Shown one piece after another: positions 1 to 51,909 of a stretch of DNA of 51,909 bases. The notes under the pieces were generated by a model. The model worked only from the letters and a program-made list of their open reading frames with translations. It had not been told where the DNA came from and did no database searches. The stretch is from a virus (Duplodnaviria; Caudoviricetes), in the IMG/VR virus record IMGVR_UViG_3300025965_000001, positions 1 to 51,909 of that record, one strand, 5' to 3'. Numbering within the stretch: position 1 is the first letter of the stretch; each line of letters opens with the position of its first letter. Both the position numbers and the translations under genes were made by a program.

Positions 1-99
1 ATGCAAAGCAATCCGGTTGTGAAAGTTCTCTGGAACTCAGCTTCTAACAAAGTGTGTATCTATCAGGAGCAGACAAACGCAAGCCTGCTATTCGCTACC
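1..99. repeat. Terminal overlap, copy 1 (identical to 51811-51909); marks a circular assembly
   Basis: 99-nt exact match between the two ends; it falls inside a continuous ORF. Confidence 0.97.
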
Positions 100-3042
100 G
101 CCGGTGATGATGACACGGCAATCTATCAAGACAGTTCTATAGTGATGGACTGGCGGAACTCCTCGACGCCGGGGGCCGATGCGAATACCTACAGATGGGT
201 AATCAACGGGCATGATACGCCAGCGCTGCTCGACGGCAATTACCCTGCTGGTGCCTTCAGCTCAACGGTAGATCTTGCCAATGTGACGCGGGATAGATCC
301 TATGCCGCTGGTGTCCTAAAGATCATGCTCTGCGGCACGGCACCATCAGCGATAGTTGCGGGCAGCGCCACATTGACTAACTACAGCTCCATTGAAAACG
401 TGAGCGGCAAGGTAAATACAAAGCGAGCGGCTGGAACCGGCTTTGTCTCAAATCCGCTGATCAATTATTCTGAATCATTACTCACTCTCTGGTCTGCAAC
501 CCAAGCAAATCCTCCGCCCGATACGACAGCGCCAACGATCGGAGCACCAACGCTTTTAGTGAACGGCAGCAACTCTCAAACATGGGCGTTCACTTGCATC
601 GATGCCGGAAGCGGGTGCCAAACGGCGCGGCTCGAATACGATACCAATAGTGGCGTCCCCTACGCTCTCACGGCTACCGCAACACTTACGGGCGCAACGC
701 CTAATTACTCCGCAACCGTGGCGCTTAGCGGATTGACGGCAGGAGCTAGTTATTTTGTGCGCGGCTGCGCTACCGATACGGCGGGGAACTCGGCTTGTGG
801 GGCTGAGGCGAATGCGACAACGACTTCTCCGAGTGGCGGAATTTACTACACAGATTTAAACTGCGGAAACGTGTCTACGTACAATCCAGGTACGCGTTCG
901 TGCACGACTGGAAACACTACATCGAGGACGACGATCAGCGATGGGTTGCTCCTTCTATCTACTCCCGGAGATACGTTGTATATCCGGGCCGGGACGTACA
1001 CGGAGCTGTTGAGTTTTCCCAATATATCTGGGACTGGCGGTTCACCGTTTACAGTTGCCGGTTATCCGACAGATGCCCGCCCATTGATCAATGCACCGTC
1101 GAATCAACCTAACGATACGTCAATAATAACTTTCCCGTGGCGTTCATCCAGGATTTCTTATCATGCTGTGATTAGATATTTAAAATTGGACGCTATCAAC
1201 GGCAATACAAATTCCGGTTCGTGCATGCTGCTGTTTGGACCGAATGTCACTGTGGAAGATGTCATCATGCAGAACTGCCAGCGCGACGCCATTCAGGCGT
1301 TCTCGCAGTATCTTACAATCAGAAATAGTCAGATCCTTAACTGCGGACGAATACAGCCCCCGGTAGATTTCAATTCAAAAGGCCAGGGGATTTATATTGC
1401 ACCAGATACAGGTTGGGACATTGCGAACGCTATTGGCGGCGACGTGCTTTTCGAGAATAACATTATTGATGGATGTAGAGCTGGTGGGCCTGCTATCCAC
1501 TACGACAAGGCTGATCGTAATATCATCCGGAACAACATCATCAAAAACTTCGGGACTAGCTCGCCATGGCCCGCGCCGACCGACCCCGGATTCCAAAGCT
1601 ACGGGGCGGGGGTTGACATCGGCGGTAGGGGTACATACGGGAACACCGGACCAAAGGACAATCAGGTTTATAATAACATTATTAGTCATGGGTCGGGAAC
1701 GGATGGAAGCAGCCCATTTGCGCAGTGTTTTCAGTTGTGGGGCACTGGCACCGGCAACGATATCTATAACAACACCTGCTATGCAATGGACGATGGTGCG
1801 GTCTATCTTTGCAACTCCACAAATACGGTAAATGTTCGTAATAATATTTTTTCCTCAATCGCGACCCCGCTCTTTAATTGTTCCGGTAGCGGTGCGAATG
1901 CTGGTGCCTATGACCACAATTTAGAAAACCCCAACGTCAACAACACTTTCGTTAATGCCCCCGGTGGGGATTTCCATCTTCTATCCGGTTCCCCTGCCAT
2001 CAATGTTGGTGTCAACACATCCTGTTCTCCAACAGACATCGCTGGCACACCCCGGCCACAGGGTGTTAATTGCGACATTGGCGCCTATGAATTTTCCAGC
2101 GCGGGAGTCGCGACTATTTCTATAAGCGGAACGGTGGCACCGACTGTATTTCTGTCTCTACCCAACACGGCGATAACTACTGCCGGCACGACCGGATTTA
2201 GCGGTCTAAGTTCATGTTCGACTTCTGGGACAAGCGTAACCTGGGCCAATAATCGCGGCGGGAGCGGAACAGCCGTCGGCGGAGTGGGAACGGGCCAACA
2301 AGGTTGGACGGCTAATCCTATTGCCCTAACTGCGGATCGAGTCAATCAGATTACCTTTACCATTCATTGCACAGGCGGCACTACATCTTCTGCATCCGTG
2401 AACGTGCGCGCCAACGGCGCAAATCGAGCAGTGGCGCAATTTGGGTTTAATGAGAATGCTGGGGTAACGGCGGCGGATTCGAGCGGCCTTGGGAATGCCG
2501 CTACCTTCAGCGGCGCAGGGGTCACATGGGCGGCCGGTAAATATGGAGCATCGGCTATACATACGGATGGAACAGATTCGGCAATAGTATCAGACACCGA
2601 TCCGCTCGACTTATCCACTTTTACCCTTGAAACCTGGGTCAACCCCGATTCCCTTTTGACTGATTTCCGGGCATTGCTAGTCAAAAATTATATTTATTTC
2701 CTCTATGCAACGGTGCCTTATTATTGCGGTGCCGGTACAACACTTGGCGGTTTTACCGATGGAACATCAAATTACACAGCCTGCTCCTCTGTCCTCCCCG
2801 CCTCTACATGGTCCCATATAGCGGTAACTTACGACGGGGCAAATGTGATATTCTATCTGAACGGTGTCGAGGTTAATCGGACACCGGCGTCGGTATTACC
2901 GCTGGAGACATCCGGCACTTTGCAGATTGGTGGAAGTCAATTTGGTGAGGGATTCACCGGTGTCATCGACGAGCTACAGATATTCAACGGTGCGCGCACG
3001 CAGGCACAGATCCAGCTCGACATGATCACGCCGCTACCATGA
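1..3042 (+). CDS. C-terminal 1013 aa of a ~1261-aa secreted multidomain protein starting at 51067 (FN3/Ig-like, right-handed beta-helix, C-terminal LamG/ConA-like domain)
   Basis: In frame with GTG at 51067 across the junction. [20 protein letters not shown] beta-helix repeats, [12 protein letters not shown]...DIGAYEF, and LamG motifs [31 protein letters not shown]. Confidence 0.85.
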
Positions 3043-3299
3043 ACGATCATCCTTGGTGGTTAGATTGGTTGCCGCTTATAAACTCGCTGTTGATTCCTAT
3101 CGGGCTAATAGCAATAAGCGGATTAAAGAAAATACGCGAGATTGACCTGCATGAGATTGCAGGGAAGTTTGACGGCTTGATTACTGAAATCAAAGAGACT
3201 CGACAACGAATAGAAAGTTTGGAACACCGTTTAGCGCGAGTTGAGGGAATCATCATGCGAGCTACTCAATCCATAACTAAGGCCCATGATGATGGATAG
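3039..3299 (+). CDS. Small membrane protein with coiled-coil tail (holin-like)
   Basis: N-terminal TM segment then [13 protein letters not shown]; ATGA overlap with upstream gene; first gene of the lysis-like cluster. Confidence 0.55.
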
Positions 3300-3594
3300 C
3301 TTCATGGCAATGTCGGCACACCCAAATTACAGTAAGCCAATGTTCTTTGTCGTAGCCGAGATGATGATGAGCATCTACTTTGCGAGCATGGCCGCAATTA
3401 CAGCAATGGCTTGGTTTGACCATTGTTCCTTTGCGCAATTCATCTTGAACAGCTTGCCAGGCGCGTCGCTTTTCTTTATTGCGGTGGTAGTAGTTGCGAT
3501 GAATCTCCCTGACTCTTTCAGGATGTCTTGCACGAAATCTGTCCATGGCGCGGCGACAAGATGCTCTCTTTTTATCAATGTCTTTATAGGGCAT
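3277..3594 (-). CDS. HNH-like zinc-binding endonuclease (105 aa), antisense to the lysis cluster
   Basis: MPYKDIDKK...KPSHCCNCGH...DAHHHLGYDKEHWLTVIWVCRHCH, a typical small phage HNH pattern; own promoter upstream. Confidence 0.75.
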   Translation of the reverse strand: MPYKDIDKKRASCRRAMDRFRARHPERVREIHRNYYHRNKEKRRAWQAVQDELRKGTMVKPSHCCNCGHARKVDAHHHLGYDKEHWLTVIWVCRHCHEAIHHHGP

Positions 3595-3599
3595 AATCC

Positions 3600-3628
3600 A
3601 AACTACCAGGGGATAATCGAAAAAGCAA
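3600..3628 (-). promoter_or_regulatory. Putative sigma70 promoter (leaderless) for the antisense HNH gene
   Basis: Minus strand: TTGCTT-N17-TAGTTT with extended TG, 5 nt before ATG at 3594. Confidence 0.5.
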
Positions 3629-3659
3629 TGAAGGCGGCGGGCATCCATAAGGGGGATTC

Positions 3660-3887
3660 TTGAAGATTGATTTAGAGAACTACCGCACAAGCGTATCCGG
3701 TTTGATGTTGGCAATCGGCATGGCCATTGCCACTGTTCCCGGTGTGCCGGAGAAATATCATTGGATTGGTGGTATACTGGCTGCGGTCGGATCGGCTGGG
3801 CTCGGGCTGTCGGCCAAGGATGCCAAGACGCACTCAACTCTTGAGCAGGTAGAAAAGGCGACGAAAGAAAAGGAGGAAACTAAATAA
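3660..3887 (+). CDS. Putative holin (two TM segments, charged C-terminus)
   Basis: NYRTSVSGLMLAIG...GILAAVGSAGLGLSAKDA pattern; GGGGG RBS; cluster context. Confidence 0.65.
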   Translation: MKIDLENYRTSVSGLMLAIGMAIATVPGVPEKYHWIGGILAAVGSAGLGLSAKDAKTHSTLEQVEKATKEKEETK

Positions 3888-4072
3888 TGCAGATACCGAT
3901 TTGGTCTTTAGTTGTCGCATTGATTTTAGTTTCGCTTGCCCTATGGGTAAACGAAACCCTATGTAGAGACGAGATGGTTAAAAAGGTTGTGCGTGTCGTT
4001 ATCGTGGTGATGTTCGTGCTTTGGGTTGTTGGATTAGTGACCGGGGTAGGCCCGACGATTAGTTTCAGGTGA
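3887..4072 (+). CDS. Small two-TM membrane protein
   Basis: Two hydrophobic helices; AGGAGG RBS; TAATG coupling. Confidence 0.65.
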   Translation: MQIPIWSLVVALILVSLALWVNETLCRDEMVKKVVRVVIVVMFVLWVVGLVTGVGPTISFR

Positions 4073-4076
4073 TTCC

Positions 4077-4373
4077 ATGAAGCATCTACTTATTCTCACG
4101 GTGTTTCTTAGCGGCTGCGCCAACATGTTCTCAGCTAGCACAAAAATCACCTACACTGGCACCGATGGTAAGCAGGTAATGTATGAGAGCTACAAGGTGT
4201 ATGAGGGGCTAGACGTAAGTTTCGAGGAAGTGGCGGGCAAGCCAACGGCTGTAAAAATTCACATAGACAAGGCCACGACAGCCGAGGAAGCAATCAAGGC
4301 GGCTATACAAGCAAACATGGGACTGCAGGATCTAATAAAGCAGCTCGTTGCTGCAGGAATGGGGCCGAAATGA
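4077..4373 (+). CDS. Lipoprotein (possible spanin component)
   Basis: MKHLLILTVFLSG/C lipobox; position in lysis-like cluster. Confidence 0.65.
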   Translation: MKHLLILTVFLSGCANMFSASTKITYTGTDGKQVMYESYKVYEGLDVSFEEVAGKPTAVKIHIDKATTAEEAIKAAIQANMGLQDLIKQLVAAGMGPK

Positions 4374-4726
4374 AATATCTATTAGCATACATATTAGCTC
4401 TGATTGTTTTGTTGTTGTTTTCTCCGGGCTGGGCAAGTGATCGTTTGCTCACCTGGGACGGGCAGCCAGGGGCGGCATCCTATGAGATTCAACAGAGCGT
4501 TGATTACGGCAAAACCTGGACGGTGCTCTCTACGCCGGCCGCAAGCGTCTGCACCGGCACGCCGCTCAAGTGCTCACTCATTCAAAGTTTGCCGGTATCC
4601 GGGGTAATTATGCTCCGCTTTGGAGCACGAAACGCCAACGGACTCACTGTTCGTTTTGATGATGGTGCTTGGCACTGTGAGTCATGCGCTCCTCCGGGCA
4701 CGATTACTAATTCGGGGATTCAATAA
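4370..4726 (+). CDS. Secreted FN3-like single-domain protein
   Basis: Signal peptide ending PGWA/S; LTWD..GAASYEIQQS; four Cys. Confidence 0.65.
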   Translation: MKYLLAYILALIVLLLFSPGWASDRLLTWDGQPGAASYEIQQSVDYGKTWTVLSTPAASVCTGTPLKCSLIQSLPVSGVIMLRFGARNANGLTVRFDDGAWHCESCAPPGTITNSGIQ

Positions 4727-4864
4727 ATGGCATACTTTCAACCAGTACCTTGGCCCAAGTTAGAAGAAGATTATTTCTACTGGTTTCATTACTTGTGTGA
4801 ACGGCACCGGGGGCTAGAGTACGGGTACTGGTACTGGCAATGGCTCAACAATGACTGTCCGTGA
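4727..4864 (+). CDS. Small aromatic-rich hypothetical protein (45 aa)
   Basis: Own translation MAYFQPVPWPKLEEDYFYWF...; starts directly after the previous stop. Confidence 0.4.
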   Translation: MAYFQPVPWPKLEEDYFYWFHYLCERHRGLEYGYWYWQWLNNDCP

Positions 4865-5018
4865 CCTCATCGCCCATCTAGAAAACCTCGGCAACCTCGA
4901 CGCCGAAGTCAAGATTGTCTGCCATATCAAGCCAACGGAAGTAAGCTCCATTCAGTTGTTTGGTGAGACGGTGTTGATTGAAATTCTGGGAGAACTCAGC
5001 CCGCCGCTAGTAAAATAG
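4851..5018 (+). CDS. Small phage hypothetical protein (55 aa)
   Basis: Own translation MTVRDLIAHLENLGNLDAEV..., a common phage small-protein N-terminus. Confidence 0.55.
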   Translation: MTVRDLIAHLENLGNLDAEVKIVCHIKPTEVSSIQLFGETVLIEILGELSPPLVK

Positions 5019-5021
5019 TAC

Positions 5022-5050
5022 TTGACAAATCATATTACATGATGTACTAA
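5022..5050 (+). promoter_or_regulatory. Putative early sigma70 promoter with overlapping palindrome
   Basis: TTGACA(5022)-N17-TACTAA; palindrome TACAT-G-ATGTA in the spacer; ATG 7 nt downstream. Confidence 0.6.
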
Positions 5051-5057
5051 TACATCC

Positions 5058-5204
5058 ATGAGAGACAAATTCAGGCTCATGGTTGTTCAATGCTACAGGT
5101 GCGGGTATGCGTTCATACCTCGCGTAGTTGCCCCCAAGAAATGCCCTAACCCGAAGTGTCAGACGCCTTATCCTCTGAAGCGGCGAGAACTGAGGGGCAA
5201 GTGA
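5058..5204 (+). CDS. Zinc-ribbon small protein (48 aa), possible regulator
   Basis: Own translation MRDKFRLMVVQCYRCGYAFIPRVVAPKKCPNPKCQTPY...; CxxC...CxxxxC. Confidence 0.7.
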   Translation: MRDKFRLMVVQCYRCGYAFIPRVVAPKKCPNPKCQTPYPLKRRELRGK

Positions 5205-5368
5205 AGCGCAAGCCTGACAAAGAGGACGCTGACGAAACAATGGTGCGGATATTTCTCCGTGTCATGGAGAGAGTGAGACTAGCGGAGATCGGGCGGGACA
5301 AGAAAGCGATACTCCACCACTTTATCAACTGCAAAACGTGTCAGGAATGCTTCAAGAGAGCAGCGTAA
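5201..5368 (+). CDS. Hypothetical Cys-containing protein
   Basis: GTGA overlap start with GAGGGG RBS; C-terminal CxxCxxC. Confidence 0.5.
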   Translation: MKRKPDKEDADETMVRIFLRVMERVRLAEIGRDKKAILHHFINCKTCQECFKRAA

Positions 5369-5485
5369 ATGGAAGAGCTATTCATGTGGCTTTATAGCTT
5401 GCTGGCTCTTGGCGGTGCAATGTTGATAGCGCTAGCAGCAAGCTATGTCGTTTTGAAATGTCTAGGTAAATGGAGGGGTTTATGA
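5369..5485 (+). CDS. Small single-TM protein (38 aa)
   Basis: Own translation MEELFMWLYSLLALGGAMLIALAASYVVLK...; abuts genes on both sides. Confidence 0.45.
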   Translation: MEELFMWLYSLLALGGAMLIALAASYVVLKCLGKWRGL

Positions 5486-5721
5486 ATTGGGAGAGCTTCC
5501 GAAGCAAGCGCGAGATAGACATTGACAATGCGCTACAGGACCACCTCGATTGGATGTGCGACGAGGAGAGGTGTCCATGGTGCAAGCAGGAGAGAGAAGA
5601 AAGAGAACTCTACGAGCGCAAGAGTAAAAAGCTAGACGCTATGAACGCGCTATTTGACAATGGCGGGGATAAATTACTCAAGGCGTTTGATTGGGCGCTA
5701 GAGCAGATAAGGAACAAATGA
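5482..5721 (+). CDS. Hypothetical protein
   Basis: GGAGGGG RBS before ATG 5482; HxxxxC...CPWC. Confidence 0.55.
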   Translation: MNWESFRSKREIDIDNALQDHLDWMCDEERCPWCKQEREERELYERKSKKLDAMNALFDNGGDKLLKAFDWALEQIRNK

Positions 5722-6117
5722 AACGACGCAAGGGAATCACCTACTACAGCGAGGAATGGCCGGGGAGTCATAGCAACTATGAGTGGTCAGTGCGGTTTGA
5801 TATTACCGATGGAATTCTCGGCATTACCCAAATGCACATGGAGCCGCTGAGCAAAGACGAGCAACCGCTCGAACGTGTGTTGTTTAAACCAACGGCAAGT
5901 GCTGGAATTATTGAGGTTTGTCGGGCGCCCGGCGGCTACCCCTCGGAACAGCAGGCCGCTAAACTCAGCATTGCCGAGGGCTAGGAGAAGGGCGGGCTTG
6001 CGGCGCGGATATTACCGCGACCATACGGAAAGGCTATCCTTCTGCTCGCTAGGTGCTGTAAAATTGCACGAGAAGAGAGAAGGTACCCGCCCGCGCCGCA
6101 AGAAAAAACTAGTATGA
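5718..6117 (+). CDS. Hypothetical protein, possibly frameshifted near 5883-5889
   Basis: ATGA start at 5718; frame 0 stops at 5984, while the +1 frame runs on to an ATGA overlap with the next gene. Confidence 0.4.
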
Positions 6118-6464
6118 TATTCACTGCGCCGGCCATACTTACGAGGATGTCCTGCCTCAAGGATGGCAGCATGTCAATTGGCTTTGCCACCCAGGAGCTT
6201 AGCCTTGAGGATAAGGTCAAGGCGATGGAGTTTTATGGCAAGTATGGACGCCTGGCATTCAAGGAGACTGAGATTGAGCCGGAGGAGATCCCCAGCTGCG
6301 AGCCGGATGACCACCAGAAGACACCGAGCCAGCGGCTACGGGCGGTGCTGTTCCTGCTATGGAAACAGACCTGTAGCCACACGTCGGTAGAGTTTGACGA
6401 CTTCTACAGGAAAGAGATGGAGCGGATTATTACACTGAAGAAAGGACTTTTGGAGGATATATGA
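6114..6464 (+). CDS. Conserved phage hypothetical protein
   Basis: KTPSQRLRAVLF...FDDFYRKEMERII pattern seen in phage early regions. Confidence 0.65.
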   Translation: MIFTAPAILTRMSCLKDGSMSIGFATQELSLEDKVKAMEFYGKYGRLAFKETEIEPEEIPSCEPDDHQKTPSQRLRAVLFLLWKQTCSHTSVEFDDFYRKEMERIITLKKGLLEDI

Positions 6465-6973
6465 GACAAGACCTAACAATCGAGGAAGTATTCAAGGACA
6501 GACTTTTCGGGGAAGACCGTATCTGGACAGTGCGGGCCAACGGCAAGCGCTACGGGCTGTACCAGGACAAGCGGCCCAATGTAGGTGACTACATACCCTG
6601 CGACGTGGTGGAACGAAAAGATACCTACCAGGGCAGGCCGGTGGTGTATCGGGATGCCCGGCCGTTAATAGAGCATGTAAGGAAGGCTGAAGCTCAGGAG
6701 CAGGCAGCGCGGGGGGCTAACCCTTACCAACCGGAGAAACATAGCCTAGCGGCCTTCCTGCAAGCTGTGCCGGCCATTTTGAGCGTGCTTCCCAACTGGC
6801 AAAACGATGTGCAGCACGCTAGGGCCTATGTAACCTTTATTGACACTTGTTTGATGTGCTACGAGCGGGGCATGCCGCTTGGAGACTTGGCGGGGTTGCC
6901 GTCCAAGGAGGTACTGGACGCCTATGCCGAGGCCAACGGCAAGGATTGGGGGGATGTTCCCAATGAAAATTAA
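6461..6973 (+). CDS. Hypothetical protein (possible OB-fold ssDNA binding)
   Basis: GGAGG RBS; beta-rich N-terminus, acidic C-tail; recombination-region context. Confidence 0.5.
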   Translation: MRQDLTIEEVFKDRLFGEDRIWTVRANGKRYGLYQDKRPNVGDYIPCDVVERKDTYQGRPVVYRDARPLIEHVRKAEAQEQAARGANPYQPEKHSLAAFLQAVPAILSVLPNWQNDVQHARAYVTFIDTCLMCYERGMPLGDLAGLPSKEVLDAYAEANGKDWGDVPNEN

Positions 6974-7937
6974 AATTAGACAGTTAGACTGGAATCCTTT
7001 TCGTAATATCAAAGAGTATCCAATTAACAAGGAAAAAGTAAATGGATTGGTGAAATCTATAAAACAAACTTCTTTTTGGGATAATATCCTAGCTAGAGAA
7101 TCACCAATAAATCCAAAGCACTATGAGATTGCTTATGGACATCATCGGCTTGTGGCATTGCATAAAGTTTATGGCAAAGACTCGCGCCATGAAGTTGATA
7201 TTCCTGTGCGCGATCTAGACGATGCGACCATGCTCAAGATCATGGCCAATGAGAATGCTGCTGCCTGGACAATGGATACGGCGGTTGTGATGGAGACGAT
7301 AAAGGCGACGGAGAAATTTCTCTCCGGAGAGAAAAAGTACGGCCAGGGGCCAACTGCTATTAAGATCGTAGAATTTCTCGGTGGAGTATTTAGCCTAAAA
7401 ATGGTGGAAGAAGCTCTTGCCTTAATCCATGCCACGGATGCAAAGGAAGTCGATACTAAAGCTGTCAAAACAATCGACCAACCAAGTAAGGCTAGTGAGT
7501 TTGCGCGCGCCATTAAAAACCTATCAGAAGACAAGAAGCCTACGCCAGAAAAACAACTAGAGATAGCTGAGAAGATTGTTGAAAAAGAAATTCCCAAGAG
7601 GGGGATAAAACAATTCGTTGAATGGGAAATGGGGGTATATGGCGACGTTAAGCCCATCAAGCCTCTTCCTGATATTTCTCAATTTGCTTGGGAACATCGC
7701 GCCGAGATCGAACGGCTTACTAAGAAAATAGACGCTCTTGCGGATGAACGGGAGTCAATTCCTAATACGTTAGAGTGGAAAAGTTTCCGTGCTGCCTGCG
7801 CTTTATTATTAACTGCACTTAACCGGCTCTTCGGAAATGAAGAGGCCGTTGCTATGAAAGGAGAAAAATCTCATGGCAAGAAAAAAGAAAGACGAGCCGT
7901 CGAACAAAGACAAGCTCGTGCGTTACTTACTGAGTAA
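6963..7937 (+). CDS. ParB/Srx N-terminal domain protein
   Basis: NPFRN...LVKSIKQT...YEIAYGHHRLVAL...IMANEN ParB-NTD motifs; GGGGGA upstream of ATG 6963. Confidence 0.8.
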   Translation: MKIKIRQLDWNPFRNIKEYPINKEKVNGLVKSIKQTSFWDNILARESPINPKHYEIAYGHHRLVALHKVYGKDSRHEVDIPVRDLDDATMLKIMANENAAAWTMDTAVVMETIKATEKFLSGEKKYGQGPTAIKIVEFLGGVFSLKMVEEALALIHATDAKEVDTKAVKTIDQPSKASEFARAIKNLSEDKKPTPEKQLEIAEKIVEKEIPKRGIKQFVEWEMGVYGDVKPIKPLPDISQFAWEHRAEIERLTKKIDALADERESIPNTLEWKSFRAACALLLTALNRLFGNEEAVAMKGEKSHGKKKERRAVEQRQARALLTE

Positions 7938-8295
7938 CGAAAATATGGAATGGACCCTTGAAGATATGGCAGAGCATTTATTCAATACTGCTACGCCAGG
8001 GACCATTAAAATGGCTTCCGGCGTTTTCACGGGTGCCAGACGTGTGCTTTTGGATAATCACGACCATCTGATTATTCCAAAGAAGTATCTGGGCCGCAAG
8101 GCAATTAGTTGGCGCTTTGCTAGGGCCGATGACGCAGAAGATAAGGCAGTTGTTTATAATGCTATGGTACGTAAAGAGCACACTGCTCTAGGGTGGGAAA
8201 AGTCTTTTCAGAAGTCTCTAGCATTAGCTGAAAGAACTAATCTCATTTCCTCGGACCAAGCGCGTCAAATTAGAGATAGTCACGTAGGCGCTTAG
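7873..8295 (+). CDS. Hypothetical protein, possible winged HTH, partner of the ParB-like gene
   Basis: AAGGAG RBS; WTLEDMAEHLF helix pattern. Confidence 0.55.
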   Translation: MARKKKDEPSNKDKLVRYLLSNENMEWTLEDMAEHLFNTATPGTIKMASGVFTGARRVLLDNHDHLIIPKKYLGRKAISWRFARADDAEDKAVVYNAMVRKEHTALGWEKSFQKSLALAERTNLISSDQARQIRDSHVGA

Positions 8296-8336
8296 TTTTC
8301 TAAGCGCAGGCAGCACGGAAAAAAAAGGTGTGAAAC

Positions 8337-9047
8337 ATGCCAACCGACAATAACCGAGTAGTCTATACCAACGCCGCGGGCAAGAGAGTGCCGCGCAACA
8401 CGTCAATCCTTAATAATCTAGGCTGGAAGTCACCGGGTTTGGTCGGCTGGATGCGCAAGTCCTTGATCTCTCAAATGTGCCCGGCTTGTGTGTTTAAGCT
8501 AGTGGATCCTTACAAGCTCCGGGACGCCGCGGCGGATGCCGGGACGCTGGCGCACAGCATGATTGAGGCGTGTATCAAGAAGCAGCCGCAGCCCGATATA
8601 AGCAAGGTAGAGACGGATACGCTCAAAAAGGCTTGTCAGGCTTATGATAACTACCTTGAGTGGGCAAATCAGATGAAGGTAGAGCTTGTCACAATGGAGG
8701 TGCCCTTGGTATCCGAGCGGTGGCAGGCCGGGACCACTTGTGACGTGATTGCCCTGGTTGCCGGCAAGCTCTCTATTGTCGAGATAAAGACTAGCAACGA
8801 TGTGTACGCAGAAATGCTTGTCCAGTGCGCGTTTCAGGTGGAGGCATGGAATGAGGTTCATCCGTGGCATAGTCCTACTTCTGTCGGCCAACCAATCCAG
8901 GCCGTCCACTTACTGAAGCTCGGCAAGGAAGAGGCGACATTCTCCCACCACTTTTTCGCGCCCGAGGTGTTAGCGCCGGCGTTTGAGGCGTGGAAGTGTG
9001 CCAGGCAGCTAGAGGATTGCAAGAAGCAGTTGGAGAAGCTGATATAA
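8337..9047 (+). CDS. PD-(D/E)XK exonuclease (phage recombination type)
   Basis: GTLAHSMIE, E...AGTTCD...IVEIKTS, QCAFQ motifs. Confidence 0.8.
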   Translation: MPTDNNRVVYTNAAGKRVPRNTSILNNLGWKSPGLVGWMRKSLISQMCPACVFKLVDPYKLRDAAADAGTLAHSMIEACIKKQPQPDISKVETDTLKKACQAYDNYLEWANQMKVELVTMEVPLVSERWQAGTTCDVIALVAGKLSIVEIKTSNDVYAEMLVQCAFQVEAWNEVHPWHSPTSVGQPIQAVHLLKLGKEEATFSHHFFAPEVLAPAFEAWKCARQLEDCKKQLEKLI

Positions 9048-9091
9048 GTGGTGATTTATAGTGAGTCTAGTCGAACTAGGGAAATCGAACC

Positions 9092-9304
9092 ATGACAGAC
9101 AAAGAGGTTGGCGAGCTGTGGACGAAGCACAAGTTGCCCGTCGTTGAGCAACTGATCCGAAAGCTGGTTGAGGAGCGGGCTAATTCAAAATGCGAAGATA
9201 GTTACCCATGTAACAAAAGCCACACGCCGTTCTGTTATCGTAGGACTTTTCATCTACGCGAGGCACTCTATGACTTTGGCATTGACCCGGAGACATGGAC
9301 ATGA
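9092..9304 (+). CDS. Hypothetical protein
   Basis: ORF in operon with AGGGA RBS. Confidence 0.5.
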   Translation: MTDKEVGELWTKHKLPVVEQLIRKLVEERANSKCEDSYPCNKSHTPFCYRRTFHLREALYDFGIDPETWT

Positions 9305-9642
9305 TGTTGCTCGTCCGGGGCGCCGGCTTTCTAGAAAAGCCCAAGCTAGTCAAAGTGTACAGGTGCAAAGTGCATAACAGTGTGGGCGAGGTGTGCGGTG
9401 CCAGGTGTACTGATATGCCTGAGCACCTACGCTGGCATGTGAGGATAGCGGCCAATGCGCGGGTGGCGTGGTGCCATGCAGGTGGGCATGAGTATCTGAA
9501 GGGAGCAAACTCGCTGTCAACGCTGTCTTGTCAATATCATATTCCAAAGAAGAAAGCACAAAATGAACGTGGCAAGAGGATGATGTCGGCTGGGGTAGAA
9601 AAGACAGAGAGCATAAGGCAGAGAAAGACAACTAGCATATAG
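9295..9642 (+). CDS. Hypothetical Cys/His-rich protein
   Basis: YRCKVH...VCG...HLRWH zinc-finger-like pattern. Confidence 0.45.
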   Translation: MDMMLLVRGAGFLEKPKLVKVYRCKVHNSVGEVCGARCTDMPEHLRWHVRIAANARVAWCHAGGHEYLKGANSLSTLSCQYHIPKKKAQNERGKRMMSAGVEKTESIRQRKTTSI

Positions 9643-9652
9643 CTTATGGCAT

Positions 9653-9994
9653 ATGGCTTATAGACGGACACGGAACAAGTACGGCAACGTCAAGGTAGAG
9701 ATTGACGGTTACAAGTTTGACAGCAAGGCGGAGGCGCGGCGCTATGGCGAGCTGAAGCTTCTCAAGGTAGCCGAGTTAGAGGTGCATCCGAAGTATCCGA
9801 TTATGATGCGCGGCCTTAAGGTGTGCGATGTCATTCTAGATTTTGAGTATAGCGATGAGACGGGCATGCACTACGAGGACGTGAAATCTAAGGGAACAGA
9901 TACGGCCATTTCCAGATTAAAGCGCCGCATGGTGTCTGCTGCATACGGAATAACTGTTGACGTTATTTACAATGAAAAAAAACCGCGTCACTAA
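9653..9994 (+). CDS. DUF1064-family PD-(D/E)XK endonuclease (putative resolvase)
   Basis: RNKYGNVKVEIDGYKFDSKAEARRY...DFEY...EDVKS. Confidence 0.88.
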   Translation: MAYRRTRNKYGNVKVEIDGYKFDSKAEARRYGELKLLKVAELEVHPKYPIMMRGLKVCDVILDFEYSDETGMHYEDVKSKGTDTAISRLKRRMVSAAYGITVDVIYNEKKPRH

Positions 9995-10649
9995 AAGCTG
10001 TAAAGTTTGTGGGATCACATTTGAGGTAACGAGATCACTGGCGCACTGTTACTCAACGTGTTCCAAACTATGCAGTTTAAAGTACAGATCCGCTTGTCAC
10101 ACTGGTCGAAAGATTTTTTGGGCTGATAAAATCAGACAAGCGCAACTGGGTAAAAAATGGACTGATTTTACGCCCGAATACTGTAGGAATATGCGAGAAA
10201 TAGCTTTAGTACGAGGCTATGGACAATGGATGAAAGGGAAGACTCTTTCAGTTGAAACTAAACAGAAAATTAAGGCTAGTCAGTTAGGGCACAAGCGGCG
10301 CGGGTGGAAATTTTCTGAAGAAACTCGACGCAGAATGAGCGATAGAGCGAGGAAAGGTGATAAATGCAATCTTTGGAAGGGTGGGGTGTGCCCGATTAAT
10401 GCAAAAATCCGTTCATCGTTTGAGTATAAGGCTTGGCGCACCAGGGTATTTCAACGGGATGATTATACGTGCCGAATATGTGGCATTCGAGGCGGAAAAT
10501 TGCACGCGGATCATATTTTGCCTTTTGCGAGGTATCCGGAACTAAGATTGGAATTAGATAATGGTAGGACTCTTTGCGTACCGTGTCACAAAGAAACTCC
10601 GACATACTTAAATTCATTCAAAAAAAACAATGTTCCCGTTTTAGCCTGA
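9972..10649 (+). CDS. NUMOD3-HNH homing endonuclease
   Basis: SVETKQKI/SEETRRRMS NUMOD3 repeats; LWKGG; RDDYTCRICG...HADHI...NGRTLCVPCH. Confidence 0.9.
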   Translation: MKKNRVTKSCKVCGITFEVTRSLAHCYSTCSKLCSLKYRSACHTGRKIFWADKIRQAQLGKKWTDFTPEYCRNMREIALVRGYGQWMKGKTLSVETKQKIKASQLGHKRRGWKFSEETRRRMSDRARKGDKCNLWKGGVCPINAKIRSSFEYKAWRTRVFQRDDYTCRICGIRGGKLHADHILPFARYPELRLELDNGRTLCVPCHKETPTYLNSFKKNNVPVLA

Positions 10650-10697
10650 CTATATAGCAATGGCGAAGGTGAGGGCGGCACAGATGGGGTTACCGGT

Positions 10698-10883
10698 ATG
10701 ACTAAACAACAGCAAGCACTTGCCAAGGAAATAATTGAACTAGAGGAAGGCATTAAACGAGCATTAAAGCATCTACGTTACGCTTCTCCCCGTAATGGGC
10801 CAATCATTAAGGCTATTAGCATTCTGGAGCATACATTAGTAGACAAGCGAGGAACTTGGGATGATGAGATTGAGAATTTTTGA
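10698..10883 (+). CDS. Hypothetical protein
   Basis: ORF, helical pattern. Confidence 0.45.
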   Translation: MTKQQQALAKEIIELEEGIKRALKHLRYASPRNGPIIKAISILEHTLVDKRGTWDDEIENF

Positions 10884-11058
10884 TTGGGGGACGCGATGGT
10901 TTTGGGTAGTGATCTTCTATAAGCCCCATATTTACGGGGAAGCCTATTTTACGATTGAGATTTTTAATCCCTCGAAACGGATGAGGTGGTTTCACTTTTG
11001 GCAATGGGAGCCATTTCCAGACAAGGGGGGAGAAGAAATTATTAATATGGCGAATTGA
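10861..11058 (+). CDS. Hypothetical aromatic-rich protein
   Basis: ORF overlapping its neighbours. Confidence 0.4.
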   Translation: MMRLRIFDWGTRWFWVVIFYKPHIYGEAYFTIEIFNPSKRMRWFHFWQWEPFPDKGGEEIINMAN

Positions 11059-11195
11059 TGGCTACAAAAAAGACTACTAGCCCTTCGGCACTTTATGCAG
11101 CCATTTACCGAGCAGAAGTCGAATACTCGGCTTTTCTCAGGGCTAAGAAGAAAAAGAAGAAACGCAAGCCTGTACCTCCAGTACGTAAGGGCTAG
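11058..11195 (+). CDS. Small basic protein (45 aa)
   Basis: Own translation MATKKTTSPSALYAAIYRAEVEYSAFLRAKKKKKKRK...; TGATG coupling. Confidence 0.4.
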   Translation: MATKKTTSPSALYAAIYRAEVEYSAFLRAKKKKKKRKPVPPVRKG

Positions 11196-11278
11196 GCATG
11201 TGGGAATATTACATAACGGTAAGCGATGCGAGCACAGCGGCGGCTGAGGAGGCGGCAGAGATAGTCAAGCGTTCGTTG

Positions 11279-11300
11279 CCCTTCGATTTCCCTCAGGGTA
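11279..11300. repeat. 22-bp inverted repeat, left arm (partner at 16213-16234)
   Basis: CCCTTCGATTTCCCTCAGGGTA is the exact reverse complement of TACCCTGAGGGAAATCGAAGGG. Confidence 0.9.
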
Positions 11301-11318
11301 GTGAGGCACTCGAACTAC

Positions 11319-12992
11319 CTACCCGTAACTCCCCGTCCTTTTCTTACGTGTCCCCTGCATCGGAGAAAGTCCCTGCCGAAGAGTAGAGAATCTCAAATTT
11401 GCATTGGCCAGGTAGTCTAGCATGCGCGGGTAATCGTTCTCTTTATCAACTGGAATACCTTTTACGTCATGAGTCAAGTCGCCCTTTCCTCCCCACTCGC
11501 TCCAGACATACTCGCGCATCTGCTTGATGAAATGGCGGCAGTGGTTGAAGACTAGGAGCCTGGGAGACTTCGACCGCGGATCGGGCTTGAGCATTTCCCG
11601 GACCCGCTTATGTCCTACCTCAAAAGAATCTGAAGCAAGAGCACAGCGCAAGCCAACAGCATCAAACTCGCTACGTACCGTGATGTGACGCTTACCAGCT
11701 GAGTGAGCCGGGCTCCCTGCCATACGAGGATCGATATATCTCGCAACCACATCAATATGTAAATTGTGCTCCCAAGCAAGAACGCGATCACGCACAGTGG
11801 CAGGATCACCGTCTACCTCCATTTCGTTTAAAACATACCAGTCATCGGCGGGATCGATCGCTACCCACATGCACATGTTAGGCTTACGAGGATGGGGGTC
11901 GATAAAGAAGGCAACGGGCCAGCGATAGGCCGCCTCGAACGGCTCAATAACGTGGTTGAACGAGGTGACATTCTGTTGCTCGCAGGTAACGCATTTCCCA
12001 TTATTGAGAATGACTACGCTATTGCAGGTGAAGCAGTAATTGCGCGCGGTATTGGTGAACAGCGGATAAATACGCCCGCTAAGGTGGATAAACGCCCCGT
12101 GTAATCTGACCTCTCTTTGCTCAGGTGATAATCCCTTGCTTACTTCCTCAATTGATTTAGCGTCTAGGATTTTGTTTTCTTCGGTGAACAGGTTGATCGA
12201 GGTAACACCTGGGTCTTTCTCCGGCCCGTCAAGGCCCTTCTCAAATAGGGAATAGATCCATGAGCCGCGCATGGCTCGGCCAACCTCGTCTGGCGGCGTA
12301 AATCCCGAGTACACCTGCCCGCCCGTGTCCATGGTGCGGATTAGGTTCTCACGGTACATGGAGGCATCCGGCGCCTCATCGAAGATAACGCGGTGAAGAG
12401 ATGTGCCGCTCTGGTCCTGTGTCTCCTGATCGTATGACATGATCTGCAAGGTACAGCCGCAGGTGAGGGTCAAGGTGCGCTCTTTCTCCGACCAGCTATC
12501 CTCCCACTTGCCACGCTTTAAGAACCGCTGTGGTATCCAGCCCCAGTGACCGAATTGACCTCCTGGCTTACCCCTGCCATTCCATACCCACCATTGGAGC
12601 TTGGGACGTATCACGGGAGCCCAGGTGTTGGTTAATGATTCACATACTAAACGATATCTACCCGGACAGTGGATCTTCTCTTTCGGATACACGTCTTTAA
12701 GGGAATACGGGATTATGCCGGTCATGGAAATGACAAGATCGAGGAGATTCGAGTCTGTCTTTGAGCTGCGGTTCCCGCCTACTGCCAAAACCTCTTTGGT
12801 GGTTGCCATGTGGATGCCAATGGCTTTGGGATTGACAACCTCTGCGAGCTCTAGCTGCTGTACTTGTTTGATCTGTGAGCGTGTCTCTAAGACTTCGTTG
12901 GCTAGCTTCTCAAGGTCTTCGAGCGTGTAGTGCTTGAATGTGTCCTTGGTGATCGGGGCGCCGGAGCTGAGCAAGTCTTGGAGGGTGGACAT
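11319..12992 (-). CDS. terL: Terminase large subunit
   Basis: Walker A AVGGNRSSKT, Walker B RVIFDE, coupling motif FTP, REVRLHGAF, nuclease FIDPH and C-terminal ND...D. Confidence 0.92.
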   Translation of the reverse strand: MSTLQDLLSSGAPITKDTFKHYTLEDLEKLANEVLETRSQIKQVQQLELAEVVNPKAIGIHMATTKEVLAVGGNRSSKTDSNLLDLVISMTGIIPYSLKDVYPKEKIHCPGRYRLVCESLTNTWAPVIRPKLQWWVWNGRGKPGGQFGHWGWIPQRFLKRGKWEDSWSEKERTLTLTCGCTLQIMSYDQETQDQSGTSLHRVIFDEAPDASMYRENLIRTMDTGGQVYSGFTPPDEVGRAMRGSWIYSLFEKGLDGPEKDPGVTSINLFTEENKILDAKSIEEVSKGLSPEQREVRLHGAFIHLSGRIYPLFTNTARNYCFTCNSVVILNNGKCVTCEQQNVTSFNHVIEPFEAAYRWPVAFFIDPHPRKPNMCMWVAIDPADDWYVLNEMEVDGDPATVRDRVLAWEHNLHIDVVARYIDPRMAGSPAHSAGKRHITVRSEFDAVGLRCALASDSFEVGHKRVREMLKPDPRSKSPRLLVFNHCRHFIKQMREYVWSEWGGKGDLTHDVKGIPVDKENDYPRMLDYLANANLRFSTLRQGLSPMQGTRKKRTGSYG

Positions 12993-13000
12993 GCAAGATC

Positions 13001-13034
13001 AGTATAGACACAAACGGGTGTAATGTGCTAGGAT
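13001..13034. promoter_or_regulatory. Overlapping divergent promoters for terL (minus) and the replication gene (plus)
   Basis: Minus: TATACT (13006-13001) 8 nt before the terL ATG. Plus: TAGACA(13005)-N18-TAGGAT with extended TG. Confidence 0.5.
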
Positions 13035-13047
13035 ATTACCAATCGTG

Positions 13048-13160
13048 AAGGTTATGCACGTAACCTTACAAATCTTTAAAGTTCAGAAAGCATGGCCCAA
13101 GCCTACCGCCCCGGTTGAGCTATGCGAGCGTGCACTCGCGGGCTATGCTTTGTGAGCTTT
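13048..13160 (+). ncRNA. Candidate structured 5' leader RNA of the replication gene
   Basis: Hairpin AAGGTTA/TAACCTT (loop TGCACG); long stem AAAGCATGGCCC/GGGCTATGCTTT enclosing hairpin GCGAG/CTCGC (loop CGTGCA). Confidence 0.55.
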
Positions 13161-13164
13161 TGAA

Positions 13165-13914
13165 GTGAGCGATCTACCTTGGATGAAGTTCTATCCTGCC
13201 GACTGGCTACAAGATACTCGTTGTCTAACTAAAGAAGCGCGCGCCGTTTGGATTGACCTCATTTGTCAGATGTGGGTATCGCCAAGACGCGGCAAACTGA
13301 AATGGACTCAAGCGCAATTTAATTCGTTCATCGGTGCTGAGACAGACCCTGAGTTTTCAACGAACATTTGGAATCAATTAGCACAAAGTTGTGTCGGAAA
13401 TTTCCAAATTTCAGGTGATTTTTTGTTCATATCTTGTCGCAGGATGATTAAAGAAGAACATAAACGAAATCAAGTATATAGGCGAGTGAAACGCTTTCGT
13501 AACGCTAATGTAACGCAAAATAAACGCATAAGAGGTCAGAAGTCAGATATCAGAAGTCAGATATCAGATAAGAAAGAAGAAGATACGTCGGACGCTAACG
13601 CATCCGACCCGTGTCCATCGGTTAAGGAATTTACGGAATCATGGAATCAGTTGTTTAAGGGACAGTTGTCTTTAATCGAATTGCCACTTAGCCGCGATAG
13701 AGAACGAAGATTGAAGTTGCGCCTTGCGGAGCACCCTAGTACGCAGTATTGGGAAGAGGTTTTTGGCGCAATAGATTCGAGCCCATTCTTGTTAGGCAAA
13801 ACTGACAGTAAGAATGGACATCAAGGGTGGCGCTGCACGTTTGATTTTTTAATTGCCAACAGTACTAATTGTGTTAAAATTCATGAGGGACAATATGAAA
13901 AAAAAGGTAACTAG
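13165..13914 (+). CDS. Replication initiator-like protein (YdaU/DUF1376-type N-terminus)
   Basis: LPWMKFYPADWLQDT...ARAVWIDLICQMW; low-complexity linker; C-terminal SPFLLG...GWRCTFDFLI...KIHEGQY. Confidence 0.85.
   Translation: MSDLPWMKFYPADWLQDTRCLTKEARAVWIDLICQMWVSPRRGKLKWTQAQFNSFIGAETDPEFSTNIWNQLAQSCVGNFQISGDFLFISCRRMIKEEHKRNQVYRRVKRFRNANVTQNKRIRGQKSDIRSQISDKKEEDTSDANASDPCPSVKEFTESWNQLFKGQLSLIELPLSRDRERRLKLRLAEHPSTQYWEEVFGAIDSSPFLLGKTDSKNGHQGWRCTFDFLIANSTNCVKIHEGQYEKKGN
13490..13570 (+). repeat. Putative origin iterons inside the replication gene
   Basis: AACGC at 13490, 13501, 13512, 13523 (11-bp period), then five tandem 7-mers TCAGA(AG/TA) at 13536-13570. Confidence 0.6.
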
Positions 13915-14317
13915 ACTTAGCGATATCAAGAGAACGCCGTGTAGCGGTGGCAATTCTTTTGATTGCAAGGTGATAACGAACAACAAGGGGGTTGAGGCTG
14001 GCGAACTTAAGGCCGGCGAGCATTATCAGGGATTTCGGAAGTCGTGCTATCGCTGCGGAACTTATCTCGGCTGCTCTGTCTGTGCACAGAACGATAGTGA
14101 GCTTATTTGCCTTAATTGCGATTCGGACCTGAACCCGCCCGGCAATTGGGGCACGAAGCGAGCCATGCGCAAACATGGGCGTATAATCCGTGACCCAGAA
14201 GTGGCTAAGGAGGCCTGGAAGATTGTCAAGATGCGCGAGAATGGGCAGATAAATCAACAAGAACAGGACAAGCTATTCGCTGACCTGGGTAGAGTAACGG
14301 GCTATAATTTTTCTTGA
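13895..14317 (+). CDS. Zinc-finger hypothetical protein downstream of rep
   Basis: GAGGGA RBS; three CxxC pairs. Confidence 0.6.
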   Translation: MKKKVTRLSDIKRTPCSGGNSFDCKVITNNKGVEAGELKAGEHYQGFRKSCYRCGTYLGCSVCAQNDSELICLNCDSDLNPPGNWGTKRAMRKHGRIIRDPEVAKEAWKIVKMRENGQINQQEQDKLFADLGRVTGYNFS

Positions 14318-14362
14318 CTTATCAACAGCATATAGTTTAATAGGTTTAATCGTGATATTCCC

Positions 14363-14599
14363 ATGGGCAACGCATACGACAGAACAACGGTCAAATGCCG
14401 TAACTGCTGGATCGACATGGAAGAGCTGTCAGATCACTGGTGGTGTAACCGATGTGGACTATCCTGGACCAAGCCCGATACTAAGTTCGGTGAACTCCGA
14501 GTAGTGAGCGGTGGCCGTTCGACTGGGCTCACGGCAGGGAAGACTCGCATACGTGCTAAACAGAATCTTTTACGAATGGAGGATGAAACAAGTGGCTAA
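14363..14599 (+). CDS. Small zinc-ribbon protein
   Basis: CRNC...WCNRCG. Confidence 0.55.
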   Translation: MGNAYDRTTVKCRNCWIDMEELSDHWWCNRCGLSWTKPDTKFGELRVVSGGRSTGLTAGKTRIRAKQNLLRMEDETSG

Positions 14600-14631
14600 G
14601 AAGAAGAAATCTAAGAAGCCGGTGAAGTGAG

Positions 14632-15114
14632 TTGGGACAAGGCGTTTCAGTCAATCCCGTCAAAGCTGCACTCGCTATGAATTATGGTGATGCAGGTATG
14701 TCGAGCCCGCAGGTGGCCGAGATAGTGGGGATCCCCGCTAGAACAGTCCGGGATATCGTTTCCAGACATGGGCATTGGGGCGAAATGGCGGAGAGACCAG
14801 TTTTTGCCCAGTTGCGCCTTGAGCAAAAACAGCATCTTGAAGCTGCGAGTCGATATTTATCCTCACAATGTCTCATCCACGTCGAAGAAAACCTACATAA
14901 ATGCAGTAGTTACCAAGCTGCGGGGATCTACGGCCTACTCCGCACTCACGAGCGTTTAGACGCGGGAGAGGCCACAACTAACGTGGCCGTTCACGCTGAG
15001 GTTGAGGTCCGCGGGCTGGATCAGCTCGCCGCGGCGTTGAGTGAGGCGATCCTGGAGCGCAAGGAATCAAACAACGTACCTGCCAGTACAACCAACCATA
15101 AATCAAGTACTTAG
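14632..15114 (+). CDS. Putative terminase small subunit
   Basis: N-terminal HTH (GMSSPQVAEIVGIPARTVRDIV), helical core, RLDAGEATTNVAV C-terminal motif. Confidence 0.65.
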   Translation: MGQGVSVNPVKAALAMNYGDAGMSSPQVAEIVGIPARTVRDIVSRHGHWGEMAERPVFAQLRLEQKQHLEAASRYLSSQCLIHVEENLHKCSSYQAAGIYGLLRTHERLDAGEATTNVAVHAEVEVRGLDQLAAALSEAILERKESNNVPASTTNHKSST

Positions 15115-15177
15115 CTTGCCATAGTTTACATAATACAGCTTATACGACATTGTGTCTTGATATATATCAAGCACTTA
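15101..15177. promoter_or_regulatory. Two IHF-consensus boxes flanking the dif-like site
   Basis: AATCAAGTACTTA (15101-15113) and TATCAAGCACTTA (15165-15177) match WATCAANNNNTTR. Confidence 0.55.
15123..15150 (-). other. dif: dif-like XerC/XerD recombination site
   Basis: Minus strand ATGTCGTATAA-GCTGTA-TTATGTAAACT: 11-6-11 layout resembling E. coli dif GGTGCGCATAA-TGTATA-TTATGTTAAAT. Confidence 0.78.
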
Positions 15178-15446
15178 CGTGTTGTTGCACATTATCAAGC
15201 ACACTGCCTTAGATAATTAGGCACGTGGCTTGGGCATGTGGTTTGGTGTATATAGCACAGTGTTTGAGTGTGTAATGTGGCGTGTAGTCAGGTAGTTGCG
15301 TGCTGCTGTGTGTGTGGTGGGCGTGGCATGGCTGCGCTGAGATCGGTTTGGCCCGCCCCCCTACCCCCGCTTGGGCTTAAGATTCCCCCCGTCAGACACC
15401 GCAACGATAAAAGTTCCTTTTTCTGCGCCAAAACAACAAAAGAGCC

Positions 15447-15504
15447 TTGACAACCATTTAGCACTGTGCTACCAGTACAACTGTACAACAAGTACAAACG
15501 GAGG
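15447..15504 (+). promoter_or_regulatory. Promoter with three GTACAA direct repeats (possible RHH operator)
   Basis: TTGACA(15447)-N17-TACCAG; GTACAA at 15475, 15483, 15492; GGAGG RBS. Confidence 0.55.
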
Positions 15505-15514
15505 TTTAGTTGAG

Positions 15515-15880
15515 ATGGATATAAAGGTTCATGTTGATGTAGAGCGGCAACTTTGGAAGGATGTGCAGATACATTGTATTCAGCAAGAGGTATCGATTCG
15601 GAGTTTTGTTGAGGAGGCGCTGTTGTACAAGTTGAACAGCGGTACGATAGAGCAGCCGTTTGTAAGGGTATCGGTATCCAACACTCCGCCCGAGCCGCCT
15701 CAGCTGAAAACCGGTGAGTTAACGAAAGAGGAGCTATTGGCCGCTGAGGCTCGACGCAAAGAGAAAGCTGCTGCGGTGCAGAGGCCCAAGGAGCCCGAGC
15801 CTATCTCCGAGGTAGTAGACAAGCCCAAGTTTAACCCTTACAAGCTGGGGGCGACTGCCACTCATTTCAAGAAGGAGTGA
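15515..15880 (+). CDS. Ribbon-helix-helix DNA-binding protein with disordered tail
   Basis: IKVHVDVERQLWKDVQIHCIQQEVSIRSFVEEAL fits the RHH pattern. Confidence 0.7.
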   Translation: MDIKVHVDVERQLWKDVQIHCIQQEVSIRSFVEEALLYKLNSGTIEQPFVRVSVSNTPPEPPQLKTGELTKEELLAAEARRKEKAAAVQRPKEPEPISEVVDKPKFNPYKLGATATHFKKE

Positions 15881-15883
15881 GCC

Positions 15884-16084
15884 ATGGGAAGGGTACGGGT
15901 AATAGTGAGGCTGGACAGCGATTTGGTGAAGGCGTCTCGCGCTCACTGTGTTAAGGAGCGTGCGCATTGGCCTAAATTTGTCGGTGAAGCGATTGCGGAG
16001 AAGTTGCACAGGTTTAAGGTTCACAAGGAGCGGGATCTGGCGTGGAAGAGGTTTTTGAAGTCTAGGAACCAAAGCGCAGGGTGA
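15884..16084 (+). CDS. Ribbon-helix-helix DNA-binding protein
   Basis: RVRVIVRLDSDLVK...FVGEAIAEKL; AAGGAG RBS. Confidence 0.68.
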   Translation: MGRVRVIVRLDSDLVKASRAHCVKERAHWPKFVGEAIAEKLHRFKVHKERDLAWKRFLKSRNQSAG

Positions 16085-16085
16085 G

Positions 16086-16220
16086 ATGATGTCACCTTCT
16101 CACATTCTTTTATTTGCGGTGTTTATCTTACTGACGCTCTTTTATCCGTGGTTGTGGGTGGAGTGGCTGGTGTTTTATGTGTTGTTGGAGTGGCTGGACT
16201 CGCCAAAGGGTTTACCCTGA
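16086..16220 (+). CDS. Small membrane peptide (44 aa)
   Basis: Own translation MMSPSHILLFAVFILLTLFYPWLWVEWLVFYVLLEWLDSPKGLP. Confidence 0.4.
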   Translation: MMSPSHILLFAVFILLTLFYPWLWVEWLVFYVLLEWLDSPKGLP

Positions 16221-16234
16221 GGGAAATCGAAGGG
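16213..16234. repeat. 22-bp inverted repeat, right arm (partner at 11279-11300)
   Basis: Exact reverse complement of the left arm. Confidence 0.9.
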
Positions 16235-16241
16235 AGTGAGG

Positions 16242-16328
16242 ATGCGATTCTTAACTTTGCTTGTTTTCTTACTGGCCATGTTTTTTCTCTGGGTTTACTT
16301 TTTACCGCAGATTGGGGGTCCGAGTTGA
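16242..16328 (+). CDS. Small membrane peptide (28 aa)
   Basis: Own translation MRFLTLLVFLLAMFFLWVYFLPQIGGPS; AGGGAG RBS. Confidence 0.4.
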   Translation: MRFLTLLVFLLAMFFLWVYFLPQIGGPS

Positions 16329-16372
16329 ATAATTCCTTTTCTTTGTTCTCTTACTAGCGTATTCTGCCTGTC

Positions 16373-18778
16373 ATGGCTGAAGTCTTTGGTATCTTACCAC
16401 CGGACATTTCCGGCGAACCCCCATCTCCTACCTTACCGACTTCCCCCGGCCCGCGCCGCCAACCTCTCCAAGTAGATCGTGACTTACTCTCTAAAAAGAT
16501 TGTTCAGATGGTTGACCGCGACATGGATGAGCGCGAGGACCGCCACCAGCGCCGATTAGCAAGGCGGGCCGCCGTCTACGGCTGGCAATCCCAAAAAGAC
16601 TGGCCGTGGCCGAACGCCGCAACGGTCTACCTGCCGATCATGCAGATAGCGAACCTAAAGACCCGCGGCACGCTAGAGAACGCCATCAAATCTTTCCGCC
16701 CGGTAATGGAGGCCAAGGCCCGGAAAAAGGAGAACAGCGGCAAAGAGGATGCTATTAACCGCGTGCTCGATTATCAGTTTTTCGGGGAGAATCCCGGCGA
16801 GGATCTAATTGACGCCTATGTGACAAACTTTGTCGAGGATGAGGCGGCCTTTCTCTTCGCCAACTGGGTGAAGGAGTCGGAATCCTACCACGATGTCCGA
16901 TTGTTCCCGCCGATAGCCGACAATCCCGAAGCCCAACTTACCCTCTACCTGCAGCAAATGTTCGGCCCGCAAGCGGTAGCAAGTCAAAAAGGCTCCCCCT
17001 GGGAATGGGAAGTGCGCTATGAGGAGCACCCGGGCGAAGTTAAGGACTGTCTCGTCAATTTCTATGTATCCCAGGATGAGCGGAATATTGAGGCACATAT
17101 TATTTGCCGCCAGACTACCCACGACGGCCCGTGCATCAGTGTGGAGGATTTTGAGGATGTGATTTTCCCGGCGCGCGCGGCCAACCTCCAGCCGCCAACG
17201 GCCTCCAACCCACGCGGCGCAAGGTACGTGGCGCGTCTAACCACCGTTACCAAGGATACTGTCCGGCGCCGCATGGCGGATAAAACCTATGATCTTTTAA
17301 CAGCCGACGACTGGGAGAAAATAGAAAAAGGAAAATCCCCCGTTGGCACCGGCACACAGCCCGATGAGGCCAAACAACAAAAAGACGAGATGGAAGGCAC
17401 CTACACCGAACGCACAACTGAGCGTGACGACTTATCCCAGATCGTCTGGTTCGGCCGTGAGGACGTGAACGGGGATGGGCTAGAGGAGGATATTATCGTC
17501 TGGTGCCTCCGCGATCCCGATATCGTTTGTAAAGTTGTCTTACTAACCGAAATGTATCCCGGTGTGCCGCTTCGCCGTCCATTTTCCGCTAAAAGTTTTA
17601 TCTCGATACCCAATCGGGTGCTAGGACTATCTCAGAGCGAACTTTTAGAGAATATCCAGAGCCACATGCAAACCGCCCTTGAGCAACATGAGGACTGGGG
17701 AACGATCACAAACACGCCCTTTTTCACCTACCGGGCGGCAAGCGGCATGCGCCCGGAGCCAATTAGAATAGAGCCCGCTGTGGGGATACCGCTGGACGAT
17801 CCCGCGGGCGATATTAACTTCCCCGTCTGGCCAACAAAGGATTCCGCCTATGCTCTTAATACGATTGCCCTTTACCAGCAGTTCGCAGAGCGCATCCAGA
17901 TGTTTAGTGATGTTTCCCTTGGACGCGTCCCAATGGGTAGAAGTTCAGCTCTCCGAAACGTTGGTTCGCTCACTTCTCTCATGGGTCAAGCTGATTCGAG
18001 ATCCGAGCAAGTACTTCGCCGTTTACTTTCCGGCCTTGCCGAAATCTTCGAGATCATGCACCGGCTCAACCGAAGATTCCTGCCCCAGCGAAAAGAAGTC
18101 AGAATAATCGGAGTAAGCGAGCAGGGACAAGACGCCTATGTGACGGTCGATAGGTCGGAGCTCGATGTTGACGTGGAGTTCGAGTTTAAGGCGACGCTGA
18201 CCAACACCAACAAGCAAGTCCTATCGCAAAACTTAGATCAGATCATCGCGCTCGCCATCACGCCGCTGGCATTCCAAGCAGGCCTCGCCGACCTCGAAAG
18301 TATGTACGTTTTGCTCACAGATAAGTGTAAAGCGTTGGACCTGGAGCCGGACAAGTACTTCAAGCGCCCGCCCCAGATGCCCGCAGGCCCGAAAGTATTA
18401 GCCGAGGAAGTCCTCGATCTAATCCTCGAAGACCGTTTTCTAGAGATGATGCCGGTAGCGCAGCCGCTCGAAGGGGCAATCAATCACCTGCAGAAACTTA
18501 TGCTCCACATGAGCGGGCCGGAAAAGGCGCTCTTCAACCCGACACAAATTCAGATCCTCGACGCCTGGGTGGAAAAGCTAAAACAGCAGGTGATACAGCA
18601 GCAGATGATGGTAGCGGCCATGCAGCAATTTCAACAGCAACAGGGCGGCGGGCAGCAAGGCAACCAGAACGCAGTCAGCGGAGCACCGGGGCCGTCCGGC
18701 GGCGCGCCATCCGTGCAGCCGAACCGCCCCATGGATGCGAGCATCAATCCGGGCGCTACTAACGGCGGCGTAATGTGA
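16373..18778 (+). CDS. Portal protein (P22-like, Gln-rich C-terminus)
   Basis: 801 aa; KDWPWPNAA N-terminal motif; first gene of the head module; C-terminal Q-rich coil. Confidence 0.85.
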   Translation: MAEVFGILPPDISGEPPSPTLPTSPGPRRQPLQVDRDLLSKKIVQMVDRDMDEREDRHQRRLARRAAVYGWQSQKDWPWPNAATVYLPIMQIANLKTRGTLENAIKSFRPVMEAKARKKENSGKEDAINRVLDYQFFGENPGEDLIDAYVTNFVEDEAAFLFANWVKESESYHDVRLFPPIADNPEAQLTLYLQQMFGPQAVASQKGSPWEWEVRYEEHPGEVKDCLVNFYVSQDERNIEAHIICRQTTHDGPCISVEDFEDVIFPARAANLQPPTASNPRGARYVARLTTVTKDTVRRRMADKTYDLLTADDWEKIEKGKSPVGTGTQPDEAKQQKDEMEGTYTERTTERDDLSQIVWFGREDVNGDGLEEDIIVWCLRDPDIVCKVVLLTEMYPGVPLRRPFSAKSFISIPNRVLGLSQSELLENIQSHMQTALEQHEDWGTITNTPFFTYRAASGMRPEPIRIEPAVGIPLDDPAGDINFPVWPTKDSAYALNTIALYQQFAERIQMFSDVSLGRVPMGRSSALRNVGSLTSLMGQADSRSEQVLRRLLSGLAEIFEIMHRLNRRFLPQRKEVRIIGVSEQGQDAYVTVDRSELDVDVEFEFKATLTNTNKQVLSQNLDQIIALAITPLAFQAGLADLESMYVLLTDKCKALDLEPDKYFKRPPQMPAGPKVLAEEVLDLILEDRFLEMMPVAQPLEGAINHLQKLMLHMSGPEKALFNPTQIQILDAWVEKLKQQVIQQQMMVAAMQQFQQQQGGGQQGNQNAVSGAPGPSGGAPSVQPNRPMDASINPGATNGGVM

Positions 18779-18779
18779 C

Positions 18780-20219
18780 ATGGGCCTCTTCGACTCCTGG
18801 GACAAAGCAACTCTCTTAACGCCATCCGAGAGAGCAACCCTCTCCGATCGCTTTTCCCAGATGCTCAACTCGCTTGTTCCTAGCTACGCGCAGCAACAAT
18901 ACCGCGAAATGAAACAGTCGCCGGAAACGTTTCTCGCCTCTGGAATCAAAAACCCGCCCACAATCGGGCAACAATCGGATATCATCCAGCGGCTGGGCGA
19001 GGCTATGCCCATTGCCTACCACGGCACGCCGCACGAGTGGGCAGCAAGTTCTTCACCGAAGCGGTTATATAGCAATCGCGGGCCGGAAGGATTTGAAGGA
19101 AAACCGTCGCTAAAAAGTGCATTTTATGGCGAGGGTTATTATTTCGGAAGAACACCGCAAGATGTGGAAAGCCTGGTAACGCGTCCAAATGTGCCGCGAC
19201 AAGTTTTAGGCGCCGATGTGAATCTTAAAAACCCTCTTTTGTGGGATAAACCAAATCCCAATATACAATCATTAGCTAATGCCGCTTTAGATGAAGCGAA
19301 AAGATTAAATTCAGTTAGTGCTACACAAGCAACGGCAGTGTTGAACTCTAAAACGAATTACGAACTCAACCGCGCCTTAATGAAAATAGATGGACAACTA
19401 AGCGGGCATTTTATCAATACGGGGGCTAGGAAATTAGGTTACGATGGTCTGGTAACAGAAGGACAAATTGTAGTCTTTGACAAACGTAGCCTGAGCAATA
19501 TTGCACCGGCCACCGAGCCCCGCCCCGACATGTCCAAGATAGGCACCGGCCAGGGCGCGCAGTCATACGGGCATGGGCTGTACTTTGCGGAGAATCCGGA
19601 GGTGGCTAAGACGTATGCCCCCATGGATAGGACATGGCAACAAATCAAATCAGGTGGTGCGCCTCGAGGTGGCAACCTCTATCAAGTCAACATCCCTGAC
19701 GAGCACGTGGCGAAGATGCTGGACTGGGACAAGCCGCTGAGCGAGCAGGCACCGGAAGTGAAAAAGAACTTGATGGGCGCAATCGTTAAAGCATTCAAGC
19801 GGGCTGAAGCAGACTTTATGCAGAATCCTACTGACGCAACTAAAGCTGAAATGGTAGCGCGGTTGAGAAACGTAGGCACAGCTAATCAAACGGGCCAAGA
19901 AATCTATCAGATGTTGACGGGTATTAAAGGCTGGAATAAGGGGCAGGCTGCAAAAGACGCAAGTGACTTTTTACGTGAAGCAGGCATCCCCGGTATCAAG
20001 TATCTGGACCAGGGGAGCAGGAAATCATGGCAAGTTATTAATCTTCAGGGCAAAGGTGACCCAGCGAAACAATTTATTGCAGTGGTAGGCAAATCACGTC
20101 AAGCGTTTGGTACGATGGCTGAAGCTGAACGGTGGGCGCATAGTGAAGCCTACAAAGAGGGCACCCGTAACTTTGTTGTCTTCGACCCCAGCATCATTAC
20201 GGACGTGAGGAAAAAATGA
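18780..20219 (+). CDS. ADP-ribosyltransferase-like protein (polyvalent-protein ART type) with a nested second ART-like domain
   Basis: AYHGTPH...SKIGTGQGAQSYGHGLYFAENP...GIPGIKYLD...NFVVFD, plus inner YGEGYYF...LKNPL...LGYDG...QIVVFD. Confidence 0.75.
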   Translation: MGLFDSWDKATLLTPSERATLSDRFSQMLNSLVPSYAQQQYREMKQSPETFLASGIKNPPTIGQQSDIIQRLGEAMPIAYHGTPHEWAASSSPKRLYSNRGPEGFEGKPSLKSAFYGEGYYFGRTPQDVESLVTRPNVPRQVLGADVNLKNPLLWDKPNPNIQSLANAALDEAKRLNSVSATQATAVLNSKTNYELNRALMKIDGQLSGHFINTGARKLGYDGLVTEGQIVVFDKRSLSNIAPATEPRPDMSKIGTGQGAQSYGHGLYFAENPEVAKTYAPMDRTWQQIKSGGAPRGGNLYQVNIPDEHVAKMLDWDKPLSEQAPEVKKNLMGAIVKAFKRAEADFMQNPTDATKAEMVARLRNVGTANQTGQEIYQMLTGIKGWNKGQAAKDASDFLREAGIPGIKYLDQGSRKSWQVINLQGKGDPAKQFIAVVGKSRQAFGTMAEAERWAHSEAYKEGTRNFVVFDPSIITDVRKK

Positions 20220-20385
20220 AATCAAATTACCGGGCTAAGTTGACCCTTTGCGATGGCAATATTCTGACCGATTTTGACCGTCGCGGGGTTGCGATATGGC
20301 TCAAGAACTTGTCGAAAGCCGTAATGCTCAAGGGCAACAACTTCCCAAAGCGATTCACTGCGAAATTCATTACGGACGTGAGGAA
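20194..20385 (+). repeat. 19-bp direct repeat TCATTACGGACGTGAGGAA (20194-20212, 20367-20385)
   Basis: Exact match; both copies encode ITDVRKK followed by a stop. Confidence 0.85.
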
Positions 20386-20392
20386 GAAGTAA
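20216..20392 (+). CDS. Small hypothetical protein (58 aa) between the direct repeats
   Basis: Own translation MKSNYRAKLTLCDG...FITDVRKK; ATGA and TAATG coupling. Confidence 0.6.
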   Translation: MKSNYRAKLTLCDGNILTDFDRRGVAIWLKNLSKAVMLKGNNFPKRFTAKFITDVRKK

Positions 20393-20775
20393 TGGGAACT
20401 TCCTTTGAGGAGATGCGCGGCTACCTCAGAGCCGACGCCGACAAGCGAAAAGCCGACCACGTCACGCAACTGAAAACCGCTCAGTACGTGGGGGAGGAGA
20501 TAAGCGGCCTTGTGAGTGATCCTCGGTGGGAACTTTACGGGCGTCATATCAACTCCCTCGTGAAGTTCCACGCGGCAGCGCGCGACAGATACCAGGCCGA
20601 GATAGACAAGGGCATCTTCGACCCGCAGAAGTACACCGAGACATTGTGCCGCAAGCAGGAACACGCCGCTGCCGCCCGTGCCTATGAGACGGCGCTCACG
20701 GTGGCAAAAACGCTGATAGAATCTGGTGCCAAGGCTGCCGAGGAATTGAAAGTCCTTGCCAACCTAACAACTTAG
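20392..20775 (+). CDS. Hypothetical helical protein between portal and scaffold
   Basis: GAGG RBS; synteny typical of P22-like head modules. Confidence 0.65.
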   Translation: MGTSFEEMRGYLRADADKRKADHVTQLKTAQYVGEEISGLVSDPRWELYGRHINSLVKFHAAARDRYQAEIDKGIFDPQKYTETLCRKQEHAAAARAYETALTVAKTLIESGAKAAEELKVLANLTT

Positions 20776-20784
20776 GCGTATTCT
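20756..20784 (+). promoter_or_regulatory. Putative promoter for the scaffold/capsid operon
   Basis: TTGCCA-N17-TATTCT; shares GCGTATTCT with the portal upstream region. Confidence 0.55.
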
Positions 20785-20871
20785 CCCACTCAGTACATTT
20801 CGGTTCTGTCCACTCTTGCCGTAAAGAGTGCGGCTGCAAATCTCCCTAACAGCCATAAAAAAGGAGCGCGT

Positions 20872-21681
20872 ATGGAAACGCCGGAAAAAACCCCGGAAGT
20901 TGAACCACAAGAACAACCTCAAGTAGTGCCTCAAGTAGAGGAGCCGGGCGAAGAGACGCCCCAAAAGGAACCCGAGAAGGAAGGTGTCTACGACCCTCGT
21001 TCTCCATCGGCTATCTACGCGCGCAAGCAGTATCAACGGGCAAAGCGAGCAGAGGAGCAACTTCAGGCCGAGCGGTTAGAAAAGATCCGGCTAGAGGAGC
21101 GGCTTCGCGCACTAGAGGAACAGAAAAAGGAAAAGGTAGAGGAGCAGGTATTCACGGCTGAACAGATTGAGCAGGCGATAGAAACCAAAGCAATCACACG
21201 CGCGCAGGGTATGCAACTTCTTGCCCGCCAGGAAGCAAAAAGGCTTCGCGAGGAAGAGCAGGAAAAGCGACAACAGAACGAGCCGATTGAACGGGCGAAG
21301 GTTGAAATAAACGAGTACATGGAGCTGATTCCCGAGCTGGCTGACAAGAACTCAAAGGAGTTCACGCGCGCCAAGATCGAATACGCCAAGTTAATACAGC
21401 TCGGACATCCAGCGGACCAGAGAACGGAGCGGGTAGCATTGCAACTAGCTCACGGCTCTATTGAGGCGATCAAAAAGAAGGCGGAACTAAAAGCAGCGCC
21501 GCCGCCGCCTCCGGTCATGCCGGTGGACATGGGCGGGGCCGGGAATCACCAATCAAACGGCAAGCTCGACATCAACAAGGCACCGGCGCACTTGATAGCC
21601 TACTGGAACCGCACCCACACCTCACAGGCCGATAGAGAGGATGAGTTTCGGCGCTGGCAAAAGAGGCAACCTCAAAAATGA
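20872..21681 (+). CDS. Capsid scaffolding protein
   Basis: Acidic Pro-rich N-terminus, long charged coiled coil; AAGGAG RBS; upstream of capsid. Confidence 0.75.
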   Translation: METPEKTPEVEPQEQPQVVPQVEEPGEETPQKEPEKEGVYDPRSPSAIYARKQYQRAKRAEEQLQAERLEKIRLEERLRALEEQKKEKVEEQVFTAEQIEQAIETKAITRAQGMQLLARQEAKRLREEEQEKRQQNEPIERAKVEINEYMELIPELADKNSKEFTRAKIEYAKLIQLGHPADQRTERVALQLAHGSIEAIKKKAELKAAPPPPPVMPVDMGGAGNHQSNGKLDINKAPAHLIAYWNRTHTSQADREDEFRRWQKRQPQK

Positions 21682-22154
21682 GCGTCCGTCACGTCTTTGT
21701 TCCCATTAATGCGAAACTAGGAGAAGGATTCTCAATACAGGAAATTGCCAAAGCCGGCGAGCATCCCGGAAGACGCACAAAGACAAACGGATACCAATCT
21801 CCCGCCACTTGGGTTTTAGAGCTAGTTTCCCTCCGAAAGCCCGTCATCCTCTGTTCTTTCTGCCGCTACAAGTTCGATCCTAAATACTACAAGTATCGCC
21901 GGTTCTATGTGGCTAATGCCGCAGGCCATGACCCCTACAGGACGGACGGCCAGTGTGAGGATTGTAAGGACCGCACCGACCGATCACCAGGCGGTGGGAC
22001 GATGTTTGTGGCTGAGGAGCAATATCCCGAGATTTGTTTCGAGCCGAAGTCGCTACCGGGCTGGAACGACTATATTCAATGGCGCTTAAGACAGGCAAAA
22101 CAAAGAGTTTATAGAGCCGCCGCTACTACGTGGCGGGCGGTACAAAGGAGTTAA
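21678..22154 (+). CDS. Zinc-finger hypothetical protein
   Basis: CSFC...CEDC; ATGA coupling. Confidence 0.6.
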   Translation: MSVRHVFVPINAKLGEGFSIQEIAKAGEHPGRRTKTNGYQSPATWVLELVSLRKPVILCSFCRYKFDPKYYKYRRFYVANAAGHDPYRTDGQCEDCKDRTDRSPGGGTMFVAEEQYPEICFEPKSLPGWNDYIQWRLRQAKQRVYRAAATTWRAVQRS

Positions 22155-22156
22155 AA

Positions 22157-22900
22157 ATGGGACGTGCAGCAGGTTATGTTTATGGACAGAACTATGTGAA
22201 ACGGTACTTTCTCGGCGCTACGTGGGCGGCTAACGCCGCATTAGGCACACCGGCATTGACGGTAGCAGGCAACCCCGGCGCGGGACCGGCCACGACAACG
22301 GGAGCAGCCAACGCCCTCGGGCTATGCGTGGGCGACAACGCTTACGCCTATTCGACAGTCCAGGCGACAATCCTGGCGCAGGGCGCTCCGGCCACGGTCG
22401 AAGTGGACATCAACCCCGGCTTGATTATCAATATGTTACTCTCCGGTGCCACAACAGCGTCAACAGCGTTGACAGTGCTTACCAACACCGTTACCAGCTC
22501 AGGCGGCGTACTCATCACCGATGCAGCCAACGTGCCAGCCAATGACATGAAAGGCGGATTTGTTTGGCGCTATCAGAACGGCGTGGCGGGTGAGGGACGT
22601 GTACCGACAACGCATACAGGCTCGACTAGCTTTGTTCCCACGACGCCGTTCAAGGAAGCCATTGCCATTGGTGATCAGTTCTTGTTTTCGCCTTACTACG
22701 ATGTGGGCGACGGTGCGGCATCCTCGGATGGGAACAGTAATATCACCTGGACAAGCGATTTGAGACAGGCGGACGGCTCGGCGGCAACCGGCGCGGGCGC
22801 GGATATCGTGGCAGTGCATTTCATACCGGGCAACCGCTACACTACACAGTTTGAGTTCTGTTTGGGCGATCAGATTTGGTTCGGTTCGACAACGATCTAA
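22157..22900 (+). CDS. Putative capsid decoration/cement protein
   Basis: Ala/Gly/Thr-rich beta protein immediately upstream of the major capsid; AAGGAG RBS. Confidence 0.6.
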   Translation: MGRAAGYVYGQNYVKRYFLGATWAANAALGTPALTVAGNPGAGPATTTGAANALGLCVGDNAYAYSTVQATILAQGAPATVEVDINPGLIINMLLSGATTASTALTVLTNTVTSSGGVLITDAANVPANDMKGGFVWRYQNGVAGEGRVPTTHTGSTSFVPTTPFKEAIAIGDQFLFSPYYDVGDGAASSDGNSNITWTSDLRQADGSAATGAGADIVAVHFIPGNRYTTQFEFCLGDQIWFGSTTI

Positions 22901-22963
22901 CTTCTAAAGGGCGAGCCGGGGCGCCCATGATGCCCCGGCAACTCAACCCTTTAGGAGAAAACT

Positions 22964-23878
22964 ATGTTACGCACTGACAATATGGCGGATGTACTGGACC
23001 CGCGCTTCCAGAAGATCTGGGACGAGCGGTTCACGAATGTCCCGGACATGATCGATCGGTTTTACGGCATGGCGACCAGCTCCCAGATCACGGAGCGGTT
23101 CAGCACCTTGGGAACTATGGACGACACCGGGCGCTTTCTCGGAAGTGTCGATTACGATGACGTGTACCAGGGGTATGACGTTGCGGTGACGCCTCTGGAA
23201 TTTGCCAAGGGCATCCAGATCCAGCGCCGCTTGTTCGACACCGATCAGCACAACTTGATTGAAGGCAAGCCAAAAGCACTCGCAGGCTCGCTTTACCGCA
23301 CTCGGAGCGCGTTTGCGGCACGCCCGTTCAACTTCGCTTTTGGTAATGACTCGTTCTTCTATAGTCATTCAGAGGGCGTGGCGCTTTGTTCTAACTCGCA
23401 CACAACGACATCCGGAGCCTCGACCGCTACAGGCTTCGACAACCTAGTGACGACTTCGCTGAACGCGGTTACTTACACCGCAGCACTGTTCCAGATGTAT
23501 AATTTTAAGGGCGACAGGGCAGAACGGATTGAAGTTCGGCCCAACATGCTGATTGTTCCGAAATCTCCCGCGGTGGCCGAGGCTGCTTACGAGATCACTA
23601 AGTCAGCCGGCAAGGTGGACACTCCGAATAACAACGTGAACTACAACCAGGGAAAGACCGAGGTTGTCGAGTGGATCGAGCTCAACAGTGCCACCAACTG
23701 GTTTATGATCGATAGCGCGATGGCGAAAGATTTCGGGTTGAAATGGTTGGACGCGGTTAAGGGCGAATTCAGCATGGTCGAAGATTTCGATACCTTGGTC
23801 GGGAAGTGGAGATCATATAGCGTATTCGGTAACTGCTGGATTGACTGGCGTTTCATACTTGGTGCAAGTGTAAGTTAA
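22964..23878 (+). CDS. Major capsid protein (Mu gpT-like, HK97 fold)
   Basis: EFAKGIQIQRRLFDTDQ, GVALCSNSH, PNMLIVP, WFMID, DWRFILG; AGGAG RBS. Confidence 0.88.
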   Translation: MLRTDNMADVLDPRFQKIWDERFTNVPDMIDRFYGMATSSQITERFSTLGTMDDTGRFLGSVDYDDVYQGYDVAVTPLEFAKGIQIQRRLFDTDQHNLIEGKPKALAGSLYRTRSAFAARPFNFAFGNDSFFYSHSEGVALCSNSHTTTSGASTATGFDNLVTTSLNAVTYTAALFQMYNFKGDRAERIEVRPNMLIVPKSPAVAEAAYEITKSAGKVDTPNNNVNYNQGKTEVVEWIELNSATNWFMIDSAMAKDFGLKWLDAVKGEFSMVEDFDTLVGKWRSYSVFGNCWIDWRFILGASVS

Positions 23879-23961
23879 ATAAAGGGAATTTGGAACCATG
23901 TTGCAGATGGCATTGACAAAATGTAGTTTCTATGACAGTACTCTCCGTAAAGGGGGTATTT

Positions 23962-24561
23962 ATGGAAACCAATGTTTGTGTTATCTGCAACAAAGAATTT
24001 CCTCGTCCGGCTCATCGGCCCAAAGCGCTTACTTGCGGAGTAGCTTGTAACAATCAGCGGCAAAATGATCTACGGCGCGAAAAGACAAAAGAGAAGTATG
24101 GAACGGCAAAACTCCGTTGCCCGTACTGCAAAAAGTGGTTTGTACGGCGAAGTTACAAAGGTGGTTTCGATCAACAATATTGTTCAGTTCAATGCCAACA
24201 AAGGAACGCGGGGAGACAATACGCAAGGCGCAAAAGAGAAACTAACCCGCATTGGGCTTGGCAATCTCGCGTTAGATACCACATGGGCGGCAACTGGGCA
24301 AAAGCGATTGAACGCGCTGACGGCAAGTGTGAAAAGTGCGGCGAGCCGATTAATGGAAAATTTTACGTTCATCATCGGGACGGCTCAGGAGAAACCGAAT
24401 CGCCTAATCACGACTTGGCTAATCTCTGGGCGGTTCATCCCAAGTGTCATACTAAGATCCATGAGATTAATTTTCGTGTTGTCAACGGCGAGTTATTTGT
24501 GCTTGGGGAAATCTTCGAAATGATGAATGTGAACGAAGTGAAAGTACTGAGGCCACAATGA
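23962..24561 (+). CDS. HNH homing endonuclease with N-terminal zinc fingers
   Basis: CVICNKEF, YCSVQC, CEKCG...VHHRDG...NLWAVHPKCH. Confidence 0.85.
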   Translation: METNVCVICNKEFPRPAHRPKALTCGVACNNQRQNDLRREKTKEKYGTAKLRCPYCKKWFVRRSYKGGFDQQYCSVQCQQRNAGRQYARRKRETNPHWAWQSRVRYHMGGNWAKAIERADGKCEKCGEPINGKFYVHHRDGSGETESPNHDLANLWAVHPKCHTKIHEINFRVVNGELFVLGEIFEMMNVNEVKVLRPQ

Positions 24562-24791
24562 GACGCTATCCACCCGCACCCGGTCCCACCGGCCGCAACA
24601 TGAACAAGGTAGGTTTCAAAGAGCCAACCTGTTACCCGCAGCAGGATATGGGTGCGGACATGGTGGGCGACAAGATCAGCGTCCTCATGCACGAGGGAGT
24701 TCCGCAAAAGCAAGCAGTGGCCGAAGCACTCAGCATGAAACGCGCTGGCAGACTCAGAAAAGGCGGAGTGTACGTACACGTCAAGAAGTAG
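24558..24791 (+). CDS. Small basic virion-region protein
   Basis: KISVLMHEGVPQKQAVAEALS pattern common in phage head modules. Confidence 0.65.
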   Translation: MRRYPPAPGPTGRNMNKVGFKEPTCYPQQDMGADMVGDKISVLMHEGVPQKQAVAEALSMKRAGRLRKGGVYVHVKK

Positions 24792-24944
24792 AGTGCGCAG
24801 AGACGGCGGCCGCCGCCCGTCCAAGTATTTACTGTTTTTTGAGTAGTGGTGAGGGTAATCGAACCAAATAGTGCCTCACAATCCTAACACGTTCGCTGTG
24901 CGTGGAATAAGGTAAGAGGAAACCGCAGCGCAAAGGAGACACAA

Positions 24945-25883
24945 ATGGCATACATGACAAAATATGGCAGTTTCTGGGGCGCGGTGCCGGTGCATCGCGG
25001 GCGCGTCTTCTGGGTAGCGCCCTCGGCAAGTTACTACATAGAGGGGCGCTCTTACTCAGCCGACGACGGACAGCCGGGGGATTCTCCCGAGCGTGCTGTT
25101 GTTACCGTCAATCAGGCTCTAAGCTACTGCACTGACGGCGCGGGTGATGTGATTGTGTTGCTTCCCGGTGCTCACACAGTCTCGACGGCGCTCACAATGA
25201 GTAAGTCCGATGTGCACCTAACAGGGCTTCAGACAAGCAACTTTCTACGCCCGTGTGCGAGCCTCACGCAATCGACTGCCGCGACAACTATAATGACGGT
25301 ATCGGCAGCGGATGTTGAGATTTGCAACCTGCGTATCATCCCGATCACGGCCGCAACAGCTATTACATGGACGACAGGAGCCCATCGGCTCTATATCCAC
25401 GATTGCAGCTTTGACATGGCGACACCGGCAGCAAACGTGGCGACAATCGGCGCGGGCCATGCAGGGACAACCTACACGTCAGCGCCGGCAAACGTGCTTA
25501 TCAGTCATAATTACTTCGAGGTGACAGGCGCTCAAGGGCCAGCGCTAAAGATGGGAGACGCTAAGGACTTTATCGTTGAGAAAAATGTCATTGCGTTTAA
25601 GGGTGGCACCTGGGCCAATGCCACACTGCAGGGCGGAGTTTTGGGTTGGGGTATCTACCGCGACAACGAATTGCATGCGCTTAAAGATTCGACTATCACC
25701 GCCGGCATTACCGGGACTGATTTGACCTCGACTCTATCGGTAGCGATTTACCGGAATTTCTTCAGCGGCACAAATTCAAAGCCAATCGAAGACTGGGGCG
25801 CAACGGACGCCACGATAGCGGAGAACTACAAGACAGAAGTCGGTGCCGCTGCGGGCGGCGTGCTCTGGAGTTCGATCACATAA
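24945..25883 (+). CDS. Beta-helix (pectin-lyase-like) structural protein
   Basis: FWVAP...GDSPERA...GDVIVLLPGAH, parallel beta-helix repeats; AAGGAG RBS. Confidence 0.75.
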   Translation: MAYMTKYGSFWGAVPVHRGRVFWVAPSASYYIEGRSYSADDGQPGDSPERAVVTVNQALSYCTDGAGDVIVLLPGAHTVSTALTMSKSDVHLTGLQTSNFLRPCASLTQSTAATTIMTVSAADVEICNLRIIPITAATAITWTTGAHRLYIHDCSFDMATPAANVATIGAGHAGTTYTSAPANVLISHNYFEVTGAQGPALKMGDAKDFIVEKNVIAFKGGTWANATLQGGVLGWGIYRDNELHALKDSTITAGITGTDLTSTLSVAIYRNFFSGTNSKPIEDWGATDATIAENYKTEVGAAAGGVLWSSIT

Positions 25884-25884
25884 A

Positions 25885-26595
25885 GTGTGGCCTTACAACG
25901 ACGCATTTCCCGGTGGGACTGTAGGAATACCCTGCGGTACGACGCCGCGTTACCTCGATTTCGAGCATTCAATCGAGGGACTACGGGTGCCGGTAGGGAC
26001 ACATTCTTTTAGGATGCCCGGCTCAAATGTGACACTCAACATGGAGACGATTCTAAGCCAGATGAAAGGCGATTGGTTGTTTATCATGGGCGACGATCAT
26101 ACATTCGAGCCGGACCTGCTTTATAACCTACTTGCCCGCGATGTTGACGTGATAGTGCCGCTTTGCTCACGCCGTGGCCCGCCGTTTCTGCCGGTTCTCT
26201 ATAAAGACTTGGACATTGATAAGGGGATTTGCGAAGCCTACCGCTGGGAAGAACTGAATTATCTCTCCGGGGTTATTCCGGTGGCCGGTGCAGGTTCGGC
26301 TGGAATGCTTATTAAAAAACGCGTGTTTGAGGAGATCCCATCGCCAGTATTCGAAAATCTCGTGACGCCTGATGGCAAAGTAGCTGGTGAGGACGTGAGC
26401 TTGTCTCATAAGATAAACAAAGCGGGCTTTCAAATTTGGGCCGACATGGATCAGGTGATGGGCCATATTAGCCCGGTGGACTTACGCCCGAAACGGAACG
26501 GTAACGGCTGGGAGATCACCGGAATATTCGGTCAGCGCCGCACGGCGGACGGACTAGAGGATATGGCTGTCAAGATGACTTGGGACGATAAATGA
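25885..26595 (+). CDS. Glycosyltransferase, GT-A fold (GT2-like)
   Basis: WLFIMGDDH (DxD-like), AGSAGMLIKKRVFE, GEDVSLS, GFQIWAD...GH. Confidence 0.85.
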   Translation: MWPYNDAFPGGTVGIPCGTTPRYLDFEHSIEGLRVPVGTHSFRMPGSNVTLNMETILSQMKGDWLFIMGDDHTFEPDLLYNLLARDVDVIVPLCSRRGPPFLPVLYKDLDIDKGICEAYRWEELNYLSGVIPVAGAGSAGMLIKKRVFEEIPSPVFENLVTPDGKVAGEDVSLSHKINKAGFQIWADMDQVMGHISPVDLRPKRNGNGWEITGIFGQRRTADGLEDMAVKMTWDDK

Positions 26596-27644
26596 AACCT
26601 GGGCATTGTGCAATTTGCGGTAGTCAAACGAGGGATGATCGTTCGGTTCATTGTCGCAAGTGTTTCAAAATTCCGAGACGGCTTGATCCAAGCTCAACAA
26701 CAAAATGTTGCACGAAATGCAAATCGGTCAAACCGATAGCAGCATTTAATAAACGCACAGCGGGTTACGATCCGAATATAAGGCTCCCCGAGTCGGTTTG
26801 TAGGATTTGCAAAAAGAAAAGTTATTCTAACCGCACATACTCAACACGTAAAGCATTAAAGGCGCGTTTGGCTGCTATTGAATTTTATTCACAAGGTAAA
26901 AATTTCTGTGCTTGTTGCGGTGAGAATCGTATAGAATTTTTGTCATTAGATCATATGAGAGGCGACGGTGCGCAACAGCGAAGAGACAATCGCAAACAGC
27001 GTCACAGTTTGCCTAATTGGTTGAGAGTAAATAATTATCCGCCGGGTTTTCAGGTTCTCTGTTACAATTGTAACTTCGCCAAGAGACAAAAAGAAAAATG
27101 CCCTCATCATAAATGGCCCGGCGTAATGATTCGTCAATTTTGTGACATTCACGGCACCGCTGAAATAGGGGAAGGAACCGAGATTTGGAATTATGTCAGT
27201 GTGTGCGCAGGAGCGAAACTCGGAACGAGTGTTGTTGTTGGTTCAAGCTGCTGGATCGGCAAAGGAACGGTGATCGGAAATAATTCCAGGTTGCAGACTG
27301 GCGTTTTTCTTCCTAATAACTCGATTTTGGGAGAAAATGTTTTTTGTGGACCTCATGTTATCGCTACTGATGATAAATATCCTCGCGTCGGCAATCACGA
27401 TTATAATGCACAACCCCCAAATTTAAAAAGCAATTGTTCTTTAGGTGCTAGTGCAGTGATTTTGCCGGGAATAACTGTTGGTGAATTTGCAGTGGTTGGG
27501 GCGGGTGCGGTTGTTACCCATGATGTAGAGCCGCATACTATCGTTGTTGGATCGCCCGCTATTCCGATAAGCGCAATGCAATCTCCCAGTGATAGAGAAA
27601 TGTTGAAGCGATGGTATCAAACAATACAGGAGTCAAGGATATGA
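26592..27644 (+). CDS. Fusion of HNH endonuclease and hexapeptide-repeat sugar N-acetyltransferase
   Basis: N-half CACCGE...LSLDH...FQVLCYNCN; C-half IGEGTEIW..., GPHVIATDDKYP, GAGAVVTHDV...VVGSPA. Confidence 0.85.
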   Translation: MKPGHCAICGSQTRDDRSVHCRKCFKIPRRLDPSSTTKCCTKCKSVKPIAAFNKRTAGYDPNIRLPESVCRICKKKSYSNRTYSTRKALKARLAAIEFYSQGKNFCACCGENRIEFLSLDHMRGDGAQQRRDNRKQRHSLPNWLRVNNYPPGFQVLCYNCNFAKRQKEKCPHHKWPGVMIRQFCDIHGTAEIGEGTEIWNYVSVCAGAKLGTSVVVGSSCWIGKGTVIGNNSRLQTGVFLPNNSILGENVFCGPHVIATDDKYPRVGNHDYNAQPPNLKSNCSLGASAVILPGITVGEFAVVGAGAVVTHDVEPHTIVVGSPAIPISAMQSPSDREMLKRWYQTIQESRI

Positions 27645-28462
27645 GCCACGAAGCGGAAACTGAGTATTATCTCAACAAGGTTAAGCAGGTAAAAAACGAG
27701 GCGAAGGACGGCCAGCTTGTAAAGACCGCCACCCGCTACATGACATGGACGGAACGGGAGCGTAAGAAGGCCGAACTTAGTCGCACAGAGGAGCAGATGG
27801 CGCCGGACAACTTCGCTAAGGCATCCATCACTCAGCAAGGCAGGAGCAATATAACCCGCTACGTGCAGCACTTGAAACGCGACCTCGAAGCCAACTCGCC
27901 GCCTACCGACATTTCGGGCGAGACTAAAAACGCGCTCTATCAGGAAGAGAAGCGGCTTGAAGCCGACATCCGCGAGGGCATGCTTCCCGTTGAGGTAATG
28001 AGGCGCAACCCTACCGGGGCGGTGAGCCATCACACGCGGTGGGAGAAAGAGAAAAAGGAGAAAATCCTAGCCTGGAAAAATATACGGCGGGTTCTCAACC
28101 CGAATGATGAGAGCGAGGATCTAGCCAATGTGGAGATGATTCGGCCGACTATGGCTGCACCGGGCGATGCTTCGACATTTATGGCCGATGCACAGATCCC
28201 CGGCGTGTTCGCCATGACGCCGCAGGCTAAGGAGAATTGGCCACTAGGCGAGCCCAAGATTGACACGCCGCTAAAGCAGGCAGAGCGACGGGAACTAGAG
28301 GAAGAGGAGAAAAAAGAACTGGAAGAACTCCGGGCTATGAAAAGGATCGTGGATCAAAAGAGAGAAAAACAAAGACAGAACGGGGTCCGATTGGCAGCAA
28401 GGGCGCAAGCGGCTAGGGAAAAACGGCTAGCGAAGGAAATAGCGCAAGGACCGCAGGAATAA
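27641..28462 (+). CDS. Hypothetical charged/coiled-coil protein
   Basis: AGGAG RBS; long ORF in structural operon. Confidence 0.65.
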   Translation: MSHEAETEYYLNKVKQVKNEAKDGQLVKTATRYMTWTERERKKAELSRTEEQMAPDNFAKASITQQGRSNITRYVQHLKRDLEANSPPTDISGETKNALYQEEKRLEADIREGMLPVEVMRRNPTGAVSHHTRWEKEKKEKILAWKNIRRVLNPNDESEDLANVEMIRPTMAAPGDASTFMADAQIPGVFAMTPQAKENWPLGEPKIDTPLKQAERRELEEEEKKELEELRAMKRIVDQKREKQRQNGVRLAARAQAAREKRLAKEIAQGPQE

Positions 28463-29109
28463 TGTCAATCTATGACCGCTTACTCGGCACAGCGGAACCC
28501 AAGCTGCTTGTCCATTCTTTCATGGGCTTGGTGGGCGAGTTTAACCGAGGCAAACTAACCGCTGCCGAAATCTTTACCATTCTTGGCGCCGATGCCTCGG
28601 AACAAGCAGAACTAGCGACCTTACTTGCTAAAGCTGTCCCGCCCGTCGAAACGATCTCCCTCGGTTCTTTAGTTACTCTTACCAACGTCGGCACTGCATA
28701 CGATAATATTCAAGGCTTGCCGATGGCGCGTGTGCAAACAGCCGGGATAACGTCAATCGAGTTTACAGTGCGTGTCAACAAAGTTGGCAGCGGTACGCAA
28801 TCGTGGCAGCTATGGAATGAGACGGACGCGGCCGAGACAACGGTGATAGACGACAACGGCGCTACTGGAATCAAGATACTTACTACCACGAGGACATTCC
28901 CTGCGCCTTTAACGGCTGCGCTGAAGACTTTTCGCATCCGGGCTAAGAGCACGACGGCGCAAGACGACCCAGTATATCTTGGCGGCTGCGTGATGGTGAC
29001 GCGAAAGGAAGTGCTTACTCAGGACGTGTTGCACGAGCTTTTGCTGTTGGCTGAGAGTCGCTATGCTTATGATACGGTGGCAACATTGAAAGCTAGGCTT
29101 GGTGTCTGA
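28462..29109 (+). CDS. Putative virion protein
   Basis: Coupled ORF; central beta-sandwich flanked by helical ends. Confidence 0.55.
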   Translation: MSIYDRLLGTAEPKLLVHSFMGLVGEFNRGKLTAAEIFTILGADASEQAELATLLAKAVPPVETISLGSLVTLTNVGTAYDNIQGLPMARVQTAGITSIEFTVRVNKVGSGTQSWQLWNETDAAETTVIDDNGATGIKILTTTRTFPAPLTAALKTFRIRAKSTTAQDDPVYLGGCVMVTRKEVLTQDVLHELLLLAESRYAYDTVATLKARLGV

Positions 29110-30398
29110 TGGCTGTCAGAGTGGGCAGGGCTACCGAGGTCTGGTTAGCCAGCCAAGGCGCGACAACTAACATTGACGTGAATGTTGGGTTTACGCCCAC
29201 GGCAGGAAAATATGCCGTCTTTGCTTTTATGTCCGGCGCTAGCGCGTCCACGGATACAACCGGCGCCCATTTGCTAAACGTGAGTTGGGGGTTTGCAACA
29301 TCGGCAAGTTCCCGCCGCTCTACTTGCGGTTATTCAGCTCTGGGCAGCTCGTCGTCATCTTGCGGAAAGGCGTGCCGCAACGATGCCATTTTATCCGCTT
29401 GTGACGCGGGTACTATAAATGCCTTACTCGATTTTGGCGGTGAAATCACAAATGGCGTTAGGTTCACGGTCGATGACCAAGCGCTCGCTGATTATAGATT
29501 TAACGTCATAGTAATTGATGGTCTAACTAGCGCAGGCATTAGCGATGTACTATCTCCGGCGGCAACTGGAAACTTTAATCACACGCTTCCGATTGCCGAT
29601 CCCGAATTGTTGATTTTTCTGTCAGCCGGACCATTCACAGCATTTCCATACTTTGCGACCTCGTTACAAATGTCGCTCGGCGCCGCCCATGCCGACGGTC
29701 AGTTCGCTACGGGAATCGTAAGCCGAACCGCGCAGCCGACCATGAGCACATTTCATTATTCTAACCACAACGAATGTGCCGTTAGCGTGGGCACTACGGG
29801 ACTCGGAGTTGAACGGCTTTCGTGGGTAAGCACAAGCGGAACGACATTGACCCTGAACTGCTTGGAGCGGCAGGGCACCAGCAACATTCACTGCTGCTTG
29901 TCGATGAAAGGGATTGAGGCAACGGTTCAAAACGGTTTGACACAGACGGACACGACAACAGCAATACCGATAACCGGGTTAGCAAGTACGTGTCTAGGTG
30001 GGCTGATTGTGTCCACCTGCGAGGCAGAATCGACGCAGGATACTCCGACTGCACACAATCATTTGTCAATCGGTTCATTTATCGCGACTGATAATCGCGG
30101 ATCACATGGAATATGGGACGAGAACGGCACAGCCAATTCTGAGCCGGCGACGAGCGTGGATTACGATGCCGTATATACAAACATCTCAAGCGGTGATGCG
30201 CAGGTGGGAACCATGGACGTCCAGAGTATGGACTCAGGCGGCGCGACATTCATCATGGACGATGCCGACCCTGCGCAAACTTGGTTTGGGGCGATTCTCT
30301 TCGCCGATGTAGCGGCGGCGCCGTCTCGCACGAAATTGAATACACGGTCCTATCCGCTGGGAACGGAGATAGGGATGGGCTGGAGATTAAATTTGTGA
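29109..30398 (+). CDS. Putative virion structural protein (Ser/Thr/Gly-rich beta protein)
   Basis: VGFTP motif, repeated SxGxA segments; coupled ORF. Confidence 0.6.
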   Translation: MAVRVGRATEVWLASQGATTNIDVNVGFTPTAGKYAVFAFMSGASASTDTTGAHLLNVSWGFATSASSRRSTCGYSALGSSSSSCGKACRNDAILSACDAGTINALLDFGGEITNGVRFTVDDQALADYRFNVIVIDGLTSAGISDVLSPAATGNFNHTLPIADPELLIFLSAGPFTAFPYFATSLQMSLGAAHADGQFATGIVSRTAQPTMSTFHYSNHNECAVSVGTTGLGVERLSWVSTSGTTLTLNCLERQGTSNIHCCLSMKGIEATVQNGLTQTDTTTAIPITGLASTCLGGLIVSTCEAESTQDTPTAHNHLSIGSFIATDNRGSHGIWDENGTANSEPATSVDYDAVYTNISSGDAQVGTMDVQSMDSGGATFIMDDADPAQTWFGAILFADVAAAPSRTKLNTRSYPLGTEIGMGWRLNL

Positions 30399-31321
30399 AC
30401 ATTCAAAAGTGGATGAAGAAAGAGAATAGTGGCCTCGCGCGTACCACGCTTGAACTGGCAAAGTACACGGAGCGGGCCGGGCATAGCGTGTGCGTCAAAG
30501 AGCCTGGGGATGGGAAAGTACTCTACGGCATGGCGCGCGATCCCGATTTGCACACGATTCATTCACAGTTGAACCCGGATGCCTTCTTCGACAAGAAGCC
30601 CAAAATGATGTGGATGCACGGCGAACCATTAAGCAGTGTCGGCAACGGTGTCAGCATGAAAGCGATATGTGACCTAGCGCCCAAAGTCGATGCTTTCATG
30701 TGCATGCGCAAAGACGAGTATCCGATCTGGTCAAGTATCAAGCGGACCTACCTCGTGGATAAAGGAATTGACCTGGAGTTTTACTTTCCTATCGCTGGCA
30801 GTGAAAAGTTAGACGGGGAACCATCGGTTCTCTACTGTGAGAACTGGAGGCGGGAGAGAAACCCGCTTTATCTTTGTATGGCGATGGAAAAAGTTTGGCA
30901 GAAGTTACCCAGGGCCCGGCTTCATCTCTACAACTGCACCGATCAGAAAATGCAGCAGACATTCCATGCACTCAGTAAAAACAATAAGTGGTGGGCGTTT
31001 CTCGGCAGTCTCAAAGGGCCGGTCGATATCAAGGAAATCAACGCACTCTATAATCGCGCCGACATCGTTGTCTCTTGTCTCTTCCCGCTCTACGCCCGAA
31101 GTATTGAAGCTTTCGGTGCGGGCAAAGCGTTTATTGGCCCAGGTTATAAAGAACATGATTATCCTTGGCAATGTGATCTCAGCCCGGACTCTATGGCGGA
31201 AACGATCATCAAGTGTTGGGAGAATTATGATCAGATAGATTATCGTACTTGGGCCGAGAAGCACCACAACGTGGAAAAGACGGTAGAGCAATCCCTTGGA
31301 ATCTACAGCAAGTATTTATAG
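30395..31321 (+). CDS. Glycosyltransferase, GT-B fold (GT4-like)
   Basis: SGLART, MHGEP, KGIDLEFYFP, LYNRADIVVS...SIEAFGAGK. Confidence 0.85.
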   Translation: MNIQKWMKKENSGLARTTLELAKYTERAGHSVCVKEPGDGKVLYGMARDPDLHTIHSQLNPDAFFDKKPKMMWMHGEPLSSVGNGVSMKAICDLAPKVDAFMCMRKDEYPIWSSIKRTYLVDKGIDLEFYFPIAGSEKLDGEPSVLYCENWRRERNPLYLCMAMEKVWQKLPRARLHLYNCTDQKMQQTFHALSKNNKWWAFLGSLKGPVDIKEINALYNRADIVVSCLFPLYARSIEAFGAGKAFIGPGYKEHDYPWQCDLSPDSMAETIIKCWENYDQIDYRTWAEKHHNVEKTVEQSLGIYSKYL

Positions 31322-31904
31322 CCTGCTCCAGCCCTACTCGGAGACACCCGAGTACGCGGAGAAAATGATGCACCGCATACCGGATGCTCCGGTGGTTGAG
31401 CGTGAATTGTTCATTGTGAAGCGGTGTAAAGGCAAGCGCGTTGTCAATTTTGGTTCGTCTAGCGGGCCGCTCCACGGATTATTAAAGAGAGTGGCAACAG
31501 GATTGACGGGCGTAGACAAGGCCGGCGATCCCGATGTGAAGATCGATCTCGACGATGAGCATTACAACCTTCAGGCTTTGCCAGCCGCTCAGGTTTATGT
31601 ATGCGGCGAGATCCTTGAACATCTACTTGCGCCCGGTTTTTTTCTTCGCCGTCTTCATTGGCACATGCAACACAAAGGATTAGAAGGCGCTGAATTGATT
31701 GTCACAGTTCCTAACGCAATGGGGTTCATTGCTTCACCTGCAGCGAGGCAGGGAATAGAAAATTGCAACAAGGATCATGTGGCTTGGTACAGCTACCGAA
31801 CGATAAAAACGCTCTTGGAGAAAACAGGTTTCGAGATCAGAGAGTTTGCCTGGTATCACGGCAAGCCGGTCTTTGCTGAGGGGTTGGTGGTGGTGGCAAC
31901 ATGA
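31296..31904 (+). CDS. Class I SAM-dependent methyltransferase-like protein
   Basis: KGKRVVNFGSSSG, GVD, CGEILEHL..PG, IVTVPNA, HVAWYS...LLEKTGF. Confidence 0.85.
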   Translation: MESTASIYSLLQPYSETPEYAEKMMHRIPDAPVVERELFIVKRCKGKRVVNFGSSSGPLHGLLKRVATGLTGVDKAGDPDVKIDLDDEHYNLQALPAAQVYVCGEILEHLLAPGFFLRRLHWHMQHKGLEGAELIVTVPNAMGFIASPAARQGIENCNKDHVAWYSYRTIKTLLEKTGFEIREFAWYHGKPVFAEGLVVVAT

Positions 31905-34378
31905 GCCAAAAGATGTTCCAGGGCCGGACTTTGAACCACTTAACGTGGGTCATGGTCGATTCAACCGACTTTGCTACCCCAGAGAGCGCCCTTTCTACGG
32001 CTAAGATAATGGCCTATGGAAAACTCCGCTCAACGTCCCTTGTCTATTTTGTCAGTAGCGGAACGGGTTCAATGGTTGGCGGTGACATTAAGCATGTTGG
32101 GCTTTCTGCGACGGGCGTCTATACGGTGCCGTTGGCTAAGGGCGATCTCTCCGATGCATCGGCGGCATGGTACGACCAATATACTTTCATCATTACCGGC
32201 ACAGGCGCGGCCCAGCAGGTTCTAGTTTGTGAGGGTATTTTATCCGCCGCAGACGTTGAACGTCTTTCCGCCCTTGTCAGCGACGTGCAATCCGCTGTTG
32301 CTGTAGGCGCAGCCGGTGTCACGGTATCGAATATCTCAGACATTGCCTCAGCGGTATGGGCCGCGAAGTATACCGGCAACTCGGTTGCAAGTTCTTTCGG
32401 TTCCATGATGAGCGATCTATACTCGCGGCTTGTCAAGACGCAGAGCAATGCTTTACAGGCATCTTCTAGAGCCAGTGACATACGGTCAAGGATTGACTCG
32501 GCCTCTTTTCTATCCGACATAGCTAGTCACGTGTGGACGGCTAAATACACCGGGCTGAGCGCCGCTAGTTCTTTCGGTTCTCTTTTGAGCGATATCAATT
32601 CGAGGATTAAGGGCAACAGTGATTTCTTATCCAAGATGAGTGACATGTGGAGCAATACCCGGACGGTTGCCATTCAGACGAACTCCCGAGTCAGCCATCT
32701 CCGCTCCCGAGTTGATAGCGCATCTTTTCTTAGCGACATCGCTTCCCACGTATGGACGGCAACCTATACGAACTTGAGCGCAGCCGGCTCCTTTGGCTCT
32801 CTTCTTAGCGATATGAACTCGCGCATTAAGGGAAACTCCGACTTCTTGTCCAAGATGAGCGATGTCTGGTCTGATACGCTTGTGGCGGCTAATGCTGCCG
32901 CTTCTCGAACAACGCAAATCTTAAATGAAGCCGATAACGATCAATCGGTGCTGGTTTCACGATTGAGAATCATCAGCACATTGACGAAAGGTACTTCTGA
33001 TTTTCTCTCTAAGATGTCAGACGTATGGTCAGATACCCTCGTTGCTGCAACACAAGGAGCATCGCGAGCAAGTGATATTCGGTCGCGCATGGATTCAGCC
33101 AGTTACCTTTCCGATATTGCATCGCATGTATGGACAGCTAAGTACACCGCTTTGTCCGCTCCCTCTTCTTTTGGCTCTCTAATGAGCGATATTCGCTCGG
33201 CGGTGGGAGCAATCAATGTCAGCATTGGGCCTTCGGAGATATCCGACATTGCTTCTGCAGTTGCCGCAGGACTGACCGGCGTTACCCCAAGCGATATTGG
33301 CAATATAGCTACGCGAGTATGGTCCGACTTTCAGTCTAAGGTGGGGAGATCGGTAAGTGATGTTATGTCGGACTTGCTCAATACGGCTAGCGACGTACAG
33401 TCGGCAGTGGCGCTCATCCCGAAATCCGATGGTGCCTTATTGTTCAATGTGTTCGCCGTGGGCGATATCAAGGCCGGCTTGGCTACTCAGGCCGTTGTAC
33501 TTTCCAACTTCTCAGACCTCTACGAATTGCTTAGTGACGTTGACTCCGCGGCGAATAGCCAGTTTACGATTCTCGGCTCTCGGATGAATTTAGCCAATTC
33601 CCGCTTGCTGGTGAATCAGTCAACGGCCAGCAATATCTATGAATTAATTTCGGACATGGATTCAGCTTTGACTTCCCAGGCCGCTTTTGTGAACGCACAC
33701 ATTTCATCCGGCTTTGATAAAATTTACTCCGATGTGAGCGATCTCGATTCCGCCCTCGCCAGCCAGTTTGTTATCACCAACTCTCAACTAGACGTAAACG
33801 TCATTACGGTAAATGACATTTACAGTCTATTGTCGGCGGTGAACAGTGACATCGGCGCCAGAATACCCAAGGAAGTGGCGGCCCGTAGCCAGTTGTCAGA
33901 TTTGGCGAGCGATCTCAAATCGGCGATAGCAGCGGGCGGCAGCACTTCAGCCATTTATGCTATGCTTTCTGATTTCCAGTCGGACTTTCAAAGCAGAGTA
34001 CCCAAAGAAGTTGCTTCGGCAAGTGCTCTTACAGTAGCCAAAAATAGCATTTATTCGATGTTGAGTGATGTGAGTTCCGACATCGGCGTTATGAGCGGAG
34101 TTTTGTCCGATACTTATTCTGCTATTGGTGCTATCACGGTAGACGGAAATGCCATTGCGGACGCTATCCTTGATCGCGACATGGCGGCGGGTGCTGACAC
34201 CGGAACGGCGTTAAAACGCACACCTCGACAAGCGCTGCGTTTTCTCCGTAATAAATGGTCAGTAGTTGGGGCAGGATTGAAGGTCTTCAAGGAAGATGAC
34301 ACAACGGAGAGCTGGTCGGCTACATTAGCAACTACACCGGGGGCTGATCCAATAACGGGCAACGATCCAGAGGGGTAA
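31901..34378 (+). CDS. Ser/Asp-rich repeat fibre-like virion protein
   Basis: Four SDIASxVWxAxYT...SSFGS repeats, heptad SD-rich coil, C-terminal AIADAILDRD...RQALRFLRNK. Confidence 0.7.
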   Translation: MSQKMFQGRTLNHLTWVMVDSTDFATPESALSTAKIMAYGKLRSTSLVYFVSSGTGSMVGGDIKHVGLSATGVYTVPLAKGDLSDASAAWYDQYTFIITGTGAAQQVLVCEGILSAADVERLSALVSDVQSAVAVGAAGVTVSNISDIASAVWAAKYTGNSVASSFGSMMSDLYSRLVKTQSNALQASSRASDIRSRIDSASFLSDIASHVWTAKYTGLSAASSFGSLLSDINSRIKGNSDFLSKMSDMWSNTRTVAIQTNSRVSHLRSRVDSASFLSDIASHVWTATYTNLSAAGSFGSLLSDMNSRIKGNSDFLSKMSDVWSDTLVAANAAASRTTQILNEADNDQSVLVSRLRIISTLTKGTSDFLSKMSDVWSDTLVAATQGASRASDIRSRMDSASYLSDIASHVWTAKYTALSAPSSFGSLMSDIRSAVGAINVSIGPSEISDIASAVAAGLTGVTPSDIGNIATRVWSDFQSKVGRSVSDVMSDLLNTASDVQSAVALIPKSDGALLFNVFAVGDIKAGLATQAVVLSNFSDLYELLSDVDSAANSQFTILGSRMNLANSRLLVNQSTASNIYELISDMDSALTSQAAFVNAHISSGFDKIYSDVSDLDSALASQFVITNSQLDVNVITVNDIYSLLSAVNSDIGARIPKEVAARSQLSDLASDLKSAIAAGGSTSAIYAMLSDFQSDFQSRVPKEVASASALTVAKNSIYSMLSDVSSDIGVMSGVLSDTYSAIGAITVDGNAIADAILDRDMAAGADTGTALKRTPRQALRFLRNKWSVVGAGLKVFKEDDTTESWSATLATTPGADPITGNDPEG

Positions 34379-34379
34379 A

Positions 34380-34553
34380 ATGATCGGCTTTAGATCTCCG
34401 CAATTTCCGCTGGCGCTATCGGCGGTTAGAATATTCGGCTTTCGTTCGCCTTTGTTTTTTTTGGGCATAGCATCGACGGGGATTCCGCTATTAATTACAT
34501 CGCATCCACACTATAATGTCTTTGCCGCAAGGCGGCATAGAGGGAGGCACTAG
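34380..34553 (+). CDS. Small protein (57 aa) with duplicated GFRSP motif
   Basis: Own translation MIGFRSPQFPLALSAVRIFGFRSPLFFLG...; GAGGGG RBS. Confidence 0.5.
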   Translation: MIGFRSPQFPLALSAVRIFGFRSPLFFLGIASTGIPLLITSHPHYNVFAARRHRGRH

Positions 34554-34671
34554 GTTGGATAGAGCACCGCGAGGCGTGAAGTACGCGGATCATGCAAGAA
34601 ATGTAATTTAACCAGTATGCAAAAATATCGACGAAAGTTGATACAGACCGGAGAAAGGCAGGGATAAGACC

Positions 34672-35718
34672 ATCGCGTGGCCATACATATTTTGTAGTGG
34701 GTGGGAGACTGGCGCTCACGGCGTGACTGCTTCGAGTGGTACATTAATTGATTACCCGCATTTTTCCAAACTCGCCAACTCAGGATTAGCACCCTACCGA
34801 GGCGCATACTGTTTACGGGTTCAACTCAATGGAGGTGTCACGGATCAATACTGCCGGGAGGACACGTTATTTGATGACTGGACGGCCGGCCCTACCGACC
34901 GTTGGTTACGCTTCTACTTCTATCTTTCTAAAGACTTCAACATGGCTGACGCCGATCTTTTCTCAATGTTCGAGGCGGAATCGACCTTAAACACAACGAC
35001 GCGCGTTGCCTGCGGTATTCTTAGAAACGGTGCAAACCTATACTATTGGGCTAACAACTTACGCGGCAGCGTAGTCCCGGCAACAGATGGAATCAATATG
35101 GGCACGCTTGCTGCGGGCACTAACTGTGCTCTTGGCAAGTGGTGGTGTGCTGAGGTAGCGGGCCATTTAGCTGGCGGTGCTGCAGGTACAATTGATTTCT
35201 ATCTCAACGGCACGGCAGGCACTCAGGTTGCCGGACTCACTCAGACGGCGATTGTAGATGCCAAAATAGGCGTCCTTGGTCCGATGGCGGGCACCTCGGG
35301 AACTGTTCTCATTGATGACTTTATCTACGACGACACTGGTCGTATTTATCCCGACGCCACGCGCTACCGGATCTTAAACGTAGTGCAGCGACAAGCCTCG
35401 GACCACATCGTCCTTGGCCCCGGCCGCCTATCCTGCGCGGTGCAGGGAACGGGCGCCGCTGGCAATGCCACGCTCTATCTCTATGATACCGACGCTGTAC
35501 CAGGCACAACGAACACACCAACGCCGTTTTTGTTTATGACTAACACCGTGGCGCAAGAGTTTATTCCCGGTCACGACATTTTTGAGTTTGAGAAGGGTTG
35601 TTATTCGGTGATGGGCGGCACTGCGGCACAAGCATACTTTTCGATCAGCCGCGGTGGGTTAGTGAGCGATGCCAGTGTGATAGCCTACGGATTACGGACA
35701 GGACGTCCAAGACCTTAA
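34672..35718 (+). CDS. Putative virion protein with lectin/ConA-like fold; probable ATC start
   Basis: Frame open from ATC 34672 (AWPYIFCSGWETG) with AGGGA upstream; WLRFYFYL, WWCAEV, LIDDFIYDD. Confidence 0.6.
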   Translation: MAWPYIFCSGWETGAHGVTASSGTLIDYPHFSKLANSGLAPYRGAYCLRVQLNGGVTDQYCREDTLFDDWTAGPTDRWLRFYFYLSKDFNMADADLFSMFEAESTLNTTTRVACGILRNGANLYYWANNLRGSVVPATDGINMGTLAAGTNCALGKWWCAEVAGHLAGGAAGTIDFYLNGTAGTQVAGLTQTAIVDAKIGVLGPMAGTSGTVLIDDFIYDDTGRIYPDATRYRILNVVQRQASDHIVLGPGRLSCAVQGTGAAGNATLYLYDTDAVPGTTNTPTPFLFMTNTVAQEFIPGHDIFEFEKGCYSVMGGTAAQAYFSISRGGLVSDASVIAYGLRTGRPRP

Positions 35719-35828
35719 ACCGGGAGGGTGCAGCCGCATAGGGCGTTAAATGGGGCGACCATCTATGCAATGGTTATAAATAGACCTACAGCCCCTTGGT
35801 TTAAGATGGAGCGCGAAAGAGGTGAACC

Positions 35829-36341
35829 ATGCAAATAATGAACATTACTATTCCCGATAGTGTCTCCGCCACTCTCGACCTTTTGGGCGATCCTGCCAAG
35901 TACAAAAAGCTACTAGCCGACTTGAAAGCTATGCTAGACGAGATCAATAGCCGCATGGAGGCGTATAAAAGCTACTCATCCGCTGATGGTTACATTGCCG
36001 ACGCCCAGGCGTTGAAAGCCGAGGCACTTCGGGAGATAGAGGAAGCCAAGGGTTTTTCCGCCGATGCCAAGCAGAGAATAGACAAGGCGGCGTTTGCCCT
36101 TAAGAAGAAAACGCACGACTTACAGGTGATGATAGCCGAGCGTACTCAGGCACTGGACGACAGAGAGAAGTATCTTGAGGGATTCGCGCAGGGGTTGAAT
36201 ACCCGCGAACTGGAGGCAACACGCTTGCATAAAGAAGCGGAGGGCATGATAGAACAGGCAGCGGAGAGAATGAGATTAGCCGATGAGGTTATTGAGCAAT
36301 ATCGGACAAAGGCGGCAAAGCTGAGAGAACTAGCAGCATGA
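35829..36341 (+). CDS. Coiled-coil hypothetical protein
   Basis: GAGGTG RBS; heptad pattern. Confidence 0.65.
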   Translation: MQIMNITIPDSVSATLDLLGDPAKYKKLLADLKAMLDEINSRMEAYKSYSSADGYIADAQALKAEALREIEEAKGFSADAKQRIDKAAFALKKKTHDLQVMIAERTQALDDREKYLEGFAQGLNTRELEATRLHKEAEGMIEQAAERMRLADEVIEQYRTKAAKLRELAA

Positions 36342-36541
36342 AAACATTGTGTTGGGTATGCAATATCAATGAGGCAAGGGCGGGGTCCGCCCAAATGAAC
36401 AGAATGTGCGACGAGTGTTATTTTGCCGACGATATCGGAACCAGGCTCAACTTGTCGCGATGTAGGGATAATTTGCTAACGGCTATTGATGAGCTGAAAG
36501 CATGTATACAAGCCCGCAAGTCGCTTACCTCTATCAGGTAG
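36338..36541 (+). CDS. Small zinc-finger protein
   Basis: CWVC...CDEC; ATGA coupling. Confidence 0.5.
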   Translation: MKTLCWVCNINEARAGSAQMNRMCDECYFADDIGTRLNLSRCRDNLLTAIDELKACIQARKSLTSIR

Positions 36542-37215
36542 CGGGAACCTTACCGCCACCGCAGCCGCCGACCACGGAAGTCATAGCGGCGCGCGTAGTG
36601 GTGGGCAACCTTGATGGAACAATCTTCACACATGGCCTAGAAACCCTTGACGTGGTTCATGCCTTCACGCCTAGCCGGGGCTGGTATACCTCGGTTTATT
36701 TCGATCCTAACCTACAGACAACCGGCTCCTTCCGTACTTTCTTTTCAGTGCCTTCGCCCTACCGGGCAGCGACTATCGACTATGTGGTAAGCAAGGGAAC
36801 GGGCGTCACGGTGCCGCCGGACGCCACGAGCTACACGATTAACCACGGCTACAACGACGCCTCGGCGGTGGTGCTTGTTTCGACTAACTGGAACACCCAG
36901 ATTTATAAGAGCACCAAGACAGCCAATACCTTGCTAGTCAACTTCAGCGTCCCGGCGCCTGCCGGCGCGCGGCTCTTTTACTCGAATCATTACAGCGCCT
37001 ATGACTATCTAACCTCGGGCGAGGCCGTGGCGGATTGGGCCGAGTCCCATGTGCTGACTCATAACTTGGGCAAGGCGGGCTTGCCTGTCTTTGCGCTTCC
37101 CTCCTGGCCTACGGTAGTGACGGCGGGGGTTAAGGGCGACACCCAGACGGAGATTCACTTCTCAGTGGCTGCACCTCCGGGCGGGACGGTGGACGCAATG
37201 GTCAAATTCATATGA
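36502..37215 (+). CDS. Putative tail/structural protein with three short beta repeats
   Basis: FTHGL, INHGY, LTHNLG repeats each followed by FSVP/FSVA. Confidence 0.6.
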   Translation: MYTSPQVAYLYQVAGTLPPPQPPTTEVIAARVVVGNLDGTIFTHGLETLDVVHAFTPSRGWYTSVYFDPNLQTTGSFRTFFSVPSPYRAATIDYVVSKGTGVTVPPDATSYTINHGYNDASAVVLVSTNWNTQIYKSTKTANTLLVNFSVPAPAGARLFYSNHYSAYDYLTSGEAVADWAESHVLTHNLGKAGLPVFALPSWPTVVTAGVKGDTQTEIHFSVAAPPGGTVDAMVKFI

Positions 37216-38216
37216 GCACCTCAATCGAGCCAGTAACATTTAGCGACCTCCAGAACGATTTGGTGACTCGTATCCGTGGATCGGCCTCCAGTTCTGTCAC
37301 AACGGAAAAAATAAAGCGGGCGTTGAACATTGCCCTAACTGATATTCACCTAGCGCCGGGCAACAAGTTTTCTTGGGCCGAGCGGCCCGCAACGCTTATA
37401 ACTCACGCACCCTATTCCGACGGGACTGTCTCAATATCTACAGCAGCAAGAACGACCATCCTCGGTGTCGGCACCCTCTGGAATACCGCAGTGACAGGCT
37501 TCGGTTTCAACAACGTACGCGCGGGCGGGCAAATTAAAGTCGGCACCTCGGAAGAGATCTACACGGTTTCGGCAGTAACGAACGACACAACGCTAACAAT
37601 CGACTCTCCCTATACGGGGGACGCCATTACTAACGTGTCCTACCAGTATTGGGAGAATGAGTATGCCTTGGCCAGCGACTTTCTACGATTTGTCGATCTT
37701 AACGTATTCTCAGCAGAGGCGAATATACCCCTTGTTGGCGCTTCTGACTTTAGACGATATTGGGGAAGACGTGATATCAGCGGACGAAAGCCGCAGATGG
37801 CTTGCCAGGTCCAGCTTGGCTTTTCTGGCTCAACCGAACCGCAGCACCGTGTCGTTCTCCGTCCGTATCCCGATAGAGTTTATAGCCTGAAATATCAGTA
37901 CGTGACGAGGAACCTGGCCGTGACCTCAGCTGGCGTGGCGCAGCAAAGCATGGTGGAAGATTCAGATGAGCCTATTATCCCTCGCGGTAAGCGGCACTCG
38001 ATCGTTCTCCATGCCCTCTATAACCTCTACCGCGACGACGGCGACGATGCGCGTTCGCAGGAAGTCAAGGCCGAATACAACCAGCTCATGCAGCGGTTGA
38101 TTGGCGACATGCCGAGGAGCCAAGACCGGGCGCGGTTCGTGTACGGCGCGAAGCGGGGCGGATATAGATCGCGGCGGTTCGATATCGGCGGACGGTTCGA
38201 CACTTTGGATGATTAG
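37212..38216 (+). CDS. Head-tail adaptor (podovirus gp4-like position) with inserted beta domain
   Basis: TFSDLQNDLV...IKRALNIA; EYALASDF; LRPYPD; DEPIIP. Confidence 0.7.
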   Translation: MSTSIEPVTFSDLQNDLVTRIRGSASSSVTTEKIKRALNIALTDIHLAPGNKFSWAERPATLITHAPYSDGTVSISTAARTTILGVGTLWNTAVTGFGFNNVRAGGQIKVGTSEEIYTVSAVTNDTTLTIDSPYTGDAITNVSYQYWENEYALASDFLRFVDLNVFSAEANIPLVGASDFRRYWGRRDISGRKPQMACQVQLGFSGSTEPQHRVVLRPYPDRVYSLKYQYVTRNLAVTSAGVAQQSMVEDSDEPIIPRGKRHSIVLHALYNLYRDDGDDARSQEVKAEYNQLMQRLIGDMPRSQDRARFVYGAKRGGYRSRRFDIGGRFDTLDD

Positions 38217-39830
38217 ATGCCAGATTCTTTTTACCCGACTATTGTGCTTCAACTAGGAAGTTGTGGCTATGCGACCGACTTACCTCAACAGGCGCGCAAC
38301 TTAACCCACTATACAAGATTAGATTCGGTCATCTTTGAGCCAGGCAACCAGCTTAGAAAGTTTGGCGGTGCGGAGAAGGTGAACAGCGTTGCCATAAGCG
38401 GGATAACGGGATGCGTGGACTACTGGAAAGGCGGGGGCGCCACCGCCTTCACTCAGAAATTTGTTGTTACTACCAGCGATGGACATGTCTATAAAGAGGA
38501 CATGGATGGCACCTTTGACGATGTGACGGGCGGGATGACGGTGCCAAACTCGATGCCCGTTTTCTGTGTGGCCGGCGGGCTCCTCACTATCTGGTTCTCT
38601 ACCGGCACACATGCACCATTAAAGTGGAATCAAACCGGAAATGCGGCACTCTTGGGCGGAAGCCCACCGAATGGCAAGGGCATGATCTATGCCTATAAGC
38701 GCGGCTTCGCTTGGTTGGGTTCGCGCCTTTACTATTCGGCGGGCGGCAACATTGAGGACTGGACGGGCGCCGATACTGGCTCGATTGACATTAGCCCGGA
38801 TGACGGCGATGAAATTGTCGGCGCGGTGCTATTCAAAAAGACGATCTTTATTTTCAAGGGGCCGAACAATGGATCGATCCACACAATTAGCGGCACTTCG
38901 CCCACCGGGTCCGATGCATTCGTACTCGCGCCTTTTTCGGCAGGCATACCTTTACAGTCTCATAATTCCATTGTTCCTATTGGCAGCCAGCGCGTGGGTG
39001 ATGCTGCTGCTGATATTAGTTTTATGTCTCCCCGCGGGATTCATTTACTCAGCGCTGTTCAACAATACGGAGACTTTCAGGAGTCTGACATTACGCGCTA
39101 TCTTAAAAGGCACTTCCGGGAGAACGTGAATCGGAACTATTTCAACCGCGTCTGGGGTGTCAATTACCGGGAGAAGTCATGCTTGTTGTGGACGACGACC
39201 TTAGCTAGTAGCGCCTCGAACGATCAGCTTTTCGGGATATCTTATGCGCGGCTGCAGGAAGACGGATGGAAGCCTTTCACGGTTAGCCGGCCATGCCAAA
39301 GCCTGGCGATTAGGAAAAATCCGGTGAGCCGGATTGATGAGATTATCACGGGCAACGCCGATGGGTTTGTGAGGCGCCAGGACATACTAGACAGAAACAT
39401 TGACGGCGTAGCATACAACATGGATGTGGTGACACCGCGTCTTATTCTTGCTGCGGCTGACAAAACTGGTAAAAGCCGGGGGGATCAGCCGGTTGTGCTC
39501 GATAGGTGTTTTATCCGGGCCGATTCTACGGGCAGTTACAATTTAGGGGTTACAATAGAGAGAGACAATGAGCCGAGTGACAATTACGTATTTGGTCTAG
39601 GAATAGACATGTCAGGGTTTATTTTAGATCAATCGTTGCTCGACGATGGCCTAATCGGTGGGGATGCAATCGAATTGTCTTGGTCCGACCCTCCACTTGT
39701 GGGGGAATGTAGAACAGTTCGGTTCCGTCTGTCACAGAACGGAGTCGATGAGGATGCGAGTTTGATAGAATTGGGGATTGAGTGCAATCCAGCGGCGCAA
39801 TCGAACAGATCACCGGCAACGGGAATATAA
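38217..39830 (+). CDS. Tail nozzle/stabilisation protein (P22 gp10-like beta-propeller)
   Basis: SRLYYSA, DGDEIVG, IFIFK, FMSPRGIH propeller-blade motifs; synteny. Confidence 0.72.
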   Translation: MPDSFYPTIVLQLGSCGYATDLPQQARNLTHYTRLDSVIFEPGNQLRKFGGAEKVNSVAISGITGCVDYWKGGGATAFTQKFVVTTSDGHVYKEDMDGTFDDVTGGMTVPNSMPVFCVAGGLLTIWFSTGTHAPLKWNQTGNAALLGGSPPNGKGMIYAYKRGFAWLGSRLYYSAGGNIEDWTGADTGSIDISPDDGDEIVGAVLFKKTIFIFKGPNNGSIHTISGTSPTGSDAFVLAPFSAGIPLQSHNSIVPIGSQRVGDAAADISFMSPRGIHLLSAVQQYGDFQESDITRYLKRHFRENVNRNYFNRVWGVNYREKSCLLWTTTLASSASNDQLFGISYARLQEDGWKPFTVSRPCQSLAIRKNPVSRIDEIITGNADGFVRRQDILDRNIDGVAYNMDVVTPRLILAAADKTGKSRGDQPVVLDRCFIRADSTGSYNLGVTIERDNEPSDNYVFGLGIDMSGFILDQSLLDDGLIGGDAIELSWSDPPLVGECRTVRFRLSQNGVDEDASLIELGIECNPAAQSNRSPATGI

Positions 39831-39833
39831 AAA

Positions 39834-40499
39834 ATGGCACTTCCTAGAATAAAAGTTTGGGGATTTAGGGAAGAATTGACTTCAGCCGATCTTAACGGTG
39901 AAATTAATAACATTCTAAACAACGCGTTGACACTGATTTCGCCCTTGACGGGCAATCTAAACGCCAACAATAATCAGGTGCAGAACGTATCAACGCTTTC
40001 ATTTAATGCCGGTGGATCTATCACGAAATCAACAATCGGCGCCGATCAGTGGATCAACCTAAACGGCGTGGCTGCAGGCGGAGTAATCTTCAACTATGGC
40101 GCGACTCAGGCCGGACAGATAACAAGCGGGCGGCTTCTCTGGGGCACGCTTCAAACGACGGGATCAAGCGCTGGTGATATTATCATTGGCAATGGGAAAA
40201 AATACGGGTTTGTCCAGGCCGATGGCTCGACAAGTACACAAGCGGGAATACTTTTAGACGGCTCCAATGCGCTCCATTTAGGTTCTCCCGGCAGTTCCTT
40301 TAGCTTTAACTTTGGAGCTAATCAAGGAATAGTTTTCCAATGGGCGAACGGACCACAGATAAACTTTGTTGTTGACAGTATTACGCCAGTACCACTCGCG
40401 GGTCAGGCGGTTATCTACCAGCGTACAACAGGCGGGGTAAAGGAATTATGCGCCACGTTCGGGAACGGCATAACCAAGGTGATAACTGATGACACATGA
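39834..40499 (+). CDS. Tail needle/fibre-like protein
   Basis: EELTSADLNGEINNI...LTGNLNANNNQVQNV fibre N-terminus. Confidence 0.62.
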   Translation: MALPRIKVWGFREELTSADLNGEINNILNNALTLISPLTGNLNANNNQVQNVSTLSFNAGGSITKSTIGADQWINLNGVAAGGVIFNYGATQAGQITSGRLLWGTLQTTGSSAGDIIIGNGKKYGFVQADGSTSTQAGILLDGSNALHLGSPGSSFSFNFGANQGIVFQWANGPQINFVVDSITPVPLAGQAVIYQRTTGGVKELCATFGNGITKVITDDT

Positions 40500-40659
40500 C
40501 CAACTTGAGATTGCAATGGCGCAACTCCAAGCCTCAGTGAACACACTCAGCGAGGCGATGGGTAAGCTGGGAGCCGTAGACGGATTGGAATGGATTCAGG
40601 ATTTAAGGGAGTGGGTGTTGAAGGCAAAGTTAGATGATCTCAGGAAAAACCCGCGTTAA
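40489..40659 (+). CDS. Small coiled-coil protein (56 aa)
   Basis: Own translation MTHDQLEIAMAQLQASVNTLSEAMG...; AAGGTG upstream. Confidence 0.5.
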   Translation: MTHDQLEIAMAQLQASVNTLSEAMGKLGAVDGLEWIQDLREWVLKAKLDDLRKNPR

Positions 40660-40996
40660 TATCCGCCCGTTCGAGATTCAGGATTTAGCCTGGTTAAAGC
40701 CCATTGCTGATGCCTATCACGAGTGGGACGACTTTATTCATGTGCTACAGCGGAAAGTAGTTGTTACGGCATTTGTTGTACCGGGCAAGGCTTTGGCGAT
40801 CTTATTTAAAGACGATGGTCGCTATATCGCGGCAGGGATAACGGGCCGGCAAGGAATCAAAGATTTCATAAGAATGTCTAAAACTTGCCTCGAACCGTTG
40901 CACGAAATGGAGATTCCCATTTTCCATTATCAAAATGTTGGGCCATGGCACAAAAAACTTTATCGTCAACTTGGCGTGAAGGAGGTTGAAAGATGA
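40634..40996 (+). CDS. GNAT-fold-like protein (P22 gp14 / T7 gp13-like position)
   Basis: IRPFEIQDL N-terminus, KLYRQLG C-terminus; precedes ejection genes. Confidence 0.55.
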   Translation: MISGKTRVNIRPFEIQDLAWLKPIADAYHEWDDFIHVLQRKVVVTAFVVPGKALAILFKDDGRYIAAGITGRQGIKDFIRMSKTCLEPLHEMEIPIFHYQNVGPWHKKLYRQLGVKEVER

Positions 40997-41319
40997 ACCA
41001 AAGACACACAGGACTAACTTATAGCACCGCTAACTGGCCGGGGCTTCCAGGGCCGAAAGGTCCGCCCATGAATAGGGTAGGGTTCGCGGAGCCTAAATGT
41101 TACGCCAAGCAGGAAATGAACTCCGATGTGAACAAGATTTTACCCACTATCGGTGGCGTTATCGGCAGTGTTGTCGGTGCCTACTTCGGCGGGCCGATGG
41201 GAGCTATGATCGGCAATCAGGCGGGACAGCAAGGCGGCACGGACTTAGCTGGAGTTATTAAGGGTGAAAAAAATCCGTTTGAAGTCCTGTTGATCCCGCC
41301 CGATATGAGGCAAGGATAA
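40993..41319 (+). CDS. Small ejection/DNA-transfer protein (gp7-like, glycine zipper)
   Basis: GGVIGSVVGAYFGGPMGAMIG; AAGGAGG RBS. Confidence 0.55.
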   Translation: MNQRHTGLTYSTANWPGLPGPKGPPMNRVGFAEPKCYAKQEMNSDVNKILPTIGGVIGSVVGAYFGGPMGAMIGNQAGQQGGTDLAGVIKGEKNPFEVLLIPPDMRQG

Positions 41320-41326
41320 AAAAATT

Positions 41327-42262
41327 ATGGGTGGATTCGGCGGTTCTAGCCAGAAACAAGAAAGTCAATCGTGGTCCACGCCGGCAATGCCGTCTGCGGA
41401 AGAATCGCAGGCGCGTTCAATGCAGAACCTTATCAACGAGCTGCAGCTTCAACAGTCAGGATATCGCGCCACGCCCGGCGCCGGCTTTGATGCTCAGAAA
41501 TACCTTGCTGCAAATCCTGATGTGGCGGCCGATCCTTACTTTAGTCAAAACCCCTACCAACATTGGCTGAGGCATGGGCAAGCAGAAGGACGACCCGGAG
41601 GGCCGACGGAGGCGAGTTTGACGCAGATACCGGAGTCCGAATGGACACCCGAGCAAAAGCAGCAGGCTGCTATCAATCAAAAGATTCAGGACTATGTGTT
41701 AGGGCAGATCGATCAAGCAACGAACGGGCCATCACCGGAGACGAGAAAGATTGTCGGAGATATCTATTCGGCGCAACGCACTAAGGGCGAGCAGGAAATC
41801 AGCCGGTTCATAGGCTCGGAGGCGGCGGCGCGTGGCATGAACCTGAGTGACACGCCAATATTAAGAGAACTGGGCCTAGCAACCACCGATCTTGAAACCG
41901 GACTCCGCGGCGCCGAAGCGTCAAGCCTTTTGAACGTGGGGCAAGCCAACCAGACTTTCGCCGCTAACTTAAACGCATTTCAACAAAACTTACGCCAACA
42001 AGCCTATCTTAATAGACTCAACCTGGGGGCGAGTTACGGGAACATGGCAACGAACTTAGCTAGTTTGCGATACGGCACGGCGGGGCGAAGCAGCACAGGA
42101 ACGGGTGTCGGTTCTAGTGGTGCCAATACCATGATGGGAGTTGGCGGTTTAATGCAGGGCGCGGGAAGTTTATTTTCAAGCGGCTCCGGTGGAACTCCTA
42201 GCGCAGCCTCAAACATGGGTAGCGGGCTAATGGACCTGTTTGGCGGCATGTTCGGCGGATAA
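41327..42262 (+). CDS. Ejection/DNA-transfer protein
   Basis: Gly/Ser/Gln-rich helical protein; contains FDAQKYLAANPDVA...HGQAEGR module. Confidence 0.62.
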   Translation: MGGFGGSSQKQESQSWSTPAMPSAEESQARSMQNLINELQLQQSGYRATPGAGFDAQKYLAANPDVAADPYFSQNPYQHWLRHGQAEGRPGGPTEASLTQIPESEWTPEQKQQAAINQKIQDYVLGQIDQATNGPSPETRKIVGDIYSAQRTKGEQEISRFIGSEAAARGMNLSDTPILRELGLATTDLETGLRGAEASSLLNVGQANQTFAANLNAFQQNLRQQAYLNRLNLGASYGNMATNLASLRYGTAGRSSTGTGVGSSGANTMMGVGGLMQGAGSLFSSGSGGTPSAASNMGSGLMDLFGGMFGG

Positions 42263-43993
42263 ATGGCGCTCTTTGACGATCCAATGGGGTTTAATGCCGA
42301 AGCGGGGCAGGCTTTAACTAGCCTTGCTTCCGAGTCTCCTGTGCAAGGCGAGATACCACCACCGGCTGCACTGCCATCGGGCGCTGGCGGGGGATTCCTG
42401 TCTAGCGGCGCATATTCTGTACCAACGCCCAAACCCTCAACAGACTGGGGCGCAATCATCTCCAAGGTGGGACAAGCGATCACGGCGGGTGGTGCGGGCT
42501 TCGCGGGCAACCCGAACTATTTAGAGACGGTTAAGAGAACCGAAATTGCTGCAATGGAGGAGCAGAGGCGGGCCGCTGAGGATGAGCAGAGATTGCAGTT
42601 AGCTAAACTCTCCTCATTTCCTAAGATAATGGCAGGCATTGCAGAACTGAGCGTGTCCACTCCTGAGCAGTTAGACGCAGCATCAAAGTCTATTGCGAAG
42701 ATGGTAAACGGCGCTTATGGCACAGCGTTTGACCCGGATTACTTCAAGCACTTGCTTAGCGACAAAAACGCAATGGAGTACATAAAGCAAACGGCGCCGG
42801 ACTTGGTAGAGCAAGCGTCGAAGTTGCCACCGGCAGAATTGAAGCGACTTACATCGAATACCGAGGCATTTAAACTTTGGACGACGACGCAATATAAGCA
42901 AGCTGCTGATGAAGCGGTGATGCAACTTTCAGGTTTGATGGAGAACGCCAAAGCGGGTGGCAATCAAGAGGATTTGCAGAAATTAAAGGAGCTTAATCCT
43001 GTTCAAGCGTCAAGGCACTTGCCGGGCGTAAAATTCCTAACAGAAGATCAACTAGCGCAGTTGAAAAACATCGGTTACGACAATTTTAAAACTAAGGCGA
43101 TGATTACGAAGGAGTCGGACGCGGCCGCGGGTGGCGGTGGAACTAAAACCATGACGGGCTATGCCGAGTTGCTTTTTAAGAAGTCAGACCTCAAGGATTT
43201 GACCGAGCAGGAAAACAAAGACTTACTCGCCTATATGAGCGCCAGCAGCGACGAAAAGGAACTCATTAATCTGGCCCGGCAGAAAAATCCCAATGCTAGC
43301 ATTTCTGAATTATTGGCGGGTGCGCGGGCGGGCTCACGGGAACAAAAAATCAATCTGGCGGTTAACATTGCCGGCGGCCAAGCGCAGGCTCGGGAAGTGG
43401 GGGCAGAGACAGGTAGGCAATCCGTATTAGCCTCACGCCTCGATCGAATTACTAAAGAAGCAGAGGCGGGAAATGCAGGGCGCCCGCTTGATCCTACTAC
43501 ACTTGACAGGGTTGGCAATCTCCTTGGGGCAAGGCGGCAAACGGCTGTAGTAGAAGCTAACTTTAGTCCTGAATTTTTAGGACCAGTAAAAGGAACGCAA
43601 GCAGCATTCGAAGCGCGGCGGCGAGTTGGTAGTTATGTCGGAACGCCATTGGGACAACAGGAAACGACATTCCGTCAATCCCTAGCTGACATCAAGGATA
43701 TGTTACTTAGAGCTAGATCAGGTGCGCAAATAAATGAGCAGGAATATGCTCGCTTATCGCAGATGCTACCTGCCGCAACTGATGAAGAAACGGTATTTAA
43801 GGCGGGACTTTCTCGGTTCGATTTGGAAATGAAAAAGATTATTGAGGATAGGATTGGCCTCGCGCAGACGCCAAGGGGGAAATTGAGTGCTACAACGCCT
43901 TCAGCACCGACTGTAATTAAAGGGAAATCTTTAAGCGGTAAGCCTATCTATTCCACCGATGGTGGCAAATCATGGCTATATGGGACACCGTAA
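42263..43993 (+). CDS. Large ejection/internal virion protein
   Basis: Helical, Cys-free; LRARSGAQINEQEYARL motif; synteny. Confidence 0.65.
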   Translation: MALFDDPMGFNAEAGQALTSLASESPVQGEIPPPAALPSGAGGGFLSSGAYSVPTPKPSTDWGAIISKVGQAITAGGAGFAGNPNYLETVKRTEIAAMEEQRRAAEDEQRLQLAKLSSFPKIMAGIAELSVSTPEQLDAASKSIAKMVNGAYGTAFDPDYFKHLLSDKNAMEYIKQTAPDLVEQASKLPPAELKRLTSNTEAFKLWTTTQYKQAADEAVMQLSGLMENAKAGGNQEDLQKLKELNPVQASRHLPGVKFLTEDQLAQLKNIGYDNFKTKAMITKESDAAAGGGGTKTMTGYAELLFKKSDLKDLTEQENKDLLAYMSASSDEKELINLARQKNPNASISELLAGARAGSREQKINLAVNIAGGQAQAREVGAETGRQSVLASRLDRITKEAEAGNAGRPLDPTTLDRVGNLLGARRQTAVVEANFSPEFLGPVKGTQAAFEARRRVGSYVGTPLGQQETTFRQSLADIKDMLLRARSGAQINEQEYARLSQMLPAATDEETVFKAGLSRFDLEMKKIIEDRIGLAQTPRGKLSATTPSAPTVIKGKSLSGKPIYSTDGGKSWLYGTP

Positions 43994-45319
43994 ATGGCTG
44001 AAGCTGTACCACGAGAAGATTTGCCCCAATCGGTCCCTTCTAGCGATTTGCCGTCCGGCTTGATTCCTAATCTTTCACCCGAAGGTTCTACTCTCTCGAC
44101 AATCATGGACATAGTGAAAGCTACGCCCATGCCCATAGCCGGACAAATAGTTGGTGCTCGGGTTGGGTTAGCCCTTGGTGGCCCTATGGGCGTGATTCCT
44201 GGCGAGGTTATCGGTGGTATGGTGGGCGAAGGAGCCAATCAGTTAGCGGGCATTACGCCGCCGAGTCTAGCTAATATTGGTTGGGCAGGTGCATCCGGTC
44301 CTATCGGGCGCGCAGCAGGGGCGGTGATCAAGGGCGTCGGTACGGGCGCTCTGAAATCCTTTGCTGGCCGCGATGCAGTGGCGGAGGCTGCTAACCGAGT
44401 ATTTGAAAAGGTCTTAGGGCCTGCTAGCCCATCTAGCGTGCTTTTTAAAAAGCTCCATGAGGCTTCGGCTATAATTCCTACAGGCGATATTGCCAGGACA
44501 ACGAGCAGTATCTTGGCGGCTGAGGGGCAGCAGGCAAAGCTTGGAGTCAACCAGGCTATAAAGGATGCTGTTAGCGCGATTGATGATCTAGTTAAGGCAA
44601 ATCCCGAGGGTATCGCATCCAATGTGCTCCAAACGGAAATTAATCGAATTAGCGGGCTAGCGAGCAAAGCATTAGAGAACAGGGATACGATTGATCTCGG
44701 TCGCAAGCTCTTTGAAGTGCGCGGTGCCATGCTTGACGCTTTGGAAAAATCGGGCATGGCGGGTAGGGCAGCGATGGCGGCATTTAGGCGCGAGCAGGGA
44801 ATCAAAGACCTTGCATATATCGTTGGCCGCGCGCATCCGGTGAAAGGTTTTAATGAGGCGCTGGCGAATAATAAGTTGCTTGCGGGTACGTTTCCAACAG
44901 AAGTGGAGCGGGAATCTATCCGGCAAATACTGGGTAGAGTATCAACGGCAACATGGTCGGGGTTTAGCGGCGTTGCGGGAAGATTGGCAGCGGGCTATGG
45001 AGTCGGAACAATATTCGGAGGGATACCGGGTATTATAACAGCGGCGGCGCTGCCGGAAGCAGTGGCGCGCTTAGTGGCAAATCCCGCCGGTAGGGTCCTC
45101 ATGGACAATGCTCTAAAAAATCCCAGGCCGATGCTTAATTTCGGTACGTTCATGGCGGGCGCTGTGCAGGCAATTCGCGCGCAGGCTTCAAGCGATCCAA
45201 CTACTGCGGCGGCTATAGCTGAGAGCATCAGGAGTCCTGGTACGATAGGAGAGAAGATGCAGATTATTACGGAGTTTGACGCCATGAAAGCGGCCGCAAA
45301 GAACTTGAGGACTCAGTGA
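43994..45319 (+). CDS. Ejection/internal virion protein with glycine-zipper hydrophobic segments
   Basis: GxxxG repeats, Ala-rich helices; synteny. Confidence 0.62.
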   Translation: MAEAVPREDLPQSVPSSDLPSGLIPNLSPEGSTLSTIMDIVKATPMPIAGQIVGARVGLALGGPMGVIPGEVIGGMVGEGANQLAGITPPSLANIGWAGASGPIGRAAGAVIKGVGTGALKSFAGRDAVAEAANRVFEKVLGPASPSSVLFKKLHEASAIIPTGDIARTTSSILAAEGQQAKLGVNQAIKDAVSAIDDLVKANPEGIASNVLQTEINRISGLASKALENRDTIDLGRKLFEVRGAMLDALEKSGMAGRAAMAAFRREQGIKDLAYIVGRAHPVKGFNEALANNKLLAGTFPTEVERESIRQILGRVSTATWSGFSGVAGRLAAGYGVGTIFGGIPGIITAAALPEAVARLVANPAGRVLMDNALKNPRPMLNFGTFMAGAVQAIRAQASSDPTTAAAIAESIRSPGTIGEKMQIITEFDAMKAAAKNLRTQ

Positions 45320-47391
45320 AAAAACTATTCTGGATTTTTTTGTTGTTACTTGCCTCTAACGCGGCGTATGCCCAGGACACTGGATACTTTGTCCGCGTCT
45401 CCTGCGACACCTTAACCCCGGTTGCCAACGCTACTGTTTGTTTACAGACGACTACGACCGGTGGGCGAGCAGCCGGAAGTATCTATGTCTGGGACGGCAC
45501 GCAATGGGTAGCACCTACCGGCGGCTCGGGTACACCGGGAGCTCCAGACACCGGGGTACAGTTCAATAATGCCGGAGTCCTAGCGGGCGATGCGGGCATG
45601 ACTTACAACGCCGCCGCAAACATCCTCACTGTAACGGGCGATGTGGTGGTCGCGGGGCAGAGTGTGTGCTTAGAGAGCGGTGCGAATTGTCCTCTAACCG
45701 TGGGCGAGGTCGATCCTGTAGTTGCTGCAATCAATGGCATCGTCAAAAGCAACGGCAAAGTCATTTCCGCTGCTACCGCGGGCGTTGATTATGAGGCGGC
45801 AGATTCCGATCTTGCCGCCTTGGCGAACAATGCAACCAACGGAATATGGGCACGGACGGGCGCGGGAACGGGCGCAGCTAGGACAATAACGGGAAGCGGT
45901 GGTATTTCCGTTGCCGATGGCGACGGTGTGGCGGGAAATCCTGTCATCTCCCCCGGAGCCGACATGGTTAAGCGCAACCAGGCCAACACCTACAGTGGTG
46001 GCGGGTTGCAGGACATGAGCGCCAATGAGTTGAGGTTATTCAATCAGGCCGGTTATGCGCCCACGGCTGAGGGCAGGATAGGGATAAACACTACCACTCA
46101 TACTGTAGTGGTTGGACTAAACGGCGCTCCAGTAACATTACTCAGTACAGCGGGTTCCATCGCCACGGCAACGGCTCTAGCAGCCGACCCGGCCGGTTGT
46201 GCTCAAGCGGGGGGGCAATGGACCTATGACATCAATGCAAGCGGCGTGAGCAACTGCGCCCCTATCGTTCTGACGGGCGCGGCCAATCCGACAGCGGGAA
46301 CAGTCAGGTTTGCCGGAGATCGTTACAAAGACACGCGAACATATGACTGTACTGCTGGGACTGGCCTCGATTATGTGGGGCAAGGAACCGGGACGAACTT
46401 TGTTCCTTTGCAGGCCCAAACTTCCGGTTGGACGATAACGACAGCGGATTCAGGAACGCCTATTGTGGCTTGCGGTTCGGCAACACAGAAACTTGAGGGC
46501 AGCGCCACAGTTGTAACTCAAACTGTACCCGGCAGCGGTGTCCCGGACAAAGTGACTTTCTACTCCAAAATGCTGACCCATGCCACCGATTGCCCGAACA
46601 ATGTAGTGGGCAAAGACGGCCAGATTTGCGTAGATCAAGATGACTATCGTCAATGGGTATGTGTGCCGACTGCCGGCGATTGCGATACAGCAGGAGAGTG
46701 GCATCTAACAGGTGGCGGCGGTGGCGGAAGCCCGCAGGGATCAGCCGACGACATTCAATTTAATGCGGGCGGCGGCGTGTTCGGCGGTGGCCGGTGTCAG
46801 ATGGATAGTTCAGCAAATATTACTTGCGCGGGCACCGGCACGTTCGGATCGGGAGTTTCCAGTGTCATTACCATGAAGGGTGTAACGAGCGGGCAGGCTG
46901 ATATCGGCGTGGCAGATGCAGCTGGAACGCCCAACCGGATAAACTTGCCACAAAACACCGGCAATGCGGGAGATGTGCTAACGACAGATGGGGGAAGCCC
47001 GCAGCAGCTTTCCTGGGTGGCCCAGGCTGCGGCAAATAAGATCCGTCCATGCGAACTTACGATTGGCGACAATGGTTCAGCCTCTCCCGTCTTGGCAAGC
47101 GATAACGGCGGGCTCTCGGATTGCAAGAATGTTTACGGCGCAACCCTCACGATCACGTCCGTCCATTGCTACACACCGACTGGAGCGACAACGGCCAGGC
47201 CACAGATCACCGGCGGGGCTGTTAACACAATTCTAAGCGCCGCGATTACCTGCGGTTCTACAGCGGGCGGGGTGGCGGGAACTCTCAATGGCACACCGAC
47301 GCAAGCGGCCAACGAAACGATAGACAGCCCAATCGTGGCCGATGCCACGAGCAAGTACCTAAAGGTTTATATCGTTCGCACACTCCCATGA
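45316..47391 (+). CDS. Signal-peptide-bearing tail-fibre-like protein
   Basis: MKKLFWIFLLLLASNAAYA/Q; two G.P.G....QFN..G repeats; ISAATAGVDY, ARTITG, DGVAGNP, GDVLTTDG fibre motifs; 18 Cys by hand count. Confidence 0.75.
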   Translation: MKKLFWIFLLLLASNAAYAQDTGYFVRVSCDTLTPVANATVCLQTTTTGGRAAGSIYVWDGTQWVAPTGGSGTPGAPDTGVQFNNAGVLAGDAGMTYNAAANILTVTGDVVVAGQSVCLESGANCPLTVGEVDPVVAAINGIVKSNGKVISAATAGVDYEAADSDLAALANNATNGIWARTGAGTGAARTITGSGGISVADGDGVAGNPVISPGADMVKRNQANTYSGGGLQDMSANELRLFNQAGYAPTAEGRIGINTTTHTVVVGLNGAPVTLLSTAGSIATATALAADPAGCAQAGGQWTYDINASGVSNCAPIVLTGAANPTAGTVRFAGDRYKDTRTYDCTAGTGLDYVGQGTGTNFVPLQAQTSGWTITTADSGTPIVACGSATQKLEGSATVVTQTVPGSGVPDKVTFYSKMLTHATDCPNNVVGKDGQICVDQDDYRQWVCVPTAGDCDTAGEWHLTGGGGGGSPQGSADDIQFNAGGGVFGGGRCQMDSSANITCAGTGTFGSGVSSVITMKGVTSGQADIGVADAAGTPNRINLPQNTGNAGDVLTTDGGSPQQLSWVAQAAANKIRPCELTIGDNGSASPVLASDNGGLSDCKNVYGATLTITSVHCYTPTGATTARPQITGGAVNTILSAAITCGSTAGGVAGTLNGTPTQAANETIDSPIVADATSKYLKVYIVRTLP

Positions 47392-48047
47392 TAAAACGGC
47401 TTCTCTTAATTCTCTCTCTTCTTATCGCCTCTCCGGCCTGGGCGGGAAGGACGCTCGTTCAGTCGGACAACTTTGATGACAACACGCTTTCAGCCGGCTC
47501 GGTGCTCTGGACGCAACTCAATAGCGCCAATGCCGTCATGGGCAATGCTGGAGGACTCGTCTTATGCAATCACTCGCCGGAATGTTCAATCCGGGCTGAT
47601 GGAACTTATAGTAACGATCAATATGCAAAATTAACAGTCACTACATTGCCCGCTGCCGGTAGTCAAGCCATAGGACTTCTTTGCCGGGCTTCGGCTGATA
47701 CGGGGGCGGGGCGTGACTTTTATCGTGCATCATTTACGGGAGCAAATCCCAAGGTCACAACAATCGCTAAAGTCGTAAATGGTACGAATAGTAACTTGGC
47801 TACTAGTTCGGCACTTACCTGGAATACTAACGATACAATCGAGTTTGAATGTATCGGCACCGATTTAACGATATTCAAGAACGGTGTCTCAACTGGCCTG
47901 ACTGTTAGCGATGCCGCAATCGCCAGCGGTAAGCCTGGAATAGCCATTACAAACCAAATACCAAGGGGCGATAACTGGGAGGGTGGGGATGCAACGGCAG
48001 CACCGCCGGGAACGAGTTTTGTGCGCCATAGAGTGATTCAGCAATGA
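47388..48047 (+). CDS. Secreted ConA/lectin-like protein
   Basis: MIKRLLLILSLLIASPAWA/G; SDNFD, NDQYAK, IASGKPGI, DNWEGG. Confidence 0.7.
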   Translation: MIKRLLLILSLLIASPAWAGRTLVQSDNFDDNTLSAGSVLWTQLNSANAVMGNAGGLVLCNHSPECSIRADGTYSNDQYAKLTVTTLPAAGSQAIGLLCRASADTGAGRDFYRASFTGANPKVTTIAKVVNGTNSNLATSSALTWNTNDTIEFECIGTDLTIFKNGVSTGLTVSDAAIASGKPGIAITNQIPRGDNWEGGDATAAPPGTSFVRHRVIQQ

Positions 48048-51000
48048 AGAAAATCATAATCCTCATCCTTCTGCTTTGGGCGAGTCCGTCGATTGCCACC
48101 ACCTTGAGCGATGCAATTACCAACTGCCTCCCGGTCGGATCGTTCTGTGAAATCCCGCCGAGTAGCATGACTGGGTTTAACAATGGGTCAATCTTTGTGC
48201 CCGTAGGTGGAGGCTGCGGCGTAAGTGACTATATTACAGAATACGCTGCTCGCGCCGTCTGGAATCAAGTCGCAAGTCGGTTTCAATTTGTTGGTACTCC
48301 GCACGGTTCAAGTTGTTCCAATTCTACGCGATTTGTTGTCTATGATGAGGCGACAAATACATGGTTTCTAGGACCACAAACCAATTCGGCCGCTACAGCT
48401 CATGCTTATGAGCACAACGCAATAACGCCAGCGGGCACTCATTACTACCGTCAATATGATAGCTATACAGTTTATGTCAATCCCAACGGTGGAACCACCA
48501 GCCCATGGAATACAATCGCGCCAATCGGTGCGAGCAGCAAAAATTGCTGTGGTACTTTAGAGTGGTTTCCTGACATGAACCGACTGATTTTTATTGACGA
48601 GCAGTGGGGAGGGTGGGCCTGGAATCCTGGGAATAACTCGTGGACGCATCTGTTTCGTACAGATACAGATGATGGGAGTGGCTTGCCACAGTATATTTTG
48701 AAGCAGGGAACGAGCTACTACAACTGGGCTCATTACAGTAGCACCGGCGTCTTTCTATTCGGTCATGGTACAAACGTATACAAGATGAATGCGGCGGGCG
48801 CAGTAAAGCAGTTGGCTACTCCTCCGTTTGCTATTGATTCGGCCAACCCTAACGCCTGTTGTTCCGTGACGACTGATCCGACAAGCGGAAGACTCATTGT
48901 GATAAACACATCCCGGCAGGTTTACGATTTAGATCCTGGCGGAACAGACATGTCCAACGCCGGGACATGGATAAATACGGGGCGCACCGCGCCCACATTC
49001 TTCACGACGGCAGGAGGCATTGGGGAAAGCCTAATTGCGGCCCCCATGCGAGGTCGTGATGCGATCATATACGTTAAGTGTGATGATTCGAGCCAATGCC
49101 GGGTTTACGTTTATCAGCATGTGCCCGGTACTCCCGATACCGTAGCGCCGACAGCCCCAACGAACTTTGCAGCCAAGACAGCAACCAGCACTCAAATTGA
49201 TTTATCCTGGACAGCCTCGACGGACGACAGGGGAACCATCCAAAGCTATCTAGTTGAACGGTGCTCCGGGGCCGCTTGCATCAATTTCGTTCAGATTGCG
49301 GTTGTATCAGGATCGGCAACTTCTTATTCGAATACGGGTCTTACTGGAGGCACACTATATCGCTACCGTATCAGGGCAACTGATTCGGCCGGGAATATCT
49401 CCGGTTATTCCTCCATCGCTCAGGATACAACTTCTGCGCCCGACACCACGGCGCCGACAAACCCATCAAGTCTAGCGGCGACCGCAGCCGCAGCCGATCA
49501 GATCAACCTAACTTGGACAGCTTCGAGTGACGCAGTGGGAGTAACAGGCTACCATGTAGAGCGGTGCCAGAATGCGGGCTGCGCCAACTTTGTCGAGGTA
49601 GGGACGACAGCGGGAGCGGTAACGACCTACAGCAGCACTGGCTTAACGGCGGCGACATCCTACAGTTTCAGGGTGAGAGCGAACGATGCGGCGAATAACC
49701 TGAGTGGATATTCAAACACGGACACGGCTGTCACGCTTGCGGGCGGGACTGACTTTGCTTCGCGGTGCGCGGCGCCGGGAGTGGTGCGGTGCGTGGGGTT
49801 TGAAACGGGCGATGGCTCTTTTTTTACCGGCACTGGCGGATTCAATGGGGCTTATAGCTATAACATGGGAGTCAAGCCGCGCAATAATACAACCGATTAC
49901 AGCCATATCGGTCAAGACAATACTGTTGCCGCTTCCGGGGCAAGCTCGCTTAGAATGGAAGTCGCTTCCGGCACAGGAGCCGATCCCTCTGGGACATGGT
50001 TTACTAACTTCAGTAATCCGGCCAGCGGCTTTCAGGTAGGCCCTGGACAGGAATTTTATATTCAGTGGCGGCAACGGTTCTCGCCGGAGATGATTGCTCC
50101 GGCTAACGGCGGCACGTTCGGCAATTTCTGGGGCTTTTTAAACGGCCAACAGATTTTAACTCTATCCTCTACCGCGGTCGGAACCGCGACCGCAACGCTT
50201 AACGGATCTAGCAATACTTCCTTTAGCGGCATGACTGGCAGACATATTTATTTTGATCTTGGGCGGCACCCGGCTGGTTCTACGGGAGAGGCGACAATCG
50301 CGTCCGTTCAAAGTCCTACACAAGCAACGATCAATATAACGACTGCGTTCAATGCCTCTGTCTATCAGGTAGCTACCTGGGGTAACGATTTTGGCAAAGC
50401 TACCTTTAAGCTGAGCGATATAAGTGCGGGTGATACTGCTTCCTGTACTCCGGGCAATCCAACTAGCGCAACTTGCCCAACAACCTGTTGGGATTTTGAG
50501 GTTGTTACTACAAATCACGCGCGCGCAGATATGCCGACTGGATATGCTAATTGCAATGCCCCTGGCGGTATCAACAATGCTGGATTCTATGGGCCGCAGG
50601 ATCAGTATCAGAACATAGTAAACTGCCCGTATAATGCGCCTGGGCCGACCTTTCCTCCGTGCTTTCCTCTAGTCCCCAATGAGTGGTTAACTTTTCAGGT
50701 TCATGTCTATGTCAATCAATGGAACACAGCTAATAGCACGTATCAGATGTGGGCGGCCAGGGAGGGCCAGCCTAGTCAGCTCATAATCGAGTGCAGCCCG
50801 GCTGTGACAAATTGTCGTCTCCCTCATACGGGAGGCGCCTATTTGTTCAGCACCAATACGAACTACAAGTTCGGTAAGATTTGGTTCGAAACTTATATGA
50901 CGGATCGTTCATCCCGCCAGTCCCATTCAACGGGATATGTCTGGTTCGACGATCTCATCATCTCGACAAATAAGATTGCCGATCCCGGCACCGTGATAAT

Positions 51001-51070
51001 CCCGCCGATCCTTCCCGGTGGAACCACCATGCAGGGCGTCACGCTCAACGGCCAGATTGTAATTCAGTGA
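48044..51070 (+). CDS. Large secreted protein: propeller-like N-domain, two FN3 domains, C-terminal lectin/lyase-like domain
   Basis: MKKIIILILLLWASPSIA/T; two DTxAPTxP...QIxLxWTAS...YxxRxRAxD FN3 units; EFYIQWRQRF, WFDDLIIS. Confidence 0.82.
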   Translation: MKKIIILILLLWASPSIATTLSDAITNCLPVGSFCEIPPSSMTGFNNGSIFVPVGGGCGVSDYITEYAARAVWNQVASRFQFVGTPHGSSCSNSTRFVVYDEATNTWFLGPQTNSAATAHAYEHNAITPAGTHYYRQYDSYTVYVNPNGGTTSPWNTIAPIGASSKNCCGTLEWFPDMNRLIFIDEQWGGWAWNPGNNSWTHLFRTDTDDGSGLPQYILKQGTSYYNWAHYSSTGVFLFGHGTNVYKMNAAGAVKQLATPPFAIDSANPNACCSVTTDPTSGRLIVINTSRQVYDLDPGGTDMSNAGTWINTGRTAPTFFTTAGGIGESLIAAPMRGRDAIIYVKCDDSSQCRVYVYQHVPGTPDTVAPTAPTNFAAKTATSTQIDLSWTASTDDRGTIQSYLVERCSGAACINFVQIAVVSGSATSYSNTGLTGGTLYRYRIRATDSAGNISGYSSIAQDTTSAPDTTAPTNPSSLAATAAAADQINLTWTASSDAVGVTGYHVERCQNAGCANFVEVGTTAGAVTTYSSTGLTAATSYSFRVRANDAANNLSGYSNTDTAVTLAGGTDFASRCAAPGVVRCVGFETGDGSFFTGTGGFNGAYSYNMGVKPRNNTTDYSHIGQDNTVAASGASSLRMEVASGTGADPSGTWFTNFSNPASGFQVGPGQEFYIQWRQRFSPEMIAPANGGTFGNFWGFLNGQQILTLSSTAVGTATATLNGSSNTSFSGMTGRHIYFDLGRHPAGSTGEATIASVQSPTQATINITTAFNASVYQVATWGNDFGKATFKLSDISAGDTASCTPGNPTSATCPTTCWDFEVVTTNHARADMPTGYANCNAPGGINNAGFYGPQDQYQNIVNCPYNAPGPTFPPCFPLVPNEWLTFQVHVYVNQWNTANSTYQMWAAREGQPSQLIIECSPAVTNCRLPHTGGAYLFSTNTNYKFGKIWFETYMTDRSSRQSHSTGYVWFDDLIISTNKIADPGTVIIPPILPGGTTMQGVTLNGQIVIQ

Positions 51071-51909
51071 CACGATTTTTTTTTATTTTGTTCTTAGCCC
51101 TAGCGATGCCCTCGGCTCCTAGCGGTTTCGGCATTGCTGACGCGGCTCTAGTCCAAAAACTTCCAAAGTGTGCCCTCGGTGACGGTTACCCTTACTGGAA
51201 TGGCGACGTAGTAGCAGTCAATTCCGGCTGTCCGGGCGCCGCGCACTTTGCCGCGGAGGGCACAGGTTATGCAGTTAAGGCTGAGAGCGGCGATCTCGCG
51301 GGAACGCTTGTCAGCTTTGCCGATGTAACGGCGGACGGTTCAGCAGCGATTCACATCCCTACCGGAGTCGGTGGTGTCTTTCCCCATGGCCAGGCACGCT
51401 ATTACACTCCGGCTCTTGGGGCCGGTACTTTCAGCGTATGGGCGCGCGTCAAGGGTGTTGCCGGTAATCTTTGGGAATCTTCCTCGCCAATGCTCATTAT
51501 CCCAAGCCCATCAAGTGCATTGATTACCGCGATACCCGCAAGCGGAACCTATCAGTGGGTAAAGCTCTCGACCACGGTTAGCGGTGGAGCGGCGCGGGAT
51601 ATTTTTCTTACTGCCGATGCGGGCATTGATATTGATTGCCTCTACCTTGATGTGAGCGGCAATGCAGTCCCGACATGCCCAGGCGGAACTGTACCGCCAG
51701 CACCTCAGTATGTGGTGCTCGACACGGCTATCCTGCCAACAGGCGTGAGTGATGGGATCTGGTCGTCAAACCCAAATCCTGTGCCTTGGAATGCGGCAAG
51801 CGATACCGGGATGCAAAGCAATCCGGTTGTGAAAGTTCTCTGGAACTCAGCTTCTAACAAAGTGTGTATCTATCAGGAGCAGACAAACGCAAGCCTGCTA
51901 TTCGCTACC
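51067..51909 (+). CDS. N-terminal part (248 aa before the repeat) of the ~1261-aa secreted protein that continues at 1-3042
   Basis: GTGA overlap; own translation MTRFFFILFLALAMPSAPSGFGIADA...; no stop up to 51909; in frame with ATG 51811. Confidence 0.85.
   Translation, partial: MTRFFFILFLALAMPSAPSGFGIADAALVQKLPKCALGDGYPYWNGDVVAVNSGCPGAAHFAAEGTGYAVKAESGDLAGTLVSFADVTADGSAAIHIPTGVGGVFPHGQARYYTPALGAGTFSVWARVKGVAGNLWESSSPMLIIPSPSSALITAIPASGTYQWVKLSTTVSGGAARDIFLTADAGIDIDCLYLDVSGNAVPTCPGGTVPPAPQYVVLDTAILPTGVSDGIWSSNPNPVPWNAASDTGMQSNPVVKVLWNSASNKVCIYQEQTNASLLFAT
51811..51909. repeat. Terminal overlap, copy 2
   Basis: Identical to 1-99. Confidence 0.97.

Follow-up and report, generated by a model that had tools for sequence, protein, structure and literature searches.

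A complete phage genome carries its large terminase gene (terL) antisense and away from the portal gene, in a 4.9-kb segment bounded by a perfect 22-bp inverted repeat. We lean towards reading this repeat as the fixed footprint of a lineage-specific rearrangement and not as a working switch. Adjacency of terL and portal, which all 89 related loci with both genes keep, is among the most conserved in tailed phages; a complete, repeatedly sampled phage here breaks it. It follows that a phage can detach its packaging ATPase from the late operon and, as the layout suggests, transcribe it divergently beside the replication initiator. If the 22-mer was once a hairpin loop, its duplication would be a rare clean record of how a rearrangement happened, and a structured intergenic site would be where a staggered break or a template switch took place.

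The inverted repeat and the segment it bounds

The window (the whole stretch of DNA analysed, 51,909 nt) represents a complete phage record that assembled as a circle (~51.8 kb). The two arms of the repeat lie at 11279-11300 (CCCTTCGATTTCCCTCAGGGTA) and, in reverse complement, at 16213-16234; each measures 22 nt, and the pair is 100% complementary with 4,912 nt in between. They are the only two copies in the window with up to three mismatches allowed, and none of 100 dinucleotide shuffles reached two matches (mean 0.00), which bears out the perfect repeat described in a sequence-only reading of this DNA. By our own estimate, any perfect 22-bp inverted pair would arise in 52 kb with a probability of ~8e-5. 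Independent k=31 contigs from four runs, one of them a soil metagenome from a different study and year, reproduce both junctions exactly. Together with the shuffles, these contigs effectively refute a chance repeat or an assembly artefact, to which we give almost no weight.

The segment and its flanks are laid out as follows.

11279..11300, no strand: left arm of the inverted repeat, 18 nt past the terL stop
11300..11306, plus: AGTGAGG at the left arm, overlapping the last base of the arm; reverse complement of the CCTCACT half-stem on the terL side of the rebuilt junction
11319..12992, minus: terL, large terminase subunit, 557 aa, full length; the displaced, inverted gene
12993..13164, no strand: divergent intergenic region of 172 bp, from terL start to rep start
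13165..13914, plus: replication initiator (rep; DnaD/lambda O-like), with DnaD/O-like PHROG matches and iteron-like internal repeats at 13531-13581
13853..14317, plus: ORF of 154 aa, no family match
14363..14599, plus: ORF of 78 aa, no family match; an earlier RHH label is unconfirmed
14632..15114, plus: HTH protein, probable small terminase subunit (terS); HTH_23 below cut-off, homologues upstream of terL
15115..15370, no strand: no coding sequence; a 16-bp palindrome and three TATCAAGCAC-like repeats
15371..16084, plus: two ORFs (169 aa, 66 aa), no family matches and no homologues in related loci
16086..16220, plus: small hydrophobic open frame of 44 aa, no family, ending inside the right arm
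16213..16234, no strand: right arm of the inverted repeat, with 138 nt from its end to the portal ATG; holds the TGA stop (16218-16220) of the small hydrophobic ORF
16235..16241, plus: AGTGAGG directly after the right arm, the putative 3' half-stem of an ancestral hairpin
16373..18778, plus: portal protein (SU10-type), PF23899 SU10_portal at 5e-25; directly after terL in relatives

Judged by its sequence, the ORF at 11319-12992 is a large terminase, being full length with conserved catalytic residues. It aligns full-length and keeps every invariant column of a 27-sequence alignment, including G73 N74 K78 and D205 E206, which we take to be the Walker A and Walker B motifs. Pfam Terminase_6N matched at 1.4e-6 (28.5 bits against a cut-off of 22), and there were 607 homologues, some labelled terminase by their source. 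The closest (P0002-P0020) had 52-63% identity, and Arthrobacter phage terminases 25%. The product of the HTH gene at 14632-15114 is probably TerS on sequence and position; a relative of it matches a 'DNA invertase' PHROG over the C-terminal HTH part only. The non-coding region downstream (15115-15370) may be an ori or pac region. Ribbon-helix-helix (RHH) labels given earlier to genes here were not borne out by any Pfam or PHROG match at E ≤ 0.01. The terL gene is not alone on the minus strand: a minus-strand ORF at 3277-3837 matches an endonuclease PHROG at 2.6e-15.

The left arm lies 18 nt beyond the end of the terL ORF (11301-11318) and the right arm 138 nt before the portal ATG (16235-16372), and these coordinates agree with the distances first reported. 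Along the terL coding strand, the stop is followed by 18 nt and then the 22-mer; along the portal coding strand, the identical 22-mer comes first, then 138 nt and the portal ATG. The match between the arms is perfect, no decayed homology extends outside them, and their sole internal symmetry is a 9-bp near-palindrome. Half-motifs CCCTNAGGG and AAATCGAAGGG did not occur in the window beyond the arms, except for one chance-level match with one mismatch at 9884. Local folds around each arm were not significant (z -0.4 to +0.6), so the arms are not terminators today. A promoter/terminator scan stayed at chance level (5 found against 6.6 expected, 7 against 6.7), and Rfam and tRNA scans of the whole window found nothing. 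The divergent region between terL and rep, where the terL promoter presumably must sit, includes a strongly structured plus-strand element within 13060-13170 (-48.7 kcal/mol, z -5.7).

Gene order in relatives and a proposed lineage-specific rearrangement

Related loci numbered 160 at first and 171 once genome contigs were added. IMG/VR relatives were found with a TerL alignment as the query; TerL as a single query against IMG/VR returned no relative, and those relatives seen in their genomic context had TerL identities no higher than ~50%. Closer relatives were sought with Rep, which gave only distant N-terminal matches (≤35% over ≥100 residues), and with ORF 15371-15880, which gave none. The segment DNA had no match in the GenBank phage collection.

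Comparing orientation in related genomes, a check proposed at the outset, showed a layout different from that of the window. All 79 loci with both genes in the first set, and 89 of 89 in the full set (the other 82 held terL only), had terL immediately before portal on one and the same strand. A homologue of the HTH gene lay upstream of terL on the same strand in each of the 11 loci having one, and the structural genes after portal were collinear with the window. In the window, terL is antisense and ~3.4 kb from its canonical place before portal. Given the order terS>terL>portal on one strand in relatives, terL has therefore been displaced and inverted in this phage. The terL-portal gap in the 12 closest relatives was 230, 252, 150, 159, 294, -1, 860, 11, 327, 1, 144 and 11 nt. 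When the ORFs between terS and terL of relatives were compared with the small ORFs of the window, the terS-like protein alone was held in common.

The terL, terS-like and portal proteins were about equally similar to the same relatives (48%, 41% and 45%, respectively, in locus L104), which indicates that they were co-inherited and not imported. This argues against the segment being a mobile element that inserted into the phage with terL, rep and terS as cargo, a very improbable origin despite perfect 22-bp terminal inverted repeats bounding a segment with its own replication initiator. Pfam and PHROG scans held no transposase, the outer flanks, CGTTCGTTG and AGTGAGGAT, are unlike each other and so give no target-site duplication, and the arms had no other copy in the window or, as an exact 22-mer, in IMG/VR (0 matches). 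The same bounded 4.9-kb unit was not found in unrelated genomes or as a free replicon.

Flipping the segment was expected to give the canonical order. It does rebuild terL>portal, but it turns terS and rep antisense, and terS is sense in 11 of 11 relatives. Because the family order is terS>terL>portal on one strand, one flip of the 4.9-kb segment cannot restore the ancestral layout. The scar of a past inversion was thus the best supported of the three explanations first offered, although not as a single 4.9-kb flip. With terS and rep left antisense by the flip, it needs a three-break event or two inversions with a common endpoint: either terL alone would have moved and inverted, or there would have been at least two events, the repeat marking the last.

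We propose the following course. The ancestor would have had terS, terL, a short spacer and portal on a single strand, with a hairpin between terL and portal whose loop was the only copy of the 22-mer. If that loop suffered a staggered break that was then filled in, or an equivalent event by template switching, one copy of the 22-mer would have stayed on the terL 3' end and another before portal. The terL gene, together with its 3' flank and the region upstream of it, would then have come to lie inverted ~3.4 kb upstream, before the replication genes, by inverted transposition of terL alone or by two nested inversions, the last across the whole 4.9 kb. This would explain why the two copies are now mutually inverted. 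Transcription of terL would start from a promoter of its own in the divergent region of 172 bp that it has in common with rep.

The rebuilt terL-portal junction would have a 178-nt spacer with a single ancestral 22-mer. This flip-made junction folds into a 35-nt hairpin (-18.4 kcal/mol) with a 7-bp CCTCACT/AGTGAGG stem on CCCT/AGGG, and its 102-nt context has a modest z of -2.2 against mononucleotide shuffles. The AGTGAGG that had been noticed after both arms is present at both, although the left copy overlaps the last base of its arm, and the two would be half-stems of the ancestral hairpin. The half-stem argument is weakened by the local frequency of AGTGAG, with 10 of its 14 plus-strand copies within 11300-16240. 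With ~50% TerL identity the closest that relatives seen in context come, the hairpin and the single ancestral copy are inferred and not seen directly; selection could be another cause of the perfect identity of the arms.

A possible flipping segment or paired element

Contigs of all four runs (4/4) span both arms in the orientation of the window, with no other letters at the arms, no strand-changing joints and no contig breaks. These contigs are 5-9x deep, and contigs drop rare variants. Recombinase, integrase and transposase families were absent from the 63 ORFs by Pfam (16 + 47) and from the PHROG scans, consistent with the earlier statement that no recombinase is encoded. An active host-catalysed switch, one of the first explanations, finds no support in these data, and the two orientations that were looked for across both arms came down to that of the window.

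The segment might still flip rarely, its 22-bp arms recombined by host or phage enzymes between a terL>portal layout and one with rep and terS in sense. Perfect inverted arms do flank it, one orientation does restore the terL>portal adjacency, and the phage encodes an exonuclease (8337-9047) and a Holliday-junction resolvase-like protein (9653-9994); at 5-9x, rare variants would be dropped. Set against this are the single orientation seen in the contigs of all four runs, the lack of a site-specific recombinase among the 63 ORFs, and the shortness of the arms, 22 bp being no more than the minimum that efficient homologous recombination usually needs. The arms being identical, all ORF ends are kept in either orientation and operon context alone would differ, so flipping alters neither a promoter-gene link nor a coding end; it changes no ORF and leaves 6-7 genes antisense. 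We therefore hold rare flipping to be improbable.

The arms may also be a paired functional element. In an RNA version, they would pair in a long plus-strand transcript, the 22-bp duplex closing a 4.9-kb loop that could be cut by RNase III; in a protein version, which was also among the first explanations, one protein would bind the arms at both ends of the replication/terL block. Either version would process the antisense-terL read-through and the early message, or insulate them. The genome does hold a second perfect inverted repeat, of 20 bp (7784-7803/8302-8321), which brackets one plus-strand gene exactly (69 nt before the ATG and 6 nt after the stop) and whose stem closes the predicted RNA fold (z -7.0). 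In 102 related loci of at least 5 kb (1.25 Mb, window included), there was one other perfect inverted repeat of at least 20 bp with arms more than 400 nt apart, in L015. That the 22-bp arms are perfect, with no decayed homology beyond, also fits a functional pair.

However, the 22-bp and 20-bp repeats have no sequence in common, and a 4.9-kb loop is kinetically unlikely to close. None of the 171 related loci (1.42 Mb) has the 22-mer (0 matches with up to five mismatches, ~1.1 expected by chance), and the window lacks the extra copies or half-sites usual for the motif of a regulator. Arms at the 3' flank of terL and the 5' flank of portal are, moreover, exactly what a junction duplication predicts. 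We consider a paired element rather unlikely.

A second perfect long-range inverted repeat could mean a common functional class and not two independent scars. There is a small chance that the arms are a working device, bracketing the replication/terL block as the 20-bp repeat brackets a single early gene, either through RNA pairing to process or insulate antisense-terL transcripts or through a rare, recombinase-independent flip by which terL would rejoin the portal operon late in infection. If active or functional, the arms would make up a new type of control element that needs no recombinase, but the present evidence does not support this. A fixed footprint of a past rearrangement remains the reading we prefer.

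Comparison with known systems

In site-specific invertible segments, such as Mu G/Gin, P1 C/Cin, Salmonella Hin and the invertons of gut bacteria, short inverted repeats flank a kilobase-scale segment, as they do here. Our segment differs in having no invertase gene near or far and one orientation seen, in offering no alternative gene ends and no invertible promoter, and in its content, which is terL and replication genes rather than tail-fibre or surface genes. Candidate DNA bounded by inverted repeats on viral contigs has been described for metagenomic viral invertons, with 16 candidates of which 8 lie inside a CDS or up to 1000 bp from where a viral CDS starts, in a paper whose main text does not contain the word 'terminase' (PMC13501310). 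Those candidates were, by that account, called from reads of both orientations, whereas no such support was found here.

Lambdoid phages have conserved module-boundary sequences that promote exchange. The 22-mer resembles these as a short identical sequence at module borders (replication/packaging against portal/structural), but it is present as two inverted copies in one genome and was not found in IMG/VR or in the 171 related loci.

In the staggered-break model for Drosophila inversions, breakpoints are flanked by short inverted duplications. Our case differs in being a phage with a duplication of only 22 bp, and in that a one-step flip does not regenerate the ancestral order, the ancestor itself being deduced from relatives at ~50% identity. 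The likeness is that a rearranged segment in fixed orientation, with no recombinase, is bounded by the inverted duplication of a sequence that was presumably single-copy at one ancestral breakpoint.

Displacement of terL relative to the family layout

We gathered 171 related loci with a 27-sequence TerL alignment (80 from IMG/VR, 80 metagenome contigs and 11 genome contigs), their TerL being 21–52% identical to that of the window over most of the protein. Comparing orientation in relatives, as the sequence-only reading had proposed, set the window apart: wherever a locus contained both genes, the two shared a strand and portal came directly after terL. This held for 79 of 79 such loci among 160 and, once the genome contigs were added, for 89 of 89 among all 171. 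The other 82 loci held terL only and were short contigs or distant relatives. All 11 loci with a homologue of the terS-like gene carry it 515–2,907 nt upstream of terL and in the same direction, which makes terS > terL > portal the layout of the family.

Features of the terL segment and its borders
11279–11300, left arm of the inverted repeat, 22 nt
11319–12992, minus strand, terL, large terminase (Terminase_6N, 1.4e-6, above cut-off)
13165–13914, plus strand, replication initiator (rep), DnaD/O-like (PHROG match)
14632–15114, plus strand, HTH protein, probable terS (HTH_23, below cut-off)
16213–16234, right arm of the inverted repeat, 22 nt
16373–18778, plus strand, portal, SU10-type (profile matches)

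The HTH protein is called probable terS because of where its homologue lies in relatives; the remaining ORFs of the segment had no family match in Pfam and PHROG scans. Going by gene order, terL of the window is displaced and inverted, with terS and portal keeping their strand, and past portal the relatives and the window are collinear. On these comparisons, the inversion is real and unique with respect to the 89 comparable relatives. It had also been claimed that flipping the segment would give the canonical order. An in silico flip does rebuild terL > portal, but leaves terS antisense, together with rep and another four or five ORFs. As terS lies upstream of terL and in its sense in the relatives, the ancestral order is not recovered by one flip. 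Nor is terL strictly alone on the minus strand: although nearly every other gene has plus-strand orientation, an endonuclease-like ORF (3277–3837, minus; phrog_2340) does not.

At E ≤ 0.001, terL had 607 homologues, some carrying the source name terminase; the nearest of these were 52–63% identical, a number of them on contigs of 44–55 kb. The closest cultured relatives of its product are Arthrobacter phage terminases (25% identity). In an alignment with 26 homologues, TerL is covered from end to end and keeps every invariant column, so terL looks intact as judged from its sequence. Four cysteines between the ATPase and nuclease parts (C320, C323, C334 and C337) are invariant in 27 of 27 aligned sequences and resemble a zinc-ribbon insertion that would typify this TerL clade.

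The closest long relative, locus L104, is 41% identical to the window in terS, 48% in terL and 45% in portal. In its positions 1–8000, most genes before terS run in the opposite direction, and no homologues in common with the window early genes were found; by this comparison, the clade exchanges its early modules, whose orientation also varies.

Other elements lie within the segment. Just upstream of the rep start, plus-strand positions 13060–13170 are predicted to fold into a three-way junction closed by an imperfect 21-nt repeat (13078–13098/13140–13160; −48.7 kcal/mol, z −5.7, none of 200 shuffles reaching this stability); the minus strand gave z −1.95, and the element had no Rfam match. 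The rep gene contains iteron-like tandem repeats at 13531–13581 (AGAGGTCAGAAGTC/AGATATCAGAAGTC), and a non-coding stretch after the terS-like gene (within 15100–15270) combines the palindrome CTTGATATATATCAAG with three repeats resembling TATCAAGCAC. Both regions are candidate ori and pac sites, and the dif site named in the sequence-only reading may be located here.

The inverted repeat and its orientation in sequence data

The repeat is exactly as the sequence-only reading described it: two 22-nt arms, 100% complementary and 4,912 nt apart, with no further copy in the window at up to three mismatches. The spacings claimed, 18 nt from the left arm to the terL ORF end (11319) and 138 nt from the right arm to the portal ATG (16373), are correct by coordinates. 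None of 100 dinucleotide shuffles gave two matches, and by our own estimate any perfect 22-bp inverted pair would arise in 52 kb with a chance of ~8e-5; the repeat is real and non-random. The 22-mer was not found in any of the 171 related loci at up to five mismatches, and the exact 22-mer had no match in IMG/VR. Between the terS block and portal are two tiny hydrophobic ORFs (16086–16220, 44 aa; 16243–16329, ~28 aa), the first of which has its TGA inside the right arm.

Thirteen public runs contained at least 57% of sampled words of 10800–16700, and four of them, three from wetland (2019) and one from soil (2022, another study), were examined as contigs. In all four, one contig crossed the left arm (records 1, 5, 9 and 13) and another the right arm (records 4, 8, 11 and 17), always in the window orientation and with 0 differing letters; no strand-changing joints or contig ends occurred at the arms in these contigs. 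We reject an assembly artefact, both crossings being reproduced without differing letters. Rare flipping of the segment between the arms could escape such contigs, which at a depth of 5–9x drop rare variants and could miss a minority orientation; all four runs show the window orientation alone, and we consider such flipping quite improbable. Recombinase, integrase and transposase families were absent from the 63 ORFs (Pfam; 16 + 47) and from the PHROG scans, as had been claimed. Because no recombinase is present and the flip alters no ORF, an active site-specific switch finds no support.

Origin of the repeat

Read in the terL sense, the left locus runs terL stop, 18 nt, TACCCTGAGGGAAATCGAAGGG; read in the portal sense, the right locus runs through the same 22-mer, 138 nt and the portal ATG. 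A single ancestral copy between terL and portal would give a spacer of 178 nt. This length is within the spread of the 12 closest relatives, whose gaps measure 230, 252, 150, 159, 294, −1, 860, 11, 327, 1, 144 and 11 nt. The motif AGTGAGG does follow both arms on the plus strand, flanking the left arm on its inside and the right arm on its outside, so that CCTCACT and AGTGAGG would face each other across the 22-mer in the rebuilt junction. That hypothetical junction folds into a 35-nt hairpin (−18.4 kcal/mol; z −2.2 in 102-nt context), whereas the present sequence round each arm folds no better than shuffles (z −0.4 to +0.6). From this contrast, the 22-mer appears to have been the loop of a hairpin at the terL 3′ end, later duplicated, although AGTGAG is common locally (10 of 14 plus-strand copies lie in 11300–16240), a caveat on the half-stem argument.

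With modest confidence, we take a fixed rearrangement scar as the most likely meaning of the repeat. An ancestral hairpin with the 22-mer as its loop would have stood between terL and portal; DNA broken on either side of the 22-mer would have led to its duplication, by a staggered break with fill-in or by a template switch, one copy moving with terL and the other remaining at portal. The genome is homing-endonuclease-rich, with a possible bearing on the origin of the breaks: it has four endonuclease-type genes (3277–3837, minus; 9957–10649; 23932–24561; 26592–27644). Of these, an HNH gene carrying a NUMOD3 motif sits ~630 nt before the left arm; in another, an HNH-like N-terminal part is fused to transferase repeats of the hexapeptide type.

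The arms might instead form a functional paired element, a reading that we regard as rather unlikely but that gains from a second perfect long-range inverted repeat in the same genome. This 20-bp repeat (7784–7803/8302–8321) brackets a single plus-strand gene exactly (7873–8295, 140 aa, without family match), leaving 69 nt ahead of the ATG and 6 nt past the stop. The left arm of this repeat falls within the 3′ end of a ParB_N-like ORF (6879–7937), and the RNA is predicted to close on the 20-bp stem (−197 kcal/mol, z −7.0). Across 102 loci of at least 5 kb (1.25 Mb, window included), only one perfect inverted repeat of at least 20 bp with arms more than 400 nt apart was found beyond the window's, in locus L015. 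Given this rarity, the window's two repeats may share a cause, perhaps recurrent scarring by inversions, perhaps selection for sites of long-range pairing or binding.

Locus L015, a 79.9-kb IMG/VR record, has only the N-terminal ~190 residues of TerL, in a 248-aa frame (10001–10537; 62–65% identity to the window TerL), and no C-terminal part anywhere in the record. Its perfect 46-bp repeat (11644–11689/16762–16807, arms 5.1 kb apart) lies just downstream of the partial TerL, where the coding strand switches. Chimeric assembly, or a further rearrangement, may account for this.

As for the record itself, bases 1–99 exactly repeat 51811–51909, and its class is virus with direct terminal repeats, 100% complete; the genome is thus ~51.8 kb (about 51,810 bp), a circular assembly. 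A 45-nt repeat occurs four times at 32387–33205 (62–76% identity to the reference copy) within an 825-aa ORF (31901–34378), indicating a repeat-domain protein.

Comparison with known systems

We reject a TIR-bounded mobile element because transposase, target duplication and further copies are all lacking, and because similarity to the same relatives is about equal for terS, terL and portal, as in L104. The classical invertible segments, Mu G/Gin, P1 C/Cin and Hin, have flanking inverted repeats, as do invertons, and the window locus shares this feature. It differs from them in having no recombinase, and only one orientation of it was seen in the contigs of the four runs. Metagenomic reads have led to proposals of putative viral invertons (PMC13501310), and the passages of that paper available to us describe none concerning a terminase. 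A literature search for an inverted terL bounded by repeats found none, which is not proof of absence from print. The best match to the window locus is an inversion or transposition breakpoint with flanking inverted duplication. Inverted duplications at rearrangement breakpoints can be explained by the staggered-break model, and the locus would be a tidy case of this known type of event in an unusual place.
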